A DNA stretch of 54,779 bases, from the NCBI GenBank assembly GCA_041158505.1, contig JBEBBG010000010.1, positions 1 through 54,779 of the forward strand, in the 5' to 3' direction. The notes beneath the pieces were generated by a model. That model did not search any database. It was given only the letters and a program-made list of their open reading frames with translations, and was not told the DNA's origin. Origin of the DNA: Candidatus Parcubacteria bacterium. Lineage in GTDB: Bacteria > Patescibacteriota > Minisyncoccia > Phycocordibacterales > JAACPR01. The position numbers and the translations under genes were made by a program. This document shows positions 1 to 54,779 of the stretch, one piece after another (positions within the stretch are counted from its first letter, which is position 1; the number at the start of each line of letters is the position of its first letter).

Positions 1-24
1 GCGCCCCGCCCCTCTTTTCTTTTA

Positions 25-2457
25 TTACACTATGCGCAATTTTCCATCTTGCGGAAGCAGCGACACGGTATCGCCTGCGCGTATCGTGCCCGCAATCAGC
101 GCGTCCGCGACCACTCGCTCAACCTCATCCTGCAACGCCCTACGCATAGCTCGAGCTCCAAATGTTGGGTTATTACCGACAGCAACAAGATGTGCGATGA
201 GGGCATCGGTTGGCCGTACCGTCACCTGTTTGAGTGCAAGTCGCTCATTAAGGTCAACCAAGAGCAGTTTTGCAACCTGCGCCAATGCCTGCGCATCGAG
301 CGCGTGGAAAACAATAACGCCATCAAAGCGGTTTATAAATTCAGGACGGAACGTGCCACGTTTAATAATTTCAGCAACAATCGCATCTGTTTGTCCCACC
401 ACGTCAGCACCCTGTTTGGTTGCCTCATAAATCATATCGCTCCCCGCGTTTGATGTTGCAATGATAATCGTGTTGCGTGCATGCACGCGCTCTCCTCGAC
501 CATCAGTAAAGAAACCTTCATCGAGCACCTGTAAAAAGATATCGTGCACCTCTCGAGAAGCTTTCTCAATCTCATCGAGAAGAAGAACGCCGTACTGCTG
601 CTCACGAAGCTTTGCAGCCAAAACACCAACCGCTGCGTGTCCGGCTTCCCCAATCAACTTTGCCAACCCATCTGCTCCACCAAACTCAGACATATCGAAG
701 CGCATGATTCGATCTTCATCACCAAAGAAAACTTCTGCAAGCGCTTTCGTTGTTTCTGTTTTTCCAACACCAGTTGGACCCAGGAAGAGAAACGATCCCA
801 TTGGACGTTTTGGGTTAGTAAGACCAGCGCGTGCCCGCCGAAGCGCTGACGCAACAGCACTCACCGCCGCATCCTGTCCAACAATCCGCGCATGGAGCAG
901 CTGCTCGAGTGATGCTAATTTTTCTTGCTCTGCAGCAGAAAGGTCTCCCTGTGCAATACCTGTTCGTGATGCAACAATATCGTAGACATCTTGTGCGGTG
1001 ACCATTCCACCACCACGACCAGCGACAGCGGCAACCACTTCATGCAATAAATCAACCGCCTTATCAGTAACAGCACCATCTGCAAAGTAACGATCCGCGC
1101 TTACAACAACAGCTTGAAGCGCCTGCATGGTAACGAGTACTCGGCGTGTCGCCTCAAGCACGTGCGTTTCTGCCTGTACCAAAGAAAGTGCCGCAGACGC
1201 ATCCCGTTCGGGAAGTACAACCTTTTCAAAAGAACGCATCAAGTCGTGCTGCGTTTCAACACTTTCATGAAATCCACGAGTATTGGTAACCGCAATGACA
1301 GAAATTCGATCAGAAGAGAGTGCCTCAGTAAAAAGAGAAACAATGTCAACTGCAACCGCGCTTGCATTCTCAATCAAGCTCGCAAATTCTGGAATAACCA
1401 GCAATACATTTCCCGCCTGTGCGGCTTGTGCGAAAAGCTGACGAAGCTTAGCTTCAATGTCAGTCTTTTCTTTAAGTGCATCAATGAGCTGGGTTCCGTT
1501 AATAACAAACAATTGCTTCCCTTCTAACTCATGCCGTACAACGCCATCAGCAATATCTTTTGCAAGTGCAGCAACCACCTGCATTGCGGCAAGCGATTGC
1601 TCCGCAAGCAGCATCACATTTGCCCCATGCTGCTTTGCGAGAATTCGTGCCACCATCGCAACATCTTGCTCGTACATACGCCGGCGCTCGCTCATGTGCT
1701 GGTACGCTTGATCTTCGGTAATGCGGTGACCATACTGCTCAAGGTAGTACGTCTGACCATACGCCCACGCGCGCCCAATTGAAGGAACTCGCCCAAGCGC
1801 ATCCCTGCTCCACCACGCTTCTCGCACACGAACTTCGCGCGCCGCTTGCGCAACCCACGTTAGAGAAGCTCTAAACGTCTCTGCGTCTATCGCGCGCCCC
1901 TTCAAAAAACGAGCAAGCTCATCATCAAAGTGAATGAGTGACCGTCCGTATTCAGCCAGCGTTACGTACGGATCAGCATCTTGCACGACGAGCTGATACT
2001 CGCGCGTTGTCACCCGATTTGTACGATGAGCCAGGAAATGCGCAACATCTTTTGTACCAATACCAAGACGGAGCATGGTATGAGCACCAAGTGGCGATGT
2101 CAGAAACCCTTTCGTAACATCATCAGGTGAAGTCTTTGCAATGAGCTGCGCCACCATAAAATCCATTGGGGCACCGTTCATAAAGTAGTACGAGTAGTAC
2201 ATCGCATCGAGCATTGCCAGCAGCACAAGTGCGGCAAGTGCAAGCAAGAGCACGCCACGCGCCTTGTAGGTGTAGAGGGCCAGCACACCTAGAGATGTCC
2301 CCATAAATGACGTGAGCACAACAAAGAGAAGCGCTAGCGCAGCTAGACCAGCACACAGGTATAGCAGAAGCTTTCTTCGAGATTGCGGCAGGTAATGTTC
2401 AAGCAAGAGTGCTGGGTAGAAGGTGTCTGCTTTATGTTGTAATTCTTGAAACGTCAT
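25..2457 (-). CDS. Membrane-anchored ClpC/ClpB-like AAA+ ATPase with degenerate first nucleotide-binding domain
   Basis: 810-aa ORF starting at ATG 2457. Hydrophobic helices lie at aa ~30-95. NBD2 is intact: Walker A GPTGVGKTE, Walker B VLLLDEIEKA, sensor ATSNAG. The NBD1-like region aligns to Clp NBD1, but Walker A reads AEQSLAAM and Walker B reads VIPEF. Confidence 0.85.
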   Translation of the reverse strand: MTFQELQHKADTFYPALLLEHYLPQSRRKLLLYLCAGLAALALLFVVLTSFMGTSLGVLALYTYKARGVLLLALAALVLLAMLDAMYYSYYFMNGAPMDFMVAQLIAKTSPDDVTKGFLTSPLGAHTMLRLGIGTKDVAHFLAHRTNRVTTREYQLVVQDADPYVTLAEYGRSLIHFDDELARFLKGRAIDAETFRASLTWVAQAAREVRVREAWWSRDALGRVPSIGRAWAYGQTYYLEQYGHRITEDQAYQHMSERRRMYEQDVAMVARILAKQHGANVMLLAEQSLAAMQVVAALAKDIADGVVRHELEGKQLFVINGTQLIDALKEKTDIEAKLRQLFAQAAQAGNVLLVIPEFASLIENASAVAVDIVSLFTEALSSDRISVIAVTNTRGFHESVETQHDLMRSFEKVVLPERDASAALSLVQAETHVLEATRRVLVTMQALQAVVVSADRYFADGAVTDKAVDLLHEVVAAVAGRGGGMVTAQDVYDIVASRTGIAQGDLSAAEQEKLASLEQLLHARIVGQDAAVSAVASALRRARAGLTNPKRPMGSFLFLGPTGVGKTETTKALAEVFFGDEDRIMRFDMSEFGGADGLAKLIGEAGHAAVGVLAAKLREQQYGVLLLDEIEKASREVHDIFLQVLDEGFFTDGRGERVHARNTIIIATSNAGSDMIYEATKQGADVVGQTDAIVAEIIKRGTFRPEFINRFDGVIVFHALDAQALAQVAKLLLVDLNERLALKQVTVRPTDALIAHLVAVGNNPTFGARAMRRALQDEVERVVADALIAGTIRAGDTVSLLPQDGKLRIV

Positions 2458-2458
2458 A

Positions 2459-2848
2459 CTAGCGCAGTAGTGCCATTACCCCAGCCACAACAACGGCAAT
2501 CCATAAAAGCGGCAGTAGGAGCCATACACAAAAAACTAAGCAACCAACAAGTGCGCAAGCACACAACATACCAAGCCCCAATAGAATGAAGAAGCTTCGA
2601 ACAACGATGCCCACGACACGCATAACCAACGTTGTTGCAAGTGCCTCAAAGTACTGCTCGGGATTAAAACGTTTCGGCGCAGCTTCACCAAGGCGTTCAA
2701 ACGGCGCAAAGAACGTGCGGAGTAACTCGTGAATTGAAAAGAGGTTCCAAAAAAACCAGAGGAAGGTGCGCACATGCGATGCAAGATCACGGAGCGCACG
2801 TGTGTAGTGCCACGCAAGATAGTGTGGAAGTAAAAACCCAAACTGCAT
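2459..2848 (-). CDS. Hypothetical small membrane protein
   Basis: 129-aa ORF starting at ATG 2848 with a strongly hydrophobic C-terminal half. Its stop lies 2 nt before the Clp-like start. TATACT sits 6 nt upstream of the ATG. Confidence 0.65.
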   Translation of the reverse strand: MQFGFLLPHYLAWHYTRALRDLASHVRTFLWFFWNLFSIHELLRTFFAPFERLGEAAPKRFNPEQYFEALATTLVMRVVGIVVRSFFILLGLGMLCACALVGCLVFCVWLLLPLLWIAVVVAGVMALLR

Positions 2849-2877
2849 GCTGCTAGTATACCAAAAGAAACTACTCG

Positions 2878-3777
2878 TTAACGCAATTTATAGAAGACTC
2901 GATTACCAAATCGCAAATCAATGTAGAGAATATTTGCAAATTGAGCTCGGTTAATTGCATCACGAGTAATAACTGTTTCAAGGTTGGTAAACGTTTCACC
3001 TAAATCGCTCGTGGTATCAACAAACAGTTGTGCACCAGGCTGCGTGACCAGTGAGTACACTTCATCATTTACTGTCCACGCTTCAGTGACAACAATATCA
3101 AGCCGTCGGACCAAACGTGCAAACGCAAGAATATCTTCAAAGCGTTCGCGCGATGTGTACTGCTGACGAAGTGGGTCACGGGTAATACGTCCAAAGAACG
3201 TTATCAAATCTGCAGGCACAGCTGCGACGGTAACCGTAGGAACAGGTGCAAAGACAATAGCCTCTGCATTGAGCAAAAAGCATTGATCACCGTTTCGTGA
3301 GCTTATCGGCTGTGGTAGTGAACCAGTAACGAGTTCACCGTCATCGTGCACGAGCGCTGGTGCTGGCGTCACTGTGGTATTACACCAACGTGCAACAGGT
3401 GCGTACTCCTTTACTTCAAGCGAAATAGTATGGAGCCCGTCGATATCAACATCAACAGAGGCCACTGCAGCATGCTCGCGCATAATGCGCTGCTCAATCG
3501 AATGCCGTGGCAATGTTAGGCTATTTGCTCGAGCAAAAAGTCCAAGGTAACGACCCTGCAGCGTTTCTTTAACTGCCAATTCAACTGCTGCACGATCAGT
3601 AAACGTAAGATCATTTACAACAATCTGCTCAACACGAAATACTGGATGGTGCGATGCGTAGGTAGCGCCCGCAAGAAGCAGCACAAAAAGAATTACGTAG
3701 GCAGCGCCTTTCCATGTTCGCCGCTTTCGCTTTCGTTGTTTCAATGTATCAGATTGATACCGAGGTCCAGCTTGCAT
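2878..3777 (-). CDS. ftsQ: Cell division protein FtsQ/DivIB (POTRA domain)
   Basis: Basic N-terminus plus a single TM (AAYVILFVLLLAGATYA). A POTRA-like segment follows (VEQIVVNDLTFTDRAAVELAV...ISLEVKEYAPVARW). Confidence 0.75.
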   Translation of the reverse strand: MQAGPRYQSDTLKQRKRKRRTWKGAAYVILFVLLLAGATYASHHPVFRVEQIVVNDLTFTDRAAVELAVKETLQGRYLGLFARANSLTLPRHSIEQRIMREHAAVASVDVDIDGLHTISLEVKEYAPVARWCNTTVTPAPALVHDDGELVTGSLPQPISSRNGDQCFLLNAEAIVFAPVPTVTVAAVPADLITFFGRITRDPLRQQYTSRERFEDILAFARLVRRLDIVVTEAWTVNDEVYSLVTQPGAQLFVDTTSDLGETFTNLETVITRDAINRAQFANILYIDLRFGNRVFYKLR

Positions 3778-3799
3778 TGCTGCAATTGTACCTCAAAAC

Positions 3800-5086
3800 T
3801 TACCTCGTGATAGTAGTCATTCCCCCCATGTACGGTCGGAGAACGTCAGGTACCGCAATACTTCCATCTTCCTGCTGATAGTTTTCCATGAGCGCAATCA
3901 GTGTCCGTCCAATTGCAAAGAGTGTCGCGTCATTCATATGCACGAATTCTGATTTTCCTTCACTATTTTTATAGCGAGTATTGAGGCGTCGTGGCTGGTA
4001 GCTTGCGACATAGTCAGATGAATGTGTCTCACGATACGTATCTTGCCCAGGCATCCATGTTTCAATATCAACTTGTCGGTAGTCGGGCGTACCCATATCA
4101 CCCGTACACACAAGGACAACCTGATGCGGAAGACCAAGTTTTCGCATCATGTACTCCTGAATTGCAACGAGGAACTGTTGCTCTCGCAGACCATCCTCTG
4201 GTTTGGTAAATGACTCCATTTCGAGCTTATCGAACTGATGCTGTCGCAAAATTCCTTTTGTGTCTTTACCATACGAGCCAGCTTCACGTCGAAACGCACT
4301 TGAGTAGCCAATGTAACGGACAGGCAACTGCGTTTCCTCAAATACTTCATCCATGTGCATTGAACCGATAGTGTGCTCGGCACTTCCTGCAAGAAATACA
4401 TCATCTTGCTCAATGTAGTATCGGTCCTCTCGAGGTTCGAGTCGTGCCATTCGATTGAGCACAGCAGGCTTCACCATGACGGGTGGCACTACGGGCGTGA
4501 ACGGTTTCGTAGCAACTTCAATTCCTGCCTCCTCTGCAATTGTCTTGAGCGTGTCCTCATTGGTTAGCACATCAAAACAAAACTGAATGAGTGCAAACTG
4601 CATTCGTGCCAAACCTCCTTTGAGGTACGTAAAACGTGAACCGGCGACGGTGCCTGCACGATCGCTATCAATAATGTCTAAGTCTTTACCAAGATCCCAA
4701 TGTGCCTTTGGTGTGAATGAAAACTTTTTTGGTTCACCCCACTGACGCACAACAACGTTACCTGACTCGTCGGGACCTACAGGAGTATCTGCAGATGGAA
4801 CATTTGGAATTTTGAGCATCAACGCAAGAAATGCCTTTTCTACTTCTGCGTACGCAGCCTCCAGAGAAACGGCCTCTTCTTTAAGTCGCTTACCCTCTTC
4901 AATGTTCTGTGCTTTTGCAGCTTCATTACGTTTTGCGTTAAGGGTATCAAGCTCAACACGAAGCTGCTTTTGCTTGTCCGCCAACTCGAGGAGTTCATCA
5001 AGATTAATATCGGAGCTCGCGTTCCTATTTTTGAGCGCTTGCAATACGATATCTTTATTATCCCTGATGAATTTTATGTCTAGCAT
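3800..5086 (-). CDS. serS: Seryl-tRNA synthetase
   Basis: MLDIKFIRDNKDIV is a typical SerS N-terminus, followed by the coiled-coil arm. Class II motifs are present (AFRREAGSYGKDTKGILRQHQFDKLE; FAIGRTLIALMENYQ). The 61 extra upstream codons of the tracked ORF run into the dprA start and are not SerS-like. Confidence 0.93.
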   Translation of the reverse strand: MLDIKFIRDNKDIVLQALKNRNASSDINLDELLELADKQKQLRVELDTLNAKRNEAAKAQNIEEGKRLKEEAVSLEAAYAEVEKAFLALMLKIPNVPSADTPVGPDESGNVVVRQWGEPKKFSFTPKAHWDLGKDLDIIDSDRAGTVAGSRFTYLKGGLARMQFALIQFCFDVLTNEDTLKTIAEEAGIEVATKPFTPVVPPVMVKPAVLNRMARLEPREDRYYIEQDDVFLAGSAEHTIGSMHMDEVFEETQLPVRYIGYSSAFRREAGSYGKDTKGILRQHQFDKLEMESFTKPEDGLREQQFLVAIQEYMMRKLGLPHQVVLVCTGDMGTPDYRQVDIETWMPGQDTYRETHSSDYVASYQPRRLNTRYKNSEGKSEFVHMNDATLFAIGRTLIALMENYQQEDGSIAVPDVLRPYMGGMTTITR

Positions 5087-5152
5087 ATATTTTATCCCCG
5101 CTTTATAACGCGGTAATGGGGCCATCATAGCAGAAAGGTACCCTTGTGACCA

Positions 5153-6040
5153 ATGGATGACTACCCCATCACCTGCTACGAACACGACGTCCTTCCAGAA
5201 CGTCTTCGAGAGATTCCACAGCCGCCGCGCGCCCTGTGGGCGCGCGGCGGCATACCTGACCCATCCCACCTGCTCCTAACTGTCGTAGGTTCTCGAAAGG
5301 CGACCCCGTACGGCATCGCGGCATGCAATGAGCTCATTGCATCGCTTGCTGGGCTACCCGTCTCCATTGTTTCAGGACTCGCACTTGGTATCGACGCATG
5401 CGCGCACGAAGCTGCGCTTCGTGCGCGCATGCACTGTATCGCCATCCCTGGTTCAGGATTACACGAACAAGTACTTGCACCAGCACAGCATCGCCTACTC
5501 GCCACTCGCATTCTTGCTGCAGGCGGATGCCTCCTATCTCCCTTTCCTCCAACACACCACGCGACAAAATACTCTTTCCCCGCAAGAAACAGAATCATGG
5601 TCGGCATGTCACATGCAGTGCTTGTTATTGAAGCAACCGAAAAATCTGGAACGCTGATTACCGCGCGCCTTGCCGCAGAGTACAACCGGGAACTTGGCGT
5701 TGTGCCAGGTTCTATCTTTGCACCAGGAAGCGCGGGGCCACATCAATTCCTTACACTCGGCGCCACACCAATTTATAACGCAGCATCATTACGAGAACTC
5801 CTCGGCCTCAGAGAAGCTCCTACGCTTCCATATAGCACCACCACACAAACGACCCCCTCTCTACCAACGCATGCAGTACAAATTCTCGAAACACTTGTAG
5901 AACCCCTCACGGTCTCTGCTATCCAGGCACAAACAAAACTTGAAACAAGCACACTGCAGGCAGCGCTCACCCTCCTTGAAATACAAGGATACGTTACACG
6001 TGCGCACGGACGTATCCAGCGCCACCAGTTGCCAACATAG
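5153..6040 (+). CDS. dprA: DNA processing protein DprA (Smf)
   Basis: DprA core motifs are present: VVGSRKATPYG, SGLALGIDACAHEAAL, ATEKSGTLITARLAAEYNRE. The usual dprA-topA synteny is kept. Confidence 0.88.
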   Translation: MDDYPITCYEHDVLPERLREIPQPPRALWARGGIPDPSHLLLTVVGSRKATPYGIAACNELIASLAGLPVSIVSGLALGIDACAHEAALRARMHCIAIPGSGLHEQVLAPAQHRLLATRILAAGGCLLSPFPPTHHATKYSFPARNRIMVGMSHAVLVIEATEKSGTLITARLAAEYNRELGVVPGSIFAPGSAGPHQFLTLGATPIYNAASLRELLGLREAPTLPYSTTTQTTPSLPTHAVQILETLVEPLTVSAIQAQTKLETSTLQAALTLLEIQGYVTRAHGRIQRHQLPT

Positions 6041-6075
6041 ACATAGTGTAGTATTACTGGCACCATTCTATATAT

Positions 6076-8256
6076 ATGACAAAGCTGGTAATCGTAGAGT
6101 CACCTGCAAAGGCGAAGACAATTGAAAAGTATTTGAGTGAAATTGGCGACTACCGTGTCGTGGCGTCTGTTGGACATGTCCGCGATCTTCCAAAGAGCAG
6201 CAAGAATGCAATCGACATTAAGGCTGGATTCGTTCCTAAGTACGAAATTAGTAAAGGTAAAGAACGTGTCATTGATGACATTAAGCAGCTTGCAAAGAAA
6301 GCTGATGACATTCTCCTTGCAACCGACCCTGACCGCGAAGGTGAAGCAATTGCGTGGCACCTCAAGGAAGCCATCGGCCTCAAAAATCCAAAGCGTATTG
6401 TCTTTCATGAAATTACCAAACCTGCGATCCAAGAAGCAATCAATCACCCGCGCCCGATCGATGACAACCTTAAGCAGGCGCAGGAAGCACGACGTGTACT
6501 CGATCGCCTCTTCGGCTACGATCTCTCAGGGCTGATCTGGAAAAAGGTACGATACGGACTTTCTGCAGGACGCGTGCAATCTCCTGCCCTTCGCATCCTC
6601 ATGGAGCGTGAACGAGAAATCCGAGCGTTCATTCCAGAAACATTTTGGGTACTGACCGCAGACGTACAGAAAGGAAAAAATCCAGCATTTACTGTTACCT
6701 GTGTTGAAGAGCCGCGCGACCACGCTGAAGCAGCTCGTATACTCAAGGTTGGAAAGGGTGGTACCTGGACCGTACGCGATGTAAAAGAAACAGAAGCAAA
6801 GCGCGCTCCTCGCCCACCATTCATTACCTCAACGCTCCAGCAGGCCGCATCAACTCGCCTCGGGTACTCACCTGCACGAACTATGCAGCTTGCACAAAAG
6901 CTCTACGAAGCTGGACACATTACCTACATGCGAACTGACTCAACCAACCTCTCACAACAGGCGCTTGGGCAGATTAAAGGTGTTGTTGAAAAAAACTTTG
7001 GCGCGGCGTACTACGAAGGACATGTCTACAGTAAAAAAGCAAAAGGTGCACAAGAGGCTCACGAAGCGATTCGCCCAACAACAATCGGTAAATCATCTGC
7101 TGGTACCACCGAAGAGCAAAAGAAACTGTACCGACTCATTTGGGCACGAACAGTCGCCAGCCAAATGGTTGATGCAAAGCTCCTCCGCACCAAAGTGCTC
7201 GTAACGATCAATAACGGCGAGACACCAGATTTTGCTGTAAATGGTCAGCGCACGCTCGAAGATGGTTGGATGAAGGCCGACCCTGCAGCACGAAGCGAAG
7301 AAGTTGAAGTACCGAAGGTGCAGCCCGGCGACACCCTCTCACTTATCACCATGCACGAAGAAGAAAAGCAGACGCAACCACCAAACCGGTACACCGAAGC
7401 AGGTCTGGTTAAGGAACTTGAGAAGCGCGGCATTGGTCGTCCATCTACCTACGCATCAATTATTAAAACACTCAATGACCGCGGCTACGTTTCGCGCGAA
7501 GGGCGAACGCTCATTCCTACTGACACTGGTGACGTTGTTTCAAGTTTCATTGAGCAACACTTTGCACAGTACGTTTCTGACGATTTCACCGCAGAAATGG
7601 AAAACGAGCTCGACGAAATTGCAACGGGCGACCGAGAGTACGTAAAGACACTCAAAGACTTCTATGGTCCATTTACAAAAGAGATTGCAGCAAAAGAAGA
7701 TATTGCAAAAATCACTACACTCGGCGAAGCAGACAAAAAGTTTGTATGTCCGAAGTGTGGCAGCCATATGGAGATCAAGCTTGGTAAGGCCGGTAAATTC
7801 CTTTCGTGTAAAAAATTCCCAGAATGTACCGGTGCACTGACAATCGACGGTGAAGAATGGAAACCCGATGCACCGATTGGCACAGAGCCAGAAAGCGGTC
7901 TCCCGATTACCGTTATGAATGGACGGTTTGGCCCCTACATTCAAGTGGGTGAAAAGACGAAGGAGAACCCGAAACCTCGACGCGCAAGTATTCCAAAGGA
8001 GAAAGACCCGAGCACCGTCACCGTTGAAGATGCGCTCCTCTACCTTTCACTACCGCGCACTCTCGGGCAGCACCCAGACACCGGCGCTGACATTGTTGCA
8101 AACATCGGCCGATTCGGACCATACGTTGTACACGAAAAAGATTTCCGTTCACTCAAGACTGACAACGTCTACACCATCACCCTTGCACGTGCACTTGAGA
8201 TTTTTGCAGAGGAAAAGAAAACACGCCGCGGGCGCGGCGCAAAGAAGGCCGAGTAA
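6076..8256 (+). CDS. topA: DNA topoisomerase I
   Basis: TOPRIM N-terminus LVIVESPAKAKTIEKYL, active-site Tyr region GHITYMRTDS, and a C4 zinc ribbon CPKCGSH...CKKFPEC. Confidence 0.95.
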   Translation: MTKLVIVESPAKAKTIEKYLSEIGDYRVVASVGHVRDLPKSSKNAIDIKAGFVPKYEISKGKERVIDDIKQLAKKADDILLATDPDREGEAIAWHLKEAIGLKNPKRIVFHEITKPAIQEAINHPRPIDDNLKQAQEARRVLDRLFGYDLSGLIWKKVRYGLSAGRVQSPALRILMEREREIRAFIPETFWVLTADVQKGKNPAFTVTCVEEPRDHAEAARILKVGKGGTWTVRDVKETEAKRAPRPPFITSTLQQAASTRLGYSPARTMQLAQKLYEAGHITYMRTDSTNLSQQALGQIKGVVEKNFGAAYYEGHVYSKKAKGAQEAHEAIRPTTIGKSSAGTTEEQKKLYRLIWARTVASQMVDAKLLRTKVLVTINNGETPDFAVNGQRTLEDGWMKADPAARSEEVEVPKVQPGDTLSLITMHEEEKQTQPPNRYTEAGLVKELEKRGIGRPSTYASIIKTLNDRGYVSREGRTLIPTDTGDVVSSFIEQHFAQYVSDDFTAEMENELDEIATGDREYVKTLKDFYGPFTKEIAAKEDIAKITTLGEADKKFVCPKCGSHMEIKLGKAGKFLSCKKFPECTGALTIDGEEWKPDAPIGTEPESGLPITVMNGRFGPYIQVGEKTKENPKPRRASIPKEKDPSTVTVEDALLYLSLPRTLGQHPDTGADIVANIGRFGPYVVHEKDFRSLKTDNVYTITLARALEIFAEEKKTRRGRGAKKAE

Positions 8257-8267
8257 CGTGACCTCCG

Positions 8268-9329
8268 TTAAATCGTAAAGCTATTGAGCGAGTAGGTCTG
8301 CTCGTCCTCATCCTGCCGTGCTGCAGCAAGCGCTTCCTCAGGCGCATGTGCTGATTCTGGTGCCACAACGGCATCTTCTGGAAAATCGATGATCGACGTT
8401 TCGGCGTCTTCGGGTGCAATCTCAAGCGCAGTCGCAGCGGTAACATCTGCCGCAATTTGCTCTGCTGTTGGTGCAGGAGCTGCCTGCATGCTCTCTTGGC
8501 GCGCATTCAAGATTGCAAGAATTTGCTTCAAATCATCTTCATTGAAGTAATCAATCTGGATACGTCCACCAACCTCTCGCGGTTCAATGTGTACACGCGT
8601 ACCAAGCGAGTCGCTGACCTGCTGCTCAAGCTCAACAATATCTGGATTAAACATCCGCTCCTTCTTGCGCACTTTATCAAACGCGATTTTGCGTGCGATT
8701 TTTTCTGCATCGCGCACTGTCATCTTCTTGAGCATGATTTCTCGAAAGAGTACGTTCTGTTCCTCCTTTCGATCTGAGAGCATGAGGAGTGGGCGCGTAT
8801 GTCCTTCAGAAATTTTCCCCTGTCCGAGTGCATCGAGAATATCTTCGGGAAGCGCGAGTAAGCGCATGGTATTTGAAACGTACTCGCGACTCTTACCAAC
8901 CTTCTGCGCAATCTCAATATGCTTCAAACCAAACTGCTCAGCGAGCTGCTGGAATGAACGTGCGCGATCAACTGGATTAAGATCCTCACGCTGCAAGTTC
9001 TCGATGATTGCGAGTTCGAGCTTTACTCGATCATCATCTTCCTGCGCACGAATGAGTACGGGCACCTCTCGAAGTCCGGCTAACCGTGACGCACGGAGTC
9101 GTCGCTCTCCTGCGATGAGCTCGTACTCAACACCGATGCCACCATCGTCTTTGGTGAACTCTTTTCGTGTCACTACCAACGGCTGCAAGATACCGTACAT
9201 GCGCACTGAATCGGCCAAGTCTTTAAGCTTTGCTTCATCAAACTCTTTTCGTGGCTGAAATGGATTCGGTCGGATCTTTTCAACCTCTACAAAGAAAACT
9301 GCGTTACTGTGAAATGGTGATTCGTGCAT
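8268..9329 (-). CDS. parB: ParB/Spo0J-family partition protein with acidic C-terminal tail
   Basis: ParB N-terminal box LIAGERRLRASRLAG and an HTH region (QQLAEQFGLKHIEIAQKVGKSREYVSNTMRLL). The Ala/Glu/Pro-rich tail spans ~90 aa. Confidence 0.88.
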   Translation of the reverse strand: MHESPFHSNAVFFVEVEKIRPNPFQPRKEFDEAKLKDLADSVRMYGILQPLVVTRKEFTKDDGGIGVEYELIAGERRLRASRLAGLREVPVLIRAQEDDDRVKLELAIIENLQREDLNPVDRARSFQQLAEQFGLKHIEIAQKVGKSREYVSNTMRLLALPEDILDALGQGKISEGHTRPLLMLSDRKEEQNVLFREIMLKKMTVRDAEKIARKIAFDKVRKKERMFNPDIVELEQQVSDSLGTRVHIEPREVGGRIQIDYFNEDDLKQILAILNARQESMQAAPAPTAEQIAADVTAATALEIAPEDAETSIIDFPEDAVVAPESAHAPEEALAAARQDEDEQTYSLNSFTI

Positions 9330-9383
9330 GTGTATCCCCTAATTATCTCCCCTTACTCCTGATATGCCGACCATTGTACCACA

Positions 9384-9412
9384 TTGCAAACAGTGCCCGA
9401 ATTGCGTAGACT
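9384..9412 (+). promoter_or_regulatory. Candidate sigma70-type promoter for tRNA-Leu (TTGCAA-17-TAGACT)
   Basis: TTGCAA at 9384-9389, 17-nt spacer, TAGACT at 9407-9412. It ends about 15 nt upstream of the tRNA 5' end. Confidence 0.4.
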
Positions 9413-9427
9413 GGGCAGACCACACAT

Positions 9428-9511
9428 GCCGGAGTGGCGGAATGGCAGACGCGCACGACTCAAAATCGTGTCTCGCAAGGGGTGAGGGTTCGAGTCCCTC
9501 CTCCGGCACCA
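9428..9511 (+). tRNA. tRNA-Leu (anticodon CAA), CCA encoded
   Basis: Acceptor GCCGGAG/CTCCGGC. Anticodon stem CACGA/TCGTG with loop CTCAAAA. Long variable arm. T-arm GAGGG-TTCGAGT-CCCTC. Discriminator A followed by CCA. Confidence 0.92.
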
Positions 9512-9512
9512 T

Positions 9513-9761
9513 ATGGATTACGTTTTACTTATTGGTATCGCAGGTGCATTTATAACACTTGTTTTTTATGCACTGCAGCAAACTGCCAAACTGAGCAGTG
9601 AGAGCGCGCTCTATGACACAGGAAATGTTATCGGCGGAGCACTCCTGACAACCTACGCGCTGCTTATTGGAAGTGTCCCATTTGCAGTTTTAAATGCCAT
9701 TTGGACCATTTTCGCCTTGCGAGATATTGTGTGCTACTACCAAAAAAAGAACGTGCGATAA
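9513..9761 (+). CDS. Small integral membrane protein (possibly CBU_0592-like family)
   Basis: 82-aa ORF with three hydrophobic segments. The ATG begins 2 nt after the tRNA-Leu CCA end. Family assignment is from memory only. Confidence 0.6.
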   Translation: MDYVLLIGIAGAFITLVFYALQQTAKLSSESALYDTGNVIGGALLTTYALLIGSVPFAVLNAIWTIFALRDIVCYYQKKNVR

Positions 9762-9779
9762 AAGCGCGTACATGCATCT

Positions 9780-10673
9780 ATGAAACAGCAGGTTCTCATC
9801 ATCGTAGGCCCGACCGCGTCGGGCAAAAGCGATCTCGCCGTACAGCTCGCAAAGCGCTTTAACGGCGAGGTTATTTCTGCTGATTCACGACAGGTGTACC
9901 GCGGACTCGACATTGGCAGTGGCAAAATCACCAAAAAAGAAATGAGCGGCGTTCCCCACCACCTCCTCGATGTTGCGAGTCCTCGCCGCACCTTTACGGC
10001 CGCACAGTTTGTCCGTCTCGCTAATCGTGCAATCAAAGATATCGCCAGTCGTGGCAAGCTGCCAATCATCTGCGGTGGCACTGGCTTTTACATTGACGCA
10101 CTCATCTACGAGCAACCGTTTCCAAATGTGCCACCAAACAAAACACTTCGTAAAACACTTGAGCAGAAAACCGCTACTGAACTTTTTGAAATACTTACAG
10201 AACTTGATCCGGATCGCGCTGATACCATTGATGCCCACAACAAGGTACGACTCGTACGAGCAATTGAAATTGCCACAGCACTTGGCAATGTTCCTAAAGC
10301 ACCTCCAAAAGAAGCTCGGTTTGATACGTGCATTATTGGCACCACCTGGCCAGACAATGTACTCCAGGATCGTATCCACAAGCGCCTGCACGCGCGCATG
10401 AAGCGTGGAATGCTCGCCGAAGCAAAGCGTCTCCACGCCGCTGGAGTTTCATGGAAACGAATGCACGATCTTGGCCTTGAGTACCGATACCTTGCACTCC
10501 ACCTCACCGGCAAGCTCTCGCGCGATGCAATGCTTACCGAGCTCGAAACAAAAATTTGGCAGTATGCAAAGCGACAGAAAAAGTGGTTTGCACAAAATGC
10601 CAACACTATGTGGATCACTCCACCTGCAACAAAAACAGTTGAGCAACATGTTGCGAACTGGTTGCAACAGTAG
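9780..10673 (+). CDS. miaA: tRNA dimethylallyltransferase
   Basis: P-loop GPTASGKS and the motif SADSRQVYRGLDIGSGK. Typical MiaA length of 297 aa. Confidence 0.93.
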   Translation: MKQQVLIIVGPTASGKSDLAVQLAKRFNGEVISADSRQVYRGLDIGSGKITKKEMSGVPHHLLDVASPRRTFTAAQFVRLANRAIKDIASRGKLPIICGGTGFYIDALIYEQPFPNVPPNKTLRKTLEQKTATELFEILTELDPDRADTIDAHNKVRLVRAIEIATALGNVPKAPPKEARFDTCIIGTTWPDNVLQDRIHKRLHARMKRGMLAEAKRLHAAGVSWKRMHDLGLEYRYLALHLTGKLSRDAMLTELETKIWQYAKRQKKWFAQNANTMWITPPATKTVEQHVANWLQQ

Positions 10674-10684
10674 GGTTGAGAAAA

Positions 10685-11458
10685 CTACACGCGCTCTATA
10701 GTCGCCACAATCGCATAGTGATCACTCACACCAGTCTCAAAATGCATGTGCGTCACTTTGTACTCAGGAGTTGTAAAGAGTCCATCCACCATGTACGGCA
10801 ATGGACCTGCTCGGTGTAAATCAGGATCTAAACTTGTTGTGTATGACGAATCAATGTTGTCTTTATATTTTTCTGCAAGCATCGTAAAAATTTCTCCACC
10901 GCGCGGCGCATTGAAATCACCGCACACAATTACATCCTTCAGTTCTTTGAGTGCTTGCAGCAAACCAACAATTTGCTCACGCTGAAAATCAGACGCAACA
11001 TCTCCAGGTTCATTTTTACAAAAATGTGTTGTGGCAACCTGAAACAATTGGCCATCTTTTTGGACAACAACTGACGAGAGCGCTAGTGCCACATCAGTAA
11101 AAATACCTGCGCGGTGCACGTTGAGGCGATCTCTGTTTCCGAAATAGTACTGCTCACGATACGCCGTAGTTGGAAGCGTTGTTACGATAAGCGTACCCCA
11201 AGGAATAAGCACGTATTCCCCATCATCCAAATCTTTTTGAGTCTTATCCACCCCATCAGATGTTTTGAGTAAGATCGGCGTGAAGTATGAAACAACTGAC
11301 ATTCCTGTGTAGCTAGCAACCATTGCTTCAAGCCGTGCAATATCATTCTCAAACACCTCTTGCATACAGACAATGTCTGGTTTGATCTGTACAAGTAGCT
11401 GCTCAATCTTGCTGAAGTGCCGTTTCCCCTCAATGTTTACAGAAACGAGATTGAGCAT
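10685..11458 (-). CDS. Endonuclease/exonuclease/phosphatase (EEP) family protein
   Basis: EEP landmarks are present: VSVNIEG, CMQEV, CGDFNAPRG and C-terminal SDHYAIV. Confidence 0.8.
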   Translation of the reverse strand: MLNLVSVNIEGKRHFSKIEQLLVQIKPDIVCMQEVFENDIARLEAMVASYTGMSVVSYFTPILLKTSDGVDKTQKDLDDGEYVLIPWGTLIVTTLPTTAYREQYYFGNRDRLNVHRAGIFTDVALALSSVVVQKDGQLFQVATTHFCKNEPGDVASDFQREQIVGLLQALKELKDVIVCGDFNAPRGGEIFTMLAEKYKDNIDSSYTTSLDPDLHRAGPLPYMVDGLFTTPEYKVTHMHFETGVSDHYAIVATIERV

Positions 11459-11463
11459 AGTGC

Positions 11464-11534
11464 GGGCGATGAGGGAATCGAACCCCCAACCGCGGTTTTG
11501 GAGACCGCTATTATGCCATTTAACTAATCGCCCC
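11464..11534 (-). tRNA. tRNA-Trp (anticodon CCA), 3' CCA not encoded
   Basis: The reverse complement gives acceptor GGGCGAT/ATCGCCC. Anticodon stem GCGGT/ACCGC with loop CTCCAAA. T-arm GGGGG-TTCGATT-CCCTC. Discriminator G is followed by CAC. Confidence 0.88.
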
Positions 11535-11598
11535 GATTAGTGCATGTACTGTACCAGAGACCTGGTCTCAATGCCAGCGCACGCTTGAAGGCATACAA

Positions 11599-11772
11599 CA
11601 AAAACACACGCCACCATTTCGAGATGCCCGCCGCAGCCGAGAGACGGAACGTTCACAAAATAAAAACGCCCAGCACTCCTGTTTGAAAACTTTCGCAGCC
11701 GATTTTCTTAAAGCTTTGCTTTGTAGAAAATCGTGCGAGGACTGCTTAAAAACAGGAGTGCTGGGTGTTTTT
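11599..11772. repeat. Copy 1 of a conserved intergenic module (core 11614-11652) plus adjacent 111-nt long hairpin (11662-11772)
   Basis: The 39-nt core ccatttcgagatgcccgccgcagccgagagacggaacgt is identical to 14796-14834. The preceding caaaaacac is also shared. The hairpin stem 11662-11684 / 11750-11772 has 23 bp, including a perfect 16-bp run. It lies downstream of rpmG with a T-run on the minus strand. Confidence 0.7.
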
Positions 11773-11779
11773 GTATCCC

Positions 11780-11935
11780 TTATTTCTTTACCTCCTTGTA
11801 CACTGTAGGGCGTCGAAGCTCTGGGTTGTACTTCTTGAGCTCGAGCTTTTTCTCGGTGTTTTTCTTGTTTTTGCGGGTAAACCGAATATGACCGGTTTCG
11901 CTGCACTTAATTTTGATTAATTTGTCCTGTGACAT
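11780..11935 (-). CDS. rpmG: 50S ribosomal protein L33 (below the ORF-track length cutoff)
   Basis: Manual translation gives MSQDKLIKIKCSETGHIRFTRKNKKNTEKKLELKKYNPELRRPTVYKEVKK (51 aa). The L33 signature is present (T.KNK.N..ekLelkKY.P..r). TGgTAACCT sits 9 nt upstream of the ATG. Confidence 0.9.
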   Translation of the reverse strand: MSQDKLIKIKCSETGHIRFTRKNKKNTEKKLELKKYNPELRRPTVYKEVKK

Positions 11936-11995
11936 AGTGGGTAGAGGTTACCATATTGCACAACGTATGGCAATACAATTCTAAGGCTCTATATA

Positions 11996-12024
11996 TTGAC
12001 AAAGCCAAATAAACCTGATATACT
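11996..12024 (+). promoter_or_regulatory. Near-consensus promoter TTGACA-17-TATACT, 9 nt before ATG 12034 (leaderless-type)
   Basis: TTGACA at 11996-12001, 17-nt spacer, TATACT at 12019-12024. No SD-like sequence lies before the ATG. Confidence 0.6.
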
Positions 12025-12033
12025 ACAGACATT

Positions 12034-13440
12034 ATGACAAGTAATAGCGGGGGCCGAAGCCTCCTTGGAAAAATCCTGTTTGTGGTCGGCGTGGTGATTA
12101 TCCTCATCATTTTGGGCTTTCTTATTATCAAATTTGTACCTCGAGTACTTGGTGGCCTTGCAAACGTTGGCTCATCGTTTGGAAGTATTTTCGGTAAAGA
12201 TGAGATTACCGTCTCAGCAGATACGCTCGCTATTGAAAACGGAGACACCGTAAAACTCTCATGGGAGCACGACAATAAAAATAAGCCTGGCGCATACGGT
12301 ATTACCTACGAATGTACGGATAATGTCGAGGTAGACATTCTCACCGACGCAGGCGCTCGCCGACTTGTCTGTGGAAACATCTATACGCTTGGTTTTGCAA
12401 ACAGTCGAGCTGCCGTAAAGGTAATGCTCAAGGAAGCAAACAGCTTTGCAGACGTTCCTCTACAGGTGTACTTCACCGAGAGTGGCAACACTACTCCTGT
12501 GGCATCTGGAACAGTTGTAATCACCGTACAAGACGGTAATCCAACTGCAGGAACTGGTGACTTAAGTGGTGATGCGGCGACAATTGAAAGTGAGCCAGCA
12601 CCTGAAACCAGCACCACTCAAAAAACGACCACAACACAACCAAAGACAACAACTGCAAGTCCTCGATCAGTTGGCACCACCTACGTTGCCACTGGCCCTG
12701 CAGACCTTACGGTTACAAATGTGATTGCAAGCAATACACAGGTTGGCTTCACCGTTTCAAACATTGGTGGACGAAGCAGCGGTACATGGGTATTTAGCTA
12801 CAACACACCAACCAATCCAAAGGAGACATTCACATCACCACTCCAGCTTTCACTCGCACCTGGTCAGGCAATTCGGTACACCCTCACCTTTGGCGCAAAA
12901 GCCTCTGATAATCAAACCGTTGCCATTGTTGCAGATAGCACCAGCTCAGTCAGCGAAGCTTCTGAGAGCAACAATATTGGTACGGTAACCATGACAGGCA
13001 GCGCATATGGCAATGGTGGTTCAAGCAATAACGGTTCATCAAATAATACCAACGGCAACTACGATGAAGATGACGATGCAGACTTTGTTATCGAAGATCT
13101 TGAAGTAGGACGCTACTCAGGTAACCGTTTCACCGAAGACGACAATGTAGACGAGGGAGATGATGTCGCAGTTCGATTCACTGTACGAAACCGCGGTGGC
13201 GAAGAGACCGATGATTGGCGCTTTGAAATCAAAGAGCTTCCTTACGATCGAAACGACACCTTCCGATCACGTGAGTACGATTCCCTACGCCCTGGTGAGA
13301 CTATCGAAATTATCGTTGAGCTCGACAATACCGACGAAGGTAACTACGATATCGAAGTTGAAGTTGACTCAGAAGACGACACTGACGAGGAGCGCGAAAA
13401 CAACAACAAGCGTTCAGTAGATCTCGAGGTTGAGAACTAA
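12034..13440 (+). CDS. Membrane-anchored surface protein with two CARDB-like domains and acidic C-terminus
   Basis: N-terminal TM (ILFVVGVVIILIILGFLII) and a Thr-rich linker (TSTTQKTTTTQPKTTT). Two segments resemble CARDB (DLTVTNVIASNTQVGFTVSNIGGRSSG...; VAVRFTVRNRGGEETDDW...). The tail is rich in Asp and Glu. Confidence 0.75.
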   Translation: MTSNSGGRSLLGKILFVVGVVIILIILGFLIIKFVPRVLGGLANVGSSFGSIFGKDEITVSADTLAIENGDTVKLSWEHDNKNKPGAYGITYECTDNVEVDILTDAGARRLVCGNIYTLGFANSRAAVKVMLKEANSFADVPLQVYFTESGNTTPVASGTVVITVQDGNPTAGTGDLSGDAATIESEPAPETSTTQKTTTTQPKTTTASPRSVGTTYVATGPADLTVTNVIASNTQVGFTVSNIGGRSSGTWVFSYNTPTNPKETFTSPLQLSLAPGQAIRYTLTFGAKASDNQTVAIVADSTSSVSEASESNNIGTVTMTGSAYGNGGSSNNGSSNNTNGNYDEDDDADFVIEDLEVGRYSGNRFTEDDNVDEGDDVAVRFTVRNRGGEETDDWRFEIKELPYDRNDTFRSREYDSLRPGETIEIIVELDNTDEGNYDIEVEVDSEDDTDEERENNNKRSVDLEVEN

Positions 13441-13454
13441 CACTTGCAATAAAA

Positions 13455-13488
13455 AGAGCGGCGGCCCGAAGGGCCGCCGCTCTTTATT
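13455..13488 (+). terminator. Rho-independent terminator
   Basis: A 13-bp GC-rich stem agagcggcggccc / gggccgccgctct with loop gaa, followed by ttatt. Confidence 0.8.
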
Positions 13489-13517
13489 ATTACCCCACCC
13501 ATCATTACACGGGAGCG

Positions 13518-13550
13518 TATTTTAAATGCAAAATACTTGCATTTAAAATA
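13518..13550. promoter_or_regulatory. Perfect 14-bp inverted repeat (candidate operator) overlapping the promoter of the downstream cassette
   Basis: TATTTTAAATGCAA-aatac-TTGCATTTAAAATA. The -10-like hexamers TAGTAT (13557-13562) and TATCCT (13560-13565) lie 11 and 8 nt before ATG 13574. Confidence 0.5.
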
Positions 13551-13573
13551 TATCCGTAGTATCCTACTTTTTG

Positions 13574-14311
13574 ATGCACATTCCCATACCCATCTATTGG
13601 AGCCCGGTGCAAGTTGACTTGTCGCTTGTACATCACCCTATCCTCACCAAAGCAGCACTCGCTCTTCCTGACTACCTCTACAACCGGCTTCACCGGTTCA
13701 TGAGTGTCATGCAAGAAATGGGTGCACTGCCACAGCTTGAACCTGCACTCCAGATTCTGGTTGATGAGCAGCCCCGCTGCTTCCATGCACAAGAGTACAC
13801 GGGTATTGAAAACCCACACTTCTCCATTTCTGGATGGTGTGGCGCGCTCGAACACCTGCAGCACGAGCTGCGCGATGTGTCGCCCATCTTGTGGCGAAGC
13901 ATTGCGTCCCTCTCTGCACGCCAAGAACCCGAGGTCGAACGCACCATCATTGAGGTGCAGGACGAACTCCCCTACGCGTGGGCAATCAGCGACGCTGCGC
14001 TCCATGCGCTCGGCAAGAGCTACGCACTGCTCCTCAAGACGCAATCCGACCTGTTTGAGGCGACTGGCATGATCTTTGTGCACGGCTGTGGCTGTAACCA
14101 CTACATCGCATCGTTGAACGGTATGAACGGCAAGGTTGAGTTCACTCTCACCCCCGACATGCAGCAAAACGTTGCACGAGAGTGGTTCGACCACTTCCTG
14201 AGCGAACTGTACCTCATCATCGTTGCAGGATTCCCTTTCCGAATGAATCCGCCCGAACACGAGTCGCTTGCAGTGATGAGCGGTCAGCGTCCAAATCGGG
14301 TGCTTGTATAG
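13574..14311 (+). CDS. Hypothetical protein (no recognisable domain), GC3-rich
   Basis: 245 aa from ATG 13574; the tracked ORF begins one codon earlier at TTG. The plus frame shows clean codon periodicity. The 274-aa minus-strand ORF has Cys/His/Arg/Val-rich antisense-type composition. Confidence 0.65.
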   Translation: MHIPIPIYWSPVQVDLSLVHHPILTKAALALPDYLYNRLHRFMSVMQEMGALPQLEPALQILVDEQPRCFHAQEYTGIENPHFSISGWCGALEHLQHELRDVSPILWRSIASLSARQEPEVERTIIEVQDELPYAWAISDAALHALGKSYALLLKTQSDLFEATGMIFVHGCGCNHYIASLNGMNGKVEFTLTPDMQQNVAREWFDHFLSELYLIIVAGFPFRMNPPEHESLAVMSGQRPNRVLV

Positions 14312-14390
14312 GCGCGACTTTTCACGCACAAGGTTCCAGACCAGTTACACCACTGTGTGTACTGGATTTTCTTTACCAATAAAACATAGT

Positions 14391-14777
14391 ATGACAGCAC
14401 TTATCGCAACAACACTTACCATCGCCGGGCTTACACTGCTATGGAGAAATTTTCGTTATGACACCGACAATCCGCTGTACACGTACTTTGAACAATTACC
14501 CTACGTATTGCGAAAACCAGTTACCTGCGGCCTCTGTATCACGTACTGGATTACGTTTATAACGCTTTGGTTTTACAATCCACTTCACACAGCGCTTTCA
14601 CTCGACGCACGCAACCTAACACTCATCAGTGAACCCTTCATGCACTTCATTGCATCATGGATGATCACTGGAACGATTGCTGTTGCGATTGTATACGTTA
14701 TTGAAACGTTCTACCAAATCTCTCATACGTTTGCACACCAAGCCCACCACAGCAATATCGAAGACACTACTACATAA
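14391..14777 (+). CDS. Hypothetical 3-TM membrane protein with CxxC-x3-W motif (DUF1360-like, tentative)
   Basis: 128 aa from internal ATG 14391 (MTALIATTLTIAGL...). The motif is VTCGLCITYWI. The first 29 codons of the tracked ORF overlap the previous gene. Confidence 0.6.
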   Translation: MTALIATTLTIAGLTLLWRNFRYDTDNPLYTYFEQLPYVLRKPVTCGLCITYWITFITLWFYNPLHTALSLDARNLTLISEPFMHFIASWMITGTIAVAIVYVIETFYQISHTFAHQAHHSNIEDTTT

Positions 14778-14781
14778 AAAC

Positions 14782-14882
14782 AAAAACACTCCACACCATT
14801 TCGAGATGCCCGCCGCAGCCGAGAGACGGAACGTCTCTCGAGCGAGAACCAAGGCATCGAGGAATGCGTGCGGAGTGTTTTT
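14782..14882. repeat. Copy 2 of the conserved module, embedded in a 101-nt A-run/T-run hairpin between convergent genes (bidirectional terminator-like)
   Basis: Outer stem aaaaacactcc (14782-14792) / ggagtgttttt (14872-14882). Inner perfect 7-bp hairpin gagagac-ggaac-gtctctc. The core at 14796-14834 is identical to copy 1. Confidence 0.7.
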
Positions 14883-14891
14883 GGTTAGTGC

Positions 14892-16976
14892 CTACAGGTC
14901 AATCTCTGCAAGCTTTGCGTTTGTAGTGATGAATGACTTTCGAGCTGGTACATCGGTACCCATGAGCATATCAAAGACGCGGTCTGCCTCTTCGGCGTCC
15001 GAGATGCTTACACGCTTCAAGATTCGGTTCTTTTTATCCATGGTCGTCTCTTTGAGCTCATCTGCATTCATCTCACCAAGTCCTTTGTAGCGCTGCACAC
15101 GGACCTTTGGTACACGCTTTTTGTCTGCAACTTCAACTTCCGCTTCCACAGCTTCGTCTTCTTCAGACTGCTCCTCTTCGCTAATCTCTGGCACTTCATC
15201 ATCTCCCAAAAGCTTGTGTTTCTCTTCATCTGAGTACAGATACACAACCTCTTTACCTCGTGTCACCTTGTAGAGTGGTGATTGTGCAATGTAGAGGTAT
15301 CCTCCTTCAATAATTGGTCGGAAGTAGCGGAAGAAGAGTGTGAGCAAGAGCGTTGCGATGTGCGCACCATCAACGTCAGCATCAGTCGCAATAATAATTT
15401 TATGGTAGCGAAGCTTTTCAATATCAAACGTATCTCCAATTGCGGCACCGAGCGCAACAACGAGGTTCTTAATCTGCTCTGATCCAAGCATGCGATCGAG
15501 ACGAGCTCGTTCGACGTTGAGAATCTTTCCTCGAAGTGGTAGCACTGCCTGCGTACGTCGATCACGACCAACTTTTGCCGTTCCTCCAGCTGAGTCTCCC
15601 TCTACAATAAAGAGCTCTGCCTCTTCGGCGCTCTTTGTTTGGCAGTCTGCAAGCTTACCAGGAAGCGTCATACCTTCGAGTGCACCCTTTCGAAGTACTG
15701 AATCCTTTGCTGCTTTCGCCGCCTTTCGGGCACGAACAGCCAGAATTACCTTCTGGATCATTGCTTTCGCATCGTCTGGATTTTCCTCGAGGTACATTGC
15801 AAACGCTTCACCAAAGACAGATTCAACGGCTCCACGCGCCTCTACCGAACCAAGCTTTGCTTTCGTTTGACCTTCAAACTGAATCTCGGGCATCTTGATA
15901 GAGATAACAGCAGTAAGGCCCTCAAGCACGTCATCTCCCGTGAACGCATCACCATCTTTTGCGAGGTTATTCTTTTTTGCGTAGTTGTTTAGACTTCGGG
16001 TCAGTGCAGTCTTGAAACCAGTCACGTGCGTACCACCCTCTGGGTTGTAGATAGTGTTTGCAAAGGCGGTGATACGTGCAGAAATATCATCAACGTACTG
16101 CAATGACACCTCTACGTTTACGTCACCAGCATCTTTGTGAACATAGAAAATGTTCTTATGAATTGGCTTTTGGTTTTTGTTATTAAACACAACAAGCGCA
16201 CGAAGTCCTCCTTCGAAGTAAAACGTTTGCGATGGCGCTTCAATGTTGCTCTCCGAGATGTAGTACACATCATCAGTGAGCTGCTTTGGATCAATGTTTC
16301 GTGCATCAATCACAGAAATACGCAGCCGATGGACAAGGTATGCCTGCTGTCGCATGTGGCTCATCACGCGCTTAAAACTAAACTCGATTGATTCAAAAAT
16401 AGTTGGGTCTGGCTGAAAGGTAATGATGGTACCCGTTCGATCTGATGCGCCAACCTTCTTTACATCTGCTTTCTTTTTACCAATCGCATACTCCTGCACA
16501 AATTTTCCTCCATCACGGTGCACTTCTGCTCGAGTGTAGGTAGAGAGCGCGTTTACTACAGACGCACCCACGCCGTGCAAACCTCCAGACACTTTGTACC
16601 CGCTGCCTTCACCGCCAAACTTTCCACCGGCATGAAGCGTTGTCATAATCGTTTCAAGCGCAGAAACCTTGGTGACCTTGTGCTTATCAACAGGAATACC
16701 GCGACCATTGTCGACAACGCGCACCATATTGTCTGGGAGGAGCGCGACTTCAATGTAGTCTGCGTGTCCCGCCATTGCTTCGTCACGAGAGTTGTCGAAG
16801 ATTTCAGTAATCAAATGGTGCAGACCATCTGGCCCTGTCGTACCAATGTACATACCTGGACGCTTTCGGACCGGCTCAAGACCTTCAAGAATAGTAATTT
16901 CATCTGCGCCGTAGGACTCTTTCTTTGATCGAATTGCTCCTTCAGCTGTTTTTTTAGCCGGTTTTTTATCTGCCAT
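14892..16976 (-). CDS. gyrB: DNA gyrase subunit B
   Basis: GHKL ATPase N-box (LHHLITEIFDNSRDEA), Toprim EGDSAGG, and PLRGKILNVE. An acidic insertion lies near the C-terminus. TAGAAT sits 11 nt upstream of the ATG. Confidence 0.95.
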   Translation of the reverse strand: MADKKPAKKTAEGAIRSKKESYGADEITILEGLEPVRKRPGMYIGTTGPDGLHHLITEIFDNSRDEAMAGHADYIEVALLPDNMVRVVDNGRGIPVDKHKVTKVSALETIMTTLHAGGKFGGEGSGYKVSGGLHGVGASVVNALSTYTRAEVHRDGGKFVQEYAIGKKKADVKKVGASDRTGTIITFQPDPTIFESIEFSFKRVMSHMRQQAYLVHRLRISVIDARNIDPKQLTDDVYYISESNIEAPSQTFYFEGGLRALVVFNNKNQKPIHKNIFYVHKDAGDVNVEVSLQYVDDISARITAFANTIYNPEGGTHVTGFKTALTRSLNNYAKKNNLAKDGDAFTGDDVLEGLTAVISIKMPEIQFEGQTKAKLGSVEARGAVESVFGEAFAMYLEENPDDAKAMIQKVILAVRARKAAKAAKDSVLRKGALEGMTLPGKLADCQTKSAEEAELFIVEGDSAGGTAKVGRDRRTQAVLPLRGKILNVERARLDRMLGSEQIKNLVVALGAAIGDTFDIEKLRYHKIIIATDADVDGAHIATLLLTLFFRYFRPIIEGGYLYIAQSPLYKVTRGKEVVYLYSDEEKHKLLGDDEVPEISEEEQSEEDEAVEAEVEVADKKRVPKVRVQRYKGLGEMNADELKETTMDKKNRILKRVSISDAEEADRVFDMLMGTDVPARKSFITTNAKLAEIDL

Positions 16977-17053
16977 AGTGTCTCACTATTCTATCAAAAT
17001 GACACCGTAGTACAAGCGACGTATACACAAAAATATGGCTTAGTAGAGCCTCT

Positions 17054-17623
17054 TTAAACGGCAAAGATGGCACGCTTTCGCCAGTACTGACGAAACGTTG
17101 CCAAGTCTACAAAAATACTCTTCTGCAACCCTGTCCGACTGTCTGGATCATTATAGTAAAAACCTTCAAGGCCCGTATCATCTTCAGCAAAACCAGTAAG
17201 GACAACCAGGTGCGAACTTGTAGGGGTACGGAAACCAGGCCCCATTGAAACAATGACGGGCTTCCCTTTGTGGAGCACATTCGCAATTTTGCTAATGCCA
17301 TTTCGAACGAGTTGTGGCTCGTACGCGCTTGGACGCATACGTTTCGTAACGGTATCAAGGTGCATACTTCGAAATTCTTCTCGGTACGCATGCACACCAT
17401 GATTATGAAACAAATTGACGAGCGCGTCGTGTGCCCAACCGTCCTTGGTGTACCCATTCATGATAACCGCCTCCTCAATGAGTTCATCAACGGTGCAGCC
17501 ATGTTCTGGGCGCAAATAGTCAAGCACCATTTTAACGCACGCGACGCCACACGCACGTGGTTGCCACGCGGCTTCACAGACGTGGTCAAATTGAGAACAG
17601 TATGGTACGTCGAGGGTGTGCAT
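17054..17623 (-). CDS. Peptidase C39-like (PF13529-type) cysteine peptidase domain protein, no signal peptide
   Basis: LDVPYCSQ...PRACGVACVKMVLDYL supplies the Cys, SHLVVLTGF the His, and YYNDPD follows. Start was set at ATG 17623 (MHTLDVPY), which has TATACT 9 nt upstream. The tracked ORF begins at an upstream TTG. Confidence 0.75.
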   Translation of the reverse strand: MHTLDVPYCSQFDHVCEAAWQPRACGVACVKMVLDYLRPEHGCTVDELIEEAVIMNGYTKDGWAHDALVNLFHNHGVHAYREEFRSMHLDTVTKRMRPSAYEPQLVRNGISKIANVLHKGKPVIVSMGPGFRTPTSSHLVVLTGFAEDDTGLEGFYYNDPDSRTGLQKSIFVDLATFRQYWRKRAIFAV

Positions 17624-17649
17624 GATGCACCTAGTATACACCACCAATG

Positions 17650-19950
17650 CTACCGAACTTCAAATCCTGCTTCGATACACCTGTGAGTAACTGCATCCAT
17701 AGAGGTAGCGACTTCGGCATCTGTTAGTGTTCGCTCATGTGATTGAAAAACGAGTCGAAATGCGTACGATGTTCGATCTTCTTTTTGATACACATCAAAC
17801 AACCACAATCGCGCAAGGAGTGGTCCCGCATGCTCACGGATGAGCATCTCAACTGATTCGCCGGTAACTGTTTGCGGCACCCAGAGTGCAATATCTCGAA
17901 CAATAAATGGGTACACAGAGAATGGTTGGTATACAACTTGCCCACATGTCTGTAGCGATACATCTTCGTGAACAGATGGCACGTTAAGTACACACTCGGC
18001 AATGCCGCCCGCAGGCGTTGCAGTAAGAGAAAGCGCTGTCAGCATCTCAGCAACAAGCGCGTCGGCTTTCTTTCCAGAAATTCCAAGTGCAATGCGCAGC
18101 TCTTCGCCCGCTTCCGTGAAGACGCGCCCAATCTCAAAAACCCGCACACGGTCAATACCGAGCACATCGAGCAACTTATCATTATGGGCAAGCGTCTTTT
18201 GCATGCCGTCAGTAAGGTTGGTACGCAAAAAGGCTTTATCAGACGCAAGCGGCTTTTGCGCAGCAATCACTCCTGCTGCGGTAAAGGTAGATGTCATTAC
18301 TTCAGTAAAACCTGCCGCAACTAGAAGCGTGCGGATATGATTTAGGTATGCATACTCTGCATTTACCTCATAGCGCTGCGGTGTAGCAATTGGTTGCGGC
18401 ACGATATGCTCGTATCCATGCACACGGGCAATTTCTTCAATGATATCTTGTGGAATGCGCAAATCGAGTCGCTCATCAGGTACCGTAATCACATACCGAG
18501 ATTCACCGGCAGGTACCATTCGTCGATATCCTACAATGTGCTCAAAAATCTTACTTTCTGATAGACGCTCACGGACAACAGTGTTGCCTGCTTTTGAACT
18601 TGCATGAATTACTTCACCATTACCAATGTATATACCATTGTGATCAACTTTTTCTGGAATTGGTGTACCCTTCATAAAGGCAACTGTTGTCTCGTGGTAA
18701 TACTGTTTATCTTCACCAACTGAGCTTGCGCCAAGATTACAGAAAATAATATCTCCTGGAAGCAATTCCTCAGCTGTAATAGGCGTGCCCCACATATACT
18801 GATCAACAGAAACCCGTGGCACAGAAACACCAGCTTCTTTGTAGAGGTACGCAATGAGTGATGAGCAATCAAATTGTGCGGGCGCATCATACAGGACACT
18901 CGCACCGAGCTTGTAGGACGCAGCACTGACGAGCTCTTGCGCTTGCGCAACAACACGCTCATGCGGTTGTACCACCTCGTATGCAAAACCCAACTGAGCA
19001 AGCGTGGCAGTAATCGTGGCGTCATCATACGTAGTACCGAGGTAGTTGTTTACCTCGCGAAGTGCTACACCTGTTTTGTAGGTGCCGACTGGTCGTGGAT
19101 ACACGTCTACAGGTGCATAGTAAACTGTCTCCGGTGTCGACATGTACTGACTAACCAATGCAATAAAACGATGCATCGCCCTTTCTGCTAGTATTGGCGT
19201 AATTGCTCGCTCAAAGCGTTTTGATGCATCAGTACTAATACCAAGTGCAGTACTCGTTTGACGAATAGTCGACGCATCGAAGTGTGCGACCTCGAGCAGC
19301 ACGCGCGTCGTTGTCTCAGTCACAGCCGCTCGATTGCCTCCTTTAATACCTGCAATCGCAAGTACTCCTGCGCTGTCTGCAACAACAAGCTCACCACCCT
19401 GCAACGTTACCTCAACACCATCGAGCGTTGTGAGCTGCTCACCTGCAGTCGCGACACGAAGCACCAAATCACCACTTACCTTATCTGCATCAAAGATATG
19501 CAGCGGCTGCCCGACTTCAAACATAATGTAGTTTGCAATATCAACAGCCACATTAATGCTTCGCTGTCCGAGAACGGCAAGACGCTCTGCAAGTACTGAA
19601 GGTGTTGCGGTAATGCGCACGGCATCAATCTCGGCACTCACGTATCGAGTGACTCGAGTGTCAGTACACTGCACTGCGTGTCGTGCAGGCTGCATCTGTG
19701 GAAGCACAGGGGCTTCAGTATGCTGCACAGGCATTCGCGTCAGTACTCCGATTTCACGAGCGATGCCCTCATGGCACAAACAGTCGTGTGCACGATTTGG
19801 TTGCACATCAATATCAATTGCAAAATCATGAGCAACAGCAGTAATACCCTCAACCTCAAATGCTCGTGTATTGAGTAAAAGACCAAGCTCCCGCGGCTCT
19901 GGCAGCGGTGTTTTAAAGTATGTTTGCAACCAAGAATATGAGACGAGCAT
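17650..19950 (-). CDS. pheT: Phenylalanyl-tRNA synthetase beta subunit with inserted NlpC/P60 domain
   Basis: B1, B3_4, B5 (PDERLDLRIPQDIIEEIARVHGY), the beta core and the FDX-ACB C-terminus are recognisable. There is no N-terminal OB tRNA-binding domain. About 158 aa (aa 328-485) match NlpC/P60 (FDCSSLIAYLYKEAGVSVPR...PGDIIF...HNGIYIGNGEVIHAS). Confidence 0.92.
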   Translation of the reverse strand: MLVSYSWLQTYFKTPLPEPRELGLLLNTRAFEVEGITAVAHDFAIDIDVQPNRAHDCLCHEGIAREIGVLTRMPVQHTEAPVLPQMQPARHAVQCTDTRVTRYVSAEIDAVRITATPSVLAERLAVLGQRSINVAVDIANYIMFEVGQPLHIFDADKVSGDLVLRVATAGEQLTTLDGVEVTLQGGELVVADSAGVLAIAGIKGGNRAAVTETTTRVLLEVAHFDASTIRQTSTALGISTDASKRFERAITPILAERAMHRFIALVSQYMSTPETVYYAPVDVYPRPVGTYKTGVALREVNNYLGTTYDDATITATLAQLGFAYEVVQPHERVVAQAQELVSAASYKLGASVLYDAPAQFDCSSLIAYLYKEAGVSVPRVSVDQYMWGTPITAEELLPGDIIFCNLGASSVGEDKQYYHETTVAFMKGTPIPEKVDHNGIYIGNGEVIHASSKAGNTVVRERLSESKIFEHIVGYRRMVPAGESRYVITVPDERLDLRIPQDIIEEIARVHGYEHIVPQPIATPQRYEVNAEYAYLNHIRTLLVAAGFTEVMTSTFTAAGVIAAQKPLASDKAFLRTNLTDGMQKTLAHNDKLLDVLGIDRVRVFEIGRVFTEAGEELRIALGISGKKADALVAEMLTALSLTATPAGGIAECVLNVPSVHEDVSLQTCGQVVYQPFSVYPFIVRDIALWVPQTVTGESVEMLIREHAGPLLARLWLFDVYQKEDRTSYAFRLVFQSHERTLTDAEVATSMDAVTHRCIEAGFEVR

Positions 19951-19954
19951 AACG

Positions 19955-20686
19955 TTAAAATTGAGTACCTACGCGTAAATCTCCTGAATAAAAGTGACGG
20001 ATATCGTCAATACCAAAACGCAGCATTGCGATACGCTCCACACCGAGCCCAAATGCAAATCCTTGGAACTCGTTGGGATTAATACCGGCTTGCTCAAGCA
20101 CCTGTGGGTGTACCATACCAGCTCCTAAAATCTCGATCCATCCTGAGTGTGAGCATGTCGGACACCCGTCACCTTTGCAACGGAAGCAGCGGACATCGAT
20201 TTCGACACCTGGCTCTACGAACGGAAAGTAGCCCGGACGAAATTGCGTTTCTAAATCTGCACCAAAAATACGCTTAAGGAATGTATCGAGGTAGTACTTA
20301 AGGTTTGCCATCGTAACATCACGCCCGACCGCAAGTCCTTCAATTTGGTGGAATTGTACCTCGTGCGTTCTGTCTGTTGCCTCATGACGAAACACTTTAC
20401 CTGGCGCAACAATTTGAAACGGCGGCTGATGGTTTTTCATGTAGTGAACCTGCACTGGTGATGTGTGCGTACGCATTAGCTTTCCATTTGTAAGCCAAAA
20501 GGTATCTTGAGAATCACGAGCCGGGTGATCTTTAGGAATATTGAGTGCATCAAAGTTATGGTACTCATCTTCCATCTCTGTACCCATTGCGACCGAAAAG
20601 CCGAGTTCAGTAAAAACTCGAACAATATCTTCGATGGTCTGCGTCACCGGGTGGAGGTGGCCTTGCTGTTTCGTATCTACTGCCAT
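19955..20686 (-). CDS. pheS: Phenylalanyl-tRNA synthetase alpha subunit (short form, 243 aa)
   Basis: Class II motifs FRHEATDRTHEVQFHQIEG and GFAFGLGVERIAMLRFG. It lacks the usual N-terminal coiled-coil extension. Confidence 0.93.
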   Translation of the reverse strand: MAVDTKQQGHLHPVTQTIEDIVRVFTELGFSVAMGTEMEDEYHNFDALNIPKDHPARDSQDTFWLTNGKLMRTHTSPVQVHYMKNHQPPFQIVAPGKVFRHEATDRTHEVQFHQIEGLAVGRDVTMANLKYYLDTFLKRIFGADLETQFRPGYFPFVEPGVEIDVRCFRCKGDGCPTCSHSGWIEILGAGMVHPQVLEQAGINPNEFQGFAFGLGVERIAMLRFGIDDIRHFYSGDLRVGTQF

Positions 20687-20704
20687 AGCGTAGGGCTCAT
20701 TCTA

Positions 20705-21679
20705 TCAGAGTTCTGCTCGGTAGAGAGCTTCCCCGTCAAGCACGTATATGGTGTTACCAACAAGCCTAAATGTTGGCTCAGCACCTTCGTATATTGTCTG
20801 GAGATTCTGTCGAGATCGATCATCTGCCTCAACTGCAAAAATATGATTTTGCGTCTCTACAATAAACGCATCATTTCGACCAGGGTAAAAGGAGAAGCGT
20901 TCAATCTCGGTATCAAGTGAAACAAATGCCCTATCTCGACAACCACGAACATCACAAAGGAAGAACGGTGCTGAACCCGCTGCCCCCGCCCACGCAGCAT
21001 GAATATTACCCTCCTCAAGCCATGCCACCATTCGCCACTGTTCTTGGAGCTGCTCCTTTTCTGCAATATTTGGAATACCGAGCGCCGCAATGTAATCGGG
21101 GACTGCAAATGCCGGAGCTGTTGTTGCTACCTCAAGTGCATCATTAAATGGAAATGCAACAGGAATGAGCGGCGCTGTATCAAGTGTCGTCGTAGCTGTA
21201 AAAAGCTCGAGTGCTGTCGTATAGGCAGGATTTGGCAATGGTGTTGCCTTTCGCTTTGTTGATGTTGCCTGCTCTGGCACAGGAAGGGTCATGGCAATTT
21301 CTTCAAAGGGAATCTCAATTGGCAGCATCAGAATACGACCCTCGGTTACCAAGTTTGGGTAGACGTACAAGTCTTTGTACCACGGGAGGTAACCATCTTT
21401 CTCGACACGCACCGTGTACACTTGCTCAGACTCAAGGTTTTGGATGAGGGTGTTTCGAAGGATAGTGCCGTTACTCTCAAAAAATTCATCGTTAATGAAA
21501 ACGCGCGTTCCTGGAAGGTCGGCATAGATAAACACACCACCCGTTTCTACAAAAGAAAATTTTTCCCAACTAAACCGATATCCCGTTGAGTACGCAATCA
21601 AAAACGGTGCACCGATGAGAAAGATGAGCAAAAGCCCAAGCATCGATACGTTTCGTCTGCGTGCAGAAAGCGGTTTCAT
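20705..21679 (-). CDS. PEGA-domain membrane-anchored protein
   Basis: N-terminal TM (MLGLLLIFLIGAPFLIAY) and a PEGA-like strand pattern (IYADLPGTRVFINDEFF...YTVRVEKDGYLPW). Confidence 0.7.
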   Translation of the reverse strand: MKPLSARRRNVSMLGLLLIFLIGAPFLIAYSTGYRFSWEKFSFVETGGVFIYADLPGTRVFINDEFFESNGTILRNTLIQNLESEQVYTVRVEKDGYLPWYKDLYVYPNLVTEGRILMLPIEIPFEEIAMTLPVPEQATSTKRKATPLPNPAYTTALELFTATTTLDTAPLIPVAFPFNDALEVATTAPAFAVPDYIAALGIPNIAEKEQLQEQWRMVAWLEEGNIHAAWAGAAGSAPFFLCDVRGCRDRAFVSLDTEIERFSFYPGRNDAFIVETQNHIFAVEADDRSRQNLQTIYEGAEPTFRLVGNTIYVLDGEALYRAEL

Positions 21680-21694
21680 ACGTTCAGTATACCG

Positions 21695-23272
21695 CTACTT
21701 GCCGCGGTGTTTTGGAGTTACCCAGAATCCCATGTACTTACCCACCATGAGTCGCGTCTGCGCATCAAGCCCTGGAATTGCACCGAAGATAATAATGGTG
21801 AATGGAATCAAGAGCCACTGGAGCCCCATAATAATCCATCGCAGCGGCTTGCGCTTATAGTGCTGCGGCATCGCCGGTATAAGAGTAAATGCAATGACTG
21901 CAGAGAGAACGAGTCCCGCCATAGCGGCAATCATCAGGTTACGTGTCACAATCGGCAGATTGTACGAGAGGACGGTATCTCGAAATGCGGCACCGCCAAG
22001 GAGAATCGGAAACCATCCCAAGAGCAAAATCACCAACGGGTTTGTTGCCAACGACCAGAACCCCTCAATCTGAATGAATGCATGCTTTATCTTTTTCTTG
22101 AGTGGAATACCCTTATGTTTAATGAAGTTGAAGAGCATGTACGGAATGTTTTCGACACCCCAGCTCCAACGGCGATGCTGCTTATAAATATTAATCATCG
22201 TCTGCCAAAATGATGGCGCAAGGTTTGCATCCATTGATACTGGGTACGAAATCGGAACAACGCGGTAATTACCATCATGTGCAAAGAAAAGATTCCAGAA
22301 AATACGTGAGTCTTCAGACACCATGTTCTTCTGCCAGTAACCAATTTTATGTAGCACAACAAACGGTACTGAATGTGATGAAAATGTCGTAAGCTTTTCT
22401 GGACGCTCTTGCTGAATCATTTGCCAGAAGGTTGATGACATAGCGGCAACACGAGAAACTGCTGGCGCCTCCCAAATATTGTTGTTGTAGAGTGGTACTG
22501 GTTGGTACGATGCACGGTATCGATCCTCAGTTGTAAGGAAATGCCAAGTGAGGCACAGCAAGTACTGCTCCCACGCAACCGTGTCGATATCAAATGCAGA
22601 CACGAGCACATTCTCATACGGAAGATTGTACGCGTCGAGCACTTTGATCCGTGCTTGCTCAGCAGCATATGAAATATTTGAACCCTTTCCTGGCATTTCT
22701 CCAGGAACATCTGCTGGGTGTCTCGTAACAATGAAGTGTCCGAACTTGTCTTTATACAGACGCTGCATTTCGAGAGCCAACTGGTATGGTTCATCTCCCG
22801 CTCGCTCCTCTCCTGCTAGCACCATGATGATTTTTGAAGCATCGTACTTTGTTTTGAGCAACGAAACGATACTCTCCTCAACAACATCACGCCCTTCTTT
22901 GTAGAATGGCAAGATAATCATGTGGTAGAGGTGGCTGTACTCAATACCCTCAAGCTGTGCAGCCCAATCTACCTTGATGTTGTGAAGCAAGCGCTTCCAA
23001 TTGTGGCGATGGTGCAACGACAAGTGAACGGTTTTGAGCAACCAGTACAAATCAAACGCAATAACAAAGAAAGCCGCCCATACAGGCTTAATGAATGAGA
23101 GGACGATGATGAGCAAAATCGTACCCCATGCGAGCGCGCCCGGCAGTATCTCGAGCATTCGAAAGAGCCGACGATCTTTACCGGTGAGGTGAAAGGCGTG
23201 CCCAGTGCTAAATGCCGGTGTCTTGATGTACGCCTCATTGATACTCTCGTGCGCCGAATGGGATGCTTCCAT
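21695..23272 (-). CDS. Integral-membrane processive family-2 glycosyltransferase (cellulose/chitin-synthase-like)
   Basis: D, DxD-type (SAFDIDT), SEDSR (TED-like) and QHRRWSWG (QxxRW) motifs are flanked by multiple TM helices. Confidence 0.85.
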   Translation of the reverse strand: MEASHSAHESINEAYIKTPAFSTGHAFHLTGKDRRLFRMLEILPGALAWGTILLIIVLSFIKPVWAAFFVIAFDLYWLLKTVHLSLHHRHNWKRLLHNIKVDWAAQLEGIEYSHLYHMIILPFYKEGRDVVEESIVSLLKTKYDASKIIMVLAGEERAGDEPYQLALEMQRLYKDKFGHFIVTRHPADVPGEMPGKGSNISYAAEQARIKVLDAYNLPYENVLVSAFDIDTVAWEQYLLCLTWHFLTTEDRYRASYQPVPLYNNNIWEAPAVSRVAAMSSTFWQMIQQERPEKLTTFSSHSVPFVVLHKIGYWQKNMVSEDSRIFWNLFFAHDGNYRVVPISYPVSMDANLAPSFWQTMINIYKQHRRWSWGVENIPYMLFNFIKHKGIPLKKKIKHAFIQIEGFWSLATNPLVILLLGWFPILLGGAAFRDTVLSYNLPIVTRNLMIAAMAGLVLSAVIAFTLIPAMPQHYKRKPLRWIIMGLQWLLIPFTIIIFGAIPGLDAQTRLMVGKYMGFWVTPKHRGK

Positions 23273-23279
23273 AAAACTT

Positions 23280-23355
23280 TGGAGCCACTTGTCAGGCTCG
23301 AACTGACGACCTGCTGTTTACAAAACAGCTGCTCTACCAACTGAGCTAAAGTGGC
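23280..23355 (-). tRNA. tRNA-Thr (anticodon TGT), CCA encoded
   Basis: The reverse complement gives acceptor GCCACTT/AAGTGGC. D-arm GCTC-AGTTGGTA-GAGC. Anticodon stem GCTGT/ACAGC with loop TTTGTAA. T-arm GTCAG-TTCGAGC-CTGAC. Ends in TCCA. Confidence 0.92.
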
Positions 23356-23368
23356 GTTGGTACTCTTC

Positions 23369-23743
23369 CTACAATCGAAGCTGCTTTTCGTACGCTCGAA
23401 CTGATTCGAGGTGCGCGGCTACGGTGTCTTTCATCTGACCGTTGCTTTTACGCTGGGCGGCATTTACAGCTTTAAGCGTCTGCTTGAGCGCCCACGCCCA
23501 GACTACCACAAGTGCGTGCAAAATAAATACTGGCACATTGTGAAGCTCGTGCATGGCCGCCGCGCGTGCCCTCCGGGCCGCGCGGCGGCCAACAGCAATG
23601 AAACGAACTACCCGTGCATCCGCGGCATCACGAGCGCGTGCAGGCACAATGTCTCGCCCTATTGTTCGCTCAAATAATCGAAGCGATACCATCGCGACAA
23701 GCGCTACACCGGACACAATACACGCTGCTGCTGCAAATGACAT
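23369..23743 (-). CDS. Hypothetical small membrane protein (Arg/Ala-rich)
   Basis: 124-aa ORF starting at ATG 23743 with two hydrophobic segments. It lies directly downstream of tsf. Confidence 0.55.
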   Translation of the reverse strand: MSFAAAACIVSGVALVAMVSLRLFERTIGRDIVPARARDAADARVVRFIAVGRRAARRARAAAMHELHNVPVFILHALVVVWAWALKQTLKAVNAAQRKSNGQMKDTVAAHLESVRAYEKQLRL

Positions 23744-23751
23744 GGTAGAAC

Positions 23752-24339
23752 TTATTCTACCACCGAGAAGCGGGCGATGCGACCGACTTCGATGCGCTCA
23801 CCAAGCTTCTGGGTTCCCTCCTGCAAGAGCACCTCAATTGTCTTTGACGGATCTTTGATGAACTCTTGGTTGAGGAGGACCTTCTCCTTGAAGTAGTTTG
23901 CAAGCTTTCCTTCGAGGATTTTTGCCTGCATCTCTGCTGGCTTATCTACAATCTCAGCCTGAAACACTTCAGTCGCCTTTTGCTTTGCTACTTCATCAAT
24001 TTCGGTTGCACGAACGTATGTTGGCGCAGTTGCCGCAACCTGCATCGCAATATCACGAGCAAGTGTCTGGAATGTTTCATTCTTTGACACAAAGTCAGTC
24101 TCACAAAGCAACTCTACCATTGCCCCTACCGCACCAGCACCGTGAATGTATGAAGCAACGGTACCAGCGCCGAGGTCTCGATCAGCTTTCTTTGAAGCCG
24201 CTTTTGATGAGAGCTTCTGGAGGATGATACGAGCTTTATCCATATCACCATCTGCTTCTTCGAGTGCTTGCTTGCACTGCATTACAGAAACACCGGTTGA
24301 TTCCCGAAGTTCCTTAATTTGCTCGGTAGTAACTGCCAT
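23752..24339 (-). CDS. tsf: Elongation factor Ts (short form)
   Basis: UBA-like N-terminus ITTEQIKELRESTGVSVMQCKQALEEADGDMDKA. Conserved rpsB-tsf order. Confidence 0.92.
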   Translation of the reverse strand: MAVTTEQIKELRESTGVSVMQCKQALEEADGDMDKARIILQKLSSKAASKKADRDLGAGTVASYIHGAGAVGAMVELLCETDFVSKNETFQTLARDIAMQVAATAPTYVRATEIDEVAKQKATEVFQAEIVDKPAEMQAKILEGKLANYFKEKVLLNQEFIKDPSKTIEVLLQEGTQKLGERIEVGRIARFSVVE

Positions 24340-24369
24340 AGTATGAACTAGTTATGTGAGTAATACAGC

Positions 24370-25095
24370 TTATGCTGTAGATTTTGTAGCCTTTCGTTTT
24401 GCTCCTGCTTGGTATGCCGCAACAATCTCTGCGAGTACGTATGAGATGCTGTGGACACCGTTGTCGTTTGCAAGAATCGGGTACGTCACCTTAGTGATAT
24501 CACAGTCTGAGCTTGAGAGTGAGACAATTGGAAGCTTTTCGTTGACTGCTTCTGCGGTTGCGTTATCTTCTTGCTTTACATCAACAATAAAGACAGCGCC
24601 AGGTCGTGTCTTCATGTTAACAATACCACCAAATCGCTCCTTGAGCTTTTCGATTTCTCGATCAATGAGGAGTCGCTCCTTCTTGGTGTACTTTGCAAGA
24701 AGTCCCTTCTCTTTTTCCATAAGCAACTTCTCGAGTCGCTGTACGCGCTTCTGAATTTGCTCAAAGTTGGTAAGCGTTCCTCCAATCCATCGTCCTGAAA
24801 CGTATGGCTGGTCGATTTTTACTGCAGCATCCTTGAGTACGCTCATTGCTTCTCGCTTACCAGAAACAAAAAGAATCTGCTTACCCTGAGCCGCAATCTC
24901 CTCAACAAACTGCTTTGCAGCATCGAGGAGTCCACTGGTCTTTTCTAAATCAAAAATCTCGATGCGGTTCTTTGCACCAAAGATGTAGTCTGAGGTTGAT
25001 GGGTGTCGGCGTGATTTTGTGTAGCCGAAGTGCGCTCCGACCTTAAACATCGCCTCTACCGCCTCTTTATTAATGGTTGTCTCTTTTGTCGTCAT
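24370..25095 (-). CDS. rpsB: 30S ribosomal protein S2
   Basis: MFKVGAHFGYTKSRRHP..., IFVDVKQEDNAT..., typical S2 length. Confidence 0.95.
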   Translation of the reverse strand: MTTKETTINKEAVEAMFKVGAHFGYTKSRRHPSTSDYIFGAKNRIEIFDLEKTSGLLDAAKQFVEEIAAQGKQILFVSGKREAMSVLKDAAVKIDQPYVSGRWIGGTLTNFEQIQKRVQRLEKLLMEKEKGLLAKYTKKERLLIDREIEKLKERFGGIVNMKTRPGAVFIVDVKQEDNATAEAVNEKLPIVSLSSSDCDITKVTYPILANDNGVHSISYVLAEIVAAYQAGAKRKATKSTA

Positions 25096-25104
25096 GTAGG
25101 CAGG

Positions 25105-25133
25105 AGTTTACCAGAAATGGCTATTTGTGGCAA
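25105..25133 (-). promoter_or_regulatory. rpsB promoter TTGCCA-17-(TGg)TAAACT, 9 nt before ATG (leaderless-type)
   Basis: On the minus strand the -35 TTGCCA lies at 25133-25128 and the -10 TAAACT at 25110-25105, preceded by TGG. Nine nt then lead to ATG 25095. Confidence 0.55.
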
Positions 25134-25160
25134 GACGCTTTACACGGCCTGCCCGTTTAA

Positions 25161-25188
25161 TTGACTTTTGTGTTAAATGTGTTATAAT
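25161..25188 (+). promoter_or_regulatory. Strong promoter TTGACT-16-(TGt)TATAAT for the 98-aa ORF
   Basis: TTGACT at 25161-25166 and an extended -10 TGTTATAAT ending at 25188. The predicted leader to ATG 25239 is about 44 nt. Confidence 0.55.
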
Positions 25189-25238
25189 ATAAAACAAAGG
25201 ATCGGTGAGGATAACATCCCCTCGCCCCTGACAAAACC

Positions 25239-25535
25239 ATGGCAAATCAAGAAACGGCCACCCCGCCGAAAGTGGGCGCTCTCGAGCATGCACGCATGCT
25301 CCTCGAGCGCGAAAAGGAGATTCGGCAAGCACACAAGCCTGCCGAAGATTGGGTTGCAGCAATCGCCCGACCCTACGGACACGAGTACTACGTACTCGCA
25401 TTCGTCAAACCAGAATGCACCCTTCAAGCCGGAGGTGCCATTCACAGCTTTGCTCAGCTGTACGACCAAGGCGTCCTGGGTGGAACCCTGATGGTTGAGC
25501 AGCCACTGGGCAAAATGTTTTGGCACTGGGCGTAA
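25239..25535 (+). CDS. Hypothetical 98-aa protein
   Basis: A stand-alone plus-strand ORF bracketed by a strong promoter and an intrinsic terminator. No recognisable motif. Confidence 0.6.
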   Translation: MANQETATPPKVGALEHARMLLEREKEIRQAHKPAEDWVAAIARPYGHEYYVLAFVKPECTLQAGGAIHSFAQLYDQGVLGGTLMVEQPLGKMFWHWA

Positions 25536-25556
25536 GCGCCCTCGTGTCGTACCAAC

Positions 25557-25600
25557 ACACCCCGTCCCTCAATCGAAAGAAAGAGGACGGGGTGTTTTAC
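25557..25600 (+). terminator. Rho-independent terminator
   Basis: Stem acaccccgtcc(c)tc / gaggacggggtgt followed by tttactttt. Confidence 0.7.
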
Positions 25601-25627
25601 TTTTAGAAATAAAAAGTGGCGCAGGCT

Positions 25628-26599
25628 TTACTCCTCAATCGTCAACTCGCCGCGCGCGTACGCAGCCACCTTATCGAGAATATCATCGAGATCACCGAGC
25701 ATGATACCTTCAATGTTGTGCCAGCTCTCTTTGATTCGGTGATCGGTGACGCGATTCTGTGGGAAGTTGTAGGTACGGATTTTCTCTGAACGATCGCCCG
25801 TTCCCACCTGCGCCTTTCGTTCTGCTGAGTACTTCTTTGCTTCCTCCTCTTCTTTGAGCGCCTCGAGTTTTGCAATGAGAATTGCCATCGCACGCTCTCG
25901 GTTTGCAAGCTGGCTTCGCTCAGCAGTCGAGCGCACGTCGATACCAGTTGCCTTATGGATAATACGCACAGCGGTTTCCACTTTGTTTACGTTTTGCCCT
26001 CCAGCTCCACCTGAACGTGAAAACTCCATCTCAAATTCATCTGGCCGAAGCTCAAGCTTTGTCTTTTTGCGCATTGGAAGCACTGCAACAGATGCCGTTG
26101 ATGTATGAATACGCCCTTGCTTTTCGGTTGCAGGAATACGCTGTACGCGGTGCACACCTGTCTCAAATCGAAGCACCTCATACACACCTTGGCCGCGAAT
26201 TTCAAACGCAGCTTCTTTGTATCCGCCAATCGCAGACGTTGATTCATAAAGGCGTTTTACACCCCACCCGCGTTTTTCTGCGTACTTTTGGTACATCTCG
26301 GCGAGCTGGTATGCAAAGATAGACGCCTCATCACCACCAGCACCAGCACGAACTTCGAGCACAATTTCGTTTGGAAACTCCTCTTCTTTTTTCTCCTGCT
26401 CGAGAATCTCGTTCATCTGCGTGACCAGCGCCTCCTGCTGCGCTTCAAGTGACGCACGCTCCTCTGCAGCAAGCTCCGCCATACCAGGATCTGCTTCGAC
26501 AGCAGCAAGCTCCGCCTTTTGCGCTTCAAGACGTTCGTACTCTGCAGCAAAAAACTGTGTCTTTTGATTCTCTTTGTAGGTGGTGAGGTCGATACTCAT
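25628..26599 (-). CDS. prfA: Peptide chain release factor 1
   Basis: GGQ motif (SGGAGGQNVNKVETAVRIIH) and the RF1-type PAT tripeptide (QRIPATEKQGRIHTS). Confidence 0.92.
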   Translation of the reverse strand: MSIDLTTYKENQKTQFFAAEYERLEAQKAELAAVEADPGMAELAAEERASLEAQQEALVTQMNEILEQEKKEEEFPNEIVLEVRAGAGGDEASIFAYQLAEMYQKYAEKRGWGVKRLYESTSAIGGYKEAAFEIRGQGVYEVLRFETGVHRVQRIPATEKQGRIHTSTASVAVLPMRKKTKLELRPDEFEMEFSRSGGAGGQNVNKVETAVRIIHKATGIDVRSTAERSQLANRERAMAILIAKLEALKEEEEAKKYSAERKAQVGTGDRSEKIRTYNFPQNRVTDHRIKESWHNIEGIMLGDLDDILDKVAAYARGELTIEE

Positions 26600-26620
26600 G
26601 ATGTGTATAGTAGAACAAAT

Positions 26621-26654
26621 AAAAGCACCGGCCGCAAAGCGGCCGGTGCTTTTA
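26621..26654. terminator. Bidirectional-type intrinsic terminator downstream of rpmE
   Basis: aaaagcaccggccgc-aaa-gcggccggtgctttt: a 12-bp GC stem flanked by an A-run and a T-run. Confidence 0.8.
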
Positions 26655-26659
26655 TTCCC

Positions 26660-26869
26660 CTACTTCTTTGCGGCTGCTCGGCGTGCCTTGAACTTCTCTA
26701 CACGTCCTGCGGTGTCCACAATCTTTTCAAGACCAGTGTAAAACGGGTGGCACTGGCTGCAGATTTCGACGTCGAGCTTTTCTCGAACTGAACCAACGGC
26801 AAAGGTTGCCCCGCATGCGCAGGTAGCTGTTGCCTTTTGGTGGTATGTCGGATGGATGTCCTTTTTCAT
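26660..26869 (-). CDS. rpmE: 50S ribosomal protein L31
   Basis: 69 aa from ATG 26869: [10 protein letters not shown]...CACG...[10 protein letters not shown]. TGcTATAGT sits 9 nt upstream. The tracked ORF's 35 extra N-terminal codons are not L31-like. Confidence 0.92.
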
Positions 26870-26924
26870 AGTGGGAAGACTATAGCACGGTCTTTCGAGA
26901 ATCACAAGAGTAGGAAAAACGGCT

Positions 26925-28358
26925 TTAATCAACATCAGCAAGGAAGTCGACCTGCTCCTGGAATCCCGCTGCATGGCTTAATACCGAAGTACCGTAGCTT
27001 TGACCTGGCGCTCCTGCGTAATTGTTGCCGGCGTAGTACTTTGCTGCGGCAGTATGTTCGGCGGTGTAGCCGCCAGCTGCTGCGCCCAAATCAGCAAGGT
27101 ACATGGCCGTTGCTGTGAAAGCGTGCTCTGGATTCCACGGATCTGGTGTTTTTACCCCAAGTGCTGCGGCGATACGGGCCTCATATGACTTCCAGGTAGT
27201 AGGAATAAACTGTGACGGTCCCATTGCCCCTCCCCAGCCACCAACAGAAGCAATTGGGCATGATAGTGGCGTTGTTTCTGGGTCGCGTCCAACCTTTGCA
27301 GTAATTTCTTTGAAAGTTGTCTGGTCATCACGCCATGAACATGGAGATGCAGCCCCCACGCACGATTTACCGTTCGCAAGGTAGTTTGCGTAATGCACTG
27401 GCCCCGGCATGATCGATGTGTACCGTTTTGTCTCAGGGTCACCCGCTCGATTACAGGTACCAACGTTTTTACCAAGGTCAGACTCCTGCTTTAGAATTGC
27501 AAGGATAAGTGCTGGACGAACACCTGTTGCCTTACCAGCAATCGTTGCGTACCGGACAGCATCACCAAACGAAATTCCCTCTACGTCACGAAGGCTGAAA
27601 AGTGCTGCACGAATCTGAGCTGCGCGCTGCTGCTTTTCTGCGATGTACTGTGAAAGTGTCGCTTCCGCTTGTTTTGAGTACTTGAGCAATTGATCTTTTT
27701 CATCTTCCTTTACCTCAACCTGCCGCTTCTGCGCTTCAATCTCTGCTTTCACATCTCGTTCAGCTGCCTGCTTTTTCTCGAGGGCAATTCGCTCCTCTTC
27801 TGTTAAGCCTCGAAGCTGACGGATCTCCTGCATGAGCTGCTCAAGTGAGTGCTGTAGCTGGTTATATGAATCGAGTACCACAAAAAAATCAGAAAGATTG
27901 TCGTGTGCAAGCAATGCCTCGGCGAGCGAAACATCATCGAGCTCATTTGTGCGTTTAATGAGATCCCCTAACGACCCGCGACTGCGTTCAAGCTTAGCGT
28001 TTAGCTCTTGCACGGTCTGATCTTTGAGATTGATATCCTTACCGATTTTTTTAATTGCAACATTGCGCTGCTCAATAGCAAGCTGGGCTTTTTTAATTTC
28101 TCCCGTAAGTACACGAAGTTCGCTCGCGATTGTTGCTGATTCAGCTTGCTGCGTACCAAGGGTCTGCTGCAGCGCTGCTTCTTCTTCTTTCAGACGTTTA
28201 TACTCTTCACACAGCTGTCGCTCATTATCGTCGCGCGGACTTGCACACACCTGCTCTTCAAGGCTTTGCGCGTAGAGCGTCTGCACTGCCCACAAGAAAA
28301 AGGTAACGATAACTGCAGCAAATACAATGTACCCGATGACGACTCGAAGCTTTGGCAT
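26925..28358 (-). CDS. Membrane-anchored coiled-coil protein with C-terminal lytic transglycosylase (SLT_2/MltB-like) domain
   Basis: N-terminal TM and a heptad-rich region of about 230 aa. The C-terminal domain has [12 protein letters not shown] (catalytic Glu) and [13 protein letters not shown]. Start was set at ATG 28358, with TATAAT 11 nt upstream. The tracked ORF starts at GTG 28367. Confidence 0.8.
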
Positions 28359-28413
28359 ACGTAGCACGTATTATACCCAACTCTGCGGGTAATGAAAAAC
28401 GGTGTGCTCATAG

Positions 28414-28450
28414 AAAAAAGCCGGGCACGTTTTACGTGCCCGGCTTTTTT
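28414..28450. terminator. Bidirectional-type intrinsic terminator downstream of rplY
   Basis: aaaaaagccgggcacg-tttta-cgtgcccggctttttt. Confidence 0.8.
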
Positions 28451-28467
28451 CAGTAGATACCCACTGC

Positions 28468-29100
28468 TTACGCTGCAGGCTCCTCTTCTTCCTTCTTCTT
28501 TCCAACAACTTCAATAGTGCTGAAGTCAGGAGCAACGACGTCTGTCTCTGTCTCCTCCTTGTGCGCCTGCACAAGAGCAATTACCTCGTCAGCATCGCTT
28601 ACGAGTGTTACACCAGCAGGCATAACAAGATCTCGAGCGTGAATTTGTGAATCAAAGTCAACGAGCGCATCGATTGAAACCTCAATTTCGTGTGGGAGAT
28701 CCTTTGGCATAGCCTCAACCTCAACCTCGTGTGTAACCTTTACGAGTACACCACCAAGGTCCTGCTCAGCAGCTGAAACACCAACGAATGTAAGTGGCAC
28801 AGTTACCTCTACCTTCTTTCCCTTTTCAACAACGTAGAAATCCACGTGCTGCACATCACCTCGAACTGGGTGAACAGTAATATCCTTTACAAGTGCATCG
28901 TGGTCTTCACCTGCACCAGTAAGTGTAATAATGGTTGATTCTCCAGCCTCACGGTACACCTTAATAAAATCTACTGCCTTAAACTTAATTGATGTTGCGG
29001 TCTGTTTTGGACCGTAAAAAACAGCAGGAACAAAGCCACTCTTTCGGAGCGCGTCTACGTTCTCGGCTGTGTCTCGGGTTTCAATGCTCAGCGTTGTCAT
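28468..29100 (-). CDS. rplY: 50S ribosomal protein L25/Ctc
   Basis: MTTLSIETRD...GFVPAVFYG...HVDF; two-domain Ctc form with an acidic tail. TGtTATACT sits 10 nt upstream of ATG 29100. Confidence 0.88.
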   Translation of the reverse strand: MTTLSIETRDTAENVDALRKSGFVPAVFYGPKQTATSIKFKAVDFIKVYREAGESTIITLTGAGEDHDALVKDITVHPVRGDVQHVDFYVVEKGKKVEVTVPLTFVGVSAAEQDLGGVLVKVTHEVEVEAMPKDLPHEIEVSIDALVDFDSQIHARDLVMPAGVTLVSDADEVIALVQAHKEETETDVVAPDFSTIEVVGKKKEEEEPAA

Positions 29101-29151
29101 AGTGAGGGCTAGTATACACGAATTCCTTGACAAGGCAACAGAACCCCCGCC

Positions 29152-30807
29152 CTACTTCCCCAGAATGTGGCTTTCCATGTATGCCAAGGTACCACCGACC
29201 TTTTTCCCTGGATTAAACATATTGTGTGGGTCAAAAATAGCTTTTACGCGCTCAAATAGGCCGTATACATCAGCTCCAAACATCTGTTTTACGTACGGTG
29301 TTCGCAAAATACCGTCATTATGCTCAGCCGTAATCGTGCCCTTATACTGAATAATCAGGTCGTACACGATATTTGCGACGGGTACAATTTTGTCTCGTTC
29401 AGACTGCTTGCTCAAATCCATGAGTGGAATAATGTGCAAATTTCCTTCACCTGCGTGCCCTGCAATATTTGCCTTAATGCCATGCTCTTTAAGGATTGCC
29501 ATAAGCTTTGGCAAGAACTCTGGAAGGACATCTGGTTTTACACAAAAATCTTCGATAAACGGCACCGTTTGCTTGTGTTTCACTTTTTGCCGGAGCAGGT
29601 TAAAGCTTTCACGACGCATAATCCAAAACTTCTCAGCTTCTTCCATATCATCAATAACACGATAGTGTAGCGCATTATCTTTGAGGGCCTCTACAACCTG
29701 CGCAACTTTTCGATCAGCCTCTTTTTTTGTGTCCTCAGCAATTTGCACGAGCACCACAAGCTTTGGCAAACCACCGAGCTTTAAGCTAATGATTGCTTCA
29801 GGCCAAAATTGCAGCGCAAATGACAAAAAGCTCTTACCTGCTTTCTTTGCAATTTCGGGCATAAACTTAATACCAAGCCAGAGCGTCGTATCATCAAATG
29901 TTTCCATGCTCTGTGCACCAATTGGCAGCAATTCATTTACTGTTTCTGGAAGCGCATCCCATGAGTTAAAGAAAAGCGTCACCAACCGTTCATGCTCTTT
30001 GGTTTCAACAAGCCGAACATCCGCCTCAGTCAGAATACCGAGCGTTCCCTGCGAACCTGTAAAAAGCTGCGTCAAATCAAACGTCCCCGCCTGCTTATCG
30101 TACACGTCCCAGAGAGCATACCCTGATGAATTCTTTACAACATCCGGCTTTGCGGCCTTGATGAGATCATAGTGTGCATCAATCAGCTCGAATGTTTTTC
30201 TGTAAATTTCACCTTCAAAGTCAGACTGCTGCATCTTTTGTGCAAGCTCATCCATGGTCAGTTTACGAAAACTGTACTCTTGCCCATTTGCGAGCACCAT
30301 CTTAAGACGCTCAACAAAATTTCGCATTTGCCCATAGCGAAGCGAGTTTTCACTACCACAGTTGTTCATAATCATGCCACCAAATGCAGCGAGACCTTTT
30401 GATGCCGGGTATACAGGCATTGAAACATGCTCAGGCAACGTGACACGTTCGAAGTCCCGATAAAAAACACCTGGCTCAACCGTTGCACGAAGTTTTGGCA
30501 AATCAACAGTCTCGCGATTAAAGTGAGCAGTGAAATCGAGAATAATTCCTTCTCCAACAGCTCCACCCGACATACAGGTTCCGGCTGCTCGCCCTGTAAT
30601 TGAAAGACCTGGAAACTCTTTTTGATTTGCGGCAACAAAACGCACGACCTGCTCAACATCTCGAACATCTTTTGGGCGCACAACTACCTTTGGACGCACC
30701 TTAAAAAGGCTCGCGTCTCTACTGTACGTTTCAAGCGTGGCGTCATCAATGAGCACCTCACCACGAACAACCTCACGCAACCGATCTTGTAGTTTACTTG
30801 ATGCCAT
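29152..30807 (-). CDS. FAD-binding oxidoreductase (GlcD/D-lactate dehydrogenase-like)
   Basis: A PCMH-type FAD-binding N-terminal domain plus an FAD-linked oxidase C-terminal domain (GTITAEHNDG). 551 aa. Confidence 0.82.
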   Translation of the reverse strand: MASSKLQDRLREVVRGEVLIDDATLETYSRDASLFKVRPKVVVRPKDVRDVEQVVRFVAANQKEFPGLSITGRAAGTCMSGGAVGEGIILDFTAHFNRETVDLPKLRATVEPGVFYRDFERVTLPEHVSMPVYPASKGLAAFGGMIMNNCGSENSLRYGQMRNFVERLKMVLANGQEYSFRKLTMDELAQKMQQSDFEGEIYRKTFELIDAHYDLIKAAKPDVVKNSSGYALWDVYDKQAGTFDLTQLFTGSQGTLGILTEADVRLVETKEHERLVTLFFNSWDALPETVNELLPIGAQSMETFDDTTLWLGIKFMPEIAKKAGKSFLSFALQFWPEAIISLKLGGLPKLVVLVQIAEDTKKEADRKVAQVVEALKDNALHYRVIDDMEEAEKFWIMRRESFNLLRQKVKHKQTVPFIEDFCVKPDVLPEFLPKLMAILKEHGIKANIAGHAGEGNLHIIPLMDLSKQSERDKIVPVANIVYDLIIQYKGTITAEHNDGILRTPYVKQMFGADVYGLFERVKAIFDPHNMFNPGKKVGGTLAYMESHILGK

Positions 30808-31663
30808 TGAAAAGTTTGAGTCTATCCGTTACAACTGCTTGCATTGCCTCAACTGATGGACCAAGCAACTTGTATGGTGCCACTTCATCAGGGTACGTCG
30901 TGAGTGTTTGCACGAGTGCTGTTTTAAATGCAAGACGAATTTCTGTATTGATGTGTATCGTCGAAATTCCTGCTGCAACTGCAGCGGTAAAGTCTTCATC
31001 ACTAATTCCTGAACCCCCATGAAGCACCAGTGGCACGCCCGCCGCATCTCGAATCGCGGCAATACGTACCGTATCAATTTTGGGGTTATGCCCGCTCTTG
31101 AGCATGCCGTGCATGTTACCGACTGCAGGAGCGAGCATATCAACGCCAGTTTGCTGCACGAATGCAGCCGCGTCTTCTGGCTTAGTCAGAAACTGTTCAT
31201 CTGTTGCGACACCATCAGGAATTGCGTCGAGCATTTTTGATGATTGCCCAATATTGCCAAGCTCAGCCTCAACGAGTACATCTCGACCGCACCCCCGGGC
31301 ATACTCAACACACTTTTTTGTTACCGCAATATTTTCTTCGTGTGAAAGCTTCACTCCATCAAAAATAACAGCATCGTACCCCGCATCAATCGCCCGCTTC
31401 ACTCCCTCAAATGAGTATGTGTGATCTGCGTTTAAGAAAATTGGGTGCTGATACACGGTGCGAAGTGTTTGCACAAGCGCAACAGTTTCTGGAATACCCA
31501 CAAAATCACGCTCCCCTTCAGATGTTCCAATAATCACTGGCAGATTGAGTGCGCGCGCTGCGGCAACAATTGCATGCAACCCTTCGAGGTTTGAAATATT
31601 AAAGTGTCCAATAGCAACATGTCGCTGCTCTGCATCGTGAACGTAATCTCGAAGCGACTTCAT
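30794..31663 (-). CDS. fba: Class II fructose/tagatose-bisphosphate aldolase
   Basis: HFNISNLEG, LNADH, NMHG and LVLHGGSG motifs of class II aldolases. Confidence 0.9.
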   Translation of the reverse strand: MKSLRDYVHDAEQRHVAIGHFNISNLEGLHAIVAAARALNLPVIIGTSEGERDFVGIPETVALVQTLRTVYQHPIFLNADHTYSFEGVKRAIDAGYDAVIFDGVKLSHEENIAVTKKCVEYARGCGRDVLVEAELGNIGQSSKMLDAIPDGVATDEQFLTKPEDAAAFVQQTGVDMLAPAVGNMHGMLKSGHNPKIDTVRIAAIRDAAGVPLVLHGGSGISDEDFTAAVAAGISTIHINTEIRLAFKTALVQTLTTYPDEVAPYKLLGPSVEAMQAVVTDRLKLFNGIK

Positions 31664-31670
31664 GAGAGTG

Positions 31671-31696
31671 ATTGTAGCACAGCTTTTTGGTACAAT
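31671..31696. promoter_or_regulatory. Back-to-back leaderless-type -10 boxes for fba (minus) and the PfkB kinase (plus)
   Basis: On the minus strand TACAAT (31676-31671) lies 7 nt before ATG 31663. On the plus strand TGgTACAAT (hexamer 31691-31696) lies 6 nt before ATG 31703. Confidence 0.55.
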
Positions 31697-31702
31697 CTAT
31701 GC

Positions 31703-32716
31703 ATGTTTTTCAGTAAAAAAGAGCAACTCGATTTTGTTGCTGTAGGTGACATCGTCACTGATGCTTTTATCAAGCTACAAGAAGCATGGATTGAGCAAGA
31801 CAACCCTGCAAAAGACAAAGAGCTCTGCATGCGCTTTGGAGAAAAACTCCCTTTTGAAGATGTTACTGTTGTCGCGGCCGTGGGTAACAGCCCAAACGCT
31901 GCAGTCGCCGCTCATCGTCTCGGTCTCAAAACTGCACTTGTGACAAATATTGGAGATGATGACTTTGGCACTGAACAATTCAAACAACTCACTGCCGGTG
32001 GTATCGATACACGTTTTGTAACCACACACAAAGGTCTTCAATCAAACTACCACTACGTGCTACGGCTCGGCGCAGAGCGCACCATTCTTGTTAAACACAC
32101 AGCATTTCCGTACGCCTTTCCTACTATTGAACCGGCACCGCGCTTCATGTACCTCTCATCACTTGCAGATAATTCCCTTCCATACCACGGCGAAATTGCC
32201 AGATACCTCAAAGAACACCCAGAAACAAAGTTGGCGTTTCAGCCTGGTACGTTTCAAATTAAGCTCGGCACCGAATCGCTTGGTGATTTGTATACCCTTT
32301 CGTACCTCTTCTTCTGCAACAAAGAAGAAGCGCAACTTATCTTGGGCACCAAAGAAGAAGACATCGCGGTACTTCTCAAGGAACTTCGTGCGCTCGGTCC
32401 AAAAATTCCAGTCATTACCGATGGTCCAAATGGTGCGTACGCATACGATGGAACTGAAGCATGGTTTATGCCAATGTATCCAGACCCAGCGCCGCCAGTC
32501 GACAGAACTGGTGCCGGCGACTCTTTTGCAAGCACCGTTACAAGCGCGCTCGCGTTAGGAAAAACACTTCCAGAGGCGCTCTCATGGGGCCCAATCAATT
32601 CAATGTCAGTTGTACAGTATATTGGTGCTCAAAAAGGACTCTTACACAGAGATAAACTTGAACTACTCCGTAGTGACGCTCCCGCAACATACAAACCACA
32701 GCGAATAACGGTATAG
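31703..32716 (+). CDS. PfkB-family carbohydrate kinase
   Basis: FVAVGDIVTDAF... N-terminus and the C-terminal anion-hole motif DRTGAGDSFAS. Start was set at ATG 31703; the upstream 33 codons overlap the fba start. Confidence 0.85.
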   Translation: MFFSKKEQLDFVAVGDIVTDAFIKLQEAWIEQDNPAKDKELCMRFGEKLPFEDVTVVAAVGNSPNAAVAAHRLGLKTALVTNIGDDDFGTEQFKQLTAGGIDTRFVTTHKGLQSNYHYVLRLGAERTILVKHTAFPYAFPTIEPAPRFMYLSSLADNSLPYHGEIARYLKEHPETKLAFQPGTFQIKLGTESLGDLYTLSYLFFCNKEEAQLILGTKEEDIAVLLKELRALGPKIPVITDGPNGAYAYDGTEAWFMPMYPDPAPPVDRTGAGDSFASTVTSALALGKTLPEALSWGPINSMSVVQYIGAQKGLLHRDKLELLRSDAPATYKPQRITV

Positions 32717-32751
32717 GCACACACGCACACCCACGGTATACTAAAGACACC

Positions 32752-33060
32752 ATGTCGGAACTTGGCATCGAATTTGAAGAAGAGTACAACGGTTCGGATT
32801 TTCATATCCGATCTCGGAAGCTACTTGGAGAAAAGACGACACCAACAATGATTACCTTTCTTATTGATCGTGGTGTTGCAAAATCAGAAAAACAAGCGTT
32901 CATCATTTCTATTGCGCTCATTGTCATCTTCATTAGTCTCAGCGTCTTTATTATTCGCGTATCGCTCGTAAATAACGAGCCGATTAAAGTTATCGACAAG
33001 TACGGCCGTAGTATTCCATTTGATGATTACGTACAGCAACTTAACGAAAAACCATTGTAA
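32752..33060 (+). CDS. Hypothetical single-TM protein upstream of pilin
   Basis: 102-aa ORF with TM FIISIALIVIFISLSVFII. TATACT (32737-32742) sits 9 nt upstream of the ATG. Confidence 0.6.
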   Translation: MSELGIEFEEEYNGSDFHIRSRKLLGEKTTPTMITFLIDRGVAKSEKQAFIISIALIVIFISLSVFIIRVSLVNNEPIKVIDKYGRSIPFDDYVQQLNEKPL

Positions 33061-33063
33061 CGT

Positions 33064-33633
33064 ATGAAAACCCCAGCAACGACACGTGGCTTTACACTGA
33101 TTGAAATCTTGATGGTAGTCGCAATTATTGCGCTTCTTTCCTCTATTGTTATTGCTGCGCTCAATAGTGCTCGAGATAACGCGCGAAATGTCCACCGCAA
33201 CGAAACTGCCCGCCAGTACATTATTGCCATGGGGCTCTACCAAAACACTTACGGTTCATACCCCACAGGTGGCTGTATTGACCCGATTGAATGTGCATCA
33301 GTCACGCGAGTATGCTTAGGTGACCACCCAACAAATAGCTGCTTTATATACGGTCCAGATCCAGGGGAGCAAGAGAGTAGTATCGTAAACTCACAAATCA
33401 GTGAATTCATTCCTGCTCTACCAGCGTTGACCGATCCGATTGTTACCGTCGATGAAACGTTTACCGGCATCGTGTACGGCTGCATCACAGATACAGGCCC
33501 AAATGCGTGTAAAGCATACAGCATGACATGGGCGCTTGAAGGTGACGGCGACAACAATGAGTGTCCAGCAGGAGCAGAAAAAGTAGATGGCAACGTTGTG
33601 ACCTTTTGTACCTTTAGTACAAGCAGCAACTAG
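33064..33633 (+). CDS. Type IV pilin / pseudopilin (prepilin-type N-terminal methylation motif)
   Basis: MKTPATTRG|FTLIEILMVVAIIALLSSIV is a class III signal peptide. The globular domain has 8 Cys. Confidence 0.88.
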   Translation: MKTPATTRGFTLIEILMVVAIIALLSSIVIAALNSARDNARNVHRNETARQYIIAMGLYQNTYGSYPTGGCIDPIECASVTRVCLGDHPTNSCFIYGPDPGEQESSIVNSQISEFIPALPALTDPIVTVDETFTGIVYGCITDTGPNACKAYSMTWALEGDGDNNECPAGAEKVDGNVVTFCTFSTSSN

Positions 33634-34934
33634 CTAATCACTCGTGGCATACGAATCAATGCCACCGTTCCTGCGCGTGGTGAACTGGTAAGTTCTAAAC
33701 GCCCACCCATACGCTTCGTCAGCTCTTGTGCAATCCACAATCCAAGCCCGCTACCACGAAGCCCTTGTGCAGGTTGTGTTCGGTTCCATTTTTCTTGAAG
33801 TGCTCGGAGAACCTCTGTCTCTATGCCGGGCCCGCTATCGGTGATTCGAATACAGACATCGCTTCCCTCCGTAGACACATCCACGTGTATTGGGGAGGTC
33901 GCATGTACCAACGCGTTATCGAGGAGCTGTTCAAGCACTACCCCAAGTACGCGCGCGTCAGCATGCATAGACTGTGTCCCCGTACTTGTGTGCGATATGC
34001 ACGGCTTACGTCCAGCATGTTTTTTCTCTACTGCTGTAATAGCCGCATGAACAACTTGCTGTGGGCGAAGCGCGGTAATTCTAATGGGTACTTCTCCGTG
34101 CTCAATTTCATGTGCGAGTACTGCCTGATCAATGAAACGACTCAGCGTATCGGCAGCTTTTACCATACGCTCGACTTGTCCACGAACGGTATCGGGTACA
34201 GTTTCTGTACTCAGCATGTGCGCGTATCCCGCAATGACGGTCACCGGAGTTTGTATTTCATGGAGTGTTTGTGAAAGGAATGTTCGTGTATGTGCAAGTG
34301 TACGGGCAAGATGCCGTTGAGTGGTACGGTGCTTCCCTGTACCCAAAAGCCAAGCGGTGACAAAAAAGACAAGACCAAGCAGTGCCAATGTTAGCAGTAC
34401 AATACGCACCATATTGCGTTCAATAGGCATTTCCATGAGCGTGGGGTCGAGCACTGCACGCACGTACCCCGCAGAAGATGTGGCGGTTGCAGTAAAAGCA
34501 TACACGCTCTCACGGTACCCTGTGTCTGTAGCACCGGTTACAACTTGATGTGGAAGCGCTTGTGCAGCAGTAGTAACTGGTGTTGCAAATGCTGGTGCAC
34601 CAGCAGTAAGGAGAAGATCGTGCACCGCAACGTACTGTGCACCACCCTCCTTTTGATACACAATGCCAAGAGAAATCAGCCCAGGTGTCCGCTCTATATG
34701 TGCCGCAATACTTGATTCTAGAGCGAGCGTATCCGCACCAGCAATTTGCGCAACATCTGCGACTGACGCTGGTACGAGCTCAGCAGCTTGTTCCACTACT
34801 CGATCGCGCGCATCACGAACCACGAGCATGAACATATTTGCAAGAATAATGAAACTTGCACAAATAAGCGCGAGTAACGCGTACAGCGAAAGTCTATCGA
34901 TTCGAGTATGTTGCTGTGAATCAGAGGTATGCAT
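33630..34934 (-). CDS. Sensor histidine kinase
   Basis: Two TM segments flank an extracytoplasmic region. H-box HEIQTPVTVIAGYAHML and HATPase_c boxes (LLDNALVH, DSGPGI, GSGLGL). Confidence 0.88.
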   Translation of the reverse strand: MHTSDSQQHTRIDRLSLYALLALICASFIILANMFMLVVRDARDRVVEQAAELVPASVADVAQIAGADTLALESSIAAHIERTPGLISLGIVYQKEGGAQYVAVHDLLLTAGAPAFATPVTTAAQALPHQVVTGATDTGYRESVYAFTATATSSAGYVRAVLDPTLMEMPIERNMVRIVLLTLALLGLVFFVTAWLLGTGKHRTTQRHLARTLAHTRTFLSQTLHEIQTPVTVIAGYAHMLSTETVPDTVRGQVERMVKAADTLSRFIDQAVLAHEIEHGEVPIRITALRPQQVVHAAITAVEKKHAGRKPCISHTSTGTQSMHADARVLGVVLEQLLDNALVHATSPIHVDVSTEGSDVCIRITDSGPGIETEVLRALQEKWNRTQPAQGLRGSGLGLWIAQELTKRMGGRLELTSSPRAGTVALIRMPRVIS

Positions 34935-34940
34935 ACCGTA

Positions 34941-35936
34941 TTATTTTCGTAAAAGCACCGAGGCAACCGCTCGATGAATTGCTGACACATCCATACCGTA
35001 ATGAGCAATCAACTCCTGCGGTGTACCAGACTGTCCAAATTGATCACGCACACCAACAAACGCAATCGGGGTTGGCTGATGCTCTGCGAGGTACTCAGCT
35101 ACCGCACTTCCTAAACCACCAAACACTTGGTGCTCTTCTACTGTAACAATCGCTCCGGCTTGCGCGGCAAGAGTAGCAATTGCTGCAGTATCTAATGGTT
35201 TAACAGTACTCATATTGAGTACTGTTGCAGGAATTCCCTTTGCGTGAAGTTCCTTCGCAACAATAAGCGCAGACTGAACAAGAGCTCCTGTTGCAATAAT
35301 GCCGACTTCGGGTGTTCGAGACTCTGGTGCAAAGAGTACACTAGCTTTTCCAATTGCAAATGGAGTTTCCTCTGTTGTAATAACAGGAGTCTTATCTCGT
35401 GCAAGTCTAATGTATGTAGGCTGACTAGTTTGCGCGGCGGCAATCGTTGCTTTGCGTGCCTCATGCACATCACACGGCGAGAGCACAACCATATTTGGTA
35501 ATACACGCATAAGCGCCAGATCTTCAATTGCTTGGTGCGTACCGCCATCAGGCCCCACCGAAATACCAGCGTGCGAACCAGCAATTTTTACGGGAACATC
35601 GTTGTAGCAAATAGTTGTTCTAATTTGCTCCCAGTTTCGTCCAGGACTAAACATCGCGTAGCTTGAAATAAAAGGAATCTTACCCATCGCCGCCATTCCA
35701 GAAGCAACAGATGCGAGGTTTTGTTCGGCAACACCAACCTCAATACACCGATTCGGAAACTCATGCGCAAATGCTTCCATGCGCGTTGATTCGAGTAAAT
35801 CTGCGCAAAGACCGACAATTCGATCATCTTGGCGCGCAGCCTGGAGCAACCCCTCACCAAACCCATTACGAATTGGTACGAGCTCTGGCGTGTCACTCAA
35901 AACATGTGCATGCAGTTTTTGATCTTTCTGAAGCAT
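34941..35936 (-). CDS. Transketolase, C-terminal (pyrimidine-binding) subunit
   Basis: NRCIEVGVAEQNLASVASGMA and HAGISVGPDGGTHQAIEDLA. The split-tkt arrangement pairs it with the upstream gene. Confidence 0.92.
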   Translation of the reverse strand: MLQKDQKLHAHVLSDTPELVPIRNGFGEGLLQAARQDDRIVGLCADLLESTRMEAFAHEFPNRCIEVGVAEQNLASVASGMAAMGKIPFISSYAMFSPGRNWEQIRTTICYNDVPVKIAGSHAGISVGPDGGTHQAIEDLALMRVLPNMVVLSPCDVHEARKATIAAAQTSQPTYIRLARDKTPVITTEETPFAIGKASVLFAPESRTPEVGIIATGALVQSALIVAKELHAKGIPATVLNMSTVKPLDTAAIATLAAQAGAIVTVEEHQVFGGLGSAVAEYLAEHQPTPIAFVGVRDQFGQSGTPQELIAHYGMDVSAIHRAVASVLLRK

Positions 35937-35941
35937 ACGTA

Positions 35942-36838
35942 CTATTTATCGCTGCAGGTTATCTTTCCACCAAGCGTACGGAGGGCGTCGAGCGCCTGAT
36001 GCTCTTGGTCTTGTTTTACAACAACGTCCTCCGGACCACTTCCTGGCGGAACGCCATGCCATCGATAATCACGTTCCATAAATGGAACCCCTTTCCCAGG
36101 AATGGTGTGCGCGATGATGACACTCGGCATCGAAAAAACTGCCTTAGCTTGATTAATTGCATCATCAATTGCTTCAAAATTGTGACCATCCACCTCTTGC
36201 ACGTGCCAGTTAAACGAAGCAAGCTTTGCACGCAAATCATTGAGCGGCATAACATTCTCAGTAAACCCATCAATCTGAATATTATTTCGATCGATGATGG
36301 CGATGAGATTATGGAGCTTTTCTTTTGCGCCAAGCATAAATGCTTCCCAGTTTTGCCCCTCGTTGAGCTCCCCGTCCCCAAGCAAACAATAAAAGTACCG
36401 ATCGGACTGCGTGCCGCGATCAATACGATCAGCAATTGCCATACCGACAGCCTGAGATAAACCAGAACCAAGCGGACCAGAGCTTGTCTCGAGCGCTGGT
36501 AAAAATTCTCGATGAGGATGGCCCTGCAACCGCGAGCCGAACTTCCGAAGTGTCTGCAGCTCCTCAAGCGGCAAGTATCCCGCATGTGCCATTGTTGCAT
36601 ACAACACTGGGCAGATATGGCCATTTGAAAGGATAAGTCGGTCACGATTAGGCCACGTAGGTTCCTGCGGGCGATGCTGCAACCCATGGAAGAAGAGGTA
36701 GGTAAAAATATCAGTCATTCCAAGTGGTCCTGCGGTATGTCCGGAACCAGCCTCAACGAGCATCGTAATGATCGACTGACGAATCAGATTTGCACGTTGC
36801 TCAAGTGTACACACTGTTGCATCACTAATGTTTCCCAT
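35942..36838 (-). CDS. Transketolase, N-terminal (TPP-binding) subunit
   Basis: GSGHTAGPLGMTD, LSNGHICPVLYA and LLGDGELNEGQNWEA. TGgTATACT sits 7 nt upstream of the ATG. Confidence 0.92.
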   Translation of the reverse strand: MGNISDATVCTLEQRANLIRQSIITMLVEAGSGHTAGPLGMTDIFTYLFFHGLQHRPQEPTWPNRDRLILSNGHICPVLYATMAHAGYLPLEELQTLRKFGSRLQGHPHREFLPALETSSGPLGSGLSQAVGMAIADRIDRGTQSDRYFYCLLGDGELNEGQNWEAFMLGAKEKLHNLIAIIDRNNIQIDGFTENVMPLNDLRAKLASFNWHVQEVDGHNFEAIDDAINQAKAVFSMPSVIIAHTIPGKGVPFMERDYRWHGVPPGSGPEDVVVKQDQEHQALDALRTLGGKITCSDK

Positions 36839-36856
36839 TGCATGTAGTATACCAAA

Positions 36857-38641
36857 TCAGTTTGCCAACGTGATACGTGATAGGTGTAAACCTTCAGCGC
36901 TTACAGCTGTTGAAACATATCCAGGACAATTTATTTTTTCGCCATAGACATACGTCACATGAAATCGTTTTACTATTTCTTCTTTTTTTACACAGTCAGC
37001 AGCAATAAAATCCTCATACGGAACTGTTTTAACGGTAAGGGTAGATGTTTTTGTAAACAGAGGATCGTTGTTAGTCAGTGCACCAAGTAGTAGACCTTTC
37101 CAAGCAGGAGCAATGAAGCGTTCTCCAGATAGTGTTTTGAAAAGAGCGATATCATCTGCATGCAAGTGGCGATTTACCGGAGCTGCTGGTTCGGCAACGA
37201 GCTGCTCTGTTCCAGATGATGGCAGCTCGACACTAAATTGTCGCCATCGATCTTGCGTTGCGTATCCTGGCACAAGAACCACAGACACAATAAGCAGCAC
37301 ACCAACAAGCACAATTGATAGCTGGTGGTAATACGGCAACGGAAAGCGCTGCGTTAATCGATTCCACACATCCGCCACGGCAATACTTCCTAACGGTACA
37401 AGCAGGAGTGCGGTAATCGCTACGACTCTGTAGTAATCAATGATGAGAAATTTTGGAGACACCGAAAATATCGCCCACCCAACTAACCCGATAACAACAG
37501 GGGTACGCAGGTACCAGATTTTTTTGCCTTCAATAAAAAAGCTATAGAACACAAACGGCACGAGAGCTATAGGGATAACCTGCCATACGTAAAATGGCGG
37601 AGCCATGTGTACCGATTCCCCACGCGGTCGAACAATAAAATTTGAAACGTACTCAAACGCACGCACAAAAGGTACACCAGAAACAAGCAGCGTAACGGTA
37701 AAGAAGACCGCCCCAGCGGCAATCGCTCCCCCGCCATACATGAGAAGATGCTTTCTTTCCACTCGTGATTGATTGAAAAAGAGATAGGCGCAAAAGATTG
37801 GAACAACAAAAACAATCATGGGTGGATACAAAAGAATTGCGAGGACACCAACGAGTAGTGACAACCGATTGTACCGCTCAATCAAGAGCACGATTGTGCT
37901 TACAAGAAAAATGAATGACACATTCCACGGCAGCAAGTACCAGAGCATTGGTAAGTTTGCTCCATTTACAACAAACGGTACCGCAATCATGCCAAGAAGC
38001 ACGAATCCAAACGGTACTCGAAATGAAGCGAGCAGAATACCAATGAGCCCTACGGTTAGAGTGCCGATCAACACAGCAAGCAACACGTAGGCTGTCGGAA
38101 ACGCAATCCCGCTGCCGCCAAGAACACCAGTAACAAATGACTGAAATGCAACGAGCACATTTACATACGGCTTTCCCGTAAATGGATTCTCCGAAAAAGG
38201 CATTCCATCACGGAGTACATGTGTCGCAATCCCAAGCGTCACCCATTCATCTGAAAAAAGCGGATAGAGGTACGTATCATCTACAACGTACGATGTTGCT
38301 GTTGTGGTAGAAACTGGACCCGTGTAGGACACGTGCACCGACGCAAACTGTGTAGCAACAACCCCGACAACAAGAGCAACGGCGGCGGTAGGCACCCACA
38401 GATGTCGTGGCAGACGCACGAGCGAACGCCGTTTCCAAAGCACCCCGATAAGCACTGCGAGTATAACGATTGAGGCAATCTGCAATACGCCCACCGAGAG
38501 TAGACCGAGCGCCCGGAGCATGAGAGTACATGCCGCAATCCCCACAACCCATGCGCAGACGGCAACGGGGACATAGACACGAGGCCGAGTCGTAGTTACA
38601 GAGATAAGAAGTGCACTAAGTAGTATGAGTAGTAGTACCAT
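36857..38641 (-). CDS. Large polytopic membrane protein, GT-C-like glycosyltransferase candidate
   Basis: 594 aa with at least 12 hydrophobic helices, an acidic loop DDTYLYPLFSDEW, and a C-terminal soluble domain of about 130 aa. It is divergent from a polyprenyl-phosphate GT2. Confidence 0.6.
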   Translation of the reverse strand: MVLLLILLSALLISVTTTRPRVYVPVAVCAWVVGIAACTLMLRALGLLSVGVLQIASIVILAVLIGVLWKRRSLVRLPRHLWVPTAAVALVVGVVATQFASVHVSYTGPVSTTTATSYVVDDTYLYPLFSDEWVTLGIATHVLRDGMPFSENPFTGKPYVNVLVAFQSFVTGVLGGSGIAFPTAYVLLAVLIGTLTVGLIGILLASFRVPFGFVLLGMIAVPFVVNGANLPMLWYLLPWNVSFIFLVSTIVLLIERYNRLSLLVGVLAILLYPPMIVFVVPIFCAYLFFNQSRVERKHLLMYGGGAIAAGAVFFTVTLLVSGVPFVRAFEYVSNFIVRPRGESVHMAPPFYVWQVIPIALVPFVFYSFFIEGKKIWYLRTPVVIGLVGWAIFSVSPKFLIIDYYRVVAITALLLVPLGSIAVADVWNRLTQRFPLPYYHQLSIVLVGVLLIVSVVLVPGYATQDRWRQFSVELPSSGTEQLVAEPAAPVNRHLHADDIALFKTLSGERFIAPAWKGLLLGALTNNDPLFTKTSTLTVKTVPYEDFIAADCVKKEEIVKRFHVTYVYGEKINCPGYVSTAVSAEGLHLSRITLAN

Positions 38642-38681
38642 AAGCTTGCAGGACTCCCTTAAACATATAAGATTCTACCAT

Positions 38682-39833
38682 ATGGGACTGGCACCAAAGG
38701 TGAGCATCATACTTCCGTGCTTTAACGAGGAGGCGTCTATTACGACATACCTGCAAGCCATTCGTTCGGTCATAACCGCTGAGCGCTTAGATGCGGAGAT
38801 TATTGTCATCAATAATAATTCAACTGACGGGAGCACACACATACTGGCGCACGAAGAAATTCAAGATCCACGACTTCGAGTTATTCATGAAGGTCGCCAA
38901 GGCTACGGTTTTGCTTACATGCGTGGTTTAGAAGAGGCACGTGGAGAATTACTGCTCCTGGTTGATTTTGATGAAAGCTACGCAGCCACCGACATCCCTC
39001 TCCTCCTTGATGCGCTGATTGCAGGTGCTGACCTTGCGCTAGGAAACAGATTTAGTGGTGCCATGCACACACACGCAATGCCGCGTCTCCACCGATACAT
39101 CGGCAACCCACTGCTTTCATTCCTCATGCGTCGATTCTTTGGCACCAACGTACGTGACACCCACTGCGGTTTACGAGCAATTACACGCAGTGCATACAAG
39201 CAACTCAACCTTGTTACTGGCGGCATGGAGTTTGCAAGTGAGATGATTATCAAAGCGGTACGCGCGAAACTAACCATTCAAGAAGTTCCTGTCAGGTACC
39301 ATCCCCGCACAGGTACCTCAAAGTTGCGCTCATTCCGTGATGGATGGAGGCACCTCAGATTCATGTTGCTCTACTCGCCGCTCTACTTATTCCTTGTGCC
39401 AGGGGTTTGTGCCGTCGTACTTGGTGGCTTCTTAATGGTATTCCTGTACGCGGGAAAACTCTCTATCTTGGGAACACACTTTATCGTACACCCAATGTTT
39501 GTCGCATCGTTACTACTCATCGTAGGATACCAGTTGATTACCTTTGCCGGTTTTGCCAAAGCGTATGCTTTTACACACCTTGGAGAACGAACACCCTTTT
39601 TGGAACGATTTTTTGCACGCTACTCGCTTGAGCATGCAGCACTCCTTGGCGTAGCCGGCATTGCAATCGGGTTTCTGTTGTACTGCTTCATTCTCTACAA
39701 GTGGATTCTGTCTGACTTTGGTTCGCTTGATGAAATAAAAAATGCAGTGCTAGGTCTCACGCTCATGGTACTTGGCATTCAAACAATTTCGGCTGCCTTT
39801 ATGACAAGCATGCTTGGTATCGCAGAACGCTAA
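38682..39833 (+). CDS. Family-2 glycosyltransferase, polyprenyl-phosphate sugar synthase type (DPM1/GtrB/ArnC-like) with 4 C-terminal TM helices
   Basis: VSIILPCFNEE, VINNNSTDGS and LLVDFDESY (DxD), followed by four hydrophobic helices. Start was set at ATG 38682, with TATAAG/TAAGAT 8-10 nt upstream. Confidence 0.85.
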   Translation: MGLAPKVSIILPCFNEEASITTYLQAIRSVITAERLDAEIIVINNNSTDGSTHILAHEEIQDPRLRVIHEGRQGYGFAYMRGLEEARGELLLLVDFDESYAATDIPLLLDALIAGADLALGNRFSGAMHTHAMPRLHRYIGNPLLSFLMRRFFGTNVRDTHCGLRAITRSAYKQLNLVTGGMEFASEMIIKAVRAKLTIQEVPVRYHPRTGTSKLRSFRDGWRHLRFMLLYSPLYLFLVPGVCAVVLGGFLMVFLYAGKLSILGTHFIVHPMFVASLLLIVGYQLITFAGFAKAYAFTHLGERTPFLERFFARYSLEHAALLGVAGIAIGFLLYCFILYKWILSDFGSLDEIKNAVLGLTLMVLGIQTISAAFMTSMLGIAER

Positions 39834-39834
39834 C

Positions 39835-40632
39835 CTACCGTGTGCCCTCAAGGTAGTACGTGGTTTCAAGTCCCCACCCAAATGCCGGCATAAGCTCAGC
39901 AAAGGTATCCAGAAAAAAAGTTTTTTGCTCAGGCGTCCATGGCATCTCTTCGAGACTGCGAAGCAGTTGCTCATCACCACCAGTAAACTCTGGTCTGCGG
40001 TGCTCAAAAATAGTGGCCATTTTTTCGATTTGAGGAATCGATAAATTCAAAAAGATACCAATCGCTTTTGCCGTCTGCTGCGGTTTTGTTGCGATATCAT
40101 ACTGATCAAGTACTAGATATCGATCCTTTGGCAATCGTTCACAAGCACGCTGCATGTTTACAAGTACATCCCGCAATGCAATACAGTGTTGCTCAAATGA
40201 TAGGTGCGGAAACTTACGCAAGCGTGATGCAATATTCTCTATCGGTCGGCGCTTCATGATAATGCACGTTGCATCTGGCCACGCTTGTAACAGGTACGGC
40301 AGCGCAAGCACCGTATCATTATCTGGCGTTTTATCTACCCACATTCCACGAAACGGAATGCGCGCATCATAGAGCTCTTTAAACCATTGCGCGAGTGATT
40401 TTTTAAGTTTCTCTTGATCAATACGTTCCAACATAATTGACCCCTGTGCAATTTCTCGAGATCGACGAGCATACTTAATATCAACCATCCGAACAAATGA
40501 TCCAAAAATATCTGTAATGCAACCCTCAGCGTAGCCGGGTATTCCCGCACCATCCACGAGCGCGCGTGTCAGAATGCTCGTACCAGTACGAACTGAGCCT
40601 GTAATAAAGATAGGTTGATGCGTGTGTCCCAT
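39835..40632 (-). CDS. Sulfotransferase-family protein
   Basis: 5'-PSB loop ITGSVRTGTSILTRAL, WVDKTPDN, and a 3'-PB-like IIMKRRPIENIASRL. Start was set at ATG 40632, immediately after the upstream gene's stop at 40634-40636. Confidence 0.8.
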   Translation of the reverse strand: MGHTHQPIFITGSVRTGTSILTRALVDGAGIPGYAEGCITDIFGSFVRMVDIKYARRSREIAQGSIMLERIDQEKLKKSLAQWFKELYDARIPFRGMWVDKTPDNDTVLALPYLLQAWPDATCIIMKRRPIENIASRLRKFPHLSFEQHCIALRDVLVNMQRACERLPKDRYLVLDQYDIATKPQQTAKAIGIFLNLSIPQIEKMATIFEHRRPEFTGGDEQLLRSLEEMPWTPEQKTFFLDTFAELMPAFGWGLETTYYLEGTR

Positions 40633-40633
40633 A

Positions 40634-43093
40634 CTAGTCGTTTGCCTCGGCGTTTGCGGGCAGCTGCACATACTTCATAATACACTGCTCGAGTTTTGGA
40701 ATGACGACACTACTATCATACGCTTGCTGGTACATACGAGCTCGTTCACCCAGAGACGCTCGGGTTGGACCATTTTGAACTAACCGAACAACTGCTTCTT
40801 CAAGCATATCGATTGTCATCTCAGAGACAATGATACCAGCATCCTTGATTGCCTCTTTACTACCGCCTCCTCCCTCAAATACCACACACGGCTTTCCGAG
40901 AGACATTGCTTCAAGCACCGCAAGTGGAAATGGATCCTCTCGTGATGGCAGTACAAAAATATCAGCCGCAGCAAGGTATGGAAATGGATTCTCGCGCTCA
41001 TGTAGGAGCGAAAAGTATGGAGCGTACTGCTTAAAATCTGCCATGAAAGGCTCTTTGAAAGGACGACCTCCCATCCACACACATCGAACTGGCAGCCCTC
41101 GATTATGAAGGCGTTTCGCGAGCTGCATAAATAAATCAGCTCCTTTACGATAAATAAAAGAACCTAGTGCAAAAACGACAACCTCTCCGTTTGTGCTACC
41201 AATTTCTTGCTCTACAAGCTCAACGGGGACTTGTGTGCTTGCGGCAAGTACTGCTTGAGCATCAACAAATTCATGCGCAAAGAGCACGTGTTCCGGCGAA
41301 CACCCAAGTGAATGCACGAGAAGGTCATACACTGGCTGCGACACCGCAATGAATGTATCTGCCAAATGTTTAAATTCCGCAAGCTCTTTTCTCGAAAATA
41401 CAATTTGAAAAGCAATATCCAACTCGTGCACATGAAAAACAACAGGAATACCGAGTGTGCGTGCAGCTTTCGCAAAGGAGTGGCTAACGATTGAATTTAC
41501 ATAAACCACCTTCGGTTTAAGTTCGGTCAGAACGTGCGTTGCACGTGCCACAGGATCTCCAGATGGCATGAGTTGTTCTGGGTAGATAATTTCACCAAAT
41601 GTTTCTGTAAAAAGGTCATGCATCGAACCTCCTCCAAGTGATGCCATGGCAACGCTGCATCGAGTTTGCATGTGCTTGGCGATATCAAGCACAATACGTG
41701 GAGCTCCTGTTCTCGTCTCATCATGGGTAACAAAAAGGACGTCGGTTACAGGGTGCCGTTCTCGAAATGATTCCCAAAACGAGGCACTGTCTTCGATGGG
41801 GAGTGGCTCCATCTTTTGCATACGTCGAACGATATGCCGAGGGACCACCTCATTAAAAAAGTGTTGCTCATATGCGATGAGCGCATCATACAACCGTCGG
41901 ATAACCGTACCCCGTGGAAGGATGAGGTGTATCACCTTATCCCAGCTACGAATACACTTCCATACAAAGCTTCGCTCAATATTTGTAATGGTGACATGCA
42001 TGGCCTCAACCTCATTGGTAAGTGAACGAATCCGAGCCTCATGATGGGAGTCTCGCGCAGCAGCACGATCTGCCTCATGAGCAATGTGCCGATTGAGCGC
42101 AGTGATTTTTTCTTCTGCAGCGGCACGTTCAGCTTGTGCTGCCGAAATCTTTTCTTCAAGCGCTGAGCGCTCAGCAAGATGTGCGGCGTGCTGTTCGGCG
42201 AGCTGTACACTTGTTTCTTGGTAACGCCCTTGCCAATGCTTTGCATGCGCAAGCTGTTCCTTTGCAAAAACACTAATCGATGCAAGCGCATCAAGCTTGC
42301 TGTGCCACCAGTCCATATCAGTTGACCGAGCCTGCTTGAGTTCATCCAGCTCACGCTCAAGTCGCAGCGTACTACGTGCCATCTCAAGTAGGAGCTGATC
42401 ATCTTGCGCATGGTGGTGCGTAAGTCCAGGATCAAGTATCGTACTCAAACGATGTGCAGCGTCATCATAAGGGCGCAGTGCGGGATGCACTCCTTTAATA
42501 AGTTTATTTACAGCCGCTCGAGTATCCGTCAGCAGCTCATCGTACGCAATAAAAACCGTTGGAATCTCTTTTGTGTACATACGAATAATTCGATAAAAAT
42601 ACTCGTATGCTCGAACCGAAGCAGCAAGCGGTGTCCCGTTTCGTTTCTCGAGTGATGCAGCTACCGATGCAATGCTACGTACAGAAACCACAACACGAAC
42701 TTCTATACCGAGTGCCTGCAGCACATCAACGTATGCTGGTAAGAGTATTGATATTCTTGGATCCTTGATACCAAAGAGGTAGGTCTCTGCAAACGTACTC
42801 GTAACTATGTCGCTGATACGTTGCTTAAATGTAGTGGTGCGCTCATCATAGAGCCACTCTACAGGCAGCTCCCCATCACGACCATCGGGATCAAGCCCAA
42901 ATGATTCCAAGAATGCTCGATTCTCCCGGAGAATATCGACATGTTCGTTATACCCTTTTGGGTTGTCGTGCCAAGGGCTGATGAGTCGGTCACCAAAAGA
43001 AACACCAAGCGCTTCAAGCGTCTGTGCAAGGGCCGATGTACCGCTGCGGTGCATGCCAACAACGAGCACGCACGTCTGCTTTCCATATCGCAT
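40634..43093 (-). CDS. Tripartite fusion: sulfotransferase domain - long coiled coil - GT4 (group 1) glycosyltransferase
   Basis: The N-terminus has VVGMHRSGTSALAQTL, IKDPR and VRSIASVAASL. Residues aa ~236-375 are Ala/Glu/Arg/Leu heptad-rich (ERSALEEKISAAQAERAAAEEKITAL...). The C-terminus carries the GT4 EX7E region EDPFPLAVLEAMSLGKPCVV. Confidence 0.85.
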   Translation of the reverse strand: MRYGKQTCVLVVGMHRSGTSALAQTLEALGVSFGDRLISPWHDNPKGYNEHVDILRENRAFLESFGLDPDGRDGELPVEWLYDERTTTFKQRISDIVTSTFAETYLFGIKDPRISILLPAYVDVLQALGIEVRVVVSVRSIASVAASLEKRNGTPLAASVRAYEYFYRIIRMYTKEIPTVFIAYDELLTDTRAAVNKLIKGVHPALRPYDDAAHRLSTILDPGLTHHHAQDDQLLLEMARSTLRLERELDELKQARSTDMDWWHSKLDALASISVFAKEQLAHAKHWQGRYQETSVQLAEQHAAHLAERSALEEKISAAQAERAAAEEKITALNRHIAHEADRAAARDSHHEARIRSLTNEVEAMHVTITNIERSFVWKCIRSWDKVIHLILPRGTVIRRLYDALIAYEQHFFNEVVPRHIVRRMQKMEPLPIEDSASFWESFRERHPVTDVLFVTHDETRTGAPRIVLDIAKHMQTRCSVAMASLGGGSMHDLFTETFGEIIYPEQLMPSGDPVARATHVLTELKPKVVYVNSIVSHSFAKAARTLGIPVVFHVHELDIAFQIVFSRKELAEFKHLADTFIAVSQPVYDLLVHSLGCSPEHVLFAHEFVDAQAVLAASTQVPVELVEQEIGSTNGEVVVFALGSFIYRKGADLFMQLAKRLHNRGLPVRCVWMGGRPFKEPFMADFKQYAPYFSLLHERENPFPYLAAADIFVLPSREDPFPLAVLEAMSLGKPCVVFEGGGGSKEAIKDAGIIVSEMTIDMLEEAVVRLVQNGPTRASLGERARMYQQAYDSSVVIPKLEQCIMKYVQLPANAEAND

Positions 43094-43098
43094 ACATC

Positions 43099-43800
43099 CT
43101 ACACGTTACTGATTTTTTGGAGCTCCGCAATTGACGCCTTGGCGTCTTCGCTGTCAAAGATAAAGGAACCTGAAACAAGCCTTGTAGCACCAGCCGCAAC
43201 AAGACGCGGCGCAGTTTCGTCATTTACACCACCATCAATACTAATGGGCATTTCTGGGTACAGAGCACGAATTTCACGGACCAACGCATACACACGCTCC
43301 TCAAACGGCTCTCCCTGAAACCCAACTCGAGTAATACCCATGCACTGCACCCCATCAATACAGTCTGCAAAGGGTGAAAGAATTGCCGGGTCATCCGTTG
43401 GCAATAAAGCAAGCACAACTTCAGTGCCACGAGCACGAAGTCGTTCGATAAGCTCGCGCGCGTTGCCGTGTTCTAAACTTTTGTAATGCAAAATAATTCT
43501 CGCTACCCCAGCATCAATCCACTGTTCTGCATCAACGAACGGATTGAGGATCATGAGATCAACCTCATAGTTAACGTCTTCCCAGAATGGAAGCCCTTCT
43601 TCATCAGCAACGAGCGCCTCAAAGTGCGTACTCCCCGGGGCATACGGCCATGAAATAGATTGCGTGAGTCGCCCGTCCATGACATCAATCTGCACCCACT
43701 GTGTGCTTGTACGAACACGAGCGACGTCAGACACGACATCCTCAAAGGTATCAGGCATTACCGCAGGAATAATCTCAACCATGGCGTGGGTAGTTTCCAT
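43099..43800 (-). CDS. rpe: Ribulose-phosphate 3-epimerase-family TIM-barrel protein (start uncertain: 43782, 43800 or 43833)
   Basis: IIPAVMPDTFEDV...VQIDVMDG aligns with the Rpe N-terminus. Every candidate start overlaps the rpiB 3' end. Confidence 0.8.
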   Translation of the reverse strand: METTHAMVEIIPAVMPDTFEDVVSDVARVRTSTQWVQIDVMDGRLTQSISWPYAPGSTHFEALVADEEGLPFWEDVNYEVDLMILNPFVDAEQWIDAGVARIILHYKSLEHGNARELIERLRARGTEVVLALLPTDDPAILSPFADCIDGVQCMGITRVGFQGEPFEERVYALVREIRALYPEMPISIDGGVNDETAPRLVAAGATRLVSGSFIFDSEDAKASIAELQKISNV

Positions 43801-44290
43801 CAATTTTACCGAGGCGTCGAATGTGTCGTTCATCACCAGAAAAGTCTGTTTCTAAAAAGACTTCAACTGCCTCTCGGACCTCAGCAAGAGAAAGGAAGCG
43901 AGCGCCGAGCGAAAGCACATTTGCGTCATTATGTTGGCGGGCTGTCACAATTTCACTTGGAACTTCCCGACCATCAACTGGTTCATACTGTCCGTTAAAG
44001 ACAACAGCTCGAACGTTTGGATATCGGTTTGCCACGATTGCTTCACCTTGGCCTGATCCTCCAAAAATAATTGCTCGCTCATAGCCTTCTGGATCATTTG
44101 AAACAGCCTCAGCCGCAGACGCAATGAAATCTGGATAATCATCTTCCTCATCGTACTCGTATGCGCCATGATCGACCACTTCGTACCCAAGGCTGGTGAG
44201 CCACTCACGCACATCTTCTTTATAGCCAAAACCAGCATGGTCTGCCGCCACGTGAATGATTCGTGTATCTCCTTGTGTTTCAAAATCCAT
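43775..44290 (-). CDS. rpiB: Ribose-5-phosphate isomerase B (Glu-type active site)
   Basis: IHVAADHAGFGYKE and IIFGGSGQGEAIVANR (mycobacterial-type GGSGxGE rather than CGTGxG), followed by ERHIRRLGKI. Confidence 0.88.
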   Translation of the reverse strand: MDFETQGDTRIIHVAADHAGFGYKEDVREWLTSLGYEVVDHGAYEYDEEDDYPDFIASAAEAVSNDPEGYERAIIFGGSGQGEAIVANRYPNVRAVVFNGQYEPVDGREVPSEIVTARQHNDANVLSLGARFLSLAEVREAVEVFLETDFSGDERHIRRLGKIDGNYPRHG

Positions 44291-44295
44291 ACCTA

Positions 44296-45318
44296 TTACT
44301 TACCAGCAGCACCAAGCTTTGCAACGTGCTCTACGAGCGCGTGCGTGTACCCCATTTCGTTGTCATACCATGAGAGCACTTTTACGAGGTTGCCATCGAC
44401 AACGCGCGTAAAGGCAAGATCAGCAATCGCCGCGTGTGTATCCCCCGCGATATCACTCGACACCACGTCATCTTCAGTAACGGTAAAAATTCCCTTCCAA
44501 CGCGGCTCATGTGATGCGGCGCGCAGAATCTTGTTCACCTCCTCCGCAGACGTTGGGCGCTTTGCAATAAAGGTGATGTCCGCAATTGACCCGACAATGA
44601 CCGGTACTCGAAGCGAGATGCCATCGAACTTATTAGTGAGCTGTGGGAGCACTTTTGCAACAGCAATAGCAGCACCGGTTGAAGACGGTACAATGTTGTG
44701 CGCAGCCGCTCGGCCCTCACGCAAATCTTTTTTGCTTGGACCATCGACAAGCGACTGTGATGCGGTGTATGCATGCACGGTACTGAGCAACGCTTTTTCA
44801 ATACCAATTGCTTCATCAAGAATTGCAATAAGCGGGCTTGATGCATTTGTTGTACACGATGCATTTGAGGTAACGACGCAGGTGTTAAGCTTTTCCTCAT
44901 TGAGGCCCATGAGGATTGTTCCGTGCGTATCTTGCTGCGGATCATCTTTTGCAGGTGCAGAGATAACTACTTTTCGCGCACCAGCTTTGGTAACGTGCAC
45001 TTCTGCATCAGCAAACTTTGTAAAGAAGCCGGTTGATTCCACTACGACATCAACACCAAGCTTCCCCCATGGAAGCATGGCTGGATCTTTTTCTGCAAAA
45101 ACTGCAACCTCCTTACCATCAACAAGTAAGTTGCCACCAGACACAGAAACGCTAAATGGGGCGCGACCGTATGCACTGTCGTACTGCAGCAAGTACGCGA
45201 GATTTTCTACACTACCCAAATCGTTAATTGCAACAACAGTAATATCGTCTCGCTGCTTTGCCAATCGGAAAAATGCTCGTCCAATACGTCCAAAACCATT
45301 AATTGCTACCGTAATCAT
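44296..45318 (-). CDS. gap: Type I glyceraldehyde-3-phosphate dehydrogenase
   Basis: VAINGFGRIGR, the catalytic SNASCTTN, and WYDNEMGY. Confidence 0.95.
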   Translation of the reverse strand: MITVAINGFGRIGRAFFRLAKQRDDITVVAINDLGSVENLAYLLQYDSAYGRAPFSVSVSGGNLLVDGKEVAVFAEKDPAMLPWGKLGVDVVVESTGFFTKFADAEVHVTKAGARKVVISAPAKDDPQQDTHGTILMGLNEEKLNTCVVTSNASCTTNASSPLIAILDEAIGIEKALLSTVHAYTASQSLVDGPSKKDLREGRAAAHNIVPSSTGAAIAVAKVLPQLTNKFDGISLRVPVIVGSIADITFIAKRPTSAEEVNKILRAASHEPRWKGIFTVTEDDVVSSDIAGDTHAAIADLAFTRVVDGNLVKVLSWYDNEMGYTHALVEHVAKLGAAGK

Positions 45319-45377
45319 AAGCTCTTACCTTAAGTTTATAAGTTATGGCTCTAGTATAACAGAGAGGAGAAATAGCA

Positions 45378-46793
45378 CTACGAAAGCTTGCTCACGAAGA
45401 GCTCTTTGAGCATTTGCGGGTTTGCGGCCCCCTTTGAGAGCTTCATACCTTGCCCAATCAAAAACTGCAGTGAAGCTTCTTTGCCACCTCGATACTCCTC
45501 CACAACGGTTGGGTGCTCAGTAATTACCTGATCAATGATTGCGGCGATTGCGTCAGTATTACTCTCTTGTTTGAGGCCTCGCTTTTCAGCAATCTCTACA
45601 GGATCACCGCCCTCAGTAACCATAATTGCCAAAATATCTTTCGCACCACGACTCGACACGGTATTTTCTACAAGCATCGCAATCAACTGCTTAAAAGCTT
45701 GTGCGGTTGGAATAGCAGCACCATCTTTTGTAAGCGCAACGAGATCAGAAGTGATGTAGTTTGCCGCCAATTTTGTAAATGAAGCATCGGCACCACGGAT
45801 GACATCATCAAAGAATTGTGCAAGCTCAAGGTTACCAACAAAGAGCATCGCAGCATCCTCGCTAATACCTGTCTCTCGCATCAGCCGCCCCTTTTTCTCC
45901 CACGGCAACTCAGGCAACCCATCCTTAAGCGCATCGAGATCAAAGAGTTCATGGAGCATCAGCTTCGGCAAATCGGGCTCCGGGAAGTAACGGTAGTCGT
46001 CTGAGGTTTCTTTGCGGCGCTGACTAAACGTTCGTCCTGTGTTTTCATCCCAACCGCGTGTCTCCTGCACAATCTCATCACCACGTCCTGCTTCCAAAAG
46101 CTCAATCATTCGAGCAACCTCGTACTCAATTGCCTTTTCGACAACCTTAAATGAGTTCAAGTTTTTCACCTCAACCTTTGTGCCAAGCTTGTCGGAATCA
46201 GAGACAGAAATATTTGCTTCAACGCGCATCTCCCCTTTCTCCATGTTCGCATCACCCGCCCCAAGGTATCGCAGCAGCTGCTGTAGCGATTTTGCAAACG
46301 TAACCGCTTCTTCTGCAGAGTGAATCACCGGCTCCGTCACCAGCTCCATCAACGGCACCCCTGCACGATTGTAATCAACCAAGCTAAAGTCGCCGCGATC
46401 GTGCTTTGAGGTACCCGTGTCTTCTTCGAGGTGAATACGAGTAATACCAACATTGCCAATTGAACCACCGGTCACAATCGGATATGCGTACTGGCTAATT
46501 TGGTACCCCTTTGGAATATCTGGGTAGAAGTAGTTCTTTCGATCAAACTCAGTGAAGTTTGCAATCGAGCCACCAACAGCAAGGCCAACACGAATCACGT
46601 GCTCAACCGCCTGTTTATTAATTGTAGGAAGGGTACCCGGATGTCCGAGATCAATGGGATGAATATTAACGTTTGGTGTCGCCTCATCTGCGTCGTTTCG
46701 CGATGGGCTAAACATCTTCGTCAGTGTTTTGAGCTCCGCGTGCACCTCAAGCCCAACCGTCACCTTGTACTTCCCTGTTTGCATAGAGGCCAT
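45378..46793 (-). CDS. gatB: Asp-tRNA(Asn)/Glu-tRNA(Gln) amidotransferase subunit B
   Basis: YKVTVGLEVHAEL and a GatB/YqeY C-terminal domain. The alternative start ATG 46784 (MQTGKYKV) has TGcTAGTAT 7 nt upstream. Confidence 0.92.
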   Translation of the reverse strand: MASMQTGKYKVTVGLEVHAELKTLTKMFSPSRNDADEATPNVNIHPIDLGHPGTLPTINKQAVEHVIRVGLAVGGSIANFTEFDRKNYFYPDIPKGYQISQYAYPIVTGGSIGNVGITRIHLEEDTGTSKHDRGDFSLVDYNRAGVPLMELVTEPVIHSAEEAVTFAKSLQQLLRYLGAGDANMEKGEMRVEANISVSDSDKLGTKVEVKNLNSFKVVEKAIEYEVARMIELLEAGRGDEIVQETRGWDENTGRTFSQRRKETSDDYRYFPEPDLPKLMLHELFDLDALKDGLPELPWEKKGRLMRETGISEDAAMLFVGNLELAQFFDDVIRGADASFTKLAANYITSDLVALTKDGAAIPTAQAFKQLIAMLVENTVSSRGAKDILAIMVTEGGDPVEIAEKRGLKQESNTDAIAAIIDQVITEHPTVVEEYRGGKEASLQFLIGQGMKLSKGAANPQMLKELFVSKLS

Positions 46794-46827
46794 ACTAGCA
46801 CAGCTTGCGCATTTGCGTAGCCTACCA

Positions 46828-48036
46828 CTAGAAGCTTGAACTTACGTTGTAAATTGGGATGAGCACAGCTGCGAGCAAGGTTCCCACACCAAGACCGAGG
46901 AGCACAATCATCACTGGCTCAATGAGGTCAACGAGCGTATCGACAGAGTTGGTCACCTCTCGACGGTAGAACTTTGCGAGTGTTGAAAGAATTTCGCCAA
47001 GGTTACCCGTTTCTTCTCCAACCTTAATCATCTGGATCAAAATGTTTGGGAAATCTTCGTGGCGCGCGAATGCATCAGAGACTGATGAACCACCCTTCAC
47101 GTCCTCAGTGGCACCACGAATTGCGGTAAGGAAAATTTGGTTATCGACAACTGACTCAGTAAGTTCAAGCGTCTTTACCATCGGAATTCCTGAAGCGAGC
47201 ATCGTGTTCATGTTGTCGGCAAGACGTGATAGATAGAGCATACGGTAGAGCTTTCCGACGTATGGAATTTCAAGCTTGAAACGATCGAATGACTCACGTC
47301 CGGCAGGTGTCTTTTGGAATCGAATGAGAGCAAAAACACCGATAATCACACCAAAGAATAGGTAAATACCGTAATTTACAAAGAAGTTCGAGAGACCAAT
47401 AACAATTTGCGTGTAAATTGGCACCTCCTGCCCTGAGTCGATGAGAATCTGGCTAATCTTTGGAATCACCAACGTGAGCATGAGGATCATCACAATGAAA
47501 AAAGTACTAATCACAAACGCTGGGTAGATGAGGGCATTCTTTGCTTTTGAGGTCACCTCATACGTTCGATCGAGGTAATCAGCCAAAAAGAGAAGCACCT
47601 CATCGAGCCGTCCCGACTCTTCACCAGCGCGCACCATCGCAATGTAAAACGAGCTAAACACATCTTTGTGCTTTTCCATTGCATTTGAAATTGAACTACC
47701 GCCCTGAAGGTCACTCACAATCTCTGAGAGCTTTCGTGCAAGCTTTGGATTTTCAGTCTCTGATGCCATGAGCTGGAAGACGCGAAGCGCTGACACCTGC
47801 GCCTCAAAAAGCGTTGCCAACTGGCGTGACAAGATAACAATGTCTTTGTTACTGACACGCTCAAGGAAGGTAAGATTTTTTGACCACACGCTGCCCCGCC
47901 CCTCTGCTTCTGCAATACCAGAAATAATGTACCCACGGCGCTGTAGTGATGAAATAGCAATATCAACGTTAATCGCCTCGATGGTTCCATCGCGTTGGCT
48001 TCCGTCTTTATCAATTGCACTGTAGGTAAACAGCAT
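46828..48036 (-). CDS. pilC: Type IV pilus platform protein PilC (T2SS F family)
   Basis: Two T2SSF repeats and three TM segments in 402 aa. TATAAT sits 11 nt upstream of the ATG. Confidence 0.9.
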   Translation of the reverse strand: MLFTYSAIDKDGSQRDGTIEAINVDIAISSLQRRGYIISGIAEAEGRGSVWSKNLTFLERVSNKDIVILSRQLATLFEAQVSALRVFQLMASETENPKLARKLSEIVSDLQGGSSISNAMEKHKDVFSSFYIAMVRAGEESGRLDEVLLFLADYLDRTYEVTSKAKNALIYPAFVISTFFIVMILMLTLVIPKISQILIDSGQEVPIYTQIVIGLSNFFVNYGIYLFFGVIIGVFALIRFQKTPAGRESFDRFKLEIPYVGKLYRMLYLSRLADNMNTMLASGIPMVKTLELTESVVDNQIFLTAIRGATEDVKGGSSVSDAFARHEDFPNILIQMIKVGEETGNLGEILSTLAKFYRREVTNSVDTLVDLIEPVMIVLLGLGVGTLLAAVLIPIYNVSSSF

Positions 48037-48048
48037 AGGTAGTTTCTA

Positions 48049-49119
48049 TTATAGCAGTCTCTCGAGCACGTTTGGTCTAAACGAGTGCAAGTAGGCATTC
48101 TCTACGGTAATCTCGCCGCGTCGGACAAGCTCAGCAAGCGATCGATTCATATCAATCATGCCATGCTCCATACCAGTTTCAATAACGGTATCGATCTCGT
48201 GCGTGCGCTTCTCGCGAATAAGGTTTTGTACGGCGTTTGTATTAATGAGCAACTCATACGCAGGAATCTGTCCGCCAGAAATACGCGGGATAAGTCGTTG
48301 TGAAAAGATGCCGATCAGTGACCCTGCAAGCTGCACTCGAATCTGATCCTGTTGATCACCCGGGAACGAGTCAATAATACGATCAATCGTCTGTGCCGCA
48401 TTGTTGGTGTGCAGCGTTGAGAATACAAGGTGGCCCGTTTCGGCAGCAGTTACTGCGGCCGCAATCGTATCGTGTCCGCGCATCTCACCCACAAGAATCA
48501 CATCGACATCCTGACGAAATGTTCCAAGCAGTGCAGATTGGAAACTCTCAGTATCAATTGAAACTTCACGCTGATCGATAATTGAACGCTTTTGCTCGTA
48601 TACGTACTCAATTGGGTGCTCAATCGTAATGATGTGCTCAGCACGCTCTTGGTTGATGAGCTCAATCATTGCAGCAAGTGTTGTGGTTTTTCCCTGCCCT
48701 ACAGGACCTACGATGAGAAAGAATCCCTGCTTTTTGCGCGCAAATGTTTCAAGAATTGGAGGAAGTGCAAGTTCTTGGAGCGTTTTAATAACGCGCGGAA
48801 TATGCCGCAAGACAATACCCGGACGACCCTGCTGTACAAATGCGTTACCACGGAAGCGATTACCATCATTATGCTCATATGCAAAATCGAGCTCCTGTGT
48901 TTCTCGGAAACGCTGGTACTGCGCGTCATTTACAAATGCTTTGAGCAACCCATCGGTATCTTCTTTGGTGAGCATTGGACGATTCATGAGTGGCACCAAC
49001 GTTCCAGCGGTACGCACTGTTGGATGTCGCCCCTCAGAAAGGTGTAGATCTGATCCAGACTGCTTAACAACTGAATCAATGAGCTCGTTAAGTAGCTGTT
49101 TATACTGTGTGTTGTCCAT
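48049..49119 (-). CDS. pilT: Type IV pilus retraction ATPase PilT
   Basis: GSDLHL, Walker A GPVGQGKTTT, IITIEHPIEY, VILVGEMR and AAETGHLVFSTLHTN in 356 aa. Confidence 0.9.
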   Translation of the reverse strand: MDNTQYKQLLNELIDSVVKQSGSDLHLSEGRHPTVRTAGTLVPLMNRPMLTKEDTDGLLKAFVNDAQYQRFRETQELDFAYEHNDGNRFRGNAFVQQGRPGIVLRHIPRVIKTLQELALPPILETFARKKQGFFLIVGPVGQGKTTTLAAMIELINQERAEHIITIEHPIEYVYEQKRSIIDQREVSIDTESFQSALLGTFRQDVDVILVGEMRGHDTIAAAVTAAETGHLVFSTLHTNNAAQTIDRIIDSFPGDQQDQIRVQLAGSLIGIFSQRLIPRISGGQIPAYELLINTNAVQNLIREKRTHEIDTVIETGMEHGMIDMNRSLAELVRRGEITVENAYLHSFRPNVLERLL

Positions 49120-49123
49120 ACAA

Positions 49124-49516
49124 TTAGGCGTTATGAATCTTCTCTACTTCTTGTAAAACTTCTGTTGGCGTGCTGAGCGCTTTAATAATGTACCCATCAA
49201 CGGCGTACTGCTTTGAGGTGTCGATATCTGACTGCTGACCTTGATTTGAGAGCACAATCAGCGTTGCATCAGGTGCGAGCTTTTGGGCTCGTAGCTGTTC
49301 TGCAAACCCCCAACCACCAATACCCGGCATAATAATGTCGAAGATAATAATGTCTGGCAGCAAATCTCCCTTGAGTGCGTCGATTGCCTCTTGCGGATCA
49401 CTAATTGCGGTCACCTCATACCCGGCATTCTTAAACTTAAGTGCGTACATGTCGAGCAAAAAAGAATCATCGTCGACAAGTAGTACATGTGCTTTTTTAT
49501 CTGGTGCCTCCGCCAT
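49124..49516 (-). CDS. Stand-alone response-regulator receiver (CheY-like)
   Basis: VLLVDDD, the phospho-acceptor context IIIFDIIMPG, and a conserved Lys (YIIKA). There is no output domain. Confidence 0.88.
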   Translation of the reverse strand: MAEAPDKKAHVLLVDDDSFLLDMYALKFKNAGYEVTAISDPQEAIDALKGDLLPDIIIFDIIMPGIGGWGFAEQLRAQKLAPDATLIVLSNQGQQSDIDTSKQYAVDGYIIKALSTPTEVLQEVEKIHNA

Positions 49517-49532
49517 AGCTGCTTCAAGTATA

Positions 49533-51248
49533 TCAGAGCTTATTAATTTCCTCGAACGGAACTTCGCGCTTAAGTGATTTTATAATTGCATGTTCACGCA
49601 TAGTAATCATACCCTGCTTACGAGCAGTATCGTAGACCGCTGTTTCCACTGGATTTTCAAGAATTACCCGCTCAATTTCTCGGCTCATTTCAAACATCTC
49701 AAATACAGCCTCTCGGCCGCGAGTTCCATTCGGACAATCTGGTGTTGGCTTTAATTTAATCACCTCCTTCATTTCGGGCACATCAACACGGAATGCTTCT
49801 GGCAAGTCGGCAAATTGCTTATCGAGCATTGTTTTGATTGCCCCTTCAACAGGAACAACTTCGCCAGATCCCGGGCAAATCTTGCGCACAAGACGTTGAG
49901 CGATACCAAGCTGCAGCACCGGCGGGATAAGGTATGGATCAATACCCATATCAATCAGACGCGGCACGATACCTGCTGCACTGTTGGTGTGAATGGTTGA
50001 AAACACCAAGTGACCTGTGAGTGATGCCTGTATAGCTAGTCGTGCCGTTTCTGCGTCTCGAATCTCACCCACCAAGATAACATCCGGGTCTTGTCGAAGC
50101 GTCGTTCGTAGTCCATTTGCAAACGTGTAGCCAATTTCAGGTCGAACCTGTGACTGGCTCACTCCTTCAATTGAGTATTCGACCGGATCTTCGAGCGAAA
50201 GTACGTTTCTCGTCTCTTTATCGAGCGCATCAAGAATCGAGTACAGTGTTGTCGTCTTTCCTGAACCAGTTGGACCAGAAATGAGCACCATACCATACGG
50301 CTTATCAATATTCTTTTTGAGTAGTTCGAGCTGCTGTGGCAAAAAGCCAAGTTCCTCAAGTTTCTTAACACCCTTCTCCTGATCAAGAATTCGCATTACC
50401 ACTTTTTCACCATAGTACGAAGGGAATGTTGAAACACGAAAATCTATTTTTCGATTCTGCACACGCGCAGAAAAACGGCCGTCTTGTGGCATGCGCTTTT
50501 CATCAAGCTTCATACGCGAAAGAATTTTGATACGAGCAACGACAGAGTCGTGCACCTTTGACGGCAAAATAATACTTGTCATCAACTCACCATCCACTCG
50601 AAACCGAACACGAACTTTGTCGCGCATTGTTTCAATGTGTACGTCACTCGCGTTTCCTTCAACTGCGTACCGCAAAATGGTTGCAACGATTTTCTTTACC
50701 GGTGCGTCTTCAATGATTTTTGTTTCATCGATATTGTGCTGGAGCTCCTTGTCGATTGTATCCTCCTGAGTATCAACCAACTCATTTTCCTCAAGCTCTG
50801 AGAGTGCTTTCGTCACCGTACCAGAAAGTCCTTTGTATACATTGAGTACACGTTCAAAATCTGCTTCAGAGACAAGGAAAAGCTTAAACGGAATATCTTC
50901 ACGTGATGCAATAAAGTTCAACGCGTCACGTGCTTCGATATCTTCTGGGTTAACAATACCCACTTCAAGAAATCCACCAGAGAGAGCAATCGGAACGAAA
51001 CGGTAGTGCATCGCAGATTCTTCTGGAATGTAGCGAAGAATATCAAAAGGCACCTCAACATTAGTAAGGTCGCGTGACGGCATATTGTAGTACTCGCTCT
51101 TTGCCGCCATGAGCTCTTGCATGCCAATACCCTGCTCACGAAGCAGTTCATCAAGACTTTTGCCAGACGTTCGTATCGACTCTTTAAGTGAGGCGATACT
51201 TTTTTTGTCGAGCAGCTCTTTTTCAGCAAGGAATTCCAGGATGCTCAT
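49533..51248 (-). CDS. pilB: Type IV pilus assembly ATPase PilB (GspE family)
   Basis: GSPII_E N-terminal domain, Walker A GPTGSGKTTT, VILVGEIRD and SLTGHLVFSTIHTN. TATAAT sits 11 nt upstream of the ATG. Confidence 0.92.
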   Translation of the reverse strand: MSILEFLAEKELLDKKSIASLKESIRTSGKSLDELLREQGIGMQELMAAKSEYYNMPSRDLTNVEVPFDILRYIPEESAMHYRFVPIALSGGFLEVGIVNPEDIEARDALNFIASREDIPFKLFLVSEADFERVLNVYKGLSGTVTKALSELEENELVDTQEDTIDKELQHNIDETKIIEDAPVKKIVATILRYAVEGNASDVHIETMRDKVRVRFRVDGELMTSIILPSKVHDSVVARIKILSRMKLDEKRMPQDGRFSARVQNRKIDFRVSTFPSYYGEKVVMRILDQEKGVKKLEELGFLPQQLELLKKNIDKPYGMVLISGPTGSGKTTTLYSILDALDKETRNVLSLEDPVEYSIEGVSQSQVRPEIGYTFANGLRTTLRQDPDVILVGEIRDAETARLAIQASLTGHLVFSTIHTNSAAGIVPRLIDMGIDPYLIPPVLQLGIAQRLVRKICPGSGEVVPVEGAIKTMLDKQFADLPEAFRVDVPEMKEVIKLKPTPDCPNGTRGREAVFEMFEMSREIERVILENPVETAVYDTARKQGMITMREHAIIKSLKREVPFEEINKL

Positions 51249-51260
51249 AGGCTCTCTCTA

Positions 51261-51659
51261 TTATATGCTCGACTGTGCGTTTGGGACGATTGTGTTTTGT
51301 TTTGGTGTTGATTGTACCTCCCGAATCTCTGGTACATCCCCAGCGCGAACAGGAACCGATGAACCAATTGGATCAAACGGATTCACCTTACCGACCTTTT
51401 CCTCTGGGATGACCTGGCTTCGATCAATGAGCGACAAGTATACTGGATTACTAAAGATGTCTTTACTCAAACGAAGCGTATTAACCTGGTTTAAGGCAGT
51501 AATAATTTCATTACCAACGAGCGCAGCTTCGGTTTCTTCAGGAGTTGTAACGAGCGCAACGTCATCAGTTGGTGCCCCTGTCATAAATGAGTAGACAACA
51601 AGCCCAACAAGCGCGACACCGATGACAATGATTGCTATTTTGTATTTTCTGAAAAACAT
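51261..51659 (-). CDS. Hypothetical membrane-anchored protein in PilP position of the pilus operon
   Basis: 132 aa with N-terminal TM IAIIVIGVALVGLVVYSF. It lies between pilO and pilB. Confidence 0.6.
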   Translation of the reverse strand: MFFRKYKIAIIVIGVALVGLVVYSFMTGAPTDDVALVTTPEETEAALVGNEIITALNQVNTLRLSKDIFSNPVYLSLIDRSQVIPEEKVGKVNPFDPIGSSVPVRAGDVPEIREVQSTPKQNTIVPNAQSSI

Positions 51660-51664
51660 ATGCG

Positions 51665-52225
51665 TTATCGTAACCAGTAGGTATCAAGAGTAATATCGAA
51701 GTTGTAGAAAATATTATCACCTCGACTTGGATTGATTTCCAGAGCGCGAATATCAACAAGTCGTAGCGCTCGTTCAAGTGACTTTATGAACCCAACAAAT
51801 TTTTCGTAGGTTGCTTCAACAGAGAAACTCAAGGTAATCGTACCAATATCATTGCTTGTCGTAATTGTTGAAGCAGTATTTGTCTGACGGCGCTCAAGCT
51901 GCTCCCCTTCTCGAGTCACCGAGATATCTCGAATCTCGATACCCGACTCTGCGGCAATATTGCTGATATCAAGAATAAGCCGAACGTTATCGACGGTATC
52001 AGGAAGCAATTTCGTTAGATTCTCGCGTTCCTCTGGACTAATTGCTGTGTACGCGTCGTGAAGTTCGTCACGTTTTCGCTGTAGCTGCTCTGCAAGGGTG
52101 AGCATGGTGTCATTATCTGCCTTCTTTGTCCGTAGTTCCTGCATCTTTTCGAATTGAGGATCAATGAACAAGAAGAACGTTAGTATCGCGAGCGCAAGGA
52201 GGATGAATGGTAGGTATCGGTTCAT
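51665..52225 (-). CDS. pilO: PilO-like pilus assembly protein
   Basis: Single TM, then a coiled coil, then a ferredoxin-like C-terminal region, following pilN. Start was set at ATG 52225; the tracked ORF starts at TTG 52240, inside pilN. Confidence 0.7.
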   Translation of the reverse strand: MNRYLPFILLALAILTFFLFIDPQFEKMQELRTKKADNDTMLTLAEQLQRKRDELHDAYTAISPEERENLTKLLPDTVDNVRLILDISNIAAESGIEIRDISVTREGEQLERRQTNTASTITTSNDIGTITLSFSVEATYEKFVGFIKSLERALRLVDIRALEINPSRGDNIFYNFDITLDTYWLR

Positions 52226-52229
52226 GGTA

Positions 52230-52931
52230 TTACGGTTCAATTACGGGCTCAGCACTCTGTTCGCCAAAGACACCTAGGTCAGCTTCATCTTCGAGCTGCT
52301 CAACCGCAGGTGGTTCTTCGGATACAGTTCCAACTGTTGGTGCAACGGCGCTCTTGAATGAAATAAGCTTTGGATCAAGAACGGCTTCAAATGTGAAATC
52401 AACGTTACCGCGAGGATTTGGCTCAAGACCAGAAAAGAGTACATCGCGCATGTACCCACTTTTACCAAACTGATCAGACTGCAGCACAATTGATCGGAAG
52501 CTGTCTCCTTCACCAGATGCCCTAATGATAATTTTACCATCGACGTTATCCGAGAAGGTAAAGTTGTTGAGTGACACCGTTTGCAACGTGCTTGCTTCAA
52601 GCTCGGCAAAAATAGCCGATGGAGATACGTGCCGTTCAAGTAGTCGCTCAGCCGAAACGATACGCTGATTGAGGCGTGTTGCTTGCGCAATAAAATTTGG
52701 TTCAAACGTTTGCTGCACCTCCCGAAGCATTGCTACCTGGTTCTCAATCTGACGCTCAAGCTGATTGTTGTAGAGGAAAATACCAGCACCAAACAGAACT
52801 GCCGCAAGAAAAACAACCGTAGCAAGAAGTGTAAGGAAATTTATACCCGCAAGTCGACTTACAGCAGAACCAGGCAATGGTCCCGCAATAGGTTTTTTTG
52901 GAATGAATGATGTTTTAAACTGCGGTTCCAT
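52230..52931 (-). CDS. pilN: PilN-like pilus assembly protein with acidic tail
   Basis: Short cytoplasmic N-terminus, TM (FLTLLATVVFLAAVLFGAGIFLY), coiled coil. It lies downstream of pilM. TATAAT sits 11 nt upstream of the ATG. Confidence 0.72.
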   Translation of the reverse strand: MEPQFKTSFIPKKPIAGPLPGSAVSRLAGINFLTLLATVVFLAAVLFGAGIFLYNNQLERQIENQVAMLREVQQTFEPNFIAQATRLNQRIVSAERLLERHVSPSAIFAELEASTLQTVSLNNFTFSDNVDGKIIIRASGEGDSFRSIVLQSDQFGKSGYMRDVLFSGLEPNPRGNVDFTFEAVLDPKLISFKSAVAPTVGTVSEEPPAVEQLEDEADLGVFGEQSAEPVIEP

Positions 52932-52988
52932 ACGTTGTCTCTATTATAGCAGTGAGTTCATTTTTCTGGCTACACAGTTTTCAAGGTT

Positions 52989-54116
52989 TTACCCAAGTTC
53001 CTGTAACCGGCGTAATGCAAGTCCAATAGCCGCGGCAAATCCAAGCCCTGCCTGCTTGAGCACTCCTTCCAAAAATGCAGGGGTTTCCACTTTGCCAAAT
53101 GGATTACCAAAAAGAACAGGCAGCGCAAGACGCTCTTGTGCTCTACGATCAATACCGTAAAGAAGCGAGCCGCCGCCGACCAAGAATACTTTCGAAACAT
53201 TCTTACTGTATCGCTTCTGAAAATTGAGTAGCACAGTATTTATTTCAGAAAGAACCGGCAGGAGCACGAGATCAATGATTTCTTTAATTTGTTCGTCTTG
53301 CTCGCGCGTGTTGCGTCCATAGTTTCGCTTTAGCTTTTCTGCAAACTCAACAGAAACATTGAGCGACTGCGCGATATTAAGCGTAATGTCCTGAGAACCT
53401 TTGCTGATAATATGTGAATCTCTAATGATGCCCCGTTCGACAATGTAGGCTTTTGTCACACCCGCGCCAAAGTCACAGATGAGTACTGGTGTATTGTCCC
53501 CCGCTTCAATAACTGCCCGTACAGTAGAAAACATTTCGATTTCAAAGAAACTTGTATCGAGCTTCGCGTTAGTAACGATACTACTGTACGTCTGAAGTAC
53601 GTCGTTATGAATTGCCACCACGAGCACTTCGACTTGTGGCATTTTGTGCTCACCCTCTGGAACACCCAGGTAGTCTTCTGGTTCTGGATCAATCTTTGGA
53701 ATCACAAACCAGTCCAGTGCAACTTCAGAAATTGGTACAGGAATATACTTACGGGCTTCAATTGGAATCATTTGCGCAAGCTGTGCATCTTTCATCTGCG
53801 GCATGCGAATAACCGATACCAAGCTTTGACGCATAGGAATTGAAATGGCAGAGCTTGTGGTAGTAACGTTTGCCTCTTTGAGGACATCGTTAATTGCTTC
53901 GACAAGCTTTTCTGGGGGGAGCTTTGTTGCTCGACCAGGCTCAAATCCTGCGTACGGTCCAAGTGCAAGCTCGCCGTACGTCTCGAGAATCGCTCGTCCA
54001 TTTTTACGACGCAGCTGCACTACTTTTATTGATGAAGAACCGATGTCGATACCGACAACGCTTGTCTCTCCCGCCTTTGAGAATGATTTGAGCAAATTAT
54101 TAAAAATGTTTGCCAT
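52989..54116 (-). CDS. pilM: PilM, actin-like ATPase of the type IV pilus
   Basis: MANIFNNLLKSF...VVGIDIGSSSIKVVQL, FGAGVTKAYIV and LVGGGS. Start was set at ATG 54116, with TGgTATACT 11 nt upstream. The upstream 50 codons overlap comF. Confidence 0.88.
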   Translation of the reverse strand: MANIFNNLLKSFSKAGETSVVGIDIGSSSIKVVQLRRKNGRAILETYGELALGPYAGFEPGRATKLPPEKLVEAINDVLKEANVTTTSSAISIPMRQSLVSVIRMPQMKDAQLAQMIPIEARKYIPVPISEVALDWFVIPKIDPEPEDYLGVPEGEHKMPQVEVLVVAIHNDVLQTYSSIVTNAKLDTSFFEIEMFSTVRAVIEAGDNTPVLICDFGAGVTKAYIVERGIIRDSHIISKGSQDITLNIAQSLNVSVEFAEKLKRNYGRNTREQDEQIKEIIDLVLLPVLSEINTVLLNFQKRYSKNVSKVFLVGGGSLLYGIDRRAQERLALPVLFGNPFGKVETPAFLEGVLKQAGLGFAAAIGLALRRLQELG

Positions 54117-54151
54117 GTGTTCTCTAAAGTATACCACGCAACTTTTTTCGT

Positions 54152-54779
54152 ATGGTGTGTATAGAGAGTAAACGTGGGTATCTTCGAGCATCGCTACAGC
54201 ACATCTACCAGCATGTGCGTCAGTTGTATGCGCAGATCTTGCGAACCATCTTTCCGGATGACCCACTACTCACACAATTTCTTGCAGTATCCCCGCATGC
54301 GCTACAAACCTTAACCCGTACAGCTAGAAATGAACTCTGTGAAAGCTGTTTTCCATATAAAAATCCAATACTCCGGGCGGCAATACACGCACTCAAATAT
54401 AAAGGTGATCGGCGGGTTGCAAGAAAATACGCCACCCCGCTTGCGCGCGCCGTTATACGTCGTGTACCCTCACATGCTGTTGCCATCACCATTATTCCTA
54501 TGCCTGCCTCGCCATATCGAATGAAGCAGTATGGTTTTAATCAATGTTTGCTTCTTGCAGACGAGGTAGTACGCATCGTGCGCCAAGAGCGTCCACATAC
54601 TCGTTGGGGCATCGATACAACCACGCTCATTCGCACAGAAGGAACGATGAGCCAAACAAAGCTGCACAAAGCAGCACGAGCCGCCGCTGTGATGCACGCG
54701 TTCACAACAACCACGACCTTCGCTGGGAAAGATATTCTTATTATTGATGATGTGTGGACAACAGGAGCTACGGCCCGCG
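54152..54779 (+). CDS. comF: ComF-family phosphoribosyltransferase-like competence protein (3' end beyond window)
   Basis: Manual translation of the frame containing 54731: ...CESCF..., LKYKGDRRVA, IIPMPASPYRMKQYGFNQ, and the PRTase motif GKDILIIDDVWTTGATAR. The frame is open to the window end. Confidence 0.8.
   Translation, partial: MVCIESKRGYLRASLQHIYQHVRQLYAQILRTIFPDDPLLTQFLAVSPHALQTLTRTARNELCESCFPYKNPILRAAIHALKYKGDRRVARKYATPLARAVIRRVPSHAVAITIIPMPASPYRMKQYGFNQCLLLADEVVRIVRQERPHTRWGIDTTTLIRTEGTMSQTKLHKAARAAAVMHAFTTTTTFAGKDILIIDDVWTTGATAR

Follow-up and report, generated by a model that had tools for sequence, protein, structure and literature searches.

Coiled-coil terminators are the best-understood bacterial means of measuring the length of surface polysaccharides. 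To our knowledge, the caps added by those studied are all methyl, methyl-phosphate or Kdo, and their hosts are all Gram-negative pathogens. In the window analyzed here, a 54,779-nucleotide stretch of a Candidatus Parcubacteria genome (assembly GCA_041158505.1, contig JBEBBG010000010.1), the first-pass annotation described an 819-residue protein with a sulfotransferase at one end, a GT4 glycosyltransferase at the other and a coiled coil between them, and likened it to WbdD and WbbB. The locus therefore raises the question if a glycan could be capped by sulfate at a length set by the coil. The surfaces of ultra-small symbiotic bacteria mediate host attachment and their chemistry is almost unknown; a protein of this kind would point to a defined anionic surface polymer.

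Results

The fusion protein is conserved as a single three-part chain

The open reading frame of the fusion protein was confirmed at the annotated position, and its strand, which had not been given, was assigned as minus (Table 1). The order sulfotransferase, central segment and GT4 is real and conserved in homologs, and the domain limits proposed earlier (about residues 1-235, 236-375 and 430-800) were right to within about 10 residues. An AlphaFold2 model of the whole protein was obtained with a mean pLDDT of 84.6 and a continuous chain. A database survey of the three-part order, as had been suggested, revealed the same fusion in some 30 independent assemblies, both of metagenomes and of genomes. 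Full-length homologs of independent sampling and source (n=31, 28-51% identity) are collinear with the fusion protein and have its conserved junction motif in common, and eight further loci with near-full query coverage were obtained from species-representative genomes. No other full-length copy was found in 300 genomes of the same class, and the gene is thus sporadic.

Table 1. Location of the fusion gene, its parts and the neighboring genes in the window
Feature	Position	Strand	Basis
Fusion gene, 819 aa, ATG start, uninterrupted	40634..43093	-	ORF reading
Sulfotransferase-fold head domain, aa 1-225	42419..43093	-	AlphaFold2 fold, profile search, motifs
Central helix, aa 231-373, putative coiled-coil spacer	41975..42403	-	DSSP on AlphaFold2 model
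Junction, aa 374-435	41789..41974	-	Conserved coil-end motif and two helices
GT4 domain (GT-B, retaining-type), aa 436-809	40667..41788	-	Pfam, PDB sequence matches, Foldseek, invariant columns
Stand-alone Sulfotransfer_3 protein, 278 aa as longest ORF	39835..40671	-	PF13469, E 1.4e-15
GT2, 402 aa, 4-5 C-terminal membrane helices, GtrB/DPM1-like	38625..39833	+	PF00535, E 2.7e-27
Polytopic membrane protein, 594 aa	36857..38641	-	Hydrophobicity scan

The N-terminal head is a predicted sulfotransferase fold

Because GT4 matches dominated when the complete model was used for fold comparison, the head was modeled separately (pLDDT 92.5) and compared with the PDB using Foldseek. All six matches at E<=1e-3 were sulfotransferases, among them TPST (8w5z/3ap2), the OLS ST (4gox), the CurM ST (4gbm) and Stf9 (2z6v), and P-loop kinases followed next; the TM-scores to TPST and Stf9 were only 0.46-0.57, with identities of 14-19%. 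PDB sequence searches with the whole protein or the full-length profile returned only GT4 matches and coiled-coil noise. A family profile trimmed to the N-domain was used instead, and its top matches were sulfotransferases only. The Pfam model PF13469 (Sulfotransfer_3) scored 16.5 bits on the whole fusion protein and 22 bits on the domain alone, which does not reach the cut-off of 27; it matched 16 of 18 head-family members at E<=0.01 (best 5.7e-16).

The sequence GMHRSGTS (aa 13-20) corresponds to the 5'-phosphosulfate-binding loop (5'-PSB) and R139-x7-S147 to the 3'-phosphate-binding (3'-PB) motif, and N44/G47/E50 as well as KDPR (aa 110-113) are present. In the profile search of the PDB these motifs aligned to GMPRSGTT, NKDPF and IRDGRAVVHS of TPST, which places K110 at the lysine of NKDPF. 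Judged by its spacing, E50 is presumably the counterpart of the catalytic Glu of TPST. All residues that are invariant throughout the family (G13, R16, S17, G18, S20, E50, K110, P112, R139 and S147, judged from 18-35 diverse members) are intact in the fusion protein. A P-loop kinase identity was ruled out, as the loop reads RSGTS and not Walker A GK[ST] and sulfotransferases outrank kinases. Taken together, the fold comparison, the profile matches and the invariant motifs for PAPS binding all point to a predicted sulfotransferase fold for the head. Its clade is large, comprising 8,733 cluster representatives at E<=1e-10 and 15,902 at E<=1e-3, and most of the long ones among its thousands of members are head–coil–GT fusions. 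In a sample of 44 long members, 31 carried GT2 domains and 17 carried C-terminal domains of the GT1/GT4 type.

A long predicted helix and a conserved junction connect the head to the GT4 domain

In the AlphaFold2 model, the central segment forms a single, continuous helix of 143 residues (pLDDT 50-75) that would span about 21 nm if fully extended. It contains no Pro and one Gly, and the equivalent segment of the 31 homologs, located between well-conserved end domains, is almost Pro-free and varies in length from 83 to 229 aa. Hydrophobic residues were biased to the a/d heptad positions (z = 4.1 against shuffles; median 3.9 across the 31 homologs, 27 of which exceeded 2), but the test is not clean and is indicative only, because the globular N-domain used as control also scored z = 3.2. 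The heptad pattern of the fusion protein itself is Ala-rich and only moderate, and profile matches of the family to coiled-coil proteins were weak. The segment is a putative coiled-coil spacer. A spacer of the single alpha-helix (ER/K) type was considered unlikely, since the composition is Ala/Glu/Leu/Arg and not >70% charged.

At the end of the helix the junction carries the coil-end motif I-E-R-S-x-x-W-K, in which S375 is invariant and R374 and W378 are nearly so. The junction contains two helices, one amphipathic (aa 375-392, hydrophobic moment 0.59, mean hydrophobicity 0.24) and one at aa 397-425. The former, a candidate membrane-proximal element, may bind to the membrane. Unrelated architectures (P0038, P0045, P0050, P0055 and L031) also have the coil-end motif, as RS..W[KR] or S..W[KR], at the end of a Pro-free segment, and so do many of the 44 long head-family members. 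P0055 is a methyltransferase–TPR–coil–GT4 protein that aligns with 24% identity over 56% of the fusion-protein query, and L031 has a GT2 head on the same junction and GT4, with a linker of only about 30 helical residues. The heads are thus swapped on a shared module of coil end and GT4, P0055 carrying a methyltransferase and L031 a GT2.

The C-terminal domain belongs to the GT4 family

The C-terminal domain adopts a GT-B fold in the AlphaFold2 model. Pfam assigned Glyco_transf_4 to aa 463-612 (PF13439, E 2e-11, 44.6 bits) and Glycos_transf_1 and Glyco_trans_1_4 to aa 629-786 (PF00534, E 4e-21, 75.6 bits, and PF13692, E 5e-22, 79.1 bits, respectively), all above the curated cut-offs. With Foldseek, the best PDB structure matches were HepE, PglA, BshA, MshA and PimB' (E ~1e-17, TM to target 0.7-0.8). 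Residues invariant in the 31 homologs are H457, T462-G463-A464-P465, R649-K650-G651, representing the R/K-G phosphate-binding motif, and E719/D720...E728, which forms an EX7E-like acidic motif. As the fusion contains a single GT module, a polymerase role would need either a homopolymer of a single linkage or outside help.

Neighboring genes encode a second sulfotransferase and putative glycan enzymes

In the Patescibacteria loci examined, a stand-alone sulfotransferase is encoded directly downstream of the fusion gene, with adjacent orthologs in L002, L004, L006, L023, L027 and L029. In the window it probably starts at M14 (base 40632). Pairwise comparison with the fused head gave no detectable similarity. 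The actual capper could be this second, adjoining sulfotransferase; alternatively, both enzymes could act internally. The GT2 encoded next to it has hydrophobic segments at aa 255-393 and is probably a polyprenyl-phosphate sugar synthase; its orthologs in L002 and L006, one of them 48% identical, carry PF26629 (GT2_TM_C). The 594-aa protein gave no Pfam match; its 12-14 or so hydrophobic segments are followed by about 130 soluble residues, and its orthologs adjoin the GT2 in L002 (42% identity) and L006 (28%). Topology and position alone suggest a GT-C-type enzyme, perhaps the transferase that partners the GT2 on the outer face. A tie of the fusion to the type IV pilus genes nearby was also considered and was dropped, as neither L004 nor L006 retains the linkage.

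Relatives are located in ABC-transporter glycan clusters

In genome collections, Wzm was encoded within 8 kb of all eight full-length relatives and Wzt within 8 kb of seven of them, usually directly upstream; for the closest relative, L002, Wzm/Wzt were not found within 10 kb. An APS kinase was present nearby at 22 of 54 head-domain loci: it adjoins the gene in L006/L027 and occurs together with CysD in L025 and in L016/L030. These observations place the fusion family in ABC-transporter (Wzm/Wzt) glycan clusters and, in relatives, connect the head domain with PAPS supply. One head-domain relative was located in a flagellar cluster without a transporter.

The Wzt proteins differ in length between these loci. 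In the Paceibacterota, Saccharibacteria, 'archaeon' MAG and Woesearchaeota relatives they comprise 239-271 aa, whereas 23 of 27 Wzt ORFs at the remaining loci (a set without the full-length-fusion loci of CPR, archaeon and Acidobacteriota and without the Woesearchaeota loci) have 403-504 aa, which leaves space for a carbohydrate-binding module. Proteobacterial head relatives occupy the position of WbdD or WbbB beside a long Wzt, in some cases with a Wzt_C carbohydrate-binding module. Thus, L010 and L022 show the order Wzm, Wzt with Wzt_C, sulfotransferase with C-terminal coil, and polymerase GTs. Cellvibrio mixtus and C. fibrivorans encode sulfotransferase–coil–GT2–GT1 proteins, located behind Wzt and an APS kinase in the former and behind Wzm and a Wzt_C-bearing Wzt in the latter. 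Versions carried by cultured Cellvibrio, Pseudomonas and Burkholderia strains are directly testable.

Discussion

A proposed sulfate-capping ruler

We give about even chances to the reading that the fusion protein is a bifunctional assembly enzyme of a Wzm/Wzt surface-glycan pathway, with a layout like that of WbbB or O7 ORF6 and a sulfotransferase head, acting as ruler and terminator. What we infer for this protein and its neighbor are an oligomeric coil, membrane anchoring, a terminal sulfate that stops the chain, the ruler role and the part played by the second sulfotransferase. In the proposed mechanism, the coiled coil would oligomerise the protein, and the conserved amphipathic junction would bring the C-terminal GT4 to the membrane's cytoplasmic face, where it would lengthen a polyprenol-linked glycan. 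The N-terminal PAPS-type sulfotransferase, held about 21 nm away at the opposite tip of the rod, would reach and sulfate the non-reducing end only when the chain is long enough. The terminal sulfate would stop extension, so that the length of the rod sets the length of the chain, and Wzm/Wzt would export the finished glycan. The neighboring GT2 and polytopic protein may then decorate it outside the membrane.

The export pair itself, for which a search elsewhere in the genome had been suggested, was found once, on a different contig from the fusion gene (C13:193-1736). Its Wzt has 253 aa and an ABC_tran domain only. As this short protein is without a carbohydrate-binding module, cap recognition, one of two hallmarks by which capped-glycan systems are known, is absent here. 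A short Wzt of this kind is typical of cap-independent export, which has been described for the Klebsiella O1/O2a type (PMC11231755). The fusion might accordingly be a glycan-modifying scaffold and not a ruler: the GT4 would add one sugar or help to build the repeat, both sulfotransferases would sulfate internal residues, the coil would oligomerise or dock partners, and length would be controlled via export coupling, as in cap-free Wzm/Wzt systems. We regard this as the less probable account, albeit a serious one. It fits with the short Wzt, which is shared by all CPR-type relatives, with the presence of two different sulfotransferases at the locus and the single GT module of the fusion, with the occurrence of a head relative in a flagellar cluster, and with the short helical connection between GT2 and GT4 in L031. 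However, a long, length-variable spacer with a modifier at its far end is kept across phyla, Proteobacteria pair the spacer with a long or CBM-bearing Wzt in exactly the positions of WbdD and WbbB, and 83-229 residues would be a costly spacer for mere dimerisation.

The donor of the proposed sulfate cap

To analyze the supply of PAPS, the source assembly (723 kb, 19 contigs, scored 100% complete) was searched with Pfam models and by tblastn, using three APS kinases, CysD, CysN and the CTP_transf_like partner as queries. Neither APS kinase nor ATP sulfurylase (PF01747) nor CysD was found in it, and the sole tblastn matches at E <0.05 were those of CysN to other GTPase-type (EF-Tu-like) genes. 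The lack of these genes raises the question where the sulfate donor comes from. As the cell would be unable to make PAPS, the head might not be a PAPS-dependent sulfotransferase in this genome and instead be idle, serve as a regulatory binder of PAP(S) or another nucleotide, or use another donor. The sub-threshold Pfam sulfotransferase scores of the fusion protein and the P-loop kinases as next-best structural matches point in the same direction. Against this stand the intact family-wide invariant residues, the sulfotransferase-type loop RSGTS in place of a Walker A motif and the second intact sulfotransferase kept at the locus; moreover, accessory genes may be missing, since the assembly is split into 19 contigs, one of which ends 192 bases from the Wzm gene. 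We consider a head of this kind improbable. Uptake of PAPS by an episymbiont from its host cell is conceivable. Least credible is that the 819-aa ORF arose by an assembly or frameshift error joining two genes, an idea to which we give practically no chance and which is effectively refuted by conservation, because about 30 independent assemblies carry the same fusion, with the same junction motif in 31 collinear homologs and near-full coverage at the eight species-representative loci, and because the AlphaFold2 model is unbroken across it.

A broader but improbable extension would be that sulfate capping is a widespread third terminator chemistry beside methyl/phosphate and Kdo. A stripped-down form without a cap-reading Wzt would then exist in Patescibacteria, Saccharibacteria and DPANN-type archaea, and the lineage described here, without PAPS synthesis of its own, would build a length-defined, sulfate-tipped glycan with a host-derived donor.

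Comparison with known systems

A coiled coil with a terminating enzyme at its distal end is described as the marker of the terminator strategy (PMC11231755). By analogy, the fusion protein would be a sulfotransferase variant of this known class, which is defined by architecture and not by common descent; neither WbdD nor WbbB was among the PDB sequence matches to the fusion protein or the family profile at E<=1. The likeness to WbdD and WbbB drawn in the first-pass annotation is partly supported by the architecture, by the Wzm/Wzt and APS kinase linkage of relatives, by the long Wzt of proteobacterial relatives and by the methyltransferase head that P0055 has on the module of coil end and GT4, and is weakened by the short Wzt without a carbohydrate-binding module and by the lack of PAPS genes in this genome. 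That a sulfotransferase version was unfamiliar agrees with the literature searched, in which none was found, although one may already be listed in the census published by Mann, Kimber and Whitfield in 2019, the abstract of which reportedly predicts new terminator chemistries. With a sulfotransferase as head, the class would gain a new cap chemistry, and sulfate-tipped glycans would be predicted in many bacteria.

Among the closest systems is WbbB, which unites a terminator, a long coiled coil and C-terminal GTs in one chain within a Wzm/Wzt pathway (PMC11231755). In the protein of Klebsiella pneumoniae O12 and Raoultella terrigena, a beta-Kdo GT99 is followed by a coiled coil and two polymerising GTs, the same order of parts as in the fusion, and the Cellvibrio head relatives likewise have two GT modules after the coil. 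WbbB differs in its head, a GT99 Kdo transferase in place of a sulfotransferase fold, in having two GTs instead of one GT4, and in its system, as the partner Wzt here is without a carbohydrate-binding module. The Patescibacteria-type cell is presumably also without LPS, unlike the hosts of WbbB.

In WbdD (E. coli O9a, K. pneumoniae O3 and O5), a kinase-methyltransferase with a coiled-coil ruler that recruits WbdA, the modifier is likewise held off the membrane and polymerase end. The same layout, a head with C-terminal coil and no GT, was found directly after Wzt in three relatives: the Burkholderia protein of L070, and P0038 and P0057, which are preceded by Wzm and a Wzt_C-bearing Wzt and followed by separate GTs. 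WbdD is unlike the fusion in that it transfers methyl or methyl-phosphate and not a predicted sulfate, in that its GT is recruited and not fused, and in its CBM-bearing Wzt, which is missing here.

ORF6 of Klebsiella pneumoniae O7 combines a methyltransferase-kinase, a coiled coil and two GT2 modules in one polypeptide (PMC11231755). It shares with the fusion the single chain of a small-group-transferring terminator, coil and GTs, and P0055, with its methyltransferase head, has the coil-end motif and GT4 in common with the fusion; the differences are the chemistry of the head and GT2 in place of GT4. For the head alone, TPST and mycobacterial Stf9 are the best structural and profile matches, with 5'-PSB loop, KDP lysine and R-x7-S aligned; they differ by the low TM-score and identity and by the very large separate family to which the head belongs.

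Methyltransfer, which the head of P0055 would catalyze, is a known terminator chemistry. WsaE of the S-layer glycan of Geobacillus stearothermophilus combines a methyltransferase with rhamnosyltransferases, in a pathway with ABC-transporter export and Wzy_C-type transfer to protein. It provides the single-membrane precedent for the capping of a glycan followed by ABC-transporter export and ligation by an enzyme of the Wzy_C family. Its methyl cap differs from the sulfate proposed here, and its other steps resemble the set of the source genome, which encodes, in addition to Wzm/Wzt, an initiating transferase of the Bac_transf type and a ligase of the Wzy_C type (a Wzy_C+TPR protein).

Integrity and domain architecture of the fusion protein

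The 819-aa fusion protein is encoded by a single ATG-started ORF, whose extent agrees with the first-pass annotation and whose strand, left out there, was assigned here. The corresponding database protein (P0002, 806 aa) starts 13 residues downstream; the start at 43093 is favoured because the strand TCVLVLG before the GMHRSGTS loop is conserved in homologs. The collinear architecture is common to all 31 full-length homologs, which come from independent samples (28-51% identity, 759-882 aa), and in species-representative genomes another eight loci cover nearly the whole query. This conservation shows the fusion to be genuine, so that an artefact joining two genes, as the first-pass annotation had feared, can be set aside with near certainty. 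The genes on the assembly (723 kb, 19 contigs) are those of a Patescibacteria-type cell, among them type IV pilus genes, a split transketolase and GatB; where homologs are named, they belong to Paceibacterota, Pacebacteria and Patescibacteria records.

As the head scored below threshold against the Pfam sulfotransferase family (16.5-22 bits, threshold 27), its assignment was tested independently. A structure search with the separately modelled head (aa 1-235, pLDDT 92.5) gave six PDB matches at E<=1e-3, all of them sulfotransferases (tick and human TPST, the OLS and CurM sulfotransferase domains, Stf9), followed by P-loop kinases. Sulfotransferases also ranked top in a PDB search with a profile built from 18 trimmed head domains, and in the profile alignment GMHRSGTS corresponded to GMPRSGTT of TPST, KDPR to NKDPF and R139-x7-S147 to IRDGRAVVHS. 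Residues G13, R16, S17, G18, S20, E50, K110, P112, R139 and S147 are invariant among heads that are just 25-42% identical, and PF13469 was matched by 16 of the 18 members. Fold, profile, motifs and Pfam matches concur on the proposed N-terminal sulfotransferase domain. The C-terminal domain is unambiguously a GT4, as had been suggested: both GT4 Pfam domains (N- and C-terminal) score above threshold, aa 436-809 of the full-length AlphaFold2 model (mean pLDDT 84.6) adopt a GT-B fold, the top PDB matches of the model are HepE, PglA, BshA, MshA and PimB' (E about 1e-17), and the motifs R649-K650-G651 and E719/D720...E728 are invariant in the 31 homologs.

The spacer (aa 231-373) was modelled by AlphaFold2 as one unbroken helix of 143 residues (pLDDT 50-75; no Pro, one Gly) whose length as an extended coiled coil would be about 21 nm. 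Equivalent spacers in the 31 homologs, in which both end domains align well, are nearly Pro-free and comprise 83 to 229 residues. Compared with shuffled sequences, heptad a/d hydrophobicity was raised in the fusion protein (z = 4.1, with Ala-rich heptads) and in the family (median 3.9; above 2 in 27/31), the control being imperfect, with z = 3.2 for the globular head and -0.5 for the GT4. The central coiled coil proposed previously is thus well supported as a long helix; an oligomeric coiled coil is likely.

The spacer is closed by a conserved I-E-R-S-x-x-W-K motif with an invariant S375, and an amphipathic helix comes next. The pattern (R/K)-S-x-x-W-(K/R), with a hydrophobic or amphipathic stretch after it, also ends the coil segment in the proteins P0038, P0045, P0050 and P0055 and in locus L031 of a relative, the heads and GT modules being quite different. 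It may be the membrane- or partner-docking element of this class. Motif and GT4 also occur behind a methyltransferase head (P0055) and a GT2 head (L031), so that heads are evidently exchanged on a common chassis.

Genomic context of the fusion gene and its relatives

Positions of the features discussed (window coordinates unless a contig or locus is named)
Feature	Position	Strand	Remarks
Fusion gene	40634-43093	minus	
Coil-end motif of fusion protein	41950-41974		aa 374-381
Stand-alone Sulfotransfer_3 protein	directly downstream of fusion gene		no detectable similarity to fused head
GtrB-like GT2	downstream of fusion gene, after stand-alone sulfotransferase		C-terminal membrane helices
Polytopic protein	36857-38641	minus	594 aa; about 12-14 membrane segments, soluble C-terminal tail, no Pfam match
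Phenylalanyl-tRNA synthetase beta chain	17650-19950	minus	766 aa; NlpC/P60 peptidase insert (aa 356-477, E 3.5e-15) between B3/4 and B5 domains
C39-like peptidase gene	17054-17647		next after the synthetase gene
Second glycan locus, same genome	contig C11, about 23100-30450 (L014:5101-12452)		Wzy_C protein with TPR repeats, asparagine-synthase-like protein, three GT4s
HxGH nucleotidyltransferase (Pfam CTP_transf_like)	L006:5027-5419		130 aa; adjoins minimal APS kinase, Patescibacteria locus
CTP_transf_like/APS-kinase fusion	L016:6326-7285		Acidobacteriota locus; 53% identical to L006 copy
Protein with same sulfotransferase-like head	L018:10001-13444		1147 aa; Acidocella MAG, flagellar cluster, between flagellin genes

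The stand-alone sulfotransferase adjoins the fusion gene also in L002, L004, L006, L023, L027 and L029, and the GT2 and polytopic pair was found again in L002, L006, L023, L024 and L027. The polytopic protein, beside a GtrB-like GT2 in L002 and L006 too, may represent a new GT-C-like family. The search for a Wzm/Wzt-like export pair elsewhere in the genome, which the first-pass annotation had advised, revealed a single pair, 192 bases short of the end of contig C13. A Bac_transf initiating transferase and a Wzy_C+TPR ligase-like protein with three GT4s are also present; the Wzy_C protein on C11 (ligase/O-oligosaccharyltransferase-like) may attach the exported glycan.

Full-length relatives in genome collections (a Paceibacterota, four Saccharibacteria, a Patescibacteria MAG, an archaeon-labelled MAG and an Acidobacteriota MAG) have Wzm in 8/8 and Wzt in 7/8 cases within 8 kb, usually directly upstream, and the gene context in relatives is the strongest evidence for the proposed chain-terminator role. 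The order in L006 and L027 is methyltransferase, Wzm, Wzt, APS kinase, small CTP_transf_like protein, fusion, sulfotransferase, GT4, GT2 and polytopic protein. On the map of the Acidobacteriota locus, CysN, CysD, a CTP_transf_like/APS-kinase fusion, Wzt and Wzm precede the fusion and a sulfotransferase+GT2 protein, with CysN, CysD, Wzt and Wzm on the opposite strand. The CTP_transf_like protein, invariably adjacent to the sulfotransferase fusion, may be a small enzyme that activates sulfate or is related to PAPS.

BLAST probes applied to all 54 loci with the head domain detected Wzm in 28, the nucleotide-binding domain of Wzt in 35, and an APS kinase in 22. Wzt comprises 239-271 aa in the Paceibacterota, Saccharibacteria, 'archaeon' and Woesearchaeota loci, and 403-504 aa in 23 of 27 ORFs from loci other than the full-length-fusion and Woesearchaeota ones. 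Archaeal-labelled MAGs (archaeon, Woesearchaeota, Nanoarchaeota) carry a full-length fusion (L026), head and coil (L035), GT2–junction–GT4 with Wzm/Wzt and the GT2 and polytopic pair (L031), and a further relative (L032), which suggests either that ultra-small bacteria and archaea have exchanged the cluster or that these MAGs are mis-binned.

Proposed function

The likeliest reading, at about even odds, is that the fusion protein works like WbbB with a sulfate cap. The GT4 would be located at the membrane, with the sulfotransferase held about 21 nm from this end, and the glycan would leave the cell via Wzm/Wzt, after which the GT2 and polytopic pair may decorate it on the outer side of the membrane. 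The proposed analogy to WbdD/WbbB-type terminators gains from Wzm and Wzt near the relatives and loses from the system itself, since its own Wzt lacks the carbohydrate-binding module that is a hallmark of the class and no PAPS source is evident. APS kinase, ATP sulfurylase and CysD were all undetectable in the 19 contigs (scored 100% complete), the choices being an assembly gap or a scavenged sulfate donor. Two intact sulfotransferase domains are present in the locus despite this. The main rival, in which the fusion protein serves non-terminal sulfation and scaffolding, is less likely than a WbbB-like sulfate terminator and ranks ahead of both a silent or repurposed head, which is improbable, and an artefact.

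Comparison with known chain terminators

The head domain is very common, with 15,902 cluster representatives at E<=1e-3, of which 8,733 reach E<=1e-10, and it sits almost invariably at the N-terminus of proteins about 200-2200 aa long. In a sample of 44 long members, GT2 domains occur in 31 and GT1/GT4-type C-terminal domains in 17. At least 24 have a Pro-free, charge-rich segment of 80-420 residues after the head, mostly directly, which often ends in S-x-x-W-[KR]. The flagellar position of the L018 protein hints at flagellin glycan modification rather than polysaccharide capping.

Full-text literature searches gave no sulfotransferase-type terminator, in line with the architecture having been unfamiliar in the first-pass annotation, and no work on sulfotransferases in the surface biology of Patescibacteria. 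The 2019 census by Mann, Kimber and Whitfield, cited by Kelly et al., reportedly describes in its abstract predicted new chemistries and systems diverging from the prototypes, and may therefore already list a sulfotransferase head. Sulfate capping would in principle not surprise specialists; the chemistry appears widespread and uncharacterised, tractable cultured relatives exist, and the episymbiont setting is odd.

The capping strategy, whose mark is a coiled-coil protein with the terminating enzyme placed distally, is widespread among ABC-transporter pathways, with modules fused (WbbB, O7 ORF6) or separate (WbdD/WbdA, O4) and sulfate unmentioned (Kelly et al. 2024, PMC11231755). Both layouts were found with the sulfotransferase head. 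Two MAG loci (L010 and L022) show exactly that of WbdD, with Wzm, Wzt with Pfam Wzt_C, a head with C-terminal coil and separate polymerising GTs accompanied by rml genes. The layout of WbbB is seen in the head–coil–GT2–GT1 proteins of Cellvibrio mixtus J3-8, where the gene comes after Wzt and APS kinase, and C. fibrivorans BE190, where it comes after Wzm and Wzt with a Wzt_C-like extension.
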